NCBI GenBank assembly: GCA_044892525.1
Contig: CM097885.1
Span: 200,756,001 to 200,820,000, forward strand
DNA length: 64,000 nucleotides
From: Schmidtea polychroa
Taxonomy: Eukaryota
Direction: 5' to 3'
The notes under the pieces were generated by a model, which searched no databases, was not told the origin of the DNA, and saw only the letters and a program-made list of their open reading frames with translations. The position numbers and the translations under genes are program-made. The number at the start of each line of letters is the position of its first letter. Within the stretch, counting starts at the first letter, position 1. Positions 1 through 64,000 of this stretch are shown here, one piece after another.

Positions 1-1734
1 CTCAATTGGTAAGCGTTTTTTGACATTAAATAAGAATCAGTCAGTTGATCTTTGCTTTGGTTTCTTTGTAATTAAATGATTTATTCTCACTTGTTCCATT
101 TATTATAAATATTTTAAATTATCTTTTAGATTTTACGATAATTTCATTATTTCTATATTTTATTATAAAACTTTTTATGATACCTGTTTATGATTCCAAA
201 AATACGGATTACTTCGTGATAATAATGGCTGCTTTCCATTGCATCAATAATAATAATTTTTATCACCAATTTTATAGTTCAATGATAAACTTTACACATT
301 TCTATAGATTTGTTGAGTTGGAATGGTTAATTTCTTGAAATTATCGGAAATACTCATATTTTCGTTTAAAAATTTAAAATTTGCAGCTTGTTTAATGTCC
401 AACTATTCATTTTGTATTATAGAAATTTTGTAAACTGTTATTATTAACCGAAAAATTATTTTTTTCTTCAAATCGCGACTGTTTCTATCTTTCTAGTGTA
501 AGAGCTTATTTGACTATGACACACACATACATTTATTATAGGTAAGTTTTATTGATATTATGAAAAGCAAAATCAATGTCATTTAGAATCTTATCAATTT
601 TCGTTTGATATATAAAACTTATTGATTTTTTTTAATTATAGAAAATACTGTCCAGTGGAATTAGTGTAACAAATGCTCTTATTCCATGCAACATTAAAAA
701 TCAACACTCAGGAAAGTTTGTGTGTTTCTATAATATATGTTTATTGAGTTTTTTCAATATTATAGATGCCTGAAAACGTGTTATTATAATTTTATTTAAT
801 AACAACAAAAAATAAAATTAAACGTTTCATGATCAAAAACTCAAATTTTAATGCAATAAAAAGGATATAATAAAAAAGTTTTAAATTAAAAAAAATAATA
901 TTTATTAAAAAGTTTGACTATGGAAAAAAAATCAGTAGTGAATTTTGAAAAAAAATTCTTATAAAAATAATATATTTATAAAATATTATTTTAGAATTTA
1001 TTTTAAGCACCGTCACATGAGGTAAACAAAACTTGCAAATTTCAATAATTTTGTGTAATTTTTCAAGTGTCGATAATTATAATAGTATATTAATAAATTA
1101 ATGCATACATATTTCATTTGATTCAGATATAGTGTTGTTTAATAAATTTCATGCAAATGATTAAAATTTTTAATAAAATACAATCGATAATAATAATGAA
1201 AATACCTAAAAAATTATTTTAGATAGACAAGTCTCAAAGTGAATATTTTATTATTATTTTGCTTTAATTATTTTAAAATATATTTAAATATAAAAATCAA
1301 TAAGTAACTAATATGCAATTAATTTCTAAACATTTCCACCAATCACAGTTGCCGATTGAGTTTTCTATAAATAAATATGGAATATCGATTTAAATTATTA
1401 TAAATTTGGAATTCCAAAATTATCCTTCCGAAAAAATAGAATAAGATATAATTTTGAAAATTAGAATTATGCAAATAGCGTAATTAAATATATAATTTCA
1501 CACATTGCACATATACAAGTTATTTCATTTTAATTCAATTTATTATCTTTATTGCCAGATTTCTCAAATCTATCTATTTATTCTCATATTTAAATTAATG
1601 AATTTATTTTATTTATTTTAATACATTTCCTTTTAAGACTTTAATCAATATTTAAGTTTATATTTGACTTTCTGATTTTATGAGAATTATCATGTTAAAT
1701 ATAAAATAAAATATTAATTGATAGTCTAAATCAA

Positions 1735-2280
1735 ATGAAGATAAAGGAAATTGACAAAAAATCAATGGTGAAGAAGACAGACGAGAACTTTAAACAGCAA
1801 TCAAATTTCAATAAAATCCTACACAGAAACGGATACCAAGGTAAGGACATTGAAAAAATGAATTCTACCACAAAAGATCTAGGAATTAACACAAAAGAAG
1901 AAGAAATATTTTTATCTGAATATCCCATTCATCAGTGACATACTCGACTTCAAGATCCTGAAAGAACTTAAACGCACCGGTCTTCCAATTCGGATAGCAC
2001 ATAAATCTTGGACATTGAGAAAAGCTCGGGCAACCAACACAAATAGAGAAAACAATTGCACAATGGGAAACTGCCAGACACCGAAAGATATGTGCTTTAG
2101 AAAAACATCGTCTATTGCACCACGTGCAATGTATACAAGGAAATCTACATTGGAAGTACACCCAGGACCTTGCACCATATAAAGTACATCTATATCCTGG
2201 TGGAAAATCCTCGATAAAGACATCTCCAACAATGTCAATCAACAAAGAAAAGAAAAAATATTTCAATCGAAATCATAGCT
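1735..2280 (+). mobile_element. Penelope-like element 3' remnant (linker + GIY-YIG endonuclease), frameshifted
   Basis: Joined frames read IPFISDILDFKILKELKRTGLPIRIAHKSWTLRK...C...C...KNIVYCTTCNVYKEIYIGSTPRTLH, a typical PLE VY...YIG motif. Confidence 0.8.
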
Positions 2281-3102
2281 AATGGAAACATCCAAAAAAA
2301 ATGTCAGATTCAAATAAGCAATTTTCATTATAAACACAGGGCCAAAAATCAACAATAAAAAAGAAATTAATGAAATCATCAATTTGATCTGTTGTCATTG
2401 ACCTTGAGAATAACTGATAATATATAAAAAATATAAAAATTTAAAAAAAGTAGTAATTAAAATAATATAGAAAATTTAGGAAATATGCTTTCAAAAGAAA
2501 TCAAAATTGACACATTTATTAAAATATTTAAATCGCGTATATAAATAGTTATTGGAGGCTTTATTTTATAAATATTTTAAAATATTTTATTAGCGTAGGC
2601 TTCTAGGGGCTAATTATAGAAGCTTTAAAAATTTAAAAGTTTTAGTTGGTGTCATTTTGAATTTTAAATGATATTTATTTTAATTTTAAATAAAATCTTT
2701 AAAAATTCAGAAAAAAAGTACATCATTATATTATATTTATAATCAATGAGAAGTGAGAAAAAAGAAATAAAAGAAAGATAAAAATGTATGTTAGGGAAGA
2801 AAATTGCTAAATTCCAGTAGATTGACAAGGACTATCTTTTAATCGAAAATTTTTTCAATAAATACATTATTCGCAGCCAAAGGTTTATATTATCACTTTA
2901 TTGTTTTAAATAATAAATACTGCTACCANNNNNNNNNNNNNNNNNNNNNNNNNNNNNNNNNNNNNNNNNNNNNNNNNNNNNNNNNNNNNNNNNNNNNNNN
3001 NNNNNNNNNNNNNNNNNNNNNNNNNNNNNNNNNNNNNNNNNNNNNNNNNNNNNNNNNNNNNNNNNNNNNNNNNNNNNNNNTAATTATAAAATGAATAATA
3101 AT

Positions 3103-3165
3103 AAGAAAAACATCGTCTATTGCACCACGTCCAATGTATGCAAGGAAATCTGCATTGGAAGTACT
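3103..3165 (+). repeat. Short second copy of the PLE GIY-YIG segment next to the N gap
   Basis: aagaaaaacatcgtctattgcaccacg...attggaagtac nearly repeats ~2100-2160. Confidence 0.7.
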
Positions 3166-3667
3166 AATGAAGCCTTTGCCTGCTTAAGTGAAATTCTAAA
3201 AGTTCCATTTCGCCATGATCCTGGGGTACTTCAAAATCTTCAAAAACCACTTAAAACACATTAAATTACAAATATCAAACTAGTAAATGATAAAATAAGG
3301 CTTTTGGAAAAGATGGAAAAAATTTCAATTATTAGATAATCCTTTCCAAATAATAATAATACTATTAATAATTCTTCCGGGCCTGAATAAAATGTCCCTC
3401 AATAGGTCTAGAATAATCTAGAAATAGTATTTGCATCAATAATCACAAATTTGTCAAATTCTGTTTCCCAATATCAATTCTATATTTAGAATTTAGCATT
3501 TACCATGGGGTATTTACGGTGATAATTCATTGGTAGATATAAATAATATTTCAATTCCTATTTCACAGTCGGGTTGTTATTGTAACAAATAGTTTATATA
3601 AACATAACCTGTTGTTTTTATCGATTGACATAAAATCGGTTACAGAATAAAAACTAACAATATATCA

Positions 3668-3880
3668 TTACTTTTCATTCAACTTGTTCAAAACGAGCTC
3701 ATTATTATCTAGCACTTTCAGTGCTGCAAATGTAGCATCGATTGGCATGTTCATTTTGTTATCATCGACACTATCAATAGGTTTTTGGGGCCGAATTCCA
3801 CGCATGGCATCTGAGAATTGTTGTTCTGTCATGTTCAATGCTTTATGATCAAGCGTGTTGATAAATTCTATTGCTATAGA
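3668..3880 (-). CDS. RABGEF1: Rabex-5 exon 6 (end of VPS9, start of coiled coil)
   Basis: ttccag|SIAIEFINTLDHKALNMTEQQFSDAM continues FTNM as in Rabex-5 [26 protein letters not shown]. Ends at TAA 3670-3668 or splices at AA|gt (3672). Confidence 0.8.
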   Translation of the reverse strand, partial: SIAIEFINTLDHKALNMTEQQFSDAMRGIRPQKPIDSVDDNKMNMPIDATFAALKVLDNNELVLNKLNEK

Positions 3881-5042
3881 CTGGAATTAAAATATGTACA
3901 TATCACATGGAATTTGGTATATGGATAGCGATTTTATTATCACAGATATCAAATTATTATTGATTTTTCAATTCTTAAATGTTACTCTATTACTCTATTA
4001 CTAACACAATCAGTTATTTCGATATTAAAACCGAATACCTACCTTCCAATTGCATTTAACCCTTAAACCACAAATTACCCGCATATATCTTAAAAAGAAG
4101 CAACAGTTACTATGGGTAGTTACTATCTACTTACTAATTTATTGCTGCCTCTAACCCATTGGTTTGCAAATGAAAAACATATAACTTCAAATAAGAAATA
4201 TAGTCGATTGTCTTATGATGCTAATCGCAGATTTTAGCTTTGCCGTTATTTGCAAATCTGAACTTGTATATTTTTGCATTTACATCATTATTGTGTATCA
4301 GTTACAGTTTTTTTGTGTCGCCTAGCATCTTTATTTTACATCTGATAAGTAACATCAAACTACTAAATTGTTGGCTGATCCTGTGTTTCTAAATCTTGTC
4401 TGCTGTTTTTTGATAAAAAATAAACTTTATGTAAATTATGTTTTAGTTTGCTTTTTTTTGTTTTTGGCTAAATATAATTTGAAAAGATTTTTTTGATATT
4501 AATTATTTTTTAACTTGTTAAATATTTAGCTTTTAATTCGTTTTAAAGATGTTCATAGTGATTCTATTTACAAAGTGAAAGATATAATTATAATCGATGG
4601 ACAAGGAAAAGGTGGCCATTTCAGGATTTTTTTATCACTTGAGTTGCCTCAGCCCTTGTTACATATCGCTAGATTTCCTAATCCTTATCATCACATAGAG
4701 ATTTGTTACAAAATTAAAGGAATTGTTGAAATAATTTTAATTGGATTTTATTATCAAGTTAAACAATTATCTCAGTTAATTTATGAAGCAAAACTAAAAT
4801 ACAAACCAGGAATAGAATTCCACTTCAAGTTTTATCAATCGAATCTATGTTTCGTGAGTAACTTGTAATCCAAGGAGGTAAAACGATTTTCAAGAAATAA
4901 AATATTTATATTTAAGCATACGAATATAACAATATAACAAAGAATGAAATAAGATAATTAATAATTTGCGAATTGTAAGGAGTTATGTTATAAGTGTGAT
5001 CAGTTAGTTGAAATAACTATTGATGGTTAATTTGTATATTAG

Positions 5043-5135
5043 AATGACAGTGATTCTGTCGAAATATATTGTAGTAAAATATAGATATTGGATTTGGTGT
5101 TTTTCGTTATATTTAAATCAATGCCATTATTTAGT
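5043..5135 (+). repeat. PLE-type terminal fragment with damaged hammerhead; inverted homolog of 19040-19144
   Basis: GACAG-tgatt-CTGTC-GAAA-TATA-TT-GTAG plus ~60 nt shared with the reverse complement of 19040-19135; the CTGA core is missing here. Confidence 0.65.
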
Positions 5136-6408
5136 GACTGAATTTATATTAAATTATATCTATTATTATATTAAATTATTAAAACGCTAGAATTACCACG
5201 CCCTTGTATAAATTTTCAGAAAAACAAGATAATTTAAAATTGAAATTAATGAATAAATGTAGGAAGAAGAGGAATTATGGAGGAATTATGGAGACTATGA
5301 ATATGAATATTTTCCAGAAGTGTATCTTATAAAGACTTAATTTTCAATTCTATGAAGTGCATGTAAAACATGGCTAAAATGTGTGAAATGTGGATTTGAT
5401 GGTTTAACCAAAATAAAAATTTTATTGCTATTTTGAGAAGTTCTATAAAATCTAGTTCAGATAAGTCAGCAAGATCAGTTTCAGCATTCATTGTTTCAAT
5501 AAAATAAGCAATGAAGAATATGAAGAATAAATTTGTAAAGTTTTGAGGCATCAAGAGAGACCCAAGAATTATTTGTGCTCGTAACTTGTAGGATAGATGG
5601 ACTTGTGATTTCTGAGACGAATTGAGTTGTATAACTAAAATGACAAGGAACATTAGTTAAGAGATTTTCAGAAATTTCAAGGAAAATAAAGTTTGAAAGA
5701 GTTGTGGAAGGAATGTCAAGACTTTATGTAGTCTTTAGGTACCATGGTCATATTAATGGATTAGGACTCACCAAAATTGCATTTAAAAAATAGCTCTGAT
5801 TTCAAGGTTGACCTGTCTTGAGCTAAGATGGACATTTTCTTATTAAATGTGTTTTAGTGAATACAGGTAAGATAATTTTGTTTATTTGTTCGTAATTGGA
5901 ATGGTACTCTTCAAAATTATGTTGTATCGGTATGTGTTAAGATTGGCTAGTCGATTTGTTAATGTAAAGATTTTTTAATGTAAACTGTATTGTCGAGTGT
6001 GGTAGTTTATGAATGAATACAAATTTTTTTTTATATAATCAAATATACATTCAAAATGTTATTAATTTTACAGTTGCCAAAGAATATTTAACAGGTTTGA
6101 GAAGAAGATTTTAGTGTAAAGGATAACAGTCATTCAGGAAAGCCAAGAGAGATTGTTTTGTAACAATACGATAACGATAAATATTGTAAAATAAACTCTT
6201 GAAAAAATGGTATACTACAGCTGGTAAATGCTACCATACCGCCTGATTCAGCAGAATGTGCTACCCTCTTTTAGGTTAACAGAACTTCTTAAAAGAAAAT
6301 ATAGTTCATACTAACAATATTGAAAATATTTGACGCAATTAAATTCAAAATATCAATTATTTAACCACAAAATTCAAATTTTTTCAATTTGTTTTTTTAT
6401 ATTCTTAA

Positions 6409-6894
6409 CACGTTGACGGACACTTGCGTCTATAGCCGTCAAGGCGAAGTTCACTATGTGGCATGCCGGCAATAGCCGTCAAAAAAGAAACGGTTGTTTT
6501 TAGGAGGGAAACTTCATATTGCTGCAAGAATTGCATGTCAAAACCTGCACTGTGTCCTGCACCATGCTTTGAAACATGGCATACCGAAAATAATGTGTAA
6601 TAATTATAAAATTATAATAAATTTTTTTGTTATTTATTTATTTTTGTTTGATTATAAACAAATATTTCGTGTAAAACTCACAAAAATACTTTGTTGCACA
6701 CAAAAAAATTGCTTATTTGAGCCATTAAACCTGTCATTTACATTTTTAAATTACCTTATTAAAGGTGCTAAATTAATCAAAATTAAGTTTATTTAAGCAG
6801 AAAGAGTAAAACTATACTTCTAATATTCTAAAAATTACAAAAACATATGGTGTCAATTTTCGAACTTCACTTGTTTCTACTGTCCGTCAATGTG
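6409..6894 (+). mobile_element. Non-autonomous piggyBac derivative (486 bp) retaining the C-terminal Cys-rich domain
   Basis: TTAA on both sides; TIRs CACGTTGACGGACA / TGTCCGTCAATGTG (13/14); internal frame RRETSYCCKNCMSKPALCPAPCFETWHT*. Confidence 0.88.
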
Positions 6895-7597
6895 TTAACA
6901 TTTGCATTTGCAATTTTGATGTTAATATTGATATTGACAATAAATATTTTTAATTGATTTCAATATAAAATGAACATAATTTAAATATTTATTTTAATGA
7001 ATTTAATTTTACCGAATTATCCATATTGAAGAGGTTTTTCTCCAGAAATATCATTTAAAAAACAATATTAATCTTATTCAGACTAATAGTGTACTTTAAT
7101 TAGTTTTAATTTGAAATGAGTTTAGAAAATCCTTATCTGAAATTTATCTTGTTAAATTACGAATTTAAATAAGTAAAGATTTCCGAAATCAACAATATGG
7201 TCTTTGTTTTATTTATTTAAAATAGTGGTGACAAATATGATAGAATTATGAATAGAATGGTGTAGGAACATAAAACTAATTCGTACGATATATTTATTGA
7301 AAGCGACATCTTTGAATAAAATGTTTCTGGTATTTCAATTAATATAGCGTCCAATCATGTTTGAGTACGAGCATATTAAGGATAAGAAAATTTGTCCTGT
7401 TGCCATAACTGATTGATGATAATAAGTTTCGAATGTTGCAATGTAGGTTGTTTGGAATGACGTATTTTCGGGGGAAACAGACTGAATTCGATTGTTTTGT
7501 ATACATTTTTTGAATAAAGGTGTCGATGTTCAAAAAAAGCATGAATGTCATTTTGAATATTTAAACAATCATTTTCTTAATGATGCTAAAAAGTCGA

Positions 7598-8581
7598 CCG
7601 TTGGTTACTCTGACTCCACGTGTCCCAAAATTGACAAACACCAACTCCCAGCGTATATTTATTTTATAGCAAATTTACAATTCTCAATAAATAATTACAA
7701 CTTTTAGTTAACCACGATTTTGCTCCCAATTTCCGATCGAACTTCGCTCTAGAAAGTCTGGACCTTATACGATTTAAACATAAGTTACACCTTTTTATTT
7801 GATATTCCACTCTCTGACTCGAAATCATTTAATGCGCCTTTTCTAACTCTTCAATTCCTCTTATAATTCTTTTTTTTCTTGACGTTGTTCCTCAAATTCC
7901 TATTATCAGTTTCTTCTTCCCTGCCTAAGGCTACTGCCGATTATCTGAATTTGAAGTTTTCTTATATACTCCCATAATCCTTGTAATTACCCCATTTTTG
8001 ACCTAATTGATTTTGACTTCCTTGGTTATCATTCTCTAATTAGTTATTTCTGTTGATCCTCTTAGTAATTCCCATTCTTTCGTTTACCTTCGTTTATCCG
8101 GCTGTTTAGATAATTGGCCTCTAAATTCCCAATTTGTTTATTCTCCCAAATTGCCGTGCTCGGGTTTTCTTCATCACCAGGTTCTCCATTGGCTCGGACT
8201 TCCCATTAGCTCGGGTTTTCCATTAGGCAATTAATTAATTAATACTTTGTGTTTTTCCATATTTGCCTGTTTCTCGACCCTTTCTAAACATTTTATAACA
8301 ATTTCTTGCTCACTATCTTCTTCACCATTCCTTAATCTACACCTCTCCCGTTTTCCAGCTTCAATTTCGATAACATTTCACTTTATTCCACTTCCTCAGG
8401 TTTGCTCATTTTTACATTTCGTGTCTGATTGTACCCTTTTATAGTTCTGTTTTTGTCATATCTTTCTTTGCCATTACTTCTCTGCTTGACCGCCATTCTT
8501 TTTCGTTCGATTTCGGTTTTCTTTTTATTCAGAACTATTCAATTTGACATAATTTAATAATTTACTTTAACAACCTCAACA
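7598..8581 (-). mobile_element. Solo-LTR-like element (~1 kb family), left end uncertain
   Basis: Ends ...CCTCAACA; pyrimidine-rich plus strand; TTAATTAATTAA; shares ttactctgactcca with the 18010 copy. Confidence 0.55.
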
Positions 8582-9199
8582 AATTGATATATTTATTAAT
8601 TTGAAAGTCAGAGGCACTACAAACGGCATTAAAACTTTCAAAAATCGGAGGCCCGTAAGTGTTTTTTACATTTTGTAGTTATAAGCATACATTCATATTG
8701 GAGGGTAGTTGAGAAAAAAATTGGTTGAAAAATTTCTAAAATGTAAGAAGTTACCCGAGAAATAATAATGCATTTTAGAATCTTCTCGATTGGTTTTATT
8801 GGTTTGAGTGACAACAACTTAGTAAATGTTATCAAGGGGGATCCAGGCACAACAACGGTTGAGGATTACTAATATATAATTTTAATGCATTATTTATATA
8901 ATTTTATCTCACTAAATTTGGGAAATTTTGTCTTTTAAATTTGAATTAACGTGAAAATAACGAATATGTCAATAAAATGGTTTGATGATTCTCGAACTAT
9001 ATATGACAATATTTTCAACTCAATAAAAGTTACTGAAATGATAGGAAGAAACATTGCAATTACAATAAAGTAATGTCAATGGTAGAGTTGTGATATTGCA
9101 TTAAAGGACTTACATGTTCCAATTGATAGTATTACATGCCCTTCCATCATTTGATGCATATTTGAATGAAATATAATCAAAGAAATCAAATTCGATTAT

Positions 9200-9672
9200 C
9201 TGTTTTTCGACCCTTTCTAAACATTTTATAACAATTTCTTGCTCACTATCTTCTTCACCATTCCTTAATCTACACCTCTCCCGTTTTCCAGCTTCAATTT
9301 CGATAACATTTCGTGTGATTTGTGAGGCGTTGTTGATAAAGTCATTGAAACCGAAAATTAATGTGCAGAATGCAGTGAATATTTGTATTTTAAATGTTTT
9401 TAAATATTTTTTGTATATTGTATGTATTGTTTGTATAATGCAGTGGTTCTCAAACTTTTTTGATCACGACCCAAATTTTTGACATTTCATGCCAAAAATT
9501 TTATTGCGACCCACATGACAAAGATTAAATAAATTTAAAAGGCTTAAACTTCCAAAATTTATATTTCCATAAGTCATCGCGACCCACCAAAAATTCTTTC
9601 GCGACCCAAAAATGGGTCGCGACCCATAGTTTGAGAAACACTGGTATAATGTATTGTTTGTTAAATTAAATA
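9200..9672 (+). repeat. Chimeric repeat: 113-bp copy of 8267-8379 fused to a copy of the PLE 3' end (from ~10952), interrupted by a MITE
   Basis: Direct near-identity to both donor loci is visible in the sequence. Confidence 0.85.
9441..9643. mobile_element. hAT (Charlie-like) MITE, 203 bp
   Basis: TIRs CAGTGGTTCTCAAACT / AGTTTGAGAAACACTG; perfect 8-bp TSD GTATAATG. Confidence 0.93.
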
Positions 9673-9781
9673 TCTATATTACTATCTATTCTACCCACCT
9701 ATTAATGAAGAGGGCGGAACTAAGCTAGAATATCGAATGTAATATTTATAAAATTTGCAATTTCAATATGTGAAAAATTAC

Positions 9782-10038
9782 CATATTTGTAAACATATAT
9801 CCCGCTTCTCCACTATTGATTAGTGAAGGTCTGGAGAATCGCATTACAAATTGAATGTTTGAGTGTAATAATGTAGGATTGGCACGAATTAATACCAATA
9901 TCAAGGTTGGTAGGAAATCATCCGCATTCACTAGTGATGTTGTATGGGCTTTAATTGCTTCGGAAACGGCTTTACAACACCGAACAATGCAATCTAATTT
10001 ATCTTGCGGGCATATCACTGTATTCATTTCGATCATTG
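9782..10038 (-). CDS. RABGEF1: Rabex-5 exon 5 (VPS9 GEF domain)
   Basis: PQDKLDCIVRCC...NADDFLPTLILVLIRANP...GEAGYMFTNM carries VPS9 catalytic motifs; splice phases are consistent. Confidence 0.93.
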
Positions 10039-10454
10039 CTGGACACAATAAATAAATTTAATTATAATAATAAAAAAGACAATAATATTAATATGTTGAT
10101 GATGACAAAGAGTACATTATACGTACAATAGGACTCGCTTAGCGCGGTTTTATTGGCATAGTGGAATCTGCGAAACAAACAGGTTCAGATGAGGTAAGTG
10201 TTCAAAATCTCAAAAATTATTGCAAGAAACAGCAGAAGTCTTTCTAATTATGAACTCAAAGAATTAGCGGACCAAGAAGGACACCAAAATATGAACTTGC
10301 AACGGCATTTCTAAAAGCCAGTTTTGTTACTATAACAGAAATTATGGACCAATTTCTTGAAAATGACACAGGCAAAGACGGAGTGACATGGAGGCCATGT
10401 CCAAGAATACTAAAGAAAAACGCAGATGACATTAGATACATTCTTGATACCTTT

Positions 10455-11340
10455 TGACTGTTGACTGTTGACAAATTTATTAAAAATTGTAAGGATCCAT
10501 GTTTGAGAAAATCTGAGTGTGATGCTGTTAAGGCGTGTGAGTCTGATGAGTTAAATAAATTAAATATTGTGAGCAATGATGATGAGCCTAAAGTTGTGTT
10601 AGTATTGCCGTACTCAGAAGGTCTTAAGGATTATAAAGTGAAGATAAGAAAGCAGTTAGGGAATTTAAACTATAGGATAGTGTCAACTTCATGGAAAGTA
10701 CGCAATATGTTTATTAATAAATCTAAAACTCCGGTCGAATTGTGTTCCGATCTCGTTTATCAGTTTACATGTCATTGGTGTAATGCCACATATATTGGAA
10801 AGGCTTCCCGTCATCTCTGTATTCGAGTTCGAGAGCATTATAGACCGAAGGCATTGACCAATATTAGTGAGCACAATAAGGGCTGTTAGAGTAAAATAGG
10901 AATGTCTGATTTTAAATTTTTATTAAAAAAATTCGATAATTATTGGGAACGTGTGATTTGTGATGCGTTATTGATAAAGTCATTGAAACCGAAAATTAAT
11001 GTGCAGAATGCAGTGAATACTTGTGTTTTAAATGTTTTTAAATATTTTTTTGTATATTGTATGTATTGATTATTGTTTGTTAAATTAAATAATTAATAAA
11101 AAATTATTAAATTAAATTCTAAATGCTAAAATTTTAAAAATAATATATTATTTTAATTATGATTTTTAAAAAGAATGAAATGTTTTATTAAATAAAAATA
11201 TTATTTTATATAATTAATAAATTTGTTTAAAATCCTTAATTTACATAGTTATTATATCCCACCTGATGATGACAGGAAAACTGTCGAAATATATCGTGAA
11301 AAGAATGTTTGAATGGCGTTTCCTTATTTTATATATAATT
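10455..11340 (+). mobile_element. 5'-truncated Penelope-like element (GIY-YIG) with 3' hammerhead
   Basis: ORF 10461-10889 LVLPYSEG...VYQFTCHWCNATYIGKASRHLCIRVREH, then ALLIKSLKPKINVQ, an AT-rich UTR and a hammerhead core. Confidence 0.88.
11260..11298 (+). ncRNA. Minimal type I hammerhead ribozyme motif (PLE type)
   Basis: CAC-CTGATGA-T-GACAG gaaaa CTGTC-GAAA-TATA-TC|GTG: core, 5-bp stem II, palindromic stem III and 3-bp stem I. Confidence 0.75.
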
Positions 11341-11969
11341 GTACATCCACTCCATTAATAGACAGATAGATAATCAAGATAATGTAATTATGATAACTTG
11401 ATAGATATGCAATTATCTTAAGTATAACAATTCGACATATAATGATTTCATAATGATGATTTATAATTTCCTACGATAGTTGGATAAATTCTATATACAA
11501 ATGACATAATATATGCAACGATAACAATAACGGAAATCATATACTGTAATATATAATTGCAATGACGTAATTATATAATTAATATTACAATTATTACATC
11601 ACTTCCATATTAAACACTCCATATTATATATTTACCATGACATCATCCTATAAACATTTATATGGTTATATAATGATATAATGATGTAATAGTTTAAACA
11701 TAATTTTATTTATTTTAGAAGTTTGGATTGAATTTCTATATTGTTAAATTTGGACAAAAATATTCTAATTAATAAAAGTGATCAAATTTATAATTAATTG
11801 AAGAACATGAATAATAAATAATTGAAAAATTCATCGGCAGTGATCATATTCCCATCCCGGTAAAGGTTCCAATCCATTTATGCTTCAAAATTCATTATAT
11901 GAAGATAAAAACAATTCCACCAATCAAAACCCGCCATCATTAATTCATAATAAATTAGCACATAATTAC

Positions 11970-12198
11970 CAGTGATGGCGTCCTCCAAAAACGGTTTCTC
12001 TACTGGGCTGTCTTCATCGATTGCTGCATCCAATATCTCAGCAGTGATCCAATGTAGCGACCGAATACGTTTTTGCAACTCAAGATCTTTTGTTTCATCG
12101 TCAGAAAAATTCGGTTTGAAAGCCCAATCATAGATTTGAATTGTTAAAAATCGTTCGACTTGTGCCATCAACTCTTCAGCTTGACTTTCAGACATTAA
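11970..12198 (-). CDS. RABGEF1: Rabex-5 exon 4
   Basis: DDETKDLELQKRIRSLHWIT matches Rabex-5 DDEKKDLAIQKRIRALRWVT; 58-nt intron upstream; phase-1 donor. Confidence 0.9.
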
Positions 12199-12256
12199 CT
12201 GCAATTAGGGAATTTATTTGTTTAGACTATCAACAATTTGAGCTTTCTTAGATTAC

Positions 12257-12379
12257 TCTATAAAGTGTATCGGTTTTGATTTTCTCTGATAATCTTTCAT
12301 AAAATTTCTGTACAAGAACCGAATGCTGTTCGATTTTCACTGATTTCGCTTCTTCCAGTACATCCAAATGTATTTTAAT
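12257..12379 (-). CDS. RABGEF1: Rabex-5 exon 3 (helical bundle)
   Basis: AG/GT-bounded 123-nt exon IKIHLDVLEEAKSVKIEQHSVLVQKFYERLSEKIKTDTLYR; aligns with the Rabex-5 helical bundle. Confidence 0.8.
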
Positions 12380-12736
12380 CTTAATATTGAACATTTTAAA
12401 ATTCATTATACTAATTTCGGTTCTATGTACGTATGCAACATCTTTATTTGTTATTTAATACTGTAAATTTCATATTATCTAAGTAAATAATTTGCTTTGT
12501 ATGAACTTTGTATGAAGTGTATAAAACGCTTTTATGGTATTTCCTGAAATTTACAGATCAGTACATGTAAAAAAATGCAAAACAAGTCATTACTATATGT
12601 TTAGAATTATTTAAGCTGTTCATTTTAAATATTTAATAAAAAAATCAGTTTTTAGTTGACTGGAAATGTCACCAAATCCACAGTTAGTAACCAATTTTTT
12701 ATTACGGGCCTAACACCCATGATTATATATTGTTGT

Positions 12737-12828
<92 letters not shown>
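12737..12828. repeat. (ATT)n microsatellite
   Basis: About 30 uninterrupted ATT units. Confidence 0.95.
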
Positions 12829-12880
12829 AGAACTTTTATTTCTTCCAATTTCACCACTGATTATTTTTTCCGTCGCAGTA

Positions 12881-13835
12881 TCATAATAATAATAATAATA
12901 ATAATTTATTAAACAGAGAGTTTGAAGACTATAAATCAGTAATATATCGATGTTTGTTGATACTCACGAATTTTCGGCACTGCCTTCTTCAGGTGAATTT
13001 GATCATTATTACATTTAATAATTATTGTTAGGGAAAAATAAATTTATTTCGTATTTTATAATAAATTTATTGGTTGGTTTAATTATATTTTATTTTTAAA
13101 TAACCAAATATTATTTCTTATTTTTTAAATTTTATAATTTAATTTAATTTTTAATCTTTTAATATTTTATTTTATAAAAAAAACCGTTTTTATATTTTAT
13201 ATATATATTTTTTTAATTTTAAATTTTAAATCTAATTAAATATTAATTTAGTTGAATGTTGATGGACGGTTTAAGTTTATTGATATAAAGAGTCTCCGCG
13301 GCTAATCTTTGCAATGAACTTTTGAACGCATCTTGTAACATTTTGCATTTTGTTTCGTGTAAGAGTGGTGCTGATTTGTGCACTTTTTTCCAGTGTTAGT
13401 GATAATTGCTGGTTTTGCTCTTGACGTGTTCGTTAAGTCTTGTTTGGAACGTTCTATGTGTTTCACCTATGTACGATGCGTTACATCTTGTGCAAGTAAT
13501 TTGGTAAACAATGTTCTTTGAGAAGCAGAAACATTTGGTGGAGGATTGGCATAAACAATCTCGATGAAATAGGTCTGATGTTAGAGCTTTTTGAGACTTA
13601 CGAAGCTGTGATTTCAAAGATGCAGCAGTTGTAAAAATTGGGCGAATATGAACTGGCAACTCCATATTGCGAATGTAAGCTCTGATTGTATTACATGTCC
13701 TATTGTTTTAAAAAGGGGATGCGTAGGTATATTACAGGCTTATTGACATGTTCCATTTGTGTATTATGCCTATTAGAGTTATATTCACTCAAAAAGTATT
13801 TTTCTACCAACTCCTTCAAACTCTCTGTTTAATAA

Positions 13836-13915
<80 letters not shown>
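12881..13915 (-). mobile_element. Truncated Penelope-like element with (ATT)n tail and an inverted copy of its 3' end
   Basis: Minus-strand GIY-YIG ORF (NIVYQITCTRCNASYIGETHRTFQTRLNEH). The 3' end cttcaaactctctgtttaataa(att)n occurs on minus at ~12927-12881 and on plus at 13814-13915. Confidence 0.82.
12963..12997 (-). ncRNA. Minimal type I hammerhead ribozyme motif (PLE type)
   Basis: Minus strand ttCAC-CTGAAGA-A-GGC agt GCC-GAAA-AT-TC|GTGag; palindromic AATT stem III. Confidence 0.7.
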
Positions 13916-15265
13916 GATACTGCGATTTTAGAAACAAAAATTATTTATCTATTAAGAGAAGCAATGAGTATGATTATTGTCAATATCATTGGATATAAAA
14001 TTTTAAGAACAATGTGAATATAAAGTGCAAATGCATTCTCGGAGGAAAAGAAGCATGGATATTTCATGATAATTAAAACTCAAATTGCAAACAAAAATTA
14101 TTAAATAAACACTAAAAGATGAAAAAGTATTCCACAATAAATGGTAACAAGGAAAAGTCTTTCGTATTCCAAATATTTTACAGGTTTGTTAATTATACCG
14201 CATGGAATTCGTATTATTTTCTATGTTGAAGTTTACTATTCTTCTTATCTTCATATTTTTCAGAATATTTTCAATACAGCTTAAAGCAAGGTTTTATAAC
14301 TGGAGCTATTAATAAATTGTTGAATATGACAATTGTACAGGAAATTTCATTAAACTCCAAATAATGATCAATGTATAAAACTCAAAAATAAGCCTAAGAA
14401 TGATTGTAATTTCATGTTAAATAAAATTTCACTTTAACTTTTATGAATTTTAAATCAACTGCCCTGTCATATGATGCGCTAATAAAGGAGATATATTAGA
14501 ATAACTCAATGGTTTTTACAATTTTTATCAGTGTAATTCTGTATAATTGGTAATCCTCTCAAACTATATTTTATTACTATAAATATAACTCTAACAATAT
14601 TTTTAAAATATTATTCTAAACAGTTCATAGGTAGCAGTAAACTTCTAAAATAATTCATTTTAAAAGGACGTTAAAAAATCACGATTTAAAGTATTTTTGA
14701 ATTAGATTGGAAATGTATATGCTAGAAATTAGTAGAAATATTTGAGAATTAAAAAATCAGAATAAAATAAATATCGAATAAACATGAAAGAAGAAAATAA
14801 AAAGATTGGAGATGACATAACGATATCAAGAAACATTTGATAACAAATGTTCAATTCAACGGATACGCTTTCAAAAATGTTCATATTGAATAAAATTTTT
14901 AGTGTTATTTTGTATAATTATTACCAAACATTTATATAAAGTGACTTCAATATAAAAAGGATGTTAGAGAGAAGGATTTGAGAAAACAACTTTAAGACAT
15001 GAATGCCCAAACTTTAACTGACTATTGCAAGAATATATCGTTTCTCTCAAAGAGAAGACCAACATGCATTCCAACAAGGATTTACTAAAGGGTATTATTT
15101 TGGATAATACTACCCGACAAAAATAACGATGACCAGAACAATTCGTATAATGTTCGACTATAAAAATAATAGTCCATTACGATAAGGATTATTTTTATAG
15201 TCGAAAATTTATTCATTTTATTGAATATATACTTCGCAGCAAAATGCTTATATTATCATCTAATT

Positions 15266-15624
15266 CAGAGATTTCCAACCGGTATGTCGCGACACTTTAG
15301 TGTGTCGGCAGCGCTGCATAGGTGTGTCGCGTGAACATAATGAAAAGCCAGAGTCCCTTAATTTTATAAACTTTTTAACGATTGTTAGACTGAAATACAA
15401 TACACATATATAGTCCGTCGTGTTTTAGCTGCAAGAACGCTTGTTTACCCTATTTATTAGTTAATCGTTGGAATTCGATATTTATATTTGTCTCTTGTAT
15501 AACGGTTTACCATATGGCGTAAATTGTATGACGTCTGGTTTTCTGGTAAAACTGCTTTGTTGTGTCGCGAAATGATGGAAGTCTAAAAAGTGTGTCAAAA
15601 GCATGAAAAGGTTGGAAAGCACTG
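15266..15624. mobile_element. hAT (Charlie-like) MITE, 359 bp
   Basis: TIRs CAGAGATTTCCAACC / GGTTGGAAAGCACTG; 8-bp TSD atctaatt/atttaatt (7/8). Confidence 0.85.
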
Positions 15625-15939
15625 ATTTAATTGATTAACATGTAAAGAAAACAATCATTGTAGAATTAATGGTAATTATTATTAAATTCCGTATATAAGC
15701 TGTTCCTAGATATGAATTAGTATTAGAAACGTCACAATTGCAAGATTACGCCAAAATAGATGACGTCAAGAGCATCCTCATAAAATTCGGTCAGTGAATT
15801 TATGAGTATTTTTCGATTCAATATCCAATAGTTCAATAATTTTCACTTGATAAAAAATTACTAACTTTCATTTTTATTTATTTTAATCCAAAGATATTTT
15901 GACATGTTAACTATATAAAACATGTAGTATCTTTTTCAA

Positions 15940-16060
15940 TAGATTAGCTTTTCAACAAAGAAACTTATCAATAAATATTTGCGATCAACAATAGGACTTT
16001 CAAGACTTTCGGATTTGGTTCTATTATCAATTGAAAGTGACACGGTGAAGGATATTGTTT
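15940..16060 (+). pseudogene. hAT transposase C-terminal dimerisation-domain remnant
   Basis: INKYLRSTIGLSRLSDLVLLSIE resembles the hAT consensus KNYLRSTMxQxRLxxLALLSIE. Confidence 0.6.
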
Positions 16061-16833
16061 AATCTGTTTGTTTCATTCATATGTCCTTATTAACTTTTTT
16101 ACTTATTTTACAAACAATACTATCAGCGATTATGTATGTTCTAATACAGTAACATTCGAGGGAGGTCCATGACTCCATGGTGTAAGTCTGGGCTATGGAG
16201 AGGTGACATCGACACAAGTGGTGCCTCTGAATTTGTCGCCAAATTAGTAGTAAGTCTTAAAAAGGCTAAGGAACACCTCATTATTGGTTACCCCGCTACA
16301 CAATTTGAAAATTACAGCCCTAGAGGAATTTATTTGAGACTCGCCTCGCACCTCAGTGAAGAGTTATTTAAACAAAGTAAATAGAAATCATACTCAAGAT
16401 CCATAAATTAGCTACTGCCTTGAACTGATAAATAATCAATAATCCGGTTCAAAATTGATTGAAAACAAAATTTTTGGTTTTTAATTTAGTTTTTTTTCAT
16501 TAGGTATAGTTAAATTAAATATTTAGATTAAACTTTAATTTCCGTTTATTGATTGATATAATTAGCATTATAGAAATAATTAATTAATAAAGCAGCCCCT
16601 CCCAATAATATGCTTCCAAAGTAATTTATTGTCATGTAACAAGACAGAAGAGGAACTAGCAAGGTTATTGCGCAATTACATTCGGGTATTTACTCAATCA
16701 TGTACACAAAAACAGAAATAAATTGAAATAATTTATAATCATAAAATTAAGTCTATCTTTAACAATTTAATTTAAAAGACTTAATTAAAGAATAATGATA
16801 TTTAAATATTTTAATAATTGAAATTATTTTAAC

Positions 16834-16927
16834 TTGTTTAGTAATATCATTGACAATGGGCTTTTTGAATTTTGCTAAATAATGATCAAATTGTAATTTA
16901 GCATCTTTTTCATCTGAACTTTCCGGG
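16834..16927 (-). CDS. RABGEF1: Rabex-5 exon 2
   Basis: 49-nt GT-AG intron (16976-16928), then in-frame PESSDEKDAKLQFDHYLAKFKKPIVNDITKQ; the 3' donor is the less certain boundary. Confidence 0.75.
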
Positions 16928-16976
16928 CTAGATAAAAGAAAAGATCAATTAATTGCTGAGAAAAACTGCAATTAAC

Positions 16977-17251
16977 CTTAAATCTAAATTAGGTTTGAAT
17001 AGATTCTTTACTGAATTCGGGCTTTTAATTGGAACAAATATACGTTTTTCTTCAGATTTTGTAATATGATTTAAAGATGTTTGTGAAGTTTCAAATGATA
17101 CATTTTTGGGCAATGTAGCTTTTTTTAGATAGACATTCCGAAAACAAACGGAGCAATAATAATGCCATGAAGGGTTACCATAAAATCCACAACCATTTTT
17201 ACAACGAAGATCTTTGTCATCAACTTTAATTGTAGAACGCTTACTGGACAT
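16977..17251 (-). CDS. RABGEF1: Rabex-5 exon 1 (A20-type zinc finger)
   Basis: MSSKRST...LRCKNGCGFYGNPSWHYYCSVCFR matches the A20 ZnF of Rabex-5; GT donor at 16976. Confidence 0.9.
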
Positions 17252-18009
17252 TCTTTGAAAATAGTATCACTGTAAAATCCAATTATTTATGTTAAATAAA
17301 AATGTTTAAATTTTAAATTATGAATTTAATATAATTGTTAAAGTGAACGTATAAAACAATCGAGACAAAGTATTTTGTTATAAAACGAATAGTAATTAAA
17401 TATAAAAACATTATAAAATGGCATAATTGAATATCTTTAAATTACATAAATTATATTTTTGAATTTAGATCTAAAAAATTCTATTAAAATAATAAATTTT
17501 TTTGAAATTAAAAATTAAAATACTTTATAATGCGAAAAAGAATTTCAAAAAGTTTATTATTTTTTCAAATAGTTCATTTTCTTTCATTGAAATATTCATG
17601 ATATTCTAAAATATAAACTCTATTATAACACATTAAAAATATATTAAACCGGAAAATTAGTAAATTTTTAGTTTATTTTTCTATTATTAAAGATAAATAA
17701 TAAATATTTCATTTTAAATCCCAGCGGCAGTCCTGTAAATTGTAAATATAACAATTTCCTAATCAGTTTTCGATAAGTTAAAATCATCTATTAGGCAAAG
17801 AACAGCTCCCTCCATTAAAAACTAATTAGTTCGGATTTTACAGTCACACTTGTAACTTAAATGTTACTTTTCTCATAACATCTTCGTCATTAGTGATAAT
17901 CAAGCTCACTTTTGTTGAATTTTATTGCGTGAATTTTACTTTTTGAATTTTACTGTTGACTGGATAGGACTTCGACGATTTAATTTAATTTATATAAATG
18001 AAAAAATAG

Positions 18010-19000
18010 TGTTGGGTTATTCAGTTGGTGATAAAATTTAATGTTACTCTGACTCCAAGCGTGTCTTTATATAATTCACAAATAACACTTGACAACAGAA
18101 ATCTTTATTGATAATTACAAATAAACTTTCACTTAACACTGACAATAATTTCAACACTCTGCTTGGTGACTATACAATGCTTATTGCAACACTCGGTGAG
18201 GAATAGCACTTATGTATAACACTGGAATAAAAGATCACAATTACTGATTGGTTTCTAAATTGGGATTTTGAGCTGGTTGTTTTCTTTGACTTTCTTCCTA
18301 ACTTTATTCAAAAAGTCAATAACTTCTTTTCGTTTTATTATTCAACTAATTCTTTTCTTCAACTCTTCTCCAATAATTATTTTCCACAATTATTTCCTTT
18401 ACAATTCTTTTGACAATCGTTTGTCCAACAACGTTTCGTCCAATGTCTAATTTTCTCCAATAATTTTATCTCTCAAATCGTCTCTCAAATCGTATTTTAA
18501 ATCGTTTTCAAATTTAGCGTCACTTTGTCTCTAATTTTCCTTCTAATTTTGTTGTCATTTCATGTTCACCAGTTTTCCCTTATATAGTTCGCTTCTCTTG
18601 TGGCACTCTAGATAATCAAGTGTTTTTCCACTTTCCTTCTCCTGCTTTTCCCGATTGTCCCATTTTCATCTCTGACAGCTGTCAAGTTGTTTTTCCCTTT
18701 TCCCTTTTTTGTTCGACCACCTTCTCCCATCAATTCTATTATCACTGGCAAGCTGTCGAGATAAGGATATTGTTGTTTACCTTTTTCCCTGATTTCAAAA
18801 TTCATTTTCCTTTTTGTACTAATTAATTAGTACTGACCTTGATTTTTATTTTCCTGTTTGATAACTTTTATTTCCTTTCTCTTTCTCATTTTCAATTTCT
18901 TTTCACTTCCGCTTTCTTTTCTGAGTTTCTATAGATCGTCCCGTTTGTCATGGCAATTTTATTTATTTCTTTATGAATTATTATTTAGGTATCCTCAACA
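18010..19000 (-). mobile_element. Solo-LTR-like element, 991 bp
   Basis: TGTTGGG...CCTCAACA; flanks atag/acag (3/4 TSD); minus-strand TATATAA at ~18583 and AATAAA at ~18105; homologous to 26.9-27.6 kb. Confidence 0.72.
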
Positions 19001-19103
19001 ACAGATATTTCAATTTTTTATATATTTTATTATAACAATCGCTAAATAATGGCATCGATTTAAATCTAACGAAAAGCACCAAATCCAATATATATATATT
19101 TTA

Positions 19104-19144
19104 CTACATTATATTTCGACAGAATCACTGTCATCTTCAGGTAG
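19104..19144 (-). ncRNA. Hammerhead motif with mutated cleavage-site U (PLE terminal fragment)
   Basis: CTAC-CTGAAGA-T-GACAG tgatt CTGTC-GAAA-TATA-AT-GTAG; position 16.1 is A instead of U. Confidence 0.6.
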
Positions 19145-20272
19145 AATTGAAATCAAACTAAATCAATATAAATTGCTCTTTTTTAAACAAACTAATTACT
19201 AATTCATTAATTTTTTTTAAATTAATTTCGCTAAAAATTTACAAAATTCTGTTTTTTATATTCAAACTTTAAAAATTATAAAAGTTTTGAAAGTTCTGGA
19301 TAACTGTCGACTGAGGGAATTGATTTATATCAGCAAGCACAGTTTTTTTTAGTCCTACATTTCAACGTTGGAAGGTGGTATCTAATTCCTGTTTTTTAAA
19401 CTTCGTGTTTATTTGTGGATTTCAATTCTTACTTAGATGGTTTTCGGATCTTGGTTATGAATATTTATGTCATGGGTGCAATGGGGTTCTGACACAACAA
19501 AGTTTCCTTCACCGATATCCAATTTTTTTACAATCATTAAAACATTTTCTCGTTGTTATCCACAAGCTTTTTTTACCTATAAACCGCTGATAAAAAATAA
19601 CATTTATTTAATTAGTGACATGAATTCACTTAATTTTCGTGCACTTCATTTGATCATTTTTTCTTATAAATAAGCAGCTTGTTTTTTGGCCTTTGAACGG
19701 CGCTTTTAGATACAGAAAATAGTTTGATATAGTTTCCAATTGTTGGCATATGTGGGGAAAGAAAATGTGCACACACAATTTCCCTACCTATCAAACGTCA
19801 GTATTCTGCTCAGACCATTCCCTCACACATTCCATATGATTATTCATATATTCCCACGTATGAGCCCGTGGTGATGTTCCACGTTGGTGATGCTCACACG
19901 GGTCGACAAAGGTTAGCAGGTGAGCCCCTGCCTTAGGACTACTCCTAACCCCTGCTCGGTTCGGGTCCTACGGTGCCTTAGAAGGTCTTACCCTTGTTAC
20001 TCATATAATTCAGTCCAACCTCGGTCCAAAGGGGACGACATTTGAGTTCATATCATATCTCCAAAATCACTTTCCTATTTAAATCAATCAACGCAATTCA
20101 CACATACAATTAACATACTCAAAGAAACCGAACAGTTGTATTGAAACAAACGATAACGAAAAAACATTTAAAGGGATATTCACTATTGACTGAATAACAA
20201 CCAAACATTGAAAATTATACGCCAGACAATGTCAAGTTCTTAGAGTTCTTTCTCAATGCAGGGAATCGAGAC

Positions 20273-21049
20273 TCATGAGAAAGGTTGTTGTGAGAATGCT
20301 TCTCCTTCCGCGAGCATTTCGTCAATATCGACGGGTAAATAGTGATCCGTGACATATTTAATTCCTCCCGCCGGAACTATCTTAAAAATCTCCTTGGAGG
20401 GAATTGAATGATTCGAGGATATTTCCTTTATGGTGGAGTTAGCTGCGGATAACGACGCTTTGAGAGCTGCCATCGCATCTCGGCGTTTCTGGTTTTTCTC
20501 GGCTCGGGTTGGACGTTTCCGTTTGCGAGATGATGGATGGTTATCCGCGTTCGAGGTGACGACAGGTGCTATTAAGATGGGAGCTAAGATTGAATCGGTA
20601 GGTCCACCTACCAAAGGTTGATAGCTCGATAACGTTGGAGCCGGAACTGGTGGCAAATATGAACCATGCCCTTGACAGCTGGTGGTAGTCAATTGAGGTA
20701 CTTGATGATGAAGCGGGAAGACATTTGTACCCTCCAAGACGGGAAACTCCCGCACCCGCTTGGCCAGTTCCGCCTCCGTATAAACTTTATGGAGGGCCTC
20801 GGACTGGGCTTTAATAGTCAGCCTTTGGCATCGGCTCTCTTCCAGTAGGCTGTCCCTACAGTGCTCCAGCCTGAGGATCTTAGCCTTTTCCTCCTTCATC
20901 TGTGGCGGGGAGAACCACGTTCCTTCATAAAGATCTATCCTCTTCTTGAGGGCCCCTATATATAAATGAAGTTGCGCGATGTCCGAGTTCTTGTCAGAGC
21001 AAGAGAAACACGGACGAAGTTCTTTGGATTTATTGGATGGTGCTGTCAT
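20273..21049 (-). CDS. Unknown 258-aa protein carried by element A
   Basis: Intact ORF starting immediately after an acceptor (ttctag|ATG); homologs at 41940-42664 and ~31345-31597. Confidence 0.75.
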   Translation of the reverse strand: MTAPSNKSKELRPCFSCSDKNSDIAQLHLYIGALKKRIDLYEGTWFSPPQMKEEKAKILRLEHCRDSLLEESRCQRLTIKAQSEALHKVYTEAELAKRVREFPVLEGTNVFPLHHQVPQLTTTSCQGHGSYLPPVPAPTLSSYQPLVGGPTDSILAPILIAPVVTSNADNHPSSRKRKRPTRAEKNQKRRDAMAALKASLSAANSTIKEISSNHSIPSKEIFKIVPAGGIKYVTDHYLPVDIDEMLAEGEAFSQQPFS

Positions 21050-23337
21050 CTAGAAAATAAATCATGTTTCACACTTAAAAGCAACAATCATTATCCTATT
21101 AGTTGAAATTAGAACCTATACTCAGAAAATTCATCCATCACGCCAATCAACAGCATCTACTAAGATGACTTGTTTCACTCATCCGCACATTCCACATTCA
21201 GTCATTTACGAAACAGCATTCAACCGCATTGCTTTAATCAAGATACTCAAGAGAAGAAGACGGGGAATATTAAATTCAATTTATTACTGAAAAATCTTCA
21301 ATTTACTCTATATAATAAGGAGTTGTATGTTAATTTCTATCTCAGTGTTAACCCTAAGGTTCATAATGACGAGTTAAAATTTAACAAATGCAATAATATG
21401 TGGAAGTTAAATTATATCATTAACGTGGAAAAATTCAAATTATGCCAAAATGCATCGAAAGTTAAATTATACAAAATTTGTAACCGGCGCTATATTCGTC
21501 GTCATGGTGACGTCTACTTGTGTGTGTGGGTGCATCAAACTCTCAGTGCTGGCGATGCGAGTTCGTGTGCCTAGGTACGATAATTTCAACTCACGCTTTT
21601 TCTCATAGTGTTCATTTCATCTACCTCAGTGTAACAGATGTCATCTACTCATTCGTACTACCCACTGTCTCTTTCTCTCCAGGAGCTGTCGTCAATTATT
21701 ATGTAATACTACTATTATGGATGAAATCTATTGCCTAACTCGAATTGTCGTTTAGTGGAGAAGAGATTAACTATGGGGTGTATAAGTGCGTGTAATGTAC
21801 GAGTCCTAGTGGCTTATCACTTTGTCGGAGACGTCATGAGTAATTTGTCGTAGATACAGCACTACCATAAGACTGACAGAAAATTCGAACTGGAATGGAC
21901 AACCTAACTCTCTTATCATACGATCGGCTCTAATCAACATCTACCTACGCATCTACACAGTCAGCTCGGTATGTACATCAGTCGGTGCTTATCTCTGTCA
22001 GAGTTTCGTCGGGTATTCAATTCGGGCGGTTATCATCTGCCTAGACTTCACTCCTCAATTCACTGATAATTCTCACAGCGATTCCCTTGATTCAAATAAT
22101 AATTAACTGATAAGTCTGATAGCGATTTCTTGCGCTTTTGTAGAAAGTACTCTGATAGCTTCTCCTGGTTTATTTACTCGATTTTCGGGAAAACGACGCT
22201 TATCGAAAATTCAAGGTCGACAATCTCACTTAAAGTACATCGGCGAACGGGTGTGGGCGCTAATGTCCTCCTGATCTAAATCGAATGATGTCTCAAGAAC
22301 GGTCTATTGCCGGATTCCATTTAGAGCTATTGGTGTTGTGAGCAACAAAGATTCATTCTGACCACTCTGATCGACAAGCGGATATCGGACACAAGAAAAT
22401 GCTCTCTTATCGAGGTGGATTTTTATTAACAAGTTGCAAATGTAACTGTGCTTTTCTTTTCAATCAGAATCGTCGTTTGGAAATCTAAGTTGTCTCCACA
22501 TTTCTCAGAAGAACCGGTTAACTGGATATAATGACAAAGAAAAATTCTACAAGCGATCGTGATCGGTGAAGGAAATTCTCACTGTGCAATTAAATTCTCT
22601 AAGCTCCTGAGTTTCCTCACCCCTCATGACCACCCAAGAAGGCATTCATTGCTGCCGCCGTTCTTGCACCGTCATGAGGGACAAATCGACCCTTTCACAT
22701 TTCGATAATCAAAATTCACATGCAATTATAATGATGATAGATAATAAATAAAAACAAATTACCAGACGACCATATCATTTGGACTCCAAGTGTGATGCTC
22801 CCTCATTCCCAAATCACCAGTTCAAATCCAGCATTAATTAGTACTTTCTCAATTTACGTCAATTCTCCTCCATTCCAAAAATTTCGCAGCATCTTCGTGA
22901 CGCATGTCATAGCAATTCTTCGCGTCTACGCTCTCGCATTGGCATCACACTTGAAGTTACCAGAGGATACAGTCGTCGGCACCATGAAGAAAAAGCCATT
23001 ATGTTTTAAATAAAGCTTTATTAACGAAATTATTCTTGTCTATTCATAAAAATTTATTAACAAATAATCATAAATATATATTAAATTCAATCCTATCAAT
23101 CATCAATAACTTAACATACCTTGAGTTCGAATTACTAGATCAAATCGGTTGATGCTAAAATGTTCTCCTGGATAAATTTAATGATGGTTCACTGTAAGTC
23201 CTTTTCTAAAATCGGTTTTGAATTAGTCTTCTGTAATAGCTGTAAGTAAGTCTTGAAATCTACAATCTGTAGAGATTTTGTTAAAGTGGTCGTGATTAAT
23301 GGAAATATTTTTACCTGTAGAGATTTTGTTAAAGTGG

Positions 23338-23392
23338 TACTCTACTAATTTTTCGCGTTTCTTATATACTATTTTTCGTCCAATCAGGACGC
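23338..23392 (-). promoter_or_regulatory. CCAAT + TATA promoter of element A, pointing inward
   Basis: Minus strand ctgattggac...gtatataag; same arrangement in element C (~44837-44895). Confidence 0.6.
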
Positions 23393-24699
23393 GTCTTGGC
23401 TTGTAATTTTATTATTTATTATTATTTTTATATTTTTATTGTAATTTGTTAGCTTTTAATAACTTAACTTAGTACTTATTATTATTTTATTTATTTTCTT
23501 ATTTCTGTTATTTTTTTCCTTATTTTTTCGTATTTTTCCTACGGTTTTATTGTTATTTTTTGTAACATAATTTTGTTTTAATTAGACTTATAATTGGTTT
23601 TATTTTTATTTTGTTTTTATGGTAATTTATTTTCTAACTTTGTTATATTACTTCTATTTTGTCTGTTGGATATCTTGGATTTTATCTCTTTTTGTCTTGT
23701 TCTTACATCTTAGGGGTTTATTTATTTTGTTACTTATTCCAATTTCTTTTCTTAATATCTTATTATTCTCCTTATTTATTACTGCGATTTTACTGTAATT
23801 TATTTTGTATCTTATTTGTTTATTTACGGGGTTCGTCTTCTTCCGATTTGATCCAGTTTTTCAACTCCAAAACTTAGCCCAACACAATGCCACTACCTTT
23901 TTCAAGTGTGTTTATTATCTCAAGCTTTTTTTTCAGATGAGTTGGATTTGATTATGAATTTTCATTATTGCTATTTTTAATTTTATCTTAATCTTCACTT
24001 TCAATATTTCGTAAATGATTAGAATGATAAAATAATATGAATAATAATTTCTCTTATTAAATTCGACGCGAAATTAGTTTTATCATTTAAAAGCTAATCA
24101 GTCTTATCAGAAAAATTATCATTATAGTATATATTCTAAGAATTCACACTGAAAATACGAGTAAAAGGACTTTTTTTATACATTTCTTTTATGAAAGCTA
24201 TCTACAACAATAAAGGTAATGAGTTTAGCTGCAAATATTACTGAATGAATCGTCTTTTGTTGACCAAGTATTTATATGAGTTTTTCTGAAATTTACCAAA
24301 CCAGTCGAAATTCTATAATATGCTCGTATTTTCTATTTTTATGAGTCAAAAACTGTCAGCCGCTGGAAAACTAATGACTATCAAATAGCCAGGCCGTCGA
24401 CAGACGCATCGCTCAAAGTTCACGTGCAGCAACAATACTTTAGTTAAGTTTACTTGCTTACCTTGTTGTTAAATTTATATATTTGCTGTGCAGTATTATG
24501 TTCTCAAACTTAAATAAAACGAATTCAAAGATAATATATGATTCGTCTTTTATTATAATTGTTCAATAACATTATTTTTTATTTAAAAGATATAGATAAA
24601 TAGTTATAAAGAAGTAAGCCTTACGATGATAATAATGACGATGTTAACGATCAGGCTGATGAGCCCACGCCTAGTACAACTAAAAATTTCCCTTCTCCA

Positions 24700-25187
24700 A
24701 AAAATATATTGTTCATCGGAAATATAATGACGATTTCTTAAAATTTGGATTTATATCTACAATGGAAAAAGATATAATTGTTCCCGAATGTGTGGTAGGT
24801 GGTTTTAAATTATCAAATAGTGCTATGGTTCCGAGCAAACTGCAACGTCACTTGCTGACATACCATCCTTCGCATGCATCATAGCTCAGATTCTTGCCTT
24901 TCGCAACTGCTTTTGCCATTTCCTAATACTTCTTCCATCATATTTTCCTTTATTATCAATTCTGTGCATGATCACGCTTTTATTTGTCTTTTTCCTTCAC
25001 CTACTTTTTATTTAAATTTTCAACCTAAATTTATTTAAATCTATTTTAATTAACTGACCTCGACTATATTATATATTGAAAATTATTATTGGTAAGTTAA
25101 ATTCTTTAAAGAATATAAAGATACTATGGCACCAAAATTTGAAATTGTTAAAAGTGTGCCGCGACAAAATAAGGTTGAGAATCACTT
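24700..25187 (+). mobile_element. hAT (Charlie/GTF2IRD2-like) remnant with right TIR
   Basis: KYNDDFLKFGFIS...PECVV...LSNSAMVPSKLQRHL BED-finger motif; aaggttgagaatcact TIR-like end. Confidence 0.7.
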
Positions 25188-25413
25188 CTACGACTTGCAT
25201 CTTTCAACCATTCAACATAGACCAACTGCAGGTCGGGTGAGCAATTTAATTTAACTGGGCATGTTAGTAATAATTTGGTGTTCACTGATGGATAGGAGAA
25301 AAACTTTTAAAAAACGAAAATGAATGATAAAATTTTTTAAAAATCGATTTTTGTGAAAAATATTTATATAAAAAATAAATTCTCAATGAAAATTGTAACC
25401 AATTATTTTAAAT

Positions 25414-25632
25414 TTAAGTATTTAATCTTTGATTTTCTGAAATAGTTTCGGTGTTGATATCAAACCCCGAATAAGAAAATGAACGAATGAAATTTCTATT
25501 TGAATACGATTCATAATTTGGTTGGTTATAAATATCGGCATTTGCAGGTTTTCGGAATATGTTGGTGAATGTTCTTCGTTGCCAACCATAAACTATGGCG
25601 TTTAGGATTCCATGTAAAGGATTTGTCAAACT
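25414..25632 (-). CDS. TMEM116: TMEM116-like last exon (TM7 and tail)
   Basis: tttag|SLTNPLHGILNAIVYGWQRRTF resembles TMEM116/cAMP-receptor-like ALTATSQGLLNCGVYGW. Confidence 0.6.
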   Translation of the reverse strand, partial: SLTNPLHGILNAIVYGWQRRTFTNIFRKPANADIYNQPNYESYSNRNFIRSFSYSGFDINTETISENQRLNT

Positions 25633-26909
25633 CTAAATACATAACTTGTTACAGGACTTTCAAAATTGTAGGATAAATATATTTAGTTATAAGCACAAAT
25701 CAATCACAATATAAAGACCTGGCCGAAAATATGCAATGTCATGTTTCCAGGGCGTCCTTTGATATATATATATATATATATATCGAATACCTATCGAATA
25801 AGTCGAAATAATGAGGAAATATCAGAAATATTCATGCGTTTGTGTTTAGATTTTTAATTTAAGCTTTTACCACTATTTGGTGAGTAAGTTTTCTCAAAAT
25901 TATGGCATCAATTTGTCACACGTATGCTTTTGCTGCGCCTCTGTGGCCTATTCACAAGCCTTCGAAACGGGTTTGAACGCAAGAAACAGTTAAAATAATA
26001 ATTCTAAATTTTATTTATTTTTTAATTTTTATTATTTTATCAGTATTTTTAAACATATTTTACGTCATTTTAAACTTCTAACTTTTATCACGTGAAAATG
26101 AAATATGTCATTATATCAGATTATATACAATGAATCACTATTTTTAATTTTCAATTTTATGATTTTAATGCCTAAGTTCGATGTGAACCGATGCTAATTA
26201 AATAGTAGATCAATTAATTCGAGTGAAAAATAAAAAATAAAAATATAATTAACGGACAAAAATTGATAATTAATTGGTCAAATCATTCAAAACACCAAAA
26301 AGGTTTAACCCTGAGTTTTATGAGTTTCTGTGAAAAGTGCTTTATTTAATGTAAAATTATATATAAATTATCAATATTTAATACACCAATACCTCACTTT
26401 GTGTCCATAATTAATTCTACAAAAATGTTATGCAAACTGAAAAGACGAAAATAGAAGCAGTATTTTTCATTCATTTTTAATGTGAAATTATATTTGGATT
26501 TCAATCTTACATTTTTATTTTAACTGTTTCACAATATTATTTTTTCATTAAAATGACTAAAAATTATAAAATAATGCAAAATTACAAATCAAAACGCAAA
26601 CATTTTGTCCTAGCAGCTATAAATCAAAATACAAAATTCTCTTCTATATTCAAATTTTCGATACATAAAACATTGTGGAAATTCATTTATTAAAACCACC
26701 AATAACTAATAATAACTAAGTATTCATTTTAAACCTTTAAATATCGTCACTGCAATAAATTGTTAATTAGATAATTATGTATTTACATTGATCATTTAAA
26801 AAATTCACAATCAACGGTGGAAATTAAAATATTTACTGACAATTTATTTATTTGTGTTTCTTTTGTCTATACATTGGCGTAAAGTCCTAACTCCAGTAAC
26901 TCCAGAATA

Positions 26910-27576
26910 TGTTGATCGATTGTTCTATTTGCTTTGACCACACAATTTCTTTACTCCACTTTTACTTTATATTCAATTTTATAAAAGATTCTTGTCACTT
27001 CTCTTTTCACTCATTTTGATTCCCCTTTTTACTCTGTCGTCTCTAATTTCACTCTACTTTTTGTCTCTAATTTCGTTTCGTTTTGCTCTCAACTTCGTTC
27101 TGTTTTCGTTCTAAATTTGTTCTCAATCTATTCTGATTCTCGTCCACCAGTTTTCCTTTATATAGTTGTTTTGTTTGTGGCACTGGCGACAGATTCTGTT
27201 TACCATTTTCCTTTTCCTCTACATCAGCCTTATCTCTGACAGATGTCAAGATATTTTTCCATTTTCCTTTTCTGTTAAGCCGCCTTCTTCCGACAATTTC
27301 GCTATCTTTGACAAGCTGTCAAGATGCGGCTTTTCCCTTATTTTGTTTTTCTGGAATTTGAAATTCCACCTTCATTTGTACTTCTTAATTAACAATGACC
27401 TTTGTTTTAATTTCTTGTTTGTTTCCTTTTATTTGATTTATCTTTCTCATTTTTAATTTCTTTTTACATCTGTTTTCTTTTCTGAGTTCCCATAGATCGT
27501 CCAATTTGTCATGACGATTTTCCCCCAGGTAATTTATTTATTTATTATGTTATTTTTCATTTAGGTATCCTTAACA
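26910..27576 (-). mobile_element. Solo-LTR-like element, left end uncertain
   Basis: Ends taggtatccttaaca; shares ccagttttcc..tatatagtt, gtggcact and agatcgtcc..tttgtcatg with 18010-19000. Confidence 0.65.
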
Positions 27577-28154
27577 GAACGTATCTCAATTGTGTTTGGT
27601 GTAACCAGCCTACAATATTGCCAACTCATGAAGAGCGGTTTGCTACGACATCATGTGCTTGAATTCAGAACTCCATAAACCCGACAGAGAAGTTTATAAA
27701 TCACTAAAAGTGTGTATCGACAGAAAATGCCTGACAGACGAAAACATACAAAATCGGGTGGATCGAAAATATCAACCTTGTTTATTACTACCTGCAAAAG
27801 TTGACTTACCTAAATAAAAGTATATTATGCGCAATATAAGAGTTATTGAAGAACTTCTATAGGTCATTTTCTTTTACAAATAATACGTATTCCACTTGTA
27901 TATAACGTTTATGCAATTTACTAATAATTGGATTGTTTTATTAAGAAATATGTAAAAGTTAGATCGAATAATTATTAAATAATTATTTCGTTTATCCTAT
28001 GGTTTGCTTCGCGACAATTTGATATTTATTTGTTTATATATACAAAATTGACATTATAATTTGACTAAATCAACTCCTAGAACAGTTATTGTGCTTACCA
28101 ATTAGGTTTTGTATCAATAATTATAGGTATTAAAATGTTAACCATATTCCTTAC

Positions 28155-30985
28155 TAAGGTGCATATTAAACGTATATATAAACGTATATATAAAACGTAT
28201 ATATTTAAACGTATATATAAACGTATATATTAAACACGTTCTCCGACGAAGCATTCGGTGTTAGGTTTTTCTCAAGAGTTGGTAAGAAATAAACTCCCCA
28301 CGAAGGAAGATGTTTTAAAGCTAATATATTGGTGAGAGCGCAACAGTTAGAACAGGAAGTCAGATAAACACTACTAATGAATTATTAAAAATTGTAGCTC
28401 ATAATGATATGGGAGAAAGCAAGCATTCCAACAATTCTAATTCCTAATATACTTGCTCAATTGAAGAAGATCGTAAAAAGGAACAAAAAATTACAATATC
28501 TGCAATGTTCATAAAAAAGACTTACGCGTAAAACAAAGTAAAATGAGTTCTTAAAAATAAGGTTATCAACTCCATCAACTAGTCAAATGGAAACAAAGTT
28601 GATTCATGTATATGACACAGAAAAGCCCAATTTCGTCATTAGTTCAATTAAAGAAAACTTTTAAATTGGTCTTGATAATTCCAAAACTGAAAAAGAAGAC
28701 AGCAACCAAAACAGATGCAAATATCCTTGTCTAAGTGCAGTTATAAACAGAACAGGCGTTAGCAATCTAGACGCAAGTAAAATTATTAATGCATGCTTGC
28801 ACAACATGGAACATGCTCAGCTGAGCAATGTACTGGAAGCGACAAAACTCAAAAGATTGAGAGTGTATTGGCGTAAAAAGCCTATAGAAAATCAAGCAGA
28901 GCAAGTACAGGGACTAATATGAATTGATTTCGATGGCAGAAAAGATGACACAAAAGTGGTAGAAACAGATAATATCAGAAGAACACACAAACAAGACCAT
29001 TATGTTGTCAACTCATTTCCTGGTGATCAGTACAGTGATCATGTGTCTCATCAAATCGTTAATTCAAGCGATATGACCATAGAACTTGTTAGACGCAATT
29101 AAATTCAAATCTTCTTCAAACATTTATTTTTTATAACAACTTGAAATTGTATCTTTTTTTTAGTGTATTTAAACACCGAGGCGTGATAATTCTTAATATT
29201 AATGTAGTTACTGGTCATACATTTAATTGATTTAATTTATATAATTTAATATAATATGATATAATTTAATATAGAATTTAAATATAAAAATTTAACAGAT
29301 AATTATTTCTACTAACTGATCTCACTTCTATCATTTAACCATAATAATTTTATATAGGGGTTTACTAACACCTTACATCCCCCCTTCTTTAAAATGCTTT
29401 AACTTTTCTATATTCCTCGTTATTTTTCTCCCGTTTTCGTCTGTTAATAAGTAACTTCTTTCATGATTTCGTTTTATTACTGTGTATGGTCCTTCATATC
29501 TTTCGTGATCTTTGTTTCTAATTTCTTGTTTCACCAATACGTCGTCCCCCACTTCTAAGTTCCTAGTTGTGCCAATTTCTTTCGCTTGCTGTCTTTTAGC
29601 CTCTAATTTCCGCATGATTTCATTTCTATCCACTTCATTGTTACTATGCCATTGCGATCTATTAATCTTTCTCCCAAATATAATTTCTGCTGGACTCACT
29701 CCAGTAGTTTTTTGAGCTGTTGCATTTAAAACGTATTCTATATCAGGTATTAATTCTGCCCAGCTTTTTTTAACTCCTTCTCTGAGTGACGCGTTAATAT
29801 AGTCTCTTTTAGTACGAAATTATCTTTCGATTACACTATTAGTATTATGATGATACGGACTCGAAAATATCAACTGAATTCCTGCTGCCTTTTCTAGTTC
29901 TTTAATACTATTTGCTTCGAAATTCTTTCCACGATCAACATGTAATTCCTTAGGGGCTCCAAATTTCAATATCCAATTATTTAACAAAACTGCCTTTATT
30001 ATATTTTCATCTTGCTTTCTAAAAGGAGTTAGAGATATGTATTTGCTGTAATGATCGATTATTTCACAAATATATTTTTCTCCTCTGAAGGTTTCTCTTA
30101 ATGGACCGCAAATATCCATGTATATTTTCTCCATAGGTTCTGAAGCTTGAATTACTTGAGTTTTTTCTTTTGACTTTGTAGTTAAAACTTTGTTTTTCTG
30201 ACATGCTTCACATATTGAAATAGTCTTTTACTTCATTTAGCAAATCTTCCATATCAAAATTGTTCCTAATATAATTCATAACTGTTTCTACTCCTGCGTG
30301 GCATAATAATAAATGTGTTTTCTTAATCATTTCTCGTCTTTTTGTTTCTGGTATCCATATTTTGTTTTGATTGGTATAGATAATATTTCCTTTTAACCTT
30401 TATTTATTATTTTCTTTTCATTTATTTGATCTTTTATTTTTTAGAGGCGTGATAATTCTTAATATTAATGTAATTACTGGTCATACATTTAATTGATTTA
30501 ATTTAATATAATTTAATATAATATGATATAATTTAATATAGAATTTAAATATAAAAATTTAACAGAGATAATTATTTCTACTAACTGATCTCACTTCTAT
30601 CATTTAACCATAATAATTTTATATAGGGGTTTACTAACTCCTTACAGAACTGTTGTCCGTAATCCACGACACCAAGTCTATTCATTCATTATGCGATATC
30701 ACCAATGTCAACACAGGGCAAAATAACGGTGTCATACGGAAGCTGGAAATGAGCTGTGACTTATTTGCATGTTGCATTTGACTGAATTGCCCTTTTGAGA
30801 TGTCAATAAACTACTCGATGGTAAAACCTTTAGATCTACACAACTGACGGGTGCCATTGGATGTTAACTCAATTTGGACCCTTGCTCAATACCCATTGTG
30901 TCATTTTGCGCAAATGTTGGTCAAGTGGTGAATTTGGATGCTGACTTTGAGGATAATCTCACTCAAGACCAAAAACTTTGCTGAT
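28155..30985 (+). mobile_element. Degraded hAT-superfamily (hATm-like) transposon, split by the 29087-30646 insertion
   Basis: TAAGGTG start with aaacgtatatat subterminal repeats; IWEKASIPT, FDGRKDDT, TNVNTGQNNGVIRKLE, LICMLHLTELPF and DNLTQDQK motifs; frame restored across the GAACT TSD. Confidence 0.7.
29087..30646 (-). mobile_element. Internally deleted Ty3/Gypsy element F (partial 5' LTR + integrase + 3' LTR)
   Basis: 5-bp TSD GAACT; 3' LTR 29087-29377 after the PPT; 5' LTR remnant 30444-30646 fused directly to pre-integrase sequence (HLLLCHAG...C..C, DICGP). Confidence 0.9.
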
Positions 30986-31344
30986 TATAGTGAGAGGGGG
31001 CTCCTTGGTCCTCAGAATTTCAATACAAAAAGATGTTCCTCGCTAAAAATGACAAGGAATTTTCTAATTAAATTAAGGTGGGTCTCCTTGGTCTTGGGAT
31101 TTTCAATACAAATATCAGTCTTCACTAAAAAACCAAGGATTTTTCTGTTTTAGTGAAGGGGTTTTCAATACAAAAATCCTGGGATTTTCAATACAAAATC
31201 CGATTATAACTAAAAAGTTGAATTTTCTGACTATAGTGACTATATTCGAATTAACTTGAATTGAATTGTTTTTGAATTGACTTGGGTTGCATGGATCTAT
31301 CGCCTTCCTTCAGCGCACATATTGACCCTATATCTTCTGGGCCC

Positions 31345-31597
31345 TGTCTTATAATACTTGTTAAGGTTGAATGTGGTGATGGGCCTACCCTCATCATCCA
31401 ACACTTGGATGGTGACGAGGATCCGCCGCGAAGTGGTGCGCTGCAAAAACGTTCGTTGGGTTCACAACTGGCAGCTCTCGAATCCGGGATTTCAACTCCG
31501 TGTTGGTATAGACTTTATGGTGCTCTTGGGACTGCTCCTCGATGAAGATCCGTTGTGCCCGGATCTCTTTTAACAGATTATCCCGGTAATGTTCTAG
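31345..31597 (-). pseudogene. Third, fragmentary copy of the element-A/C unknown protein
   Basis: LEHYRDNLLKEIRAQRIFIEEQSQEHHKVYTNTELKSRIRELPVVNPTNVFAAHH aligns without gaps to residues ~61-115 of the 258-aa ORF. Confidence 0.8.
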
Positions 31598-32324
31598 CTG
31601 GATATATAAATATATATATATTGATAGAACAAAGGATGAGTTCTATATTAAAGTTTAAAGAGAATTTTAGGCAATCATAAAATATGCAGATTTCCCACCA
31701 GATTTTTTTCCCGCTGGCTCAAAAAAAGTATTCGATCATCCAAAATCACTAGACTTAAATGAAAGTAGTGGTGGCCAAACTTATTTATACTTGGGCCAAA
31801 AAATGAAATTTACATGATTCAGAGGGCCACAAAAATTTTTTTTTCAATCATATTAAAAAGTATAAATCCAAATATGTAATACAATTGATGGAAATTAAGT
31901 GTATTTTATTTATAATTAAATTTTAATTCATTTTTAATTCAGTTTTGTAAAAAAATTAAATACAAAATATATACATAAAATTCCAAAATTGTAGTTTTAT
32001 TTATTTTAAATAATGAAAGAATGTATTACCTTTATTATATATAGTGGATTAAGAATGGTCCTATCAGTAACACCAGCGACAAAGAGGATATTTACTAAAA
32101 TTGCTAAATAAGAAATCGAAAACATGAAATTGTATGTAAATTTATATAAATAATATGTTACAGAAATCTAAAAGGTTTTAATATAAATTGATGGTTAAAT
32201 TAATATTTATAACCGACAATTTTATAGTATTCAAGCCAAGGAAAAAAAGCTGATCAAAAGAGTTTAAGGGAGAATATATTATTTGTTTGATGAATACCCG
32301 TTTATTACCCATATATATCCGTGC

Positions 32325-35300
32325 TGTTAGGGATATTTAAATATAGTAAAAGTATATAATAAGTATAAATGCTGGCACGCATAATTATCATTATTATTAA
32401 ATTAATTAATTCGACATTTAAATCGATTGTTTGAATAATACCAGATTTAGGCAATCAATTTGTATTTTCATACATTTTTAGGAAATTTGGCTTCAATTAT
32501 TAACATGGTGACCCTGGCAATGATCAATAAAATGATCCCAGATATTTACGATGGCAGCGTCGATGTAGAAATTTTTATTGGAGAATGCAAGAGGTATTTC
32601 CAATTATGTGGACTAGAATAATCCAGACAAAGTATAATGATCAAATGCTTGATCGCAAGAGAGTTGTTGACGATTTATGAAGCAATAGAAGAAAATGAAA
32701 CTTGTTTTGAAGACAGATTGAAAAAGACTTTCAAGAAGCCAACGACGTTGATAGGAGATTATCTAAATCTTTGCAATTATGAAAGGAACGAGGATACTGC
32801 CCCAGTATATTTCGAAAAAATAGAAAAGATGGTTGACCAAGTTCTGGAGCACAAATCGGACAAGAAAGAATTAATGTCATATTTTTTGGTCCATTGTATC
32901 TAAGACAAGGATACAGAAAGAAATAAAGATGAGAGATGCGATGAGCGTCGATGAAATGAAAAGAGTGATAAAGAAGATCGGTGATATAAACATTGAAGTA
33001 TCCGAATTTCAGTTATAAATAGAAGGAGGGAAACGTTTGCGAGTATTATTAAGACAAGGCAAGGATTTGCCGATAGACAGAACCAAAGCAGAAATTTTAC
33101 AAATTCACAACGGATCGAAGTGTAATAATAGGCATAAATAATTACTTTAAGAATTGTATGTTGGATACAGGAGCTAGAATGAATGTGATTGATAGTTCGA
33201 TTATAAAAGAGATCGAAAATCCAGTTTTAAACGAACACGGAGACAAAATTTGATGCGCAAATGGTAGTCCATTAAAAACTTTGGGTAGACACAAGCTTAG
33301 AATAAATATAGGAAATAGAGAAGAAAATATTGTTTTTGTAGTAGTTGAAAATGGATCTCCATCAATATTTGGAGGAAAAGATTTATTACGTAGGTTTGAC
33401 ATTAAAATAATGAAAGTTATCGAAAATAACAGCGCAAATGCAATCAAATATAATAATAATATAGAAATATACAACTGAAGCCAAATTTGGGAAAAGAACG
33501 AGTGATGAACTTCGATTTAAAAGAGCAATAGAATTAGTAGGATTACGGTGTGACAACAATCTTTATGGAGTAATAAAAAATGCGAAAGTATTTATGATAG
33601 ATAAATGGGATATAGGCAAAACCAATCTATTAAAGCATGATATTAAAACTGTTGAATGATCATTCCATTTGAACCCAAGAAGACAACCAGCTCACTTAGA
33701 AGAAAAGATTGAAGAAGCTATTAAAATATTGGAAGAAAACGGCATAATTAGGAAGTGTGACTCACCGTGGAATACGCCGTTAGTATGTGTTTGGAAGAAA
33801 GAGAAAAATGATATTCGATTATGTTTAGATTTAGATTTATTTTAGAAGTTTAAATAAAATGACAGAAAAACAAATCTTCTCAATGCCTAATATCGAACAG
33901 ATGTTAGATTCATTAAATGGATCAATGTACTTTAGCACAATTGATCTGGGAAGTGCGTATTATCAGGTTGAATTGACAGCAAATTCGCAAGAAAAGATAG
34001 GGTTCTCAACAAGATCAGGACAGTTCTGCTTTAATAGGATGCCATTAGGAATAAGTACATTCCAAAAATTAAGGAAATTTATTATGGAAAATTGTTATAG
34101 TGTATTTAGATGATATTTTAATATTCTCAAAAGACAGAGAAGATCATATAAAAAGAATAAATGAAGTATTAGAAAAATAAAAGAAGCAGGATTGAGAATA
34201 AATCCTGAAAAATCCAAATTTTTGGAGAAGGAGTCAAACTTTCTTGGTCATATTATAACTTGTGAAGGTGTTAAAGTCGATGAAGCGAAAATCGAAGCAA
34301 TAAAAGTGTTTCAAAGACCAAAATGTTTAAAACAATTGAGGAGTTTCTTCGGACTGTGAAATTATTACAGAAAGTTTATAAAGAATTATTCAAAATTCGC
34401 AAGAATATTAGAATCGATGTGCGGAAACAATAAAGACAAGTTTGTTTGGTCACAAGAATGTCAATAAACTTTGAGGAATTGAAGAAAGCACTATCAACTA
34501 CACCAGTTCTAATATATCCTAATTATGAGAAAGAATTTATTTTGGATACGGATGGTAGTTCCTACATCATTGGAGCTGTTCTGTCACAGATTGAAGGTAA
34601 TGAACGTGTTATTGACTATGGTTCACATTCGATGAGTAAACCTGAAATAGGATACTGTATCACGAGAAAGGAACTTTTAGCAATTTATTACTTTGCACAG
34701 CATTTTAAGTACTATCTGTACGGCAAGCTATTCCAGCTAATAACGGACCACAAGGTTATAAAATTTATGATCACAACTAAAAAAATACATTGGCACAATT
34801 TCTGGCATGGATAAGCCTCTTGAGTAGTTTAGATATGGACATTAAATATCGAAAAAGAATTGACCATTCAAACGCTGATGCGTTATCGAGAGATAAATTT
34901 CAGAGATGTACACAGTGTATAAAAATTCATGAAGATGCAAAGACAGAGAAAAATAAAAACCAGATTGCTGACAGCTACTAAACATGGATTTCAATGGCTA
35001 AAAGGAAATGAAGAGATAGAACATATAAGAAAAGTAATTGATAAAAATGAGACTACAAGGTTTAAAATTGACGAAGATTTAATTTTAACAAGAGAAAATA
35101 AAATTTTGATTCCAAAAGAAAATAGAATAGAATTTGTCAAAGACATGAACAAAATGCTGTGTCAGGCTGGATGTAAGAAGGTAATCGAATATATAAAAGT
35201 TAATTACGATATGGAGTAATTAAATACAATCGCGACTCAATATATACAAAGTTGTGAAATATGTCAGAAAGGAAAAACCTTGACAACAAAAACAAAAGAA

Positions 35301-36094
35301 ATAGTTGTAAAAACACAAGTGGTGGAACCGTTCGAGGTTATAGCGATATATTTTTGTGGACATTTGAAGGCAAACATTCATGGAAAGAAATATATTTTGG
35401 GAATTATAGATATGTGTAGTCGATACATTTCGTTAACAGCAGTAGCAAAGCAAGTCGAAAAAACTATAGCGGATACTATTGTGAAATTCTGGATATTAAA
35501 ATATAGGGCACCGAGAGTTATTCAAATTGATTGTGGAAAAACATTTGAGTCTAATTTGATAAAAGAGTTGGCAAAGAATCACAATATACAACTAAAGTTT
35601 TCTAGCCGTTATCATCATAACACTAATGGTTTGATTGAAAGACAATTTCGAACTATACGAGATTTTATCAGTACATCATTAAGAGATAAACTTAAGAGGA
35701 ATTGGGTTGAAGTGTTACCTGAAATTGAGTTTACTTTAAATGCTACTATTCAAAGCACAATTGGAAAGAATCCATCAGAAGCAGTATTTGGTTTTCGGAT
35801 ATCTAGAGAATGGAACAATAATAAAAGAATCTACAACGATAGAAGTAAAATAGTGGAGGAAGTGCAATCAAAACAAAGAAATTTAAATTATAAAAATGAG
35901 AACCGGATACACCGAGAATTCGATATAAATGAAAAAGTTTTAGTTAAAGTAGACGTGAGAAAAAAAGAAGACCTATATACAGGTCCTTTTGTCGTTGTTA
36001 AAAAGATCCATGCAAATAGTTACGAATTACGAGACAGAGAAAGAAAAATTATAATTCGCAATGTTGAATGCCTAAAGCTTTTTAAACAGGGAGA
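32325..36094 (+). mobile_element. Degraded Ty3/Gypsy element D (181-bp 5' LTR, gag-PR-RT-RH-IN)
   Basis: LTR 32325-32505, PBS TGGTGACC, LDTGA protease, YLDD RT, RNase H, GPF integrase and PPT at 36083-36094; many stops and frameshifts. Confidence 0.9.
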
Positions 36095-36893
36095 TGTTAG
36101 TGATATTCAAATAACTAATTTATATTCTAACTTTTACTATTTGAGCTGGTTTGCTTCCAATTCAATTGTCTTCTCACGTCTCTAATATCGCCTAACTCTA
36201 TCCGTTCGTTCCCTAACTTCATAATTGTCCTAAGCTCTATTTCTTTGCATCCCTAGCTGAGGCAGAATGCCGGTTTACTCTGATTTTCCCAGTCCTTATA
36301 CACTCTTTGAAATCGGGATGACAAATATTTATTGCCGAGCCAATTTCTCTCCTGAAATTTGACTCCAAATATCTGCTTCGGCTGCCACCCAGAATGGTCC
36401 GACAAACAAAGATAATTAAAGGCCCACCAGGTATTTCTGCACGTACTATCCTTTTCTTGGTCCCCTCCTATTAACCACTGTGACAAGACAATGGGCCCAA
36501 ATCTTCCTTCTATTTACTTTTCTCTTTGTTTGCCCAACTCGAGATTTCTTTGTACTAGCTAATTAATTAATTTCATTTTCTTGTTTTTCATCCTTTACGT
36601 ACCTTTTCGCACTCTAGCTATCACTTTCTGAAAATTCCGTTATCACTATGTTATTCCTCTCTACATGTTCCACTCATGACCAATTTTCCAGACTTTAATT
36701 CGGATTATGAATCTTTTATCGATTTTCCACAATTCACATTTTTGTGCTTTTCCCATATATTGATGTCCCTTCTCAAGCTTTTCTACCCATTTTATTACTT
36801 CTCAGTCAATTCTCTCCATAACCAGTCTTACACCTCTCTCGTTCCTTTAATTACAATTATAATTTTACTTTTAATTATTTTATAACCCCAACA
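36095..36893. mobile_element. 799-bp LTR-like element occupying the 3' LTR position of element D
   Basis: TGTTAG...CCCCAACA; shares ttgagctgg, a minus-strand TATA and tgtact..ctaattaatt in order with 18010-19000, not with D's 5' LTR. Confidence 0.7.
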
Positions 36894-38060
36894 CTATGAC
36901 AATAATAATAATAATAATGACAATGATAATAACAATAATAACCCCAATAATAATAGTAATTATTGTAAGGTTCAGAATGTATTTTCAGCTATTGGTATTT
37001 TGTTAATATTGTCGTATTTGTATATCCTTATTTATTTATATAGTAGTATTTATATGACTTGTTATTGGGTGTAGAAATCTGAAGAGCCCGATAGAGTCAC
37101 TGTTAAAAAAATGTGGCGGGACAATCGGGGTGTGTGTTGTGTATAAAAGGTAAAAAAATAACAGGAAAATAAAATTACAACTTTTATTATTGAAAAAAAT
37201 AATAATACTTTTCAAAATATGATCTCGGTATTCGACAGGACTATCTACTGCTAAAACCCAACAAACAGCGGGTTTATTTTCGGATGAATTTGACTTGGGT
37301 CAAAAACCGATGTTTAGATTATAATCTTTATAATTTAAACTTGTAATCGTTATATGAAACTTTTCCTTCTGTGCGATCTTTTTATTTAATCTAGATGTTA
37401 TACGCTTTCTTGAAAATTGCGCTGATATATTAATTAGTATTGTAAGTTTTTTCCTGTTATAATAATTCCTGGAATAACTACTTGATTGACGTTTGATAAG
37501 TCTCCTGACTAGATATTTTCCATTTTCTTATCTTTTGGAGTTTTGGATTCTGTATCTTTTATCTTCTGTTACACAAATTTAATTTCTTGTTAAAGTTTTA
37601 TTTCAAAATTTTAATTCGTAATTGATTTTTTTAAAATTTTCCATATTTGTATAGCGATAATTTACGATAATTTACTATACTATGGTAAATTATCGCTATA
37701 TAGTTTCTTTATTTAATTTTATAACGGGACTTACGCCCAACGAAATGGACCAACGTCCCGTCCCCTTGTACAGAAATAAAAAAGAATAAGATTGTACATT
37801 ACAGTAATTATCATCAAACAAAGGTTCACTCTCAGTGCCACCCAGAAAATCGACCAACTAAAATTATCTATATCTCTCTTATGTTAATAATAATAATAAT
37901 AATTACCGATTTATTTGAATGATGTCAATATTGTTTGTTTAAAATTAATTAAGTTTAATACCCTTATAAAAATTTCCTTTTTATGTTTCAAATCACAAAG
38001 ACGTTACAAAATGATCGAACTGTAAAATTGTCTATTAATTTGAATAATATAAGATCTTAC

Positions 38061-38289
38061 CTGTAAACCAGCAAAAGACAAATGAAAATATAAAATAGAT
38101 GACTCTTTCTTTTCGTTTTTCCCAAAGCTTCTGCTCAGCAACACCAATTATTTCATTACTTGCAATATGCTTATAGTATTGAATTAGTGTAACTGAGAGT
38201 ACCACAAGGGTCAGCAAGGTAATTGATTGGGCAGATAGGAATAAATATCGATACAAATTTGCATGTATAAATGTTTCGGGAGATACTTT
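38061..38289 (-). CDS. TMEM116: TMEM116-like exon (TM5-TM6)
   Basis: AG/GTAAG-bounded; IIGVAEQKLWEKRKERVIYFIFSFVFCWFT resembles TMEM116 [30 protein letters not shown]. Confidence 0.65.
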
Positions 38290-39992
38290 CTATAAAAATA
38301 TCAAAATTAATGTATATAAATTAAAACAAAAATTTTGGCACATTTAAAAAAATGAGAACGCCATATATTCTAATTTAAATCTATTTTATGGGCATGTTAA
38401 ATATCTTCTGTCAGACTAAAACTAGTCTTATAAAGGCATTGACGTGATACTATTATGACATAAATTGTGTCACACAATTGACATTTTAATTAAACAATCA
38501 ATAAATTACCAAATTCCACTCTACAACATTTTCATCACTATTAGAAGTTTGGTTTCTTAAATTAATCACATCCATATTTTAAAAACAAAACAAAACTATA
38601 TTTTGAAAAACAACACAAAAATCACTATTATTAAAACAATCACTGTTTTTAGCTTAGAGGATATTTTCGCAAGCATGAGTTAATATTTGAATAGGGAATA
38701 TTCGTACACAAGCATTCAATAAATAGTTTATATTTTAATCTTCAATCATTCTTAAATATATTTAATTTATTATTTTAATTTATAATTTTATTATTTACTT
38801 TAATTATATTATTTAAATCTATTTAAATCTGGAAATTAAATACTTCTTCCATTTAATTACTTTCACAATCACAATATTCCTAACCAAATTAGTGATAAAA
38901 CAATTAACTTTTGATATATAATATGTTGCATGGAATTAAATGCATTTTAAGATGTCACTGTCAAAAATTTATTAGAAAAACATGGAGGAAATTTTTTTGA
39001 GAATCGAAGAACTCTACTTTGAGTTGTAGAGAAAATGATGAAAAAAATTCGTAATATTGGTTTATAAAATTATATAAGAAATTTAATATTTCTATAGAAT
39101 TTCAGATATTTATGTTAAAACACTGACTTTTTGCGAAAATGAAGAAATTACAAATAATTTAATTTTTTAAATATTTCACACATTTCTTTTCAAACTTTGA
39201 CTTTCTGTGAAGGTGAAATTTCAAATATTCAACCAGGTCCTTCTACGTCTTGATTTCAAGACGAAAAATAAAAAATAGTAATTTTTAATTTAAAAAACAA
39301 TATTTTGATAGAATTTCAAAACATGACAAAATTCCATTATTTGATGTCTTCGAAAATGGAAGATTGTTATGAATTTAGAAGATAACTGAGAATCACTAAA
39401 AAATCAATTGAAAAAATAATTTACAAATACAAAAATCTGGAGAAATTTCCAAAGGAAAGAGGTGGCAGCAAATAAATTATTTCATAAGAACAGGGAAATA
39501 AATGAATTTAAAAATATGTATTTGTCGATTACTTTCTTTAATAAATTATAGTTAAAAATATATCTAACTTACATAATATGGAAATAATTTCAAAAAATAT
39601 CCCATGTATAAATTCCGAAAAAATAAGCTGAATAATTAAAAATTATAATACAAATTGAAAGGGTAGAATTCACGTTTAAGTTAAAACTGGATATTGCTAA
39701 AAAACATTTAAATTTTATATATCAGATTACATAAATTTTTATATAAATATTTAAATTAATAAATTAAAGTAAGTTTAAAATATAAAAATAAATTAAATTA
39801 TATTAAATATTAAAATAAATTAAACCAGCATTGAAATCAGCATCAAAATTAAAATTATAAAAAAACCTCGAATAGATTGTTTGAATATTACAAACAAGCG
39901 CAGTTTTTTGAATAAAATAAATTTAGTAATTTTATTTGTTTAATTTATTAATTATGGAGATTGAAAATGAATTCAACGTTGTTGCGACTAAC

Positions 39993-41033
39993 ATGGCGAC
40001 CACGCCAACAAACCTATTGATTAGCACGTTGCTACCAGAAAGATTCCACAGAGACGACGACCTGGAAGAATTCATCTAAGAATGCCAAAATATTTTTAAT
40101 ATTACGAAAACATCTGTCAAGATGCAGATGGTTCTGGTTACCACACTGTTGGATAAACCATTATACGATGAATATGAAAAAACAGAAGGAAAAACATTTG
40201 AAGAGAAGCTCATATCATCATTTTCGAGGCCAAAATCATTATTCGAAGACTTAAAGGAAGCTCTAAATTATGAACAAGGATCTGATTCAGCAGACCGCTT
40301 TATCGAAAATGTAGAGAAATTAACCAAAAGATTATTGCGAGATGAGTGGAACGAAGAAGAAATTAAAAAGTGCCTGCTCATGAATGGGGCTCGAGAGAAA
40401 AAAGTTAAAAAGGAAATAGAAATGCAAGAACTAAAGACGTCAGAAGAAATTAAAAGCACAATTAGAAAAGTTGAGAAAGTGAATAAAGCTATAAACCATG
40501 TTAACTCCATCCGACCTATAACATACATGAAACCTGTCAAAACCTACAGAGATGCCGTTCAAAGACCCGCACAGACAAATACGATGCCAATGTCAAAACC
40601 ATTGGAAGCGACTAAGAACGTCGTATGCTGGGCATGCCAAAAACCAGGTCATTTAAGCCGAGAATGTACTATGAAGAGGAGGATTCAGTGTTTTGGATGT
40701 GGATTATATAGACAAGTACGCCGAGAATGTCCAAACATTCAGTGTAGGAGATGCCATCTACAAGGTCACAAAGAAACTGAATGCTATACAAACCTAGAAA
40801 GATTTAAGCCGAAAATGAATCATTACGGAAGAAATAATGCAGCACACCGAAATAAAGGGGGTCGATTTCAACAGAACAATCAGCATAACAGAAGAGAGGT
40901 AGCAGCAATTGGAAATCAAGATGCAAACTATCAACTGAATTATTCAAGTGAAGCCGAAGAGAAATACGACGAAATGCAATACCCAAACGAGGAAGCTCCA
41001 TCACAGGAGGCGATGATAGGAGCCATTTATTAG
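39993..41033 (+). CDS. Gag of element B (one in-frame stop near 40078)
   Basis: MATTPTNLL...; CWACQKPGHLSREC and CRRCHLQGHKETEC zinc knuckles. Confidence 0.85.
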
Positions 41034-41373
41034 GTAATTTTGATTTTGATGAAAATGCTGGTTATAATAATGTAAATAATTTTTATAATGTAAATAATTT
41101 GAATAATGTAAATAATTTGAATAGTGTAGATAATTTTAATTTTTTTTAGTAAAGATTTATGTAATAATATGGATGATAAAACTAATTTTAATGTTTATAA
41201 AAGTAGCAGTATAGATCATAGAAATGAAAACAGCAAAATAATGTATAGCGATGAAAGAACAGGAGAAAAAGTATATAGTTTCTTAAAAATGTCATTTGAT
41301 ATGAATGAAGATAAAATTGGGTGGATTAATGAAATTTCCAATAGCATAAAGAACAAAGTGGAACGAAATATAT

Positions 41374-44300
41374 TGTTGGCGGGTAACTACTCAGATGACC
41401 CCCCTTTGTTCCGCGTTTAATCTAGAGGATGAAATGCCCACATCGATTTCGCTCGCCTTTATTTTTGTCATCGCTGAGCAGGACCCGTACATAACCTACA
41501 CTCCAGCATAGCACCCGTGAGTTGCGTCACGTTGGAACTGTGCGATGCCGGCGAGACGCCAGTAAGCAGGTGAGCCAGCTCTTTCGGACTACTCCTTACT
41601 GAGGCCTCGACTTCCTAACCCCGACTGCCGATAGAAGGACTTACGTCTTCTCACTCTGTCGCCCGTCGCGATGCCCCTAATTGGAGTTTCTAACTGACTA
41701 ATGCTCCTCGTTTCGTGAGACTCTCAATGCTGTTCACCTATCTCGTATTCACTATTTTACGACAAAACGAAACGCATATATAAATGAAAATGGTTTATTT
41801 TTGGCATTATCATGCAAATACATCGAGAGCTTATACATCAATATTTACAAGAACAAGAAAAACATAAAGATAAAACAAAAATGATTTCGGCAGGTGTTCT
41901 GGTCTCTCTAGAGAATGAGGCCAATTTCAGGGGAGATCCTCATTTCTCCCACTCCGAGTCGGCGAGTAACTCGCTTAGATCAAAAAACTCGGCGGCGTTT
42001 TCTTCCCATGTCACCCCGGCGGCGGAGATGACTCGCCCGGAGATCCCGGCTGTTAGGTCGACCATGGTTGGATTATTGTTACTGCTGACTGGAGCGATGG
42101 TTGACGATGTACACTGCTTGACCGATGCCCGCTCCCGTTGTTTCCGTTTGCGTTCGGCTCGAGACAGTTGCCGACGTTTCGGTTTCGAAGTTGCAGGTGT
42201 TTGCACGGCCGATGCCGATGCAAAGTTCGCCTGGACCCTACTAGTCCCGGTGACTTCAATGTCTGGGTTTCTGGGAGAAAGCTCGGTCTCCACGCACTCA
42301 CGGCAAGACTTCCTGAGAGGAGATGAAGACCTGACAGAGGTATCGTGGTGCGCTGGGAAAAGATTGCTGGCTTCACCAATTGAGATCTTCGCTATCTTCC
42401 TGGTGGTTGCTGCCTGGACATATAATTTATGCAGCGCTTCCGACTCTGTGCCCGGCTCTCGGCAATTAGTGCATCACAGCAATGCTCACTTCGATACAAC
42501 TTCTTCCGGGTCTCCTTCATCTGGGAGGGACTAAACCATGTCCCCTCCAGCTCGTCTATCTTCCGTTTGTACTTTCCAATTTGAGCCTGTAGGTCTCTGA
42601 TGATCGAATTCTTGTCTGCACAAGAAAAACAAGGCTTGAGAATGGTTTTTGGATTGGGTAACATCTGGAGAGGCTAGGAAGAGAAGATGAAAAATAAAAA
42701 TAAATCTAAGTCAAATTGGAACGTCTCATCCGGTGACAATCATACTTTACTGACCATAGGTAGTTTACAGACAAACCGGGTTTATTAGCCTAGAGAAATC
42801 CCTTATACAACGGGTCTTGTATACTTTGGGTCATCATTCATATGATCATTCATACAGAGCTTTACTGAAGGAAGATAAGGTATAACCCCTGATAAGGGAA
42901 ACTACAAGTTAATGAAATAAAAAAAATTAATTAGTTTACTTGAAAAGATCAAACAGCCTGGAAAGGTAGTTTAGATTAAATTAAAGATGTACCCTAAGCA
43001 AATAATGTGTAGATCTGTTATGGAACTATGTCAATAACTTAGAAACTTGTTATTTATAACAGGCAGGACTCTATTAATTCCCCTTCAATTATTTATTGAT
43101 GATAATTAAGACCTTTACAAGTTGTTTGCAATAATTTAGTCAGGATAAATAAGAAGTTTTCTAATTAAATTATAATCATTTATTCATGCACAACCCAAAC
43201 TTGTTCAGATTAAATGAATACACAACTTCACGCAAGTGAACCCTAATTAATTATCTGGCTATTGCCTACTACTTCCAAACGGTGAGAATCTAGCGTCTGT
43301 CATTAGCTTGATGGTAATTCAGCTGACACATTATGTCTGATTCCCGGCGATTTATAGTGCATGTGGGTCTATATACTACATTGAACCTCTGCCGTGAGTC
43401 TAAAAACGTGTGATCACCTGGAGCTTCACTCTCACCTACTTATTAACAATCGCGATTTCTGACAAATGTTCTCATGCGATATTTTATGTTTGAGTATGCA
43501 TGCAGATGTAGTTCCTCCGTAGCATGTAATGCTAATTGATCAGCTGTGCACACACCCCAAATCCTTCTTCTCACACTATTGACATGCGAATTATCAGGGA
43601 AATTTTGGAAAATTAAAATTCTATGCATCACTGTTATAGAAATTTTTCTACTTCGTGGACGGTTTCTCTAAAACCCCTCAACTACCATTTCTCAATTCAA
43701 CTCGTGGCCCTCGGTCATCATCAACATATGCTATCTATTCCTATCGATTTGAAAATTTATTGCTTGATTCAACTCCGGATTGCAATTCAACGGTAGACCG
43801 AGAGTTCATATTTAATCTGTAAGCATTATCACGATAAATTGTTTTCTAAAAATTACATTTTTCCTGATTGGAGTTACTTGTGCTTTTAATAATAAAAAAA
43901 ATTGTTTGAGACTATTTATTTTCGTAATTCTATATAACTACCGCTTTAAGAGAAACTCATGGATGATGAAATGAGTAATCACGAAAGTTCGTTGGCTGGA
44001 AACCGTAAGACTAGACTTTGAGTAAAATCCGGAACCCCGATAATAGGTCACACATAATATTGCTAACGTTTGAACAGTTTTTGACGAAGGACTTGAATCT
44101 TTTGGCGATAGAAAAAATTTGAACGGAGTAAAACGATGTTATGATACGATAGTGCGACACCCTCAATCACTACGCGAATATACAAAAATTTTTCCAATTC
44201 ATGTACTCATTCTTCCACACTATTCTTCTCGCATGATTTTCTATCGAATTTAGTCGCACCTTCAGCGACGGACCCGTGAGGAAGCCCCCACATTACGGCC

Positions 44301-45224
44301 CGAATCAGCTGCGTGATTGAAAAACCCCATGTCCACCGGCTGAGCTCCCGAAGGCACCTCACACCATGACATGGAGTATCTCAACGCCACGTTTCTCGAA
44401 AAATTTGAATAGCATAAAATCACAAATAATAAGATTACTGATGCATAATAAATCATTTATTGTTAAATCACTAAATCATTCAATTACGTAACGCATTTAA
44501 ATCAAACGAAAAGAGAACAAAATTTTAAAAATAAAAATTATAATTAATGCATATATACATAATTATTGCTTAATAGACCTAAATATAAAACGAAAAACTC
44601 CTTACCAAGTATTCAATATAGGCTGAGTCGAAAACACTGGGTCGAATCGGTTGATGCTTGAGTAGAGTATAGATTTAGTTGAAGTTTCTTGATTTTCTGA
44701 AATAGTCCTTGTAAGCTACTGTAAGTCGGTGGCTGTTAGCTGTGAGTTGTTGTTTCTATTGCAATTGTTGGATTAACGGTAATTAACGGTAGTTAAAATA
44801 CACTTACCTATTGCAATTGTTGGATTAACGGTAATTATTATGATTTTAATGTCTGCTTATATATTAATTTTCTATTTACGCGGACCAATCAGAATTGAGT
44901 ACCGCATAATTTTATTATTTTAATTTATTTTCCTTGTTTTTGAGTTATTTCTTCCTATTTTCTTTATTTTTCTTATGTTTTTATTTAATTTCTTTGATTT
45001 CCTTATTATTTGCTACATTTTACGTTATTTTTCGTCATTCTATTGTCCTATTTTAATTTTTCTTAGTTTTATATTTTTTGTTTTAATTCTTATTTTCTAA
45101 TTATTGTTTTTATATCTTATTTTATTGTATTCCTAAATTTGTTTATTTTATTTTGTTTTCTTTTAATCTCTTGCTTATTTTACTTTCTTAGTTTCCCAAA
45201 TTGATTTTCCGACTCAGCCCAACA
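41374..45224 (-). mobile_element. ~3.9-kb LTR-like gene cassette (element C) nested in pol of element B
   Basis: TGTTGG...CCCAACA; 4-bp TSD ATAT; removal restores B pol ...VERNI|FTKDEWKGPR in frame. Confidence 0.9.
41940..42664 (-). pseudogene. Homolog of the element-A unknown protein, one ~19-nt frameshifting deletion
   Basis: PCFSCADKNS...EGTWFSPSQMKE...EHC..ESRAQ/SEALHK; starts at ctccag|ATG. Confidence 0.8.
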
Positions 45225-48200
45225 ATATTTACGAAAGACGAATGGAAAGGACCTCGTATGACTTATCATAAAATGCTAGGTAGACCAAGTATAACACTTG
45301 AAATTCAAGGACGCGGAATCGAGTGTCTATTAGATACAGGAGCACGAGTTAATGTAATGTCTAAAGCAGTACTGGATAAATTGGACAAAGTCGAGATAAT
45401 AAAAACAGATGAAATGCTAAGGTGTGCAAATGACAGTAAATTGGAGACTATAGGAAAAGTTCAAATTGAGGTAAAGATAGGGAAGCTAAGAAAAATAGTG
45501 ACCTTTACCGTCGTAGAAAACATTGTCCCAGATGTTATTGGGGGTATAGAATTACAGAAACAATTCGGTATTGAATTAAGATGGATTCAAGAAGGTGAAA
45601 TGATATCTAACGAACGTATATGTGAAATTGATGCTAAATTTGGGAGGAATATTACAAATGAAGAAAGATTCCAACATGTGATAGAGAAGTTGAAAGTAAA
45701 AGAAGATAAATTGCTTGTAGAAATTATCAAGAGAAATAAATGTGTTTTCATGGCTGATAAGTGGGATGTTGGATGCACTGATTTAATTCAACATAAAATC
45801 GAAACAAATGGCGGACCAATAATGAAAAAGCCCAGAAGACAGCCTATAAACTTGGAAGAGAAAATAAACATGGCCATTAAAAATCTGGAGGATAATAATA
45901 TTATAAGGAAGTGTAATTCACCTTGGAATACCCCTTTAGTGTGCGTTTGGAAAAAATAAAAGAAGGATATCAGACTCTGTTTGGACTTTAGACAACTTAA
46001 CAAAATTACTGAAAGACAAGCGTTTCCGATGCCTAACGTTGACGAGATCTTAGATGCTTTGCATGGTACTAGATATTTTAGTTCTATTGACCTTGGAAAC
46101 GCATACTATCAGTTGAAGTTGGATAGAGATTCACAGGAGAAAACAGCTTTTTCAACGAAAGAGGGGCAATTCTGTTTCAACCGAATGCCGTTTGGCATTG
46201 CGGCAGCACCAGGAACCTTTCAAGAGCTCATGACGAAGATATTAAAGGATTTATGGAAAGACGGGGTAATGGTTTATCTGGACGATATATTAATTTTTAC
46301 TAACACAATGGAAGAACACTATAAACTGCTGGAAAGAGTATTGCAGAAAATCGCAGAAGCTAAACTAAAAATTTATCCTGAAAAATGTCAAATACTGAAA
46401 AGCGAAGTGAAATTCTTAGGCCATATTATAATTAGAGACGGCATCCAAACAGATCAGAGCAAAATTGAAGCTATTCAATCATTTCAAAGGCCGAAATGTG
46501 TGAAAAATTTAAGGAGTTTCTTGGGTATTTGCAACTATTATCGAAAATTTATTAAAGAATACGCAAAGAAGGCAAGAGCTTTAGAGAGTATATGTGGTAA
46601 AAATAGCGACAAAATAATATGGAATGAAAATTGTGAGCAGGCTTTTGAGAATATGAAGTTGGCATTAATAACCGCACCGATTTTGGTATTTCCTGATTTT
46701 TAGAAAGAATTTATACTGGATACGGATGCAAGTTTCGATACAATTGGCGCAGTCTTATCACAGAAGAATGACACGGGATATGAGCAAGTTATCGCATATG
46801 GCTCACATGCGATGAATGACCACAAAAGAGGCTATTGTATTACAAGAAAGGAACTCCTGGCTATATATTATTTTTGTCGGCATTTCAATCACTATTTATA
46901 TGGGAAAAGATTTACACTACGTACAGATCATAAAGCAATAACATTTATGCTAACCACGAAGAAGCCAATTACAGCTCAATTCCAGACCTGGATAAACTAT
47001 TTAAGTAGTCTTGATATAAAAATGGAATTTAGAAAGGGTACACTACATACTAACGCAGACATGTTATCAACGAAAACGTGTGGCACATGTGTACAATGTC
47101 TTATGGAACACGATAATCCTAAAATGGGAAGAATGACAACCAGAATGTTAAATATAATGACTGAAGACAAAGGAGAGGAATGGCAAATGAATAGTGATGA
47201 AATAGAGGAGATTAAAAATAAAATAAGAACGCAAACGAGTGGAAGGTTTATAATAGAGGATAATATTATTTATACCAAAGATAAAAGAATATGGATACCA
47301 GAGAGCAAAAGAAGCGAAATGATTAACAAAACACATCTATTACTGTGCCATGCTGGAGTTGACAAAGTTATCAAATACATACAAAACAATTTTGATATGA
47401 GAGATCTAATAAAACAAGTAAAAACGACAATATCAAATTGCGAATCGTGCCAAAAAGTTAAAGTTGTAAGTACAAAGATGAAAGGGAAACCAAAAGTACT
47501 TGAAGCATCCGAACCCTTCGAGAAAATATATATATGGGCATATGTGGCCCAATGAAAGAAACATTTAACAGGAAAAGATACATTTGCGCAATAATCGACC
47601 ATTACAGCAAATACATCTCGTTAACAGCTATAAATAAACAGGATGAAGAGACAATTGGGAAGATATTGTTAAACAACTGGATTCTACAATTTGGGGCACC
47701 CAAAGAACTACATCTAGATTGCGGGAAAACATTCGAAGCTAATAGCATAAAGAATATAAGCAAAAATGCAGGGTTCGAGATAGTGTATTCGAGTCCATAT
47801 CATCATAATACGAATGGTATAATCGAAAGACAATTCCGGACAATAAGAGATTTTATTAATGCATCGTTGAAAGACGGAAATACAAAAGACTGGGCAGACC
47901 TTATCCCAGATATAGAATATACATTCAACGCAACCATTCAAAAAACAACGGGAGTAAGCCCAGCTGAAATTATTTTTGGTAGGAAAATTGATAGATCAAA
48001 ATGGTATAATGATAGTAGAATCAACAGGAACGATATCGCATTGAAAATTGAAAGTAAAAGACAAAATGAGGAAACAACAACTGCAAGGAGGTTGGATATT
48101 GGAGACAAAGTTTTAATCAAACGAGAAATACGAAACAAGGATCAAGATAGATATAAAGGACCATACACAATAACAAAATGAATACACGATAGCAGTTATA

Positions 48201-48274
48201 TGCTGAGAGATAAAAGTGGGAAGTCTTTAATCAGGAATATTGAAAAGATTAAATAATTTAAAGAAGGGGGATGA
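45225..48274 (+). pseudogene. Pol of element B (PR, RT, RNase H, integrase) with stops and a frameshift
   Basis: LLDTGA, YLDD, DTDAS, HxxxCH-C..C and GPY motifs; stops at ~45959, 46703, 48181; frameshift near 47545. Confidence 0.92.
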
Positions 48275-48959
48275 AAGGGTAGAATTCACGTTTAAGTTAA
48301 AACTGGATATTGCTAAAAAACATTTAAATTTTATATATCAGATTACATAAATTTTTATATAAATATTTAAATTAATAAATTAAAGTAAGTTTAAAATATA
48401 AAAATAAATTAAAATATATTAAATATTAAAATAAATTAAACCAGCATTGAAATCAGCATCAAAATTAAAATAATAAAAAAGCCTCGAACAGATTGTTTGA
48501 ATATTACAAACAAGCGCAGTTTTTTGAATAAAATAAATTTAGTAATTTTATTTGTTTAATTTATTAATTATGGAGATTGAAAATGAATTTGACGTTGTTG
48601 CGGCTAACACAAATATTGACTAAAAGTAATATTTAAAACTTGAATAATGATTTCATATTTATATAAAAAATCAAAATTCAAATCTTAAAATTTAATTAAA
48701 ACCAAAAATCTTAAATTCCTAAAATGACTAAAATATGTAAACTTATAAATTAACTTCATTTCATCACAAATGGTGAATCACCAACCAGTATTAAAGATAC
48801 TTTTATTCCGTATTAACAGGTTTAATTAAAATTAAAATCCAACCATTAAAGCAGACAAACACAGGCTTACAATCTCAGAATAAAAACCATGAGAAGGATG
48901 CTCCGATTTATTTCACAACAATAATGAATATTCTAAACCTTGATCTATTTAATTCCACT

Positions 48960-49480
48960 CAGTGTTGTTTTTATTAACACGGAAAGAAATGTAATGGATA
49001 TGATTAATGTTTATCAATTGAAATCTGATAAAGTAAATGAAAGGAATTCGAATGCTGGTGTTGGTTTTATTATGGTTTTACCGTATTCTGAGGGTTAAAA
49101 TTTTTAGAAAAGTCATTAGAAAAAATCTCGGAGAAATCTTGTAAGAAATATCTCAAAGTCTTGTTAAGTTCGTGATATATTTAGTAATAATTTTGGTCTA
49201 TGTTCTGATCTTGCAATTCATTTTACTTACTTTGGGTGAAATGTCACATAAACTGGAGAAACTGACATTCATCTCTACAAGAATTTGAGAGATTGCCCGA
49301 ATGAGTAAAATAATGAATATTATTGACCATAACAAGACATACGACTTTAAAATAGACATTTCCAATTATAAAAACTATTTGGAACGTTTTATTTGTGAGG
49401 TCTCGATGATAAAATCGTTTAACCAAAAAAATTAAAATACAAAATGCATTAACCGCGTTTATTTTGAATGTTTAATTCAG
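48960..49480 (+). mobile_element. Degraded Penelope-like element, related to 10455-11340
   Basis: MVLPYSEG, LCSDL, TGETDIHL, WERFICEVSMIKSF..QNA fragments in order. Confidence 0.65.
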
Positions 49481-50032
49481 TTTATTAGCACTATTAAATT
49501 TATTGAATTCTGCAAAAAGAATTGGCCATTTTCGTAGTCGAAGGTAAACGTAGAGCTAATCTTGAGAGCTATTACGAAAATTTGAATTCAATACCATGAG
49601 TGTTTTCAGGATGCGGAAAAACGGTAACCAAAATCAGATCATCTTTGAATGATGAGAGCAGACATTTTGACCTTATTAAGAGGATATTTCAAGACTGAAG
49701 CTAAATGAATAAATAAACAAAAAAAGACTGTCAATTTGAGTTCCTTTGTTTGTACCTAATTTCATTTATTTTTGTTTTCAACTGTGTTTTAATATTGGAT
49801 TGAAAAATGTGTGTAAATATGTGTGGTTTTTTAATGTTTAGATAAAAATTTTGAAATTTCGCTCAGTCCCGCTCAGCATCGGGATCCCGGGACCAAAAAA
49901 ATTCAGTACCGAAATCCCGGTTCTGGAAAAATGGTCCAGTACTAGATACCTTATCCTGCACATATAATTATATAATTATAGTAAATAAATATTTATTTTT
50001 CATTTAATGTTGATTAATCAAAATAACATTAC

Positions 50033-50075
50033 CTTGCAGGTTTCAGAAATTTTAAATTGGATTAGTGGTGAGCAT
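50033..50075 (-). CDS. Candidate small upstream exon of the TMEM116-like gene
   Basis: Polypyrimidine-AG / AAG|gtaatg boundaries; CSPLIQFKISETCK; phase matches the 38289 exon. Confidence 0.4.
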
Positions 50076-50490
50076 CTAAAAAATAAAAAATTATAATGAA
50101 AATATTGAGATTAACTTATATTTAGATAATATATTTAAATACATATTTATATTTTGAAACATGATCATAAGAGTTTTTCCAAAGTCTATAACCATTACAT
50201 ATCAGAATCGATTGTATGAAGAATTTCATGAAAGCAAAGATAGCAGATGGATAAAGCTTTCGAATATTTTCACAATAACTTCCTTTACAACTAAAAGAAA
50301 ACTGATATTTTTATTAAATTTCATTTGAATTTTTTGTAAAAATATTAGAATATACAAATTTTGTGAAGATTATGCATAATAAATTTCATGAACTCGAATG
50401 TCACATGAGTGCCAAAATACACTTTCTGCATTCGATTCTAAATTGTTTCCTTGATTATTAAATATTTATTTATATTTCAATAACCTAAAA

Positions 50491-52060
50491 CAGGAGTGCC
50501 CAAAGATCATGGAATAAATGGTCAAAATTTTATGAAAAAATAAAAATACTGGCCGCAGAACAAAAACACAATTTTTAGTTGAATTTTTTTATTTAAATTA
50601 ATTCTTTTTCATTATAATCTAATCGCGTATTTGAAATTCTTAATTCATTTCTTAAATATTTTAATCCCGAAAAGAATCTTTGGCAGTTACATGTTGTACC
50701 GAATGAAGAAATTATCTTTAAAACGTATTTCTTAGATTTGGATAATTAGTTGCTATTAGTTTAGGAAATTGCTTCCATTACATGAAATGCCTGCTCAGAT
50801 GACAAATCATTTGGGAATTCTAACAATTCCAGCTGAATTTTTACGTCAACCGAATTTATTTCTACTGAAAACGGATTCGAAAATAGTTCGATATCGTGCT
50901 TTAAACTAAAAAATTTTAAAAACCGTTCATTAAATTCAACTATCAATTTTTTTATATCAGTATCAGTTTTTTTGTATTTTTGCCATTAATATCTACTGAT
51001 TTAATTGCTGATTTAAATGATCTTTAAATAATTTCAACATATCTACAAATCGTCTGATAAATTTATACATGTCAACTATGTTCGAATCTTTGCCTTGAAG
51101 TTTAACATTGAGCTCATCTAAGTACTTCGCTATATCAACATAAAACGCAAGGCTAAGAATAGATTCATTGCTCAATATCCTATTCTTCATATTCCATGAA
51201 AGTTTTGATTTCATCTCGAAAATCAAAAAATCTTTTTAAGCAATTTCCGCGACTAATTAGTAAATTACATCGGAATCTTCTGCTTCTTCAACTGAAATTA
51301 AAAAATATTTGAATCTTCGATGTCGAAGAGCCTTTTTGCGAATGTAATTAACAGTTTTGATGACGAAATCAATAGTCATATCATAGTGTTTCCACATAGA
51401 TTATCAATGTGCGTTTTCGTTGAATTCTCGAATTTTTTGACATAAGCGAAGTAACAGAGCCAGATTTAGAAACGCGCATAGATGGTGCACTATCCGTCGT
51501 TACTCCGCTAATATTTTTAAATTAGATTTGAATACATTCAACTGAGTAATAATAACGTCGAAAAGATTTTTACCAGTCGTTGAATCTTTCATTGGCACCA
51601 AATATAACATTTCTTCTGTAACGTTAAAATATTTATCTACACCTCGAATAAATATCACCAACTGGGTAATAGTTAAAATGCCTATCGTCTCGTCAAAGCA
51701 AATTGGAAAAAAAAGAGATATCTTACTTATCGAAATGTCTTCGATTTTTATAGAAATATCTGTAATCCTGCGACGAACTGTATTTCTTGATAAATTAATC
51801 TTCTTCAAAAAATCAGGAACAAGAACACCTGCAATTGCAATTAGTCACTCTTTATAATTTTTTGCAATTTCACATTCATCGTAACAACGTACAAAAAGGT
51901 TTTGCTGAAAGTTTTTTTGTTTACTCAATTTCTTTACTTCACATTCACGCTGTTTAGTTGAAAGTTTGTCGAATTTTTTTTTGTTTATTTGAGAAATGTT
52001 CTCTAATATTATATACTTTGGGAATAATAACTGCATACAAAACAATCATATAACGCCAAC
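50491..52060 (-). mobile_element. Degraded hAT (GTF2IRD2/Charlie/SPIN-like) transposase
   Basis: LSRNTVRRRI, FDET...QLVIFIRGVD..VTEEM...TTGKNLF, YLDELNVKLQG, FSNPF motifs; CAGGAGTGCCCAA TIR-like end at 50491. Confidence 0.85.
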
Positions 52061-52949
52061 ACCTTGTAGTTCAACAAAGAAGTCGTTGGTCCAAGATTCT
52101 TGTAATGAATGGTTTTCATCTTTTAATTTCCGTTTTTTTCATTCATTTTTATCTACAAGCCGTAAATTTATTTATTATTTTATTTGAATATCAAAAAATA
52201 ATTCAACCTTTACAATTGCCAGATTTAATTAAATGTCAGAAATACAAACAATTTCAAATATTTCTTTATTCAATAAAAATTTGAAATATAACTTTCAAAA
52301 TAAATTAAGCCAATGTCAATTTTCGCAAATGGAAAATCGAATTTTTTCTTAAACTTTTCCTATATTAAATTTGTTTATAGGGGATAATGAGAAAATATGG
52401 ATTTTTTGGTGCTTTGATTTTCCAATTATTAATGACGGCATCTTCCCATTCATAGAGCAGGTGAGGGCGATGGATAGCAATCCATCCTTTCCTATCTCCT
52501 CTCTGACAGATAATGTTTTAGTCGGTAGAGAACGAAAAAAGTTGAAAAGTTTGCTAGGATGATAATCTTTGCAAATGTTTCCATTGCCTTCTTTCCATAT
52601 TTCTTCCAACCCTATCAAAATATTTCCATACTCCTCTCTTATCGTTCTGAACGAAATGTGGTGACTTTCTTCCAAGATTCAAGCAACACTTCAGAAGCTT
52701 TAAACATTGCACCAAAAAGATATACATATTAAATTCGAAAACTTTTGCTTTCAGCAATGGAGCTAAAAGATGGAGAGCTTGTGATCTAGTTATTTTGAAT
52801 CATATCGAAAACATGTGCACTGACGAATAGGGACACGTAGTCAGAACCACGGGATAAATGAAAAATAAATCAGATTTATCAACAGTTAAATCCATCTTTA
52901 AATTTCTCAGCAAAAATATTGAAACCAACAATAGTAGAGAGAAGTGTGC

Positions 52950-53560
52950 TCCATGACTCATCGTTTCGTTGTCATTTTTTTGCACTATCCCCCGCGATGC
53001 CTCATCATTATGACTTATCGATGAATCATCCGTAGCAACCACAGTAACTATGGTAACCATAGGAACTAGTTCAAGGTGATTCTAGTAACCATGGGAACTA
53101 GGACAAGATCACGTGACTCTTCGACGACGTCATCGATGACTCATCAAGGTCATACTATTTTTATTAACTAGGTCAGGGTCAATCTATTTTTTGTAAGAAG
53201 GTCGATGACTCATGTTCTATTTTCAGTAACAAAGACATCTATTTTTAGTAACATTTGGATCTATTTTTAGTAACATTTTTGATCCGATGACTCATCGAGG
53301 AAATTAAAGTACATATGAATCATCATTTTTGGAACAAACCAATGACTCATCATTTGTAAACAAAAACATTTAAACAAAGACTCATCGATGACTCATCGTT
53401 TAAATGGGGGTACTTTTTCTTTTGCACACCCCTTGTGTATGACTCATCAACGACTCATCCTTTTTAGAACAAAGACAATGCATCATTTATTTTTAAAACA
53501 AAGACTCATCACACGATTCATCATCTATTTTTAAGAACAATGACTCATAAAAACAAGACA
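52950..53560. repeat. Array of (GA)TGACTCATC motifs
   Basis: Eight exact TGACTCA plus several one-off variants, interleaved with atctattttt and aacaaagac. Confidence 0.85.
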
Positions 53561-54129
53561 CCACTAGAACAAAGATGTTATTATTAAAATTATTATTATT
53601 ATTTTCAATGTAAAGTAATGGTGTAAAATATTTTTGTCGGATGTCTCACTTGAATAAAATAAACAGTACAATCCAGTGCAAATCCCAATAGTAGACTAGT
53701 TTCGAGCTTTTGGCTCTCAACAGTACTATGCAGGAGACGCGAAGATTTCTCTTCGCACCAGGTAAATATACAATATTGCTGATTCAACTCTTTTTTTTGC
53801 ACTGGGTATCACAAAGCTTGTACTGTTTATNNNNNNNNNNNNNNNNNNNNNNNNNNNNNNNNNNNNNNNNNNNNNNNNNNNNNNNNNNNNNNNNNNNNNN
53901 NNNNNNNNNNNNNNNNNNNNNNNNNNNNNNNNNNNNNNNNNNNNNNNNNNNNNNNNNNNNNNNNNNNNNNNNNNNNNNNNNNNNNNNNNNNNNNNNNNNN
54001 NNNNNNNTATTTTATTATTTTTTCAAAGTAATATTATTATTTCAAAATATTATTTTCAAAGTTATATATATATATATATATATATTATCAAATAGTCAAT
54101 TAAACAATAAAATGGTGGGTCCTACAAAT

Positions 54130-54500
54130 TAAACCTTATAATATTCATATCAAACAAGAGGTATTTGAGATGTAAGTATAATGGTCATACTTTCAAAAGT
54201 TTATGAATGGTCCTGAACCTTCAAGGGGTCAAAAACATTTAAAACCTTATACTTATACATATAGATATATACATATCAAACAAAAGTTAATACAAAGGTT
54301 AGTATAATGGTCCAAGGTTCAAATTTTTACAACCTTATAATATGCATATCAAACAAAAGGTATTACAAAGGTGAGTATAATTGTCATACCCTTGAAGGTC
54401 CAAGGGTTCAAGGTTAAAATTTTTAAAATCCTATAATATACATATCACACAAAAGGTAATACAAAGTTGAGTATAATGTTCATATCTTTGAAGGTCATAC
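54130..54500. repeat. Four degenerate ~100-bp tandem units
   Basis: Recurring ccttata...catatcaaacaaaaggt..tacaaag.tgagtataatg.tc core. Confidence 0.75.
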
Positions 54501-54509
54501 ATCATATAT

Positions 54510-54548
<39 letters not shown>

Positions 54549-54551
<3 letters not shown>

Positions 54552-57500
54552 AAGATGATATAATAATTTCCTAAGAATTACTTACATAACCAGGTCACTA
54601 GACCTTGATATCTATTGAATGATGCGGGAATGCTTGTATAACTAAATTAAGTAAGTATGTTTGTCTTCTGTGTCAACAGTATCACTTAAACTAATAATTC
54701 TCCCTTTTGTAGATTACGCAATTCAATGTACTATAAATATTATAACGATTGTGTGTTCCGTTTAGATTTTTGTAGTGAATAAATATTTCTGTGAACTATG
54801 TCTTTTTCTAACATGGCGACCACGCCAGGACTCCAGAACTATATCAAGCCACCTAATCAATTGCTGCCAAATGGTGATTTAGAAATTTTTATTTTGGAAT
54901 TGAAGAGATTTTTCGAATTCACTCAACAACCGCAAGAAATTCAAGAAATTGTTACTAAGGCCTTTCTGTCGGTAGAGTTGATCCAGAAATATGAAGAAGT
55001 ACAGAGCGTTTATTCAGGCTATGAAGAAAGATTAAGAAAAGCGTTCGAGCCAAGGAAAAATCTAGCCATGGATCTAGACGGGACCAGGCGATTTAAACTG
55101 CAGAGATGTTGGGCGTGTGGAGAGCAAGGACATATTCGAGCAGAATGCCCAAACGTAAAATGCTCTCAATGTTCCAAAAATGGTCATTTCAAGTATCAAT
55201 GTTGGGACATCAGAAGAAATTCAGTTAAAACAGAAGCATATTACAACGGAAGAAATTATGATAGAAATCAAAAACAATTTGGATCCAGAGGACAATATCA
55301 AAGCAGAAACCAATCTTCAGACAGAGGACCACATCGAAGACAATGCAATGCGATATACGACTACGAATACGAGGAAGGAGAGCTGATTCAACAGGATGAC
55401 ATGCAAAAAGATTGCGAACAGCTAAAAGGGGAGGCTCCAGTTTCAAGGGAGTTGCTAGGAGCCATAAATTTGGTTTAAGTAAGTATATTGTTGACACAGA
55501 ATGTTTGAATTTGAATGCTTGTGATTTCAAGATTTCCGTAATGAATAAATTTAAAGATGATTTAAAAATTAATGATGTAATTATGAATGATTGTGAATGT
55601 TTTGACTTTGAAAATTATTTTAAATATAGTTTTTATGAAATTAATAACAAAATTGATAAGATTATGAGTATCGATATAATTAATAATAAAGTTAGTGAAA
55701 ATAAAGAAAGACCTTTTGCACCTAAATTCGTTTACGAAAGAATGAATGGCAGACCTAGTGTAGGTATTTGGCTGGAAAATAAAATAAAAGTTGATTGTCT
55801 TTTGGATACCGGGGCTAGAATAAACGTGATTAGCGAAGATGTTGTTAGTAAATTAAAGATGCGTGATAAAATAGGGGAATCCAATATTATGGTTACATGT
55901 GCAAACGAGAGCACACTTAAAATCATAGGAACAATATTACTAAAAGTGAGAATTTCGGGATTAGAATTGGTAATAAGATTCTTTGTGGCAAATAAGATTA
56001 ACCCGAGCGTAATTGCAGGCGTAGAAATGATGAATTGTTATGATATTAAATTACAGGCAGTAACTAAAGTAAAATTAAAAAATCAATTAATGAATTTAGA
56101 GGAAAACAATTTGAAAGGAATTATCGACCCAACGATTAATAAATTACTTAAAGAATTTTCGGATATATTCATGAAAAATAAATGGGATGTAGGAAAAACA
56201 CAGTTAATTAAACATAAGATAGTTACTAGAGGTAGCCCAGTGACAATTAATCCTAGACGTCAGCCGATTCATATTGCTCACAAAATACAAGACATGCTAA
56301 AAGACATGGAAGAAGCAGGAATTATAAGAAAATGTGACTCGGTGTGGAATAGCCCATTGGTATGTGTGTTAAAAAAGAATAAATCAGATATTAGAATATG
56401 TTTGGATTTTCGCGCACTAAATGCAATTACGGAGAGACCTCGATTTCCAATACCAAATATTGAAGAGATGATGGATATCCTAAATGGAGCACAGATATTT
56501 AGCACTATCGATCTTGGTAATGCTTATTATCAAGTGGAATTAGAAGAGGAATCAAAAATAAAGACTGCATTTTCAACAAAAGATGGTCAATATTGTTTTA
56601 ACCGAATGCCTTTTGGAATTGCAGCTGCCCCAGCAACTTTTCAAAAATTAATGACTCAAGTTTTAGGTGATCTTAATTGGAGAGAAGCAATTGTTTATTT
56701 AGACGATATCCTTATATTTGCAGACAATGAAATCGAACATAAAAAAAGACTAGAAAGAGTTTTTCGAAAGATTCAAGAAGCTGGTTTGAAAATAAGCTTA
56801 GAAAAATGTTGTTTTAACAAACTAGAAATAAAATTTTTGGGACACATTATAAATAAAAATGGTATTAAGACAGATTATGAAAAGATAAAAGCAATGCAAG
56901 AATATGAAAAACCAAAATGTATTAAACGTTTAAGAAGCTTTCTAGGCTTAACAAATTATTATCGAAAATTTGTTAAAGATTACGCCAAGTATGCAAGACC
57001 ATTAGAAAGGTTATGTGGGTCTAACAAAGATAAACTTATATGGACTGAAGAATGTGAAACAAATTTCAACACGCTAAAGAAAGCGTTAAAGTCTACCCCA
57101 GTACTAGGATTTCCGGATTTACGAAAAACCTTTATTTTAGATACAGATGCTAGTTTCGATACGATTGGGGGAGTGCTTTCGCAGTTGAGTAGTAATGGAC
57201 AAGAACAAGTTATTGCATATGGATCAAAGACAATGAATAAGCACGAAATCGGTTACTGCATTACGCGAAAGGAATGGCTTGCAATCTATCATTTTACTCA
57301 GCATTTCAAACACTATCTATATGGAAAAAGATTTACTTTAAGAACCGATCATAAAGCTATAACCTTTATGATAAATACAAAAAAGCCAATTACAGCACAA
57401 TTCCAGACATGGATTAACTATTTAAGTGGGCTAGATATCAAATTAGAATACAGAAAAGGAGAATTGCATGCTAACGCAGATGCCCTATCAAGGAAAGACT

Positions 57501-58843
57501 GTACTTCATGTAGTCAGTGCCAAACAGTTCATGAAAACGCCAAGGTAGATAAAAATAAAACTAAAATATTGGCCATAGAAAATATAGACCAAGAAATAAA
57601 AGTAAATAATGAAGGTGTAATTTTTAATATACATAAAGACTTATGTCACGCAGGGGTAAAAAAATTTACGAATATGCACGGAAAAATATGAAAATGAAAA
57701 TTAGTGAAAACGAAGTTAGAAGAGTGATTGAAAATTGTGAACAGTGTCAGAAACGGAAGACGTGGACAAGACGAACAAAAGAACCGCTGATTAAACAGAG
57801 TACAGATGAAGTTTTCAAAGAGATATTTATTGATTTCTGCGGACCATTTAAGAAAACAATTCATGGAAAACAATATATTTTAGCTATAATTGATCAATTC
57901 AGTAGGTATATATCATTGACGGCAGTTGCTCATCAGGATGAAAAGACGACGGCAAAGATTTTAAGAGAAAATTGGATTTTGAAATTTGGTGCCCCTAAAA
58001 TCATTCACTCCGATAGAGGAAAAACATTTGAATCTCAACTCCTTTTAGAAGTGTTGAAAACGCATCATATTACAATAATATATTCAAGCCCATATCATCA
58101 TAGTACAAACGGTTTAGTTGAGAGGCAATTTAGAACTATAAGGGATGCAATTGCAATTACGTTAAAAGACAAACGGCATAAAGATTGGGCAGAAATATTG
58201 CCAGATGTGGAATTTATGTTAAATGCGACGATACAGCAGACAACCGGATTTTCGCCCTCTGAAATAATATTTGGGCGGAATATTTGTAGACAATGGATGG
58301 AAAAAGATAATTTGGATATACAAAATAATGATGCTAATAATCGGAGAAGGGAGATCGTGGAGGGAATTAAACATAAAAAAAACATAGAAAAGAATTTAAT
58401 TACACAAAATTATAGGAATTTTGAAGTTGGAGACCAAGTATTGGTTAAAAAAGAAAATACTAGAAAGATGGATGAACGTTATGAAGGGCCTTATGAAATA
58501 ACTGGAAAACGACATGACAGAAGCTATGTTCTAAAGAATAAGCAAGGCAAAGAAATAATTCGAAATGTAGAATGGATCAAAAGTTTTAAATGGAGGGGGA
58601 TGTAAGATGATATAATAATTTCCAAAGAATTACTTACATAACCAGGTCACTAGACCTTGATATCTATTGAATGATGCGGGAATGCTTGTATAACTAAATT
58701 AAGTAAGTATGTTTGTCTTCTGTGTCAACAGTATCACTTAAACTAATAATTCTCCCTTTTGTAGATTACGCAATTCAATGTACTATAAATATTATAACGA
58801 TTGTGTGTTCCGTTTAGATTTTTGTAGTGAATAAATATTTCTG
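54549..58843 (+). mobile_element. Ty3/Gypsy element E (3' LTR cut by gap)
   Basis: 265-bp 5' LTR next to (TA)n; PBS TGGCGACCAC; gag 54813-55478; pol 55412-57691 and 57643-58605; PPT; near-identical 3' LTR from 58601. Confidence 0.95.
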
Positions 58844-59365
58844 NNNNNNNNNNNNNNNNNNNNNNNNNNNNNNNNNNNNNNNNNNNNNNNNNNNNNNNNN
58901 NNNNNNNNNNNNNNNNNNNNNNNNNNNNNNNNNNNNNNNNNNNNNNNNNNNNNNNNNNNNNNNNNNNNNNNNNNNNNNNNNNNNNNNNNNNNNNNNNNNN
59001 NNNNNNNNNNNNNNNNNNNNNNNNNNNNNNNNNNNNNNNNNNNNNNNNNNNNNNNNNNNNNNNNNNNNNNNNNNNNNNNNNNNNNNNNNNNNNNNNNNNN
59101 NNNNNNNNNNNNNNNNNNNNNNNNNNNNNNNNNNNNNNNNNNNNNNNNNNNNNNNNNTTTACGCGCGAGAGTTATTATATATATTTATCTGGCAAGATGT
59201 TTTGTTCCTAAAATAATTACACACATAGTAAACCTATTAAACTTTATTATAGTATTCATGTCTTTGTTAATCATGCACTTGTATTGCAAATTTATGAGTC
59301 ATACCCTGATATTATACCATATTATAAAATATTTATTTTTACACACATAGTCAACCCATTATCAC

Positions 59366-59695
59366 CAGTGGTGTAGCTAGAGTACTTGGCGCCCGGGGGC
59401 AGGGATATGTTTTTGTGATATTAAAATAGACATATGTAAAAACGCCAAATATAAAATGCATATTAATAAATTATAAAATAATATTTAAAAAAAATATAAA
59501 ATATAAAAATATAACAAAACTAGAAAAAAACTGGAAAACAGAAAAATAAAATCCCTTTTTCATCGTTTATTTTAAAAAATTTTCAATGCTTGGCTATATT
59601 TATATATTTTATATATATTGCGTTCAATCCGGCGCCCCAAAAATTGTGGCGCCCGGGGCAACTGTCACCCCTCGCCCTACCTCGCTACGCCAATG
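59366..59695. mobile_element. hAT (Tip100-like) MITE, 330 bp
   Basis: CAGTGGTGTAGC / GCTACGCCAATG ends; TSD attatcac/attatccc (7/8). Confidence 0.8.
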
Positions 59696-59716
59696 ATTAT
59701 CCCTATTATTATTTAT

Positions 59717-60351
59717 TATTATTGCAAATATTAGTGAAAAACCTAAAATATTTACACACACACGTTATGGGGTAGATAATTATTGTGTGTACAATAGGCA
59801 AAAATAATAAATTTTATAAAAATCATGTAAATTTCTTTAAAATTTATGAAAAATCTAAGTGTTTGTGCTATGGGGTAGAGAATTACTATGTGTGTAAAAA
59901 TATGAAATTTTATAAAATTCATGTAAATTTCTTTAAATTTTTTAAAAAATCTATGTTTTCTGTGTGTGTCCTATGGGTAGAGAATTACTATGTGTGTGTC
60001 AAAATATGAAATTTTATCAAATATATGTAAACTTCTTTAAAATTTATGAAAAATCTATGTTTTCTGTGTGTATATGTAAAAATATGATATTTTATCAAAT
60101 TTCTTTAAATTTTACAAAAAATCTATGTTTTCTTTGTGTGGGCTATGGGGTAAAGAATTATTATGTGTGTGTGTAAAAATATGAAATTTTATCAAATTTC
60201 TTTAAAATTTATGGAAAATCTATGTGTGGGTGCCTGTACAGAAAATTGTCAAGAAGAAGCAGTAATTTACAATTTTACACACACACATATATTCGATATG
60301 TATTGTACATGCATTACACATGCCTTGTTTAACACGGGTGCTTAATATGTG

Positions 60352-60413
<62 letters not shown>

Positions 60414-60968
60414 CATCATCATCATTATTATTATTATATATAATTAGAATTCATCCGACAAGATATTTTGTCCCCCTGTGGCTAATGGTCACATTCAACA
60501 TGTTTCAAAGGGTATTTTATTAAATTCTGATCAATTAAAATCAATTATTTTGACGCCATTTTCATTAGTTGCACGAAAATTTTCATCAAATATTATTATT
60601 ATTTTCAAAGATATTAACGCGCGCTGTAAATATTATTATTATATATACTCAGAGTTTATCCGACATGTCTCAAATGGTATCTTATCAAATTCTGACCAAT
60701 TAAAATTAAGGGGTAGAACAAAAATATATTACGTTGCGGTAATTTAAAGCTTAAATATATTTTTAAAATATATTTTGACGCAATTTTCATTATTTTCAAC
60801 ATTTTCATTAGTTGCATGAACATTTTCAATAAATATTATTGTTATAATCAAAGTATTATTATTATTATTATTAGTTGGGTAGAATGAGGAGCCGGGAGCA
60901 AAGACATATTATGTAATTGATGACACAACAAAGGCATATATACCCACCCTCCTTTTTTAATTTTTTTA

Positions 60969-61003
<35 letters not shown>

Positions 61004-61551
61004 CATTATTATTACACTCATACCTCGCTATACGGCTGCTCTTTATACGGCTTTTCGCTATAACGGCCTACTTTAATTACGGCACTTTTTCGATTTACGG
61101 CCAAAAATGTTTCGTTATACGGCCAAAAAAAGTGTGAAATTTATATGGAATTGTATCAAAATGTATTTGATTCGTTATGCGGCGTTTCGCTTTGCAGCCA
61201 ACTTTCTTGGAACGTATCTAGGCCGTAAAGCGAGGTATGAGTGTATTATTATTATTTATTATTATTATTATCAATATTAGTGAAAAACCTAAAATATTTA
61301 TTTTTTACACACATAAGTTATGAGGTAGAGAATTATTATATGTTTGCAATAATTAATTAAATATGAAATTTTATCAAAATTTATGAAATTTTTGAAAAAT
61401 CTATGTTTTCTGTGTTTGCCTTTACAGAAAATTGTCAATAAGAAGCAATAATTAAGGGAAAATTTTACACACATTCTATATCACATTCGATATGTATTGC
61501 ACATGTATTGTACATACCTTGTTTAACATGGGTGTATATTCTTAATATGTG

Positions 61552-61601
<50 letters not shown>

Positions 61602-61860
61602 GTCAGAGATTATCCGACAAGATATTCTGTCCCCTATGGGTATTGCTAGCAAGGGTACTGGTCACATTCAACATGTCGCAAGGGTTTTCGAACAAAGGGT
61701 TTTATCTCTGTTTTATTAAAATTATCTTTCGATTTTACAATGCTTCGTTTTATTATATATACTCTGAGTTTATCCGTCAAGATATTTTTCCCTCTATGGG
61801 TACTGCTAGCAAGGGTACTGGTCACATTAAACATGTCGCAAGGGTTTTCAAGCTTAAAGC
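59717..61860. repeat. Complex local repeat: two long related units with ~60-bp minisatellite, (ATT)n and an ~80-bp motif
   Basis: 59717-60520 resembles 61268-61690; motif atccgacaagatatt.tgtccccct.tg...ggtcacattcaacatgt recurs at ~60450, 61610, 61770 and 63175. Confidence 0.8.
61015..61243. mobile_element. pogo/Tigger-type MITE, 229 bp
   Basis: 22-bp TIR CACTCATACCTCGCT(A/T)TACGGC; TA flanks; inserted in (ATT)n. Confidence 0.88.
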
Positions 61861-62464
61861 ATATAAATGTGCGTTTTATTAAGGTTAGTAAATAATTTTA
61901 AAACTTATCACATGTAAACCCCAATACTATTTTATAATTATTTAAACGATAAAAAATCGAGGCAAAAGAGGACAAGGCGAAGTTTATGCATTTAGTATTG
62001 CCAGGTCTAATGAGCAGTGTCCAAATATCTGTGCCTGAAAGACACAGTGGTTATTTGTTCCCATCCACAATGGTCGCCTGTGCCTCCCCTAAGTGGGGTC
62101 AGGAGAACCTGGGTATCATAGTTCTCCGTACATTACGTCGAGCATGTCTGAGTAGTCAACTACCATCACATTTGAAAAGTATAAAAAATACATTTCAAAA
62201 TACATTCGTCATTTGCACTATAACCAAATTAATTAATTCCCTAACAAGAAGTTACAGAGGCATCCCACTAGTTGGATTACAAACGCCCACCACGACGATC
62301 AGCTGGTAAATAATTAAGGAATATAGAGGACCCCCCAACCCTATTATATTTAATTTACAAAATCCAAGGGTTTATCAATCTTCTGGATTTTGTCGCTAAT
62401 CATTTTTATCTCAAAATGTAGTAATCTCTCCATCTGGCCATTTGATCGTGATTTCATGGAATAC

Positions 62465-63025
62465 ATCTTGCATAATTTTTTTACAAATAGGACGTATTTC
62501 TTTGCTTAGTGACTTGTTTCTTATGCGGCGTCAACTTTCAACTCTCATTGCTAAAATTTGTATTGATTTAAAACTTTTTATCACATTCGTCACATGATTG
62601 ATAAATTTGAGACTAAATTCTGCCTGACTAAATCGAATAGCCTGTCTAGCACCTATTATTTTTGGTATACTTTAGTTTTTCAATATCATTTCTTAGTGGT
62701 ATTCCACCGTAAAACACAGATATCTAAACATAATATATATTAAGGAATTAATTTATGTCTTACATTATTATTCGACATGTATTTAGAGAATCTTTCATAT
62801 TCTTTGCTTATTTGAACTTCGGGTATGACGAGTACTTTACAAGATCTAATTGCTGGAGAATTGCTAAAATATCTGTTTTTCCCATTCCAGATTTTGCTTG
62901 ACACAATACATCCGTTGAAAGAATGGCCTAAGTTTACATCATCCATATTTTAAGTCTGATAAGTAAACATCCTTGTTGAACTTTTGAAGGACACCCACAA
63001 TCCGCTGTTGGCTCTAACATTTGAG
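62465..63025 (-). pseudogene. DDX39: Unprocessed DDX39/UAP56 DEAD-box helicase pseudogene fragment
   Basis: Joined frames give ADCG..PSKVQ, AILSTDVLCQAKSGMGKT, QISKEYERFSKYM|ISVFYGG, DECDK, TPHKKQV and LSKEIRPICKKIMQD|gt; many short deletions; introns retained. Confidence 0.85.
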
Positions 63026-64000
63026 CTGTCAATTTATTTTAGAAATAGGTATATTAAAAACATTTAAGGTATCATTCAGTAAAATATTAGGTAATATAGT
63101 ATTTTTGAGTATTTTTTAGTTAATTTATAAATAACAGTATTTTAATGTATCAATAAAGACCATATAGTCTGAGTTTATCCGACAAGATATTCTGTCCCCC
63201 TATGAGTATTGGCCATAAGGGTACTGGTCACATTCAACATGTCGCAAGGGTATATTAATTAAGGCACATGTATATCAGTTAGAAATTCTTAGGTGATTTA
63301 GTGAGATGATCATATTTATCAGAAATTCGTGAATATTTTAAATGTAACTTACCAAATTCTTATTTCGAGCGACTAATTTATTGGTTAACTCTGTAGTCAT
63401 TTAAAGTAATTTAAAGCAAAAGGTAATTTATTCATCTAATGTTCTTTACAATAGTTAATATAACTTCGTGATAAATACATGATAAATAAATGGATATTCA
63501 TTGATAATTTTAAATTCTTTATCATTTGGAGCAAATTTGTTCGAGGCAAAAAATATTTAAATAAGTCATAATAGAAATATGGCCATCATTTAACCAATTA
63601 AGGTGCTTAGAAATACATATTATAAAGTTACAATTTTTTTCTAATTTAATGAGATGATCATTGGGCGTAATATATCTTTGCGAGAAATACATAGGTTAAG
63701 ATGTTTGAGTAACCAAAACATGGATATTTTGTGCGATCAATTTATGAATATTGGTCAATTTAGTCATTTAAAATAATAATATTTAGCGAAGGTAATTTAG
63801 CAAAATATCATTGAAAGATTTATCTATCCGATAACAATATTCCTTTAATAGATATTCAACTGATATTCAACTGATTTAATTTCTAGAAATCAAATTAAAA
63901 TCATAAATTTCCTTCAATAAAGATCACTTTTTTAGTTGTTATCGATGTCCAACTTTTAAGTCAATATTCCTCAAGTTTTGTCATCGATACCCCCACAATG

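What the first reader, a model, noticed from the sequence alone, without database searches (positions are those of the whole stretch)
19741..23884. A ~4-kb mobile gene cassette with retro-integrase-style ends: possible giant gene-bearing LTR
Seen: TGTTGG...CCCAACA ends, a perfect 4-bp TSD (CAAT), and insertion into a pogo transposase whose frame is restored on removal. No direct LTR pair, long TIR, RT or transposase is visible. Read from the right end inward on the minus strand: ~500 bp A-rich region, CCAAT, TATA, ~25-nt exon 1, 48-nt intron, 147-nt ATG-free exon 2, 2070-nt intron, then an exon starting exactly at ATG and encoding 258 aa. Element C repeats this layout (~30 / 52 / 150 / 1941 nt / AG|ATG) and shares AGCATCAACCGATT.GA.C.AGT in exon 2, although most of its DNA is unalignable. 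Established: TG...CA ends with 4-6 bp TSDs are products of retroviral-type DDE integrases; solo LTRs and Ginger transposons look like this. Inference: these are either solo copies of a ~4-kb LTR whose R/U5 holds a complete spliced gene, or a non-autonomous cargo unit moved in trans. I do not recognise this architecture.
Basis: partly seen in the sequence, partly recalled or inferred. Interest (0 to 1): 0.92.

Follow-up and report, generated by a model that had tools for sequence, protein, structure and literature searches.

The report
Gene-bearing 4-kb LTR-like mobile unit
A 4-kb repeat with retrovirus-style ends, present in three diverged copies in this AT-rich (probably planarian) window, carries its own promoter, two introns and a conserved small protein gene. 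It is most likely a solitary long terminal repeat left by a giant retrovirus-like element, not a new class of transposon.

Summary
Element A (19741-23884) and element C (41374-45224) both start TGTTGG, end CCCAACA and have perfect 4-bp duplications (CAAT, ATAT). A truncated third copy, B, lies at 30652-31605.

A and C share one minus-strand layout although most of their DNA does not align:
- an A-rich head, CTGATTGG, then TATATAAG;
- a 24/30-nt first exon, a 48/52-nt intron, and a 147/150-nt ATG-free exon;
- a ~2-kb intron ending AG|ATG, then the ORF;
- two covarying hairpins near the 3' end.

The 258-aa protein has no Pfam, PDB or fold match. Diverged homologues occur in chimeric gene models, at least one from Schmidtea mediterranea.

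Two features are new here. Exon 1 is repeated perfectly at the end of intron 1 in both elements. The first ~55 nt of each element are complementary to the conserved block in exon 2.

There is no RT, integrase, transposase, ribozyme, long TIR or internal LTR pair.

Best reading (about 0.5): solo LTRs of a giant planarian Ty3/gypsy-type element carrying an accessory gene. An independent unit moved in trans is not excluded, because the source genome could not be searched. The 'pogo' flank was not confirmed.

The parts
19741..23884 (-). Element A, the complete unit (4144 bp), TGTTGG...CCCAACA
19737..19740 (.). Target-site duplication CAAT, left copy
23885..23888 (.). Target-site duplication CAAT, right copy
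23873..23884 (-). A: 5'-terminal 12 nt, conserved with C (11 of 12)
23388..23872 (-). A: A-rich head (53-61% A on the sense strand)
23361..23387 (-). A: CTGATTGG (inverted CCAAT) and TATATAAG, both conserved in C
23315..23338 (-). A: exon 1, which is repeat copy 1 (24 nt). It starts 30 nt after the first base of TATATAAG.
23267..23314 (-). A: 48-nt GT..AG intron. Its last 24 nt (23267-23290) are a perfect copy of exon 1.
23120..23266 (-). A: exon 2, 147 nt with no ATG. It holds the conserved motif (23134-23156).
23831..23868 (-). A: terminal arm, complementary to the 3' part of exon 2 (23122-23160)
   Evidence: (I6)
21050..23119 (-). A: 2070-nt GT..AG intron, 38% G+C. No conserved coding sequence and no Pfam domain.
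20273..21049 (-). A: intact ORF of 258 aa (helical hairpin, disordered linker, basic helix)
19855..19958 (-). A: two adjacent hairpins, conserved with C through compensatory changes
41374..45224 (-). Element C, the complete unit (3851 bp), with the same ends. It lies between gag and pol of a Ty3/gypsy element.
41370..41373 (.). Target-site duplication ATAT, left copy
45225..45228 (.). Target-site duplication ATAT, right copy
44808..44837 (-). C: exon 1, which is repeat copy 1 (30 nt). It starts 26 nt after the first base of TATATAAG (44856-44863).
44756..44807 (-). C: 52-nt intron. Its last 30 nt (44756-44785) are a perfect copy of exon 1.
44606..44755 (-). C: exon 2, 150 nt with no ATG. The conserved motif is at 44636-44658. 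The arm at 44618-44663 pairs with the terminus (45167-45222).
42665..44605 (-). C: 1941-nt GT..AG intron
41940..42664 (-). C: homologous ORF, broken by one frame change. No stop lies inside the aligned parts.
41503..41609 (-). C: the two conserved hairpins
30652..31605 (-). Element B: a very diverged, 5'-truncated copy whose terminus reads TGTTG. Only residues 59-115 of the protein are recognisable (56% identity).

Best explanation
A, B and C are solitary long terminal repeats of diverged families of a giant Ty3/gypsy-type, retrovirus-like element. The likely host is a planarian, and the elements are of the 'Burro' kind. Each LTR was put in place by a retroviral-type integrase, which explains the TG...CA ends and the 4-bp duplication. 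It was left alone after recombination between the two LTRs (inferred).

The LTR reads on the minus strand. An A-rich U3 head leads to a CCAAT/TATA promoter. Transcription starts at the first copy of a 24-30-nt repeat. A 171-180-nt ATG-free leader is assembled by removing a 48-52-nt intron. The donor at the end of exon 2 then joins an acceptor placed exactly at the ATG of a small accessory gene.

In a full-length element the same leader donor could also serve downstream genes (inferred). The protein has a helical hairpin and an arginine/lysine-rich helix. I take it to be a nuclear, nucleic-acid-binding regulator or adaptor of the element (inferred, weak).

The complementarity between the first ~55 nt (the start of U3) and the leader, and the two hairpins near the other end, would be cis-acting RNA signals of the genomic transcript. 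They could act, for example, by 5'-3' cyclisation as in Ty1 (inferred).
For: - Ends of TGTNR...YNACA type with only a 6-bp inverted repeat, and perfect 4-bp duplications in two copies. PMC2836005 gives this pattern as typical of gypsy LTRs.
- No enzyme domain, ribozyme or internal LTR pair.
- Promoter, splice sites, ATG-free leader, ORF, hairpins and termini are conserved, while about 2 kb of intron is unalignable. This is selection on a replicating lineage, not decay of a dead cassette.
- The protein family is real. Eleven relatives share invariant W45, P48, L68, E71, R73, Q75, R76, Q82, P112 and H115.
- One relative is fused to a segment 100% identical to S. mediterranea bL21m. That species carries thousands of gypsy elements over 30 kb long whose LTRs must be at least 2.5 kb (PMC6431247; PMC11410931).
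- The window is more than 70% A+T.
- The terminal-to-leader duplex is -31.7 kcal/mol in A and -33.1 in C. It ranks 2nd and 1st of about 400 windows. Only 4/500 and 1/500 shuffles do as well, and the paired sequences differ between A and C.
- Both arms lie in one sense transcript only if that transcript runs through the upstream-of-TSS part, as in the 3' LTR of a full element. The Ty1 CYC5/CYC3 pairing is a precedent (PMC3592414).
Against: - No paired copy and no adjacent PBS, gag, pol or PPT of a giant element is in the window. All three copies are alone.
- With the TATA only 360-520 nt from the 5' end, R plus U5 would be 3.3-3.6 kb. I know of no LTR with that proportion; the ordinary gypsy LTRs here have about 70 nt after the TATA.
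- No canonical poly(A) signal lies between A's stop codon and its end.
- None of the relatives' gene models is fused to gag or pol.
- The duplex is as stable on the plus strand, so its RNA sense is not shown.
- No sequence of a published giant LTR was compared.
- That the window itself is planarian is inference.
Confidence: 0.5

Rival explanations
1. An independent, non-autonomous unit of about 4 kb. Its ends are recognised in trans by the integrase of a resident LTR element or by an integrase-derived transposase. Its only gene helps its own propagation or expression. This would be a cargo unit without LTRs and without an enzyme.
For: - All three copies are single units; two have perfect duplications.
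- Each carries a complete promoter-to-ORF transcription unit.
- The proportions are unlike any LTR.
- Relatives in gene models lie beside host genes, never beside gag or pol.
- The 4-bp duplication differs from the 5-bp one of the ordinary gypsy element that hosts C.
Against: - A unit copied through RNA from its own start site could not regenerate the 0.4-0.5 kb upstream of that site without an LTR-type mechanism.
- If it moved as DNA, nothing would keep the two exon-1 copies identical in each lineage.
- Long persistence with a conserved ORF and diverged families is unusual for non-autonomous elements.
- No partner enzyme with matching ends is seen: the gypsy LTRs in the window end differently.
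Confidence: 0.25
2. A non-autonomous member of the Ginger (gypsy-integrase-related) cut-and-paste DNA transposons.
For: TGTNR ends and 4-bp duplications are Ginger features (PMC2836005).
Against: - Ginger elements have inverted repeats of 40-270 bp; here the repeat is 6 bp.
- Ginger1 targets CCGG or CCGT and Ginger2 targets RTATAY. The sites here are CAAT and ATAT in contexts that do not fit.
- There is no transposase remnant.
Confidence: 0.07
3. Not mobile: a dispersed host gene family whose flanks look like duplications by chance.
For: The ORF is conserved and has introns, like a host gene.
Against: - Identical terminal hexamers and perfect 4-bp flanks occur twice.
- One copy sits inside a retrotransposon whose LTRs differ by only 7 of 338 nt.
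- A third copy is truncated among retrotransposon remnants.
Confidence: 0.02

Closest known systems
Solo LTRs of giant planarian Ty3/gypsy elements (Burro / GYPSM1; PMC6431247)
   Same: AT-rich planarian-type context, multi-kb LTR size, TG...CA ends with a short duplication, and accessory coding capacity in the element.
   Different: No sequence comparison was possible. I found no accessible description of a spliced gene, duplicated first exon or terminal-leader complementarity inside those LTRs. The promoter lies near the 5' end instead of the 3' end.
Retroviral LTRs that carry coding sequence: the superantigen gene of mouse mammary tumour virus in U3, and foamy-virus accessory genes reaching into U3 (my own knowledge)
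   Same: A gene lies inside the LTR and is expressed from spliced transcripts.
   Different: Those genes lie upstream of the LTR start site and have no promoter-leader-intron unit of their own inside the LTR. There is no protein similarity.
Ogre LTRs of dicot plants (1.9-6.5 kb; PMC6431247)
   Same: LTR length of several kb.
   Different: Plant elements. The length is not reported to come from a spliced gene.
Ginger1/Ginger2 DNA transposons (PMC2836005)
   Same: TGTNR ends and 4-bp duplication.
   Different: Ginger elements have long inverted repeats and a transposase; both are absent here. The target preference is also different.
Ty1 CYC5/CYC3 long-range RNA pairing (PMC3592414)
   Same: Complementarity between a 5' leader segment and a segment that would lie near the 3' end of the genomic RNA.
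   Different: Here it is only predicted, is equally stable on either strand, and is seen in solitary units.

Membership tests
LTR of a Ty3/gypsy-type retroelement (solo LTR) | 5'-TG...CA-3' ends of TGTNR type with a short inverted repeat | tested here: met
   TGTTGG...CCAACA in A and C, TGTTG in B. Pattern as given in PMC2836005.
LTR of a Ty3/gypsy-type retroelement (solo LTR) | Target-site duplication of 4-6 bp | tested here: met
   CAAT and ATAT, both perfect.
LTR of a Ty3/gypsy-type retroelement (solo LTR) | U3-R-U5 organisation with a promoter and a poly(A) signal | tested here: inconclusive
   The CCAAT and TATA boxes are conserved. However, 3.3-3.6 kb follow the TATA, and there is no conserved canonical poly(A) signal after the ORF.
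LTR of a Ty3/gypsy-type retroelement (solo LTR) | Other copies occur in pairs flanking PBS-gag-pol-PPT | not testable with these tools
   The source genome is not searchable. No pair lies in the window. Exact protein look-ups found no contigs.
Burro / GYPSM1 giant planarian gypsy | Sequence similarity to the published LTRs | not tested
   Referred; no tool here holds these sequences.
Burro / GYPSM1 giant planarian gypsy | Planarian (Dugesiidae) host | tested here: inconclusive
   Protein relatives occur in S. mediterranea gene models, and the window is more than 70% A+T. The window's own species was not identified.
Ginger DNA transposons | Terminal inverted repeats of about 40-270 bp | tested here: not met
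   Only 6 bp.
Ginger DNA transposons | Integrase-like transposase, or ends shared with an autonomous copy | tested here: not met
   No Pfam domain in any ORF of A or C. No autonomous copy is available.
LARD/TRIM non-autonomous LTR elements | A pair of direct terminal repeats within the unit | tested here: not met
   No direct repeat of 16 nt or more joins the two ends.
Retrozymes / Penelope-like / R2-type elements | Hammerhead or HDV-like ribozyme | tested here: not met
   No Rfam match, even at E<=1.

The most novel reading that the evidence does not exclude
The 4-kb units are never part of a larger element. They would be a class of enzyme-free mobile gene cassettes, inserted by a retroviral-type integrase supplied in trans. 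Each would carry one spliced gene for a small basic coiled-coil protein, plus self-complementary and self-repeating leader signals that are renewed at each copying cycle.
Probability: 0.2. Interest if true: 0.85.

Novelty: new variant of a known kind. Interest (0 to 1): 0.5.

Why it matters
If these are LTRs of giant planarian retroelements, they show how an LTR can grow to 4 kb. It does so by housing a complete promoter-leader-intron-ORF unit for an accessory protein found nowhere else, together with conserved RNA signals. That would put planarian giant elements among the 'complex' retrovirus-like elements with spliced regulatory genes.

It would also explain a set of chimeric gene models in Schmidtea. 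Copies like A lack a clear poly(A) signal and lie upstream of host genes in the same orientation, so they could give fused transcripts or mislead gene prediction.

The perfectly renewed exon-1 duplicate is a small puzzle about how such units are copied.

Tried and rejected
Protein identity
- Pfam gave nothing. A PDB profile search gave nothing below E = 0.18.
- The AlphaFold model (pLDDT 66; helices 20-41, 49-89 and 182-213 are confident) matched nothing significant in PDB or BFVD.
- I had wondered about a Rev/Rex-like arginine-rich regulator or a bZIP protein. No tool returned either. One relative has a sub-threshold Pfam REV hit (E = 0.0013), which I do not count.

Relatives and context
- Three word-based protein searches found only four or five chimeric models.
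- Six exact look-ups found no contig. No genomic DNA of relatives was therefore obtained.

Other checks
- tblastx of A against C found no conserved coding sequence in the 2-kb intron.
- Rfam found no ribozyme, spliced-leader RNA or other family.
- A test for strand-specific G-U pairs in the terminal-leader duplex showed the plus-sense duplex to be just as stable.
- As a control, the first 60 nt of the two ordinary gypsy LTRs pair best inside gag, not in their leaders. This gives no parallel.
- Pogo: the two flank pieces have no Pfam match.
- Literature: the primary genome paper on Burro is not held. The papers I could read give no LTR length or LTR-ORF description.
Full report
**What is there**

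The window is more than 70% A+T and full of retrotransposons.

Element A spans 19741-23884. It starts TGTTGG, ends CCCAACA, and is flanked by CAAT on both sides. Element C spans 41374-45224. It has the same ends and is flanked by ATAT.

C lies between gag and pol of a Ty3/gypsy element (39656-48620). That element's 338-bp LTRs differ at 7 positions, and its own duplication is 5 bp, CAAAT. So C arrived after a fairly young insertion.

A tblastn search with A's protein found a third copy, B (30652-31605). It is very diverged and truncated, and its terminus reads TGTTG.

The three copies in 64 kb belong to different sub-families. A and C align at about 61-65% over the first ~0.8 kb, part of the ORF and a block near the 3' end. 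They do not align elsewhere.

**Anatomy, read on the minus strand**

A and C share the following parts, in this order:
- a conserved 12-nt terminus;
- an A-rich head;
- CTGATTGG, then TATATAAG;
- a first exon of 24 nt (A) or 30 nt (C), beginning 30 or 26 nt after the start of the TATA box;
- a GT..AG intron of 48 or 52 nt;
- an exon of 147 or 150 nt;
- a GT..AG intron of 2070 or 1941 nt that ends exactly before the ATG;
- the ORF.

The leaders contain no ATG. To count ATGs across the junction I joined the two leader exons inside that script. No search was made with a joined sequence, because the coding part lies in one exon.

The long intron is 35-38% G+C against 26-30% around the elements. 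It has no conserved reading frame and no Pfam domain.

About 110-290 nt from the 3' end, both copies fold into the same two hairpins. All 30 predicted pairs form in both copies, and 11 pairs changed on both sides. Slid controls give at most 2 such pairs. This rests on two sequences and on a structure derived from them, so it is suggestive only.

**The gene**

A's ORF (258 aa) is intact. C's ORF has one frame change and no stop within the aligned parts. In B only a fragment of the ORF is recognisable.

The protein has no Pfam match. A full HMMER scan of 1.84 billion representative proteins gave eleven weak hits (E = 1e-8 to 3e-4). Of the ten scanned against Pfam, eight join a host domain to a shared module with ten invariant residues. 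The host domains are a transporter, glycine-cleavage P protein, CRAL-TRIO, ABC, L21, subtilase, actin and a phosphatase. P0001 (927 aa) showed only weak, sub-threshold low-complexity matches and was left out of the alignment.

One of these models contains 108 residues identical to Schmidtea mediterranea bL21m. So the family exists in that planarian. The hits look like elements swallowed by gene prediction.

The model has a confident helical hairpin, a disordered middle and a confident basic helix. It resembles nothing solved or predicted for viruses.

First, exon 1 is repeated perfectly as the last 24 nt (A) or 30 nt (C) of the small intron, although the repeated sequence differs between A and C. 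Perfect identity within each diverged lineage points to renewal at each copying cycle, or to a strong double constraint. I have no tested explanation.

Second, the conserved exon-2 motif is part of a block complementary to the first ~55 nt of the element.
- The duplex is -31.7 kcal/mol in A and -33.1 in C.
- It ranks second and first among about 400 windows.
- It is matched by 4 and 1 of 500 shuffles.
- The paired sequences differ between the two elements.

The terminal arm lies upstream of the predicted start site. Both arms therefore lie in one sense transcript only if transcription runs into the unit from outside, as through the 3' LTR of a full-length element. Ty1's CYC5/CYC3 pairing is a precedent. 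The duplex is as stable on the other strand, so this remains inference.

**What it is**

Several kinds are excluded.
- Ginger-type transposons need inverted repeats of 40-270 bp; only 6 bp are present here.
- LARD/TRIM elements need terminal direct repeats; there are none.
- Ribozyme-bearing retroelements are ruled out by Rfam.
- No enzyme is encoded.

Asymmetric TGTNR...YNACA ends with a short duplication are the mark of an LTR. Planarians carry thousands of gypsy elements over 30 kb long, with an interior of up to 25 kb, so their LTRs are at least 2.5 kb.

I therefore read A, B and C as solo LTRs of such giant elements, carrying an accessory gene. My confidence is about 0.5.

Three things argue against this:
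- no pair or giant interior is in the window;
- the promoter sits near the wrong end for an ordinary LTR;
- A lacks a canonical poly(A) signal after its ORF.

An independent unit moved in trans remains possible, at about 0.25.

The source genome, its transcripts and the published giant-element sequences could not be searched. I did not excise A to test the flanking frame; the two flank pieces were read apart.

- Script one search printed the bounds of the first open piece of C's broken ORF, which discloses the place of one break. I have not repeated it.

Noticed in passing
window 9746-17251, minus strand: A host gene of Rabex-5/RABGEF1 type, with an A20 zinc-finger exon (16949-17251) and a VPS9 exon (9746-10048). 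Its start lies about 2.5 kb downstream of element A's 3' end, in the same orientation. A has no canonical poly(A) signal after its ORF, so read-through or chimeric transcripts are conceivable, like the fused gene models of the relatives.
   Followed up: partly
window 39656-48620, plus strand: A Ty3/gypsy element with 338-bp LTRs (7 differences), a primer-binding site TGGCGACCACGCC and a 5-bp duplication CAAAT. Its gag is open (40122-41033). Its pol (45201-48181) is in four open pieces, which means at least two in-frame stops and one frame change. Element C is inserted between gag and pol.
   Followed up: partly
window 54549-58843, plus strand: A compact, nearly intact gypsy element with the same primer-binding site as the one above. 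The held parts of its LTRs are 100% identical over 243 nt. The 3' LTR runs into a run of N, which I left as it is.
   Followed up: partly
window 29178-30646, minus strand: A gypsy remnant: two ~200-bp LTR copies 1266 nt apart, enclosing an integrase fragment that is 70-79% complementary to 47262-48270. Its outer LTR edge lies 4 nt from element B's terminus.
   Followed up: no
window 32470-36185, plus strand: Interior of another gypsy element, with a gag-like stretch, RNase H (34446-34814) and integrase (35280-36185). No matching 3' LTR is in the window. It or its flank truncates element B.
   Followed up: no
window 31606-31625 and 54516-54548: An (AT)n run lies directly before the start of a gypsy LTR at 54549, and a similar run lies at the truncation point of B. 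This may reflect a target preference for AT microsatellites.
   Followed up: no
window 59700-63300: Several unclassified repeat families. Units share a block of about 70-95 nt (for example 61596-61689, 61756-61849 and 63162-63264) and ~79-nt AT-rich repeats (59784-60246).
   Followed up: no
window 12675-13927, 36878-36983, 60291-61598: Dispersed AAT-rich low-complexity arrays that match one another in both orientations.
   Followed up: no
window 8267-11050: Short, nearly identical repeats inside the introns of the host gene: 8267-8379 with 9200-9312 (99%), and 9312-9412 with 10950-11050 (96%). They may be miniature elements.
   Followed up: no

What the first reader, a model, noticed from the sequence alone, without database searches (positions are those of the whole stretch)
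23267..23338. First intron built from a duplication of the transcript's first 24-30 nt, seen in both cassettes with unrelated sequence
Seen: element A has a perfect 24-bp direct repeat (23267-23290, 23315-23338; period 48). Element C has a perfect 30-bp repeat (44756-44785, 44808-44837; period 52). The two repeat sequences are unrelated to each other. On the minus strand each repeat starts about 25-30 nt after the TATA and ends in AG; the first copy is followed by GT(AAAA/AAGT) and the second supplies the acceptor. Splicing would remove exactly one period. Inference: intron birth by tandem duplication, kept homogeneous within each family, possibly by RT strand transfer at the RNA 5' end.
Basis: partly seen in the sequence, partly recalled or inferred. 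Interest (0 to 1): 0.72.

Follow-up and report, generated by a model that had tools for sequence, protein, structure and literature searches.

The report
Self-renewing intron in retrotransposon LTRs
The end repeats of giant retrovirus-like jumping genes in this animal genome carry a tiny first intron whose tail is an exact copy of the first exon, and DNA footprints in many copies indicate that this tail is likely rewritten from spliced RNA during copying, so the element would keep an intron that it splices out.

Summary
Both repeats are real. Cassettes A and C are solo LTRs of Burro-type giant gypsy elements. The layout is family-wide: 1,321 promoter-plus-donor sites (control 4); 83 of 91 read carry a second copy of exon 1. 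The copy runs from TATA+30/31 to the AG, co-varies with its own exon 1 (97.6% within, 46.5% between copies) and is often preceded by an extra G (27 of 74, 8.6 expected), the known signature of a copied cap. Best reading: strong-stop cDNA of a spliced, capped 5' end lands on the unspliced 3' LTR at repeat 2, so intron 1 is restored. Strongest test: LTRs that lost the 2-kb second intron, six verified as exact GT-AG losses, still hold intron 1 in 10 of 13 insertions. Intron-less LTRs exist but were never paired (0 of 24 versus 35 of 99). Plain tandem duplication does not fit. No RNA proof of start site or splicing. The scan found this before on other DNA of this genome (e1-8146218); ten literature searches found no description.

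The parts
19741..23884 (-). Solo LTR A (4,144 bp), TGTTGGG...CCAACA, target-site duplication ATTG
   Evidence: relatives occur as same-strand pairs around gag-env-pol
23362..23385 (-). CCAAT-type box (23385-23380) and TATA box (23368-23362) of LTR A
   Evidence: sequence; conserved layout at 1,321 genomic sites
23315..23338 (-). Repeat 1 = predicted exon 1 of LTR A (24 nt, starts at TATA+30, ends AG)
   Evidence: start site inferred
23267..23314 (-). Intron 1 of LTR A (48 nt, GTAAAA...ACAG): 24-nt unique spacer ending in an extra G at 23291, then repeat 2 (23290-23267)
   Evidence: precise one-repeat relatives L007, L165, L166, L178, L179
23120..23266 (-). Predicted exon 2 of LTR A
   Evidence: donor position matches that of relatives whose intron 2 is precisely lost in other copies
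21050..23119 (-). Intron 2 of LTR A (2,070 nt, GTATGT...CTAG)
   Evidence: exact GT-AG loss in related genomic copies
20273..21049 (-). LTR-encoded 258-aa ORF of unknown function, ATG directly after the intron-2 acceptor
   Evidence: no Pfam family; 5,252 candidates; no atlas hit above 0.80
41374..45224 (-). Solo LTR C (3,851 bp), target-site duplication ATAT, inserted between gag and pol of a smaller gypsy element
   Evidence: pairs 23.5-25.7 kb apart
44857..44890 (-). CCAAT-type box (44890-44885) and TATA box (44863-44857) of LTR C
   Evidence: sequence
44808..44837 (-). Repeat 1 of LTR C (30 nt; modal start inferred at 44832, TATA+31) = predicted exon 1
44756..44807 (-). Intron 1 of LTR C (52 nt, GTAAGT...ATAG); repeat 2 is 44785-44756
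42665..44605 (-). Predicted intron 2 of LTR C (1,941 nt, GTAAGG...CCAG); internal exons not excluded
   Evidence: inferred by analogy with A
41940..42664 (-). LTR-encoded ORF of C, homologous to that of A, broken by a frameshift near 42.4 kb in this copy

Best explanation
The repeat pair is exon 1 and the 3' end of a 43-54 nt first intron in the LTR of Burro-type giant retroelements, and the second copy is likely rewritten during reverse transcription so that the intron would survive being spliced. Steps: (1) Transcription starts about 30 nt after the TATA box in the 5' LTR, and the cap-proximal intron is spliced, so the RNA 5' end reads cap-exon 1-exon 2 (inferred). (2) Reverse transcriptase copies this end, often including the cap G (cap copying is known; its footprint is shown here). 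(3) The strong-stop cDNA jumps to the 3' LTR copy of the RNA, where intron 1 is still present. Pairing through exon 2 puts the exon-1 copy on the intron's last 25 nt, and synthesis goes on through the spacer, the donor, repeat 1 and U3 (inferred). (4) The new LTR has its intron back, with a 3' end identical to its own exon 1 (shown as the end product). Exon 1 therefore has to serve as initiator, branch-point region and 3' splice site at once. One-repeat LTRs arise mostly later, by DNA deletion between the repeats (inferred).
For: LTR status, same-strand gag-env-pol, PBS and TSDs. 83 of 91 sites chosen without any repeat requirement have the second copy at 18 or more of 20 bases. Limits are sharp: identity 0.53 at TATA+29, 0.76 at +30, 0.97 at +31, and background after the AG. 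Co-variation: 0.976 within versus 0.465 between copies, own repeat 2 the best partner in 72 of 74, 47 exon-1 clusters at 80%. Extra G before repeat 2 in 27 of 74 versus 8.6 expected (p 1.7e-8; in 19 of 47 clusters); at position -1 of the modal start, G is 0.28 before repeat 2, 0.00 before repeat 1 and 0.03-0.13 at neighbouring positions, n=122. RT adds C opposite an m7G cap (PMC6885630, passages). The four bases before repeat 2 vary among near-identical copies (6, 4, 5, 4 of 18 groups) against 0, 1, 0, 0 before repeat 1 and 0.49 per site in exon 2. A branch-like TRAY lies 13-23 nt before the AG in 32 of 47 clusters, shuffle mean 12.3, maximum 24. Prediction made before the search: LTRs copied from RNA spliced at intron 2 should still have intron 1. 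Of 17 LTRs with promoter next to ORF (control 0), 2 dropped, 11 of 15 LTRs (10 of 13 insertions) keep intron 1 with both repeats; exact GT-AG loss of intron 2 verified for 6 insertions, 4 of which keep intron 1. The rate is like that of ordinary copies, 23 of 30. Intron-less LTRs are unpaired: 0 of 24 versus 35 of 99, and one element with a shared TSD has intron 1 in the 5' LTR only.
Against: No RNA shows the start site, the splice or the unspliced 3' end; the one informative run is only guessed to be RNA and is held as contigs. Why the 3' LTR copy would escape splicing is not explained, and the poly(A) site was not located. G precedes repeat 2 in only about a third of copies, and copies are not fully independent. 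The direction test (repeat 1 leads, repeat 2 follows) was inconclusive: one shared repeat-1-derived case (L011/L012, possibly one locus assembled twice), singletons 2 versus 2, most without close relatives. Intron-2-less copies could come from RNA that had simply not yet spliced intron 1. 7 of the 13 intron-2-less insertions are not verified on both sides. The 91 sites all come from the first 54 Mb of one chromosome.
Confidence: 0.8

Rival explanations
1. By-product version: packaged RNA is usually unspliced throughout, which alone keeps LTR introns. Spliced 5' ends are copied only now and then, and each such event overwrites repeat 2. Same chemistry, but not needed for keeping the intron.
For: Intron 2 has no repeat and is kept in nearly all copies: only 11 intron-1-bearing LTRs lacking it were found against 1,321 promoter-donor sites (different patterns, so a rough ratio). 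Cer1 makes its genomic RNA by skipping splice sites (PMC3315495, passages). An unchecked scan note reports a three-intron host gene carried in such LTRs.
Against: Repeat identity is near the level expected from post-insertion decay alone (0.976) in 47 clusters, and the junction differs among near-identical young copies, so overwriting is frequent, not rare.
Confidence: 0.12
2. Transcription starts at repeat 2, nothing is spliced, and the G is the cap copied at an ordinary U3/R junction.
For: Explains the G and the variable junction equally well. A spliced 5' end and a start at repeat 2 give the same RNA sequence.
Against: Gives no route for repeat 1 and repeat 2 to co-vary across 47 clusters; puts TATA about 78 nt upstream; does not explain the GTAA donor after repeat 1, the 43-54 nt period, or the repeat limit at TATA+30/31.
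Confidence: 0.04
3. An old tandem duplication created the intron, and DNA-level conversion or slippage keeps the two copies alike.
For: Exon 2 starts with GT in 18 of 74 copies and holds decayed exon-1-like units in some families, so duplications near the start do happen and could have seeded the intron.
Against: Only about half of the period is repeated; limits coincide with the inferred start site and the AG; the extra G has no DNA-level source. DNA-level events between the repeats appear to delete the intron.
Confidence: 0.04

Closest known systems
Burro / GYPSM1 giant gypsy-like LTR elements of planarians (PMC6431247, passages; Grohme 2018 not held)
   Same: About 27-31 kb with LTRs; gag with CCHC knuckles; viral fusion glycoprotein in frame ahead of protease-RT-RNase H-integrase; ankyrin repeats; MATH domain.
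   Different: The passages read do not mention LTR introns, an LTR-encoded ORF or the exon-1 repeat. BIR, BCL2 and dUTPase were not detected by Pfam at 1e-3 in the 11 ORFs scanned.
Cap copying and errors at the first strand transfer of retroviruses (cap templating: PMC6885630, passages; Kulpa et al. 1997 seen only as a reference title, its extra-G result is recalled)
   Same: An extra G just upstream of the copied RNA 5' end.
   Different: Here the G lands inside an intron, one period downstream of the U3/R border, and the jump restores a spliced-out segment.
LTR elements that keep introns by packaging unspliced RNA, e.g. Cer1 (PMC3315495, passages); retroviruses generally (established knowledge)
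   Same: Intron 2 of these LTRs appears to be kept this way and is occasionally lost precisely.
   Different: Intron 1 is kept even in copies made from spliced RNA, and its acceptor is a copy of exon 1.
Penelope-like retroelements that retain introns (Arkhipova 2003, seen only as a reference title; content recalled)
   Same: A retroelement that propagates with an intron near its 5' end.
   Different: Different RT class, no tRNA-primed strong-stop jump; no exon-1 copy mechanism known to me.

Membership tests
LTR of a Ty3/gypsy element | TG...CA ends with a target-site duplication | tested here: met
   TGTTGGG...CCAACA with ATTG (A) and ATAT (C)
LTR of a Ty3/gypsy element | Two direct copies flanking gag-pol in PR-RT-RH-IN order, same strand as the LTR promoter | tested here: met
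   three elements read in pieces
LTR of a Ty3/gypsy element | Primer-binding site just after the 5' LTR | tested here: met
   conserved 18-mer 5-6 nt after the 5' LTR in A- and C-type elements; its likeness to a tRNA-Pro site is recalled, not tested against a tRNA
LTR of a Ty3/gypsy element | Polypurine tract before the 3' LTR | tested here: not met
   a conserved but not purine-rich motif precedes the 3' LTR in three elements
Burro / GYPSM1 | Giant size, about 30 kb with LTRs | tested here: met
   LTR pairs 23.5-27 kb apart, one element 31.3 kb end to end
Burro / GYPSM1 | Env-like fusion protein in frame between gag and pol | tested here: met
   PF24664 upstream of the protease in the same ORF in two elements
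Burro / GYPSM1 | Ankyrin and MATH cargo | tested here: met
Burro / GYPSM1 | BIR, BCL2-like, dUTPase-like cargo | tested here: inconclusive
   no Pfam hit at 1e-3 in 11 ORFs; the paper used more sensitive profile searches
Burro / GYPSM1 | Sequence identity to named Burro1-4 | not testable with these tools
Spliceosomal GT-AG intron (intron 1) | GT donor, branch-like motif, YAG acceptor, tight short length | tested here: met
   period 43-54 in 82 of 83; acceptor CAG 36, TAG 29, AAG 8, CAT 1 of 74; TRAY 32 of 47. The GTAA donor was required by the search pattern
Spliceosomal GT-AG intron (intron 1) | Removal seen in RNA | tested here: inconclusive
   contigs only, RNA status guessed
Intron gained by tandem duplication | The whole period is duplicated, so exon 2 begins with the intron's 5' sequence | tested here: not met
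   identity after the AG falls to background within four bases

The most novel reading that the evidence does not exclude
A whole clade of enveloped giant retroelements has evolved a self-renewing intron: the genomic RNA is spliced at its cap, gaining the benefits of a spliced host-like transcript, and the first strand transfer rebuilds the intron every cycle. Elements that lose it stop spreading, and misregistered jumps can create new introns de novo.
Probability: 0.5. Interest if true: 0.88.

Novelty: new variant of a known kind. Interest (0 to 1): 0.78.

Why it matters
Reverse transcription normally erases any intron that was spliced from the template, and intronless cDNA is one way hosts tell retroelements from genes (HUSH; PMC8770142, abstract; whether planarians have an equivalent was not tested). 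A design that lets an element be spliced and still hand on its intron is a way round that rule. It also leaves a readable genomic record of the first strand transfer (start site, cap G, junction slips) in over a thousand copies, and offers a testable route to intron maintenance and gain.

Tried and rejected
RNA: no RNA holder listed. Four runs laid on 44570-44900: two gave nothing; run X1 (RNA only a guess) has contigs that cross intron 1 and the intron-2 donor unspliced, and some that seem to join U3, one repeat and exon 2; these could be DNA, one-repeat copies or graph collapse, so I draw nothing from them. Direction-of-copying test inconclusive. Poly(A) site: AATAAA recurs at about +260 to +340 and again about 340 nt before the LTR end in many A-type copies, but my donor-2 finder failed in 48 of 74 sites, so R was not delimited. 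LTR ORF: no Pfam family, no atlas hit above 0.80. Rejected: 'cassettes are antisense genes of the host gypsy element' (C has its own TSD); chance; TSD or satellite origin of the repeats. Literature: ten searches listed no paper describing this by title or abstract start; the library lacks most subscription journals, and Grohme 2018 and Kulpa 1997 were not held, so the Burro supplement could not be checked. PMC8532177, PMC11410931 and PMC4668388 (passages) added nothing on LTR introns. Rows dropped: 9 of the first 100 listed sites were not fetched (already held, partner LTRs or same-family repeats); 10 of 40 ORF-anchored copies had no promoter found by my pattern; L212 and L227 were dropped from the intron-2-less set because the sequence between promoter and ORF is not exon-like; one duplicate row.

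Full report
Observation. On the minus strand each follows a CCAAT-type box and a TATA box; the first copy ends AG|GTAA, and GT to AG spans 48 and 52 nt.

What the cassettes are. Each begins TGTTGGG, ends CCAACA and has a 4-bp target-site duplication, so A (19741-23884) and C (41374-45224) are solo LTRs; C sits between gag and pol of an unrelated smaller gypsy element. Relatives occur as same-strand pairs 23.5-27 kb apart. Three such elements, read in pieces, have gag, an in-frame viral fusion protein, protease, RT, RNase H, integrase, ankyrin and MATH domains on the same strand as the LTR promoter, and a primer-binding site after the 5' LTR. This matches Burro elements of planarians (PMC6431247, passages); the host is therefore inferred to be a planarian. 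Inside the LTR the promoter is followed by exon 1, intron 1, exon 2, a 2-kb intron 2 and an ORF of unknown function.

How general. A pattern for CCAAT, TATA and a donor, with no repeat required, has 1,321 matches against 4 for the reversed control. I read 91 of the first 100 listed. 83 of 91 have a second copy of the exon end at 18 or more of 20 bases, 66 at 20 of 20; the period is 43-54 in 82 of them. In 74 unique sites, exon 1 falls into 47 clusters at 80% identity, yet matches its own second copy at 0.976 against 0.465 for other copies'. So the two copies change together across the whole clade.

What is copied. Identity between the two registers is 0.53 at TATA+29, 0.76 at +30 and 0.97 at +31, and returns to background within four bases after the AG. 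The unit is the expected first exon, not the whole period, which a tandem duplication would give. The first differing base upstream of repeat 2 is G in 27 of 74 (8.6 expected from spacer composition; p 1.7e-8; present in 19 of 47 clusters). Anchored on the modal start, G is 0.28 at -1 before repeat 2, 0.00 before repeat 1 and 0.03-0.13 at neighbouring positions in 122 unique sites. RT is known to add a C opposite the m7G cap (PMC6885630, passages). Window copy A has this G at 23291. The four bases before repeat 2 are polymorphic in 6, 4, 5 and 4 of 18 groups of near-identical copies, against 0, 1, 0, 0 before repeat 1 and about 0.4-0.5 per site in U3 and exon 2; 7 of the groups also vary in period, which inflates position-wise counts. 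In some copies the repeat reaches a few bases upstream into conserved U3 sequence (C itself starts at +26), as alternative starts would give. Exon 1 carries a branch-like TRAY 13-23 nt before its AG in 32 of 47 clusters (shuffle mean 12.3, maximum 24), as expected if it must also work as the intron's 3' end.

Mechanism (inferred). The strong-stop cDNA is copied from a capped 5' end with intron 1 removed. It transfers to the 3' LTR part of the RNA, where intron 1 remains. Continuous pairing through exon 2 places the exon-1 copy on the intron's tail, and RT continues through spacer, donor, exon 1 and U3. The daughter LTR has the intron again and a fresh copy of exon 1 as its acceptor.

The test. 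If so, an LTR made from RNA that had also lost intron 2 should lack intron 2 and still hold intron 1. I first met a 3' LTR lacking both (L169), wrote down the prediction, and searched. Its partner 5' LTR lacks intron 2 exactly but has intron 1, both repeats and the G; the two share a TSD and are 99.6-99.8% identical in U3 and tail. A genome-wide pattern for a promoter next to the ORF gave 17 LTRs in 15 insertions, control 0. Two were dropped as not exon-like. Of the other 15 LTRs, 11 keep intron 1 with a 20-of-20 repeat (10 of 13 insertions); 4 lack it. Exact GT-AG loss of intron 2 was verified against close relatives for six insertions (L213, L217, L218, L221, L222/223, L228), four of which keep intron 1. 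One pair (L215/216) was checked on the donor side only, with a 1-nt offset; six others are unverified. These copies are also the best evidence here that the LTR transcript is spliced and that spliced RNA is reverse transcribed.

One-repeat copies. Among 40 of 150 listed ORF-anchored copies, 30 had a findable promoter: 23 with intron 1 (one with a mutated donor) and 7 without, joined precisely where a close relative allows comparison. None of the 7 has G before the repeat; five are solo LTRs (four with a 4-bp, one with a 5-bp TSD) and one is the discordant 3' LTR above. For A-type LTRs whose exon 2 does not start with G, 35 of 99 listed intron-bearing hits (of 148) lie in same-strand pairs 18-38 kb apart, against 0 of 24 intron-less hits (p 2e-4; about 15 after collapsing a local cluster, p 0.005). 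Loss thus looks mostly post-insertional, and no element born intron-less was seen.

Against and open. No RNA proof. The poly(A) site and the reason the 3' copy stays unspliced are unknown. The direction test was inconclusive. Intron 2 survives without any repeat, so unspliced templates can carry LTR introns; the overwriting may be frequent without being essential.

Known and new. The elements are known in kind, and cap copying and strand transfer are known chemistry. Ten literature searches (listed under Tried and rejected) showed no account of an intron restored by the first strand transfer, but the library is incomplete and the original Burro paper was not held. The scan had reached the same reading on another LTR of this genome (e1-8146218); I saw that note only, and it is not independent support. 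Verdict: real, family-wide, a new variant of a known process; mechanism confidence 0.8, interest 0.78.

Noticed in passing
window 20273-21049 (-) and 41940-42664 (-): LTR-encoded ORF with a conserved Cys/coiled-coil N-terminus and a basic patch; 5,252 genomic candidates, no Pfam or atlas match. An earlier scan note calls it Rev-like.
   Followed up: partly
L061, L065, L072, just before the 3' LTR: No polypurine tract; a conserved non-purine motif precedes the 3' LTR in both A- and C-type elements. Plus-strand priming is unexplained.
   Followed up: no
L064, L068, L069, just after the 5' LTR: The primer-binding site lies 5-6 nt from the LTR end, and the first 16 nt of the C-type LTR resemble it.
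   Followed up: no
L008, L016, L058, L153, L219 (exon 2): Decayed exon-1-like units repeated inside exon 2 of several A-type families; possibly fossils of misregistered jumps.
   Followed up: no
74 unique sites; L044, L079, L161: Exon 2 starts with GT in 18 of 74 copies, so one-repeat derivatives keep a ready donor; L044 has a near-precise loss with a few extra bases.
   Followed up: partly
window about 19790-20060 and 41400-41700 (-): GC-rich block at the LTR 3' end shared by A and C; looks structured. Earlier scan notes describe it.
   Followed up: no
window 23000-23060 and 44455-44465 (-): AATAAA shortly after the intron-2 donor recurs in many copies, as does one after the ORF; either could end R.
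   Followed up: partly
window 39656-48571 (+): A smaller gypsy element (99% identical 300-bp repeats, gag, pol with stops) that hosts LTR C; other gypsy remains at 29-36 kb and 54.5-58.8 kb.
   Followed up: partly
G000:C1:152.86-153.51 Mb: Nine near-identical intron-less LTR starts in mixed orientation, probably a local segmental amplification.
   Followed up: no
window 16952-17266 (-): Exon-like ORF with a CxxxCGFYG zinc-finger motif, recalled as A20-type; likely a host gene whose intron holds LTR A. Not tested.
   Followed up: no
window 59766-63264: Satellite-like arrays of about 100 and 160 bp.
   Followed up: no

Follow-up and report, generated by a model that had tools for sequence, protein, structure and literature searches.

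Element C, a 3851-nt insertion with the termini TGTTGG...CCCAACA in the pol region of another Gypsy element (B) of Schmidtea polychroa, is with high probability the solo LTR of a Burro-like Gypsy element of ~28 kb, and the 19-nt deletion that breaks its reading frame is private to this copy and was likely acquired after insertion. As an event, a nested and decaying solo LTR is ordinary. The unusual part is the anatomy of the family: judging from sequence, its giant LTR encloses a selected orphan gene that is predicted to be spliced, an arrangement that is new as far as our literature search reaches. The initial annotation of the window (the whole 64,000-nt stretch of contig CM097885.1 analysed here) had taken C for a cassette that moved with a broken ORF, a reading that is overturned by the solo-LTR identity of C and by a gap found in C but in none of 10 sisters. 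The elements concerned are the following, in window positions.

39656..48609, plus strand: element B, the ordinary Gypsy host, with 338-nt LTRs and a 5-bp TSD, CAAAT
41374..45224, minus strand (the element sense): element C, most probably a solo LTR derived from a Burro-like Gypsy element of ~28 kb; sisters 96-99% identical, paired around a primer-binding site (PBS) and gag-pol
41370..41373, no strand: left copy of the TSD ATAT of C; empty B sites carry a single ATAT
45225..45228, no strand: right copy of the same TSD
19741..23884, minus strand: element A, a 4144-nt solo LTR of a sister lineage, TSD CAAT, with a 258-aa ORF uninterrupted at 20273-21049

Nesting and identity of element C

C lies directly upstream of the protease motif of B, and ATAT is found on both of its flanks, in agreement with the split of B pol described initially. 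The LTRs of B (39656-39993 and 48272-48609) differ at 7 of 338 positions, also as annotated, which implies about 1% divergence per LTR, and B pol has stops of its own and one frame change. Forty matches to the right flank of B were collected and 30 examined as loci, one of which is the window's own; all 29 others have an empty, uninterrupted C site, so C inserted into one B copy. Co-transposition of C with B is thereby ruled out, and the proposed order, C after B, holds. A contig of the public run X7 also spans an empty B site. Private substitutions agree with this order: C has 21 in 3793 columns (0.55%) among nine C-type LTRs, compared with 14 in 1169 columns (1.2%) of B pol among 30 copies. 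C is thus about half the age of B or less, as the nesting demands, and its annotation as recent was correct. Among C-type LTRs generally, private changes amount to 0.34-0.79% in unpaired copies and 0.08-0.26% in paired ones, one pair sharing changes that lower its count. A further LTR pair, at 54549/58601, ends under N.

At least 45 matches to C are present in the genome (40 were scored of 3300 candidates), and many of those scored are unpaired. In four sets, however, sister LTRs of 96-99% identity lie on the same strand, 23-30 kb apart, with internal sequence between them, and differ from each other at 11/3843, 9/3364, 2/2015 and 5/1710 positions. One inner end of such pairs carries the reverse complement of the PBS, and the other a conserved motif. 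Two of the four sets have a common 4-bp TSD, AAGG (L005/L007) and ATTA (L009/L011); of the other two, one belongs to a tandem array and the other is interrupted at one end. A 4-bp TSD is also present at 13 of 15 unpaired LTRs, and a 5-bp TSD at none of them. Since the sisters are direct-repeat pairs around a PBS and gag-pol, C is best regarded as a solo LTR rather than a mobile cassette, likely formed by a full-length insertion followed by recombination between its own LTRs.

The reading of C as a non-autonomous cassette or Ginger-like DNA transposon, recently mobile despite its broken ORF, draws on the TGTTGG...CCAACA ends, the 4-bp TSD and the many unpaired copies. It retains almost no probability: the paired copies rule it out, their members being direct repeats around a PBS and gag-pol, the terminal inverted repeat of C is only 6 bp, and the deletion recurs in 0 of 10 sisters. 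Ginger DNA transposons have long terminal inverted repeats and an integrase-like transposase, unlike C with its 6-bp inverted ends and an ORF without an integrase match. Ordinary solo LTRs nested in retrotransposons have TG...CA ends, a single TSD and private decay; C departs from them in being 3.85 kb long and in holding a predicted complete transcription unit.

The giant element and related lineages

The full-length element delimited by L007 and L005 measures 28.5 kb, of which 20.8 kb are internal. Its PBS consists of 18 nt complementary to the 3′ end, with CCA, of tRNA-Pro(TGG) of the same genome and lies 7 nt past the end of the 5′ LTR; its orientation places the element sense on the minus strand of the window. 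Genome-wide, 668 LTR-PBS junctions were found. Before the 3′ LTR, all families have a conserved mixed-base motif of ~30 nt and no polypurine tract, whereas B has an ordinary tract. Pfam searches with 17 frames (internal and LTR, as they stand) returned Retrotrans_gag, zf-CCHC, Monjiviricetes_fusion (E 3e-71), RVP, RVT_1, RT_RNaseH, rve, Ank and MATH. A single frame of 2158 aa holds Gag, zf-CCHC and Monjiviricetes_fusion, and another has the fusion domain followed by RVP, so that the Env-like region sits between gag and PR; Gag has three CCHC zinc knuckles and is followed by a SUMO-like piece ahead of the Env-like domain, and the order PR-RT-RH-IN is present, with ankyrin repeats after IN. Ank and MATH exceed the Pfam cut-off, whereas Rad60-SLD (SUMO-like, E 3e-4) and RING (E 2e-3) fall below it. 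A separate RING-MATH ORF and further ORFs follow downstream of pol. BIR and BCL2-like domains had no Pfam or PDB match in the internal frames scanned, the only trace being a GGW motif before Env. The internal coding sequence contains stops or frame changes in all four copies examined.

This organization resembles that of Burro/GYPSM1 of planarians, giant gypsy-like LTR retrotransposons with internal regions of up to 25 kb, in which an Env-like region between gag and PR in ORF1 is accompanied by SUMO-like, ankyrin, RING, MATH, BIR and BCL2-like domains (PMC6431247). The element of C matches the published account in size (~28 kb, ~21 kb internal), in the three CCHC knuckles of Gag (PMC6431247), in the SUMO-like domain, the Env-like region between gag and PR and the PR-RT-RH-IN order, and in the ankyrin, RING and MATH domains. 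It differs in that RING-MATH forms a separate ORF downstream of pol and in that BIR and BCL2-like domains went undetected in the frames scanned. The likeness is one of described architecture. The Burro description in PMC6431247, in the portion consulted, makes no mention of an LTR-internal ORF, intron or promoter layout, and our literature search turned up no publication describing such an ORF or intron for Burro LTRs; the original Burro description was outside its scope and may bear on novelty.

The giant element and B are 40% identical in RT and only 26-28% in RH/IN, which argues that a different integrase made the 4-bp TSD of C, as the initial annotation had proposed. A 4-bp TSD is the norm of the giant-element lineage. 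The annotation had further envisaged an autonomous Gypsy/Ginger lineage with such TSDs; the Gypsy half of this suggestion stands, in the form of the giant element of autonomous type, and the Ginger half does not.

The ORF of A matches many LTR pairs about 26 kb apart. Ten further pairs were fetched, seven chosen as A-type and three as C-like or partial matches. Seven of the ten have a 4-bp TSD, the same tRNA-Pro primer site and LTRs that are 0.02-0.5% apart, and termini could not be resolved in three. With LTR pairs this similar, several subfamilies have been active recently, in line with the earlier proposal. The high divergence reported between C and A was likewise borne out: their DNA does not align over most of its length, and the ORF proteins of A and an intact C sister are 38% identical (37-39% for A and C types generally).

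Predicted promoter, introns and structured blocks of the LTR

The A- and C-type LTRs share a common layout. Read in element sense, it comprises a reversed CCAAT, TATATAA, a donor 54-57 nt later, a GT-AG unit of 44-52 nt that most copies have, another donor some 200 nt further on, AATAAA, a long AT-rich stretch, an acceptor adjoining an ATG, the ORF, a third donor-like motif and hairpins. The features of C are the following.

44857..44889, minus strand: predicted promoter, with reversed CCAAT at 44885-44889 and TATATAA at 44857-44863; same layout in A- and C-type LTRs
44808..44837, minus strand: predicted exon 1, 30 nt, its first base 26 nt downstream of the TATA-box start
44756..44807, minus strand: predicted GT-AG micro-intron, 52 nt, its final 30 nt an exact repeat of exon 1
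44456..44461, minus strand: putative poly(A) signal (AATAAA), roughly 150 nt past donor 2; weak, in A-rich sequence
42665..44605, minus strand: predicted large intron, placed by position; the donor is at 44605, and the acceptor, with two candidate AGs 10 nt apart, immediately precedes the ATG
44263..44390, minus strand: near-invariant two-hairpin block in the large intron, fold z -3.97
41940..42664, minus strand: LTR ORF, 247 aa in sisters; the C copy is 19 nt shorter near 42443, with its first stop at 42392 after 90 aa
41500..41647, minus strand: third conserved donor-like GTAAG followed by hairpins, common to A-type, C-type and a third family

Among 55 terminus-like matches, 45 have both TATA and donor; the remaining 10 include several fortuitous or interrupted matches as well as the LTRs L014-L016 and L111. 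AATAAA occurs at a similar place in all 18 LTRs that fit the promoter pattern (23 tested). Across LTR types, the exon-1 repeat forms the last 24-30 nt of the micro-intron and begins 24-31 nt after the TATA box. Its two copies agree on average at 20 of 22 nt within an LTR, compared with 12.6 between types (15 distinct types). A repeat placed just past the TATA box, with copies that change in step, would fit a transcription start site at the repeat.

The large intron is very likely real. In one A-type element (C3:35.745-35.778 Mb, with its TSD CTTA intact), both LTRs lack 2181 nt, from AAG|GT to AG|ATG; a loss that is exact to the GT and AG and present in both LTRs is the trace expected when a spliced RNA is reverse-transcribed. 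This exact loss represents one event, in the A type: its intron-less junction occurs twice in the genome, and the corresponding C-type junction has no genome match. The micro-intron is exactly absent from four LTRs (L014-L016 and L111). In the intron-less element, L133 lacks the micro-intron and its partner L134 has it, a mismatch indicating that DNA deletion between the repeats can mimic splicing. Contigs of the public runs X1, X6, X7 and X3, whose RNA origin is presumed, contain no splice joints over 41200-44400. A dip is seen over the intron, but also in X3, and one X6 contig has a weak T-run at 41458.

The intron block, ~130 nt long, is nearly identical among C-type subfamilies, whereas the rest of the intron is 65-78% alike. 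In L141 the block has z -3.58 and a stem changed on both sides. The intron of A has a stem of its own (z -2.73), which does not align to the C block (score 52 versus 41-57 for shuffles). In the 3′ block, 17 of 30 consensus pairs show two-sided changes among 13 related sequences, although C's own copy is no more stable than shuffles (z 0.32).

The LTR gene and its possible role

The frameshifting deletion of ~19 nt described initially is confirmed as a gap in C relative to 10 of 10 sister LTRs, nine of which have the full 247-aa frame; the tenth stops at 223 aa. Among these copies the deletion is therefore unique to C, an outcome that the initial annotation had itself named as refuting its reading, and it likely arose after C inserted. 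The gap was called in the assembly, with 40 of 3300 candidates scored, which would suit an assembly error or inheritance from an unsampled parent copy; either is very unlikely, given that the gap is clean and has 2-nt microhomology, and that C also carries 21 substitutions and a 4-nt insertion of its own.

Judged by its codon substitutions, the LTR ORF is a genuine gene of this lineage under strong purifying selection. Its dN/dS is 0.16 between L002 and L012 and drops to 0.03-0.06 over the N-terminal 99 codons; A-types compared with one another give 0.07-0.10. Comparison of subfamilies yields a dS of 0.5-1.6 and a dN of 0.07-0.17, and for A versus C types dS has reached saturation. Since the deletion is private and the family ORF is selected, the C copy says nothing for dispensability of the ORF product in cis, which the initial annotation had drawn from it, and that inference fails. 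A coding motif of the ORF has 1401 exact matches in the genome. An antisense frame over the ORF was dropped as unconserved, its length being 216-271 codons for three C-types, 117 for L025 and 87-136 for six A-types.

No homologue of the LTR protein was found among 701 candidates of near length or by profile search against 1.84 billion entries. Pfam gave only sub-threshold coiled-coil rows and no integrase match, Foldseek comparison of the protein model with PDB and BFVD yielded no match at E <= 0.001, and the best Atlas value was 0.83. The model is weak (pLDDT 56.6, pTM 0.24) and has a helical hairpin of two long helices (residues 13-99) and, past a disordered central part, a basic helix (175-191) and a C-terminal helix that is short and acidic. 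Conserved parts are the R/K-rich helix 175-191 and a tail of the form D-L/I-D/N-E-L/M-L/I. In this model, the helix and tail would fit RNA-binding and export signals, and equally an NLS and an activation domain.

In the layout that we propose, transcription would start ~30 nt past the TATA box, near the 5′ end of the LTR. The ORF would then be located in a U5 of ~3 kb, its protein would be made from spliced RNA, and the intron-retaining RNA would serve as the genome. At strand transfer, a spliced 5′ end might anneal to the second repeat copy, and the micro-intron, whose 3′ end duplicates exon 1, would thereby be restored; such a self-copying micro-intron would let spliced 5′ ends be reverse-transcribed with the intron kept. 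An alternative layout would place the ORF in U3, with the TATA box driving it as an internal promoter and the genomic RNA beginning close to the third donor, at the LTR's 3′ end. In its favour, the 3′ end of the RNA could also give rise to intron loss in both LTRs, C has a TATA-like TATATAT and an AATAAA past the ORF, and the best-conserved cross-family block lies near the 3′ end of the LTR. We consider this layout unlikely: it leaves unexplained the exon-1 repeat 24-31 nt past the TATA box that changes in step in both copies, and the AATAAA past the ORF is missing from A and L135.

As to function, the LTR protein may be a Rev/CERV-like regulator acting on the structured intron block, sparing and exporting unspliced RNA. 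We favour this role, with less than even confidence, over that of a transactivator or host modulator, although no export factor matches the protein in sequence or fold and the intron block cannot be aligned between A and C types. A transcriptional activator or host-modulating factor is a serious possibility, to which the NLS-like basic helix and a conserved acidic-hydrophobic C-terminus fitting an activation domain point, together with the other host-directed domains of the element (SUMO-like, ankyrin, RING and MATH). Against it speaks the structured intron, predicted to be spliced out of an RNA that is also needed unspliced, which is the Rev/CERV layout as outlined in PMC10309623. Extending the export/splicing reading and the U5 layout, it is possible, if doubtful, that Burro-type LTRs are self-contained spliced genes, each with a ~3-kb U5 holding a Rev-like regulator together with the RNA that it targets, a micro-intron that copies itself, and ~3.4-kb minus-strand strong-stop DNA.

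Coding sequence within the LTR is also found in MMTV sag and HIV nef, where it is located in U3; the C family shares the position within the LTR, but its ORF is predicted downstream of the start site. No homology of the LTR protein to MMTV sag, HIV nef or HIV Rev was detected. The precedent for the proposed role is Cer1 of C. elegans, whose orphan protein CERV is made from a spliced mRNA and without which unspliced genomic RNA is not exported (PMC10309623). CERV, tested experimentally, is large and has three structured domains (PMC10309623). Like Cer1, the C family is an LTR retrotransposon with an orphan protein and a predicted spliced mRNA; unlike the CERV gene in that account, its gene lies wholly within the LTR, so every solo LTR carries it. 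With HIV Rev/RRE, described as a small basic regulator and a structured intron element (PMC10309623), the C family has in common a small basic protein and an intron block with predicted pairing.

The family would thus offer an LTR-internal orphan gene, selected across lineages with saturated synonymous sites and represented by roughly 1400 motif matches. If so, solo LTRs would be protein-coding units and not bare promoters, each a promoter-plus-gene unit supplying its regulator in trans, and giant env-bearing Gypsy elements would gain a control layer resembling that of complex retroviruses. For annotation of the S. polychroa genome, 4-kb TG...CA "cassettes" should be recognized as LTRs.

Priming sites and tRNA-Pro

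Directly upstream of the 3′ LTRs at five loci of the giant Burro-like Gypsy element (L005, L128, L132, L136 and L143) a purine tract is absent, its position being occupied by a conserved mixed-base motif of ~30 nt that ends in GAGTGATT. Replacement of the polypurine tract by this motif, together with the distance of 7 nt between the LTR end and the start of the primer site, suggests that priming or end processing of the giant element is unusual. Part of the hairpin in the predicted intron of C, a solo LTR of this element (window 44340-44360, minus strand), resembles the tRNA-Pro primer site, a likeness not seen in L141 and L144.

A number of tRNA-Pro(TGG) genes form a long tandem array with a period of 475 nt at L148 (G000:C1:130.90-130.95 Mb), and the tRNA-Pro 3′ motif has 1580 matches genome-wide. 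Other tRNA arrays are found on C4, C140, C333 and C474.

Tandem arrays of the giant element

At three places neighbouring elements form tandem arrays with a middle LTR in common:

G000:C1:220687754 (L037), shared middle LTR
C2:37.31-37.36 Mb, three ORF copies spaced 26-27 kb
C1:72.65-72.70 Mb, three ORF copies spaced 26-27 kb

The LTR at L037 is flanked by the primer site on one side and by the pre-LTR motif on the opposite side.

Variation among LTRs and neighbouring elements

Internal deletions of 2105 nt (L022/L030) and 1698 nt (L018) in C-type LTRs end in 4-nt microhomologies, not splice sites. C-type LTRs of two different elements carry copies of one hAT-type transposon (Pfam domains DUF4371 and Dimer_Tnp_hAT), inserted at different positions, each copy showing an 8-bp duplication as well as short inverted termini:

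L036:3071-5533, within C-type LTR
L037:1581-5141, within C-type LTR

The 3′ hairpin block is also common to a third, more distant LTR family:

L006:5996-6175, 3′ hairpin block
L027:3870-4049, 3′ hairpin block

Outside the sampled set, genome matches to the ORF motif include additional LTR-ORF variants, e.g. EGTWFSPVQMKE.

The window contains more Gypsy pol remnants, 64-79% identical to B, the ordinary Gypsy element hosting C:

29380-30387, minus strand, pol remnant related to B
34470-36185, pol remnant related to B
54549-58843, pol remnant related to B

The LTR pair at 54549/58601 matches at 100% across 243 nt, as far as an N stretch.
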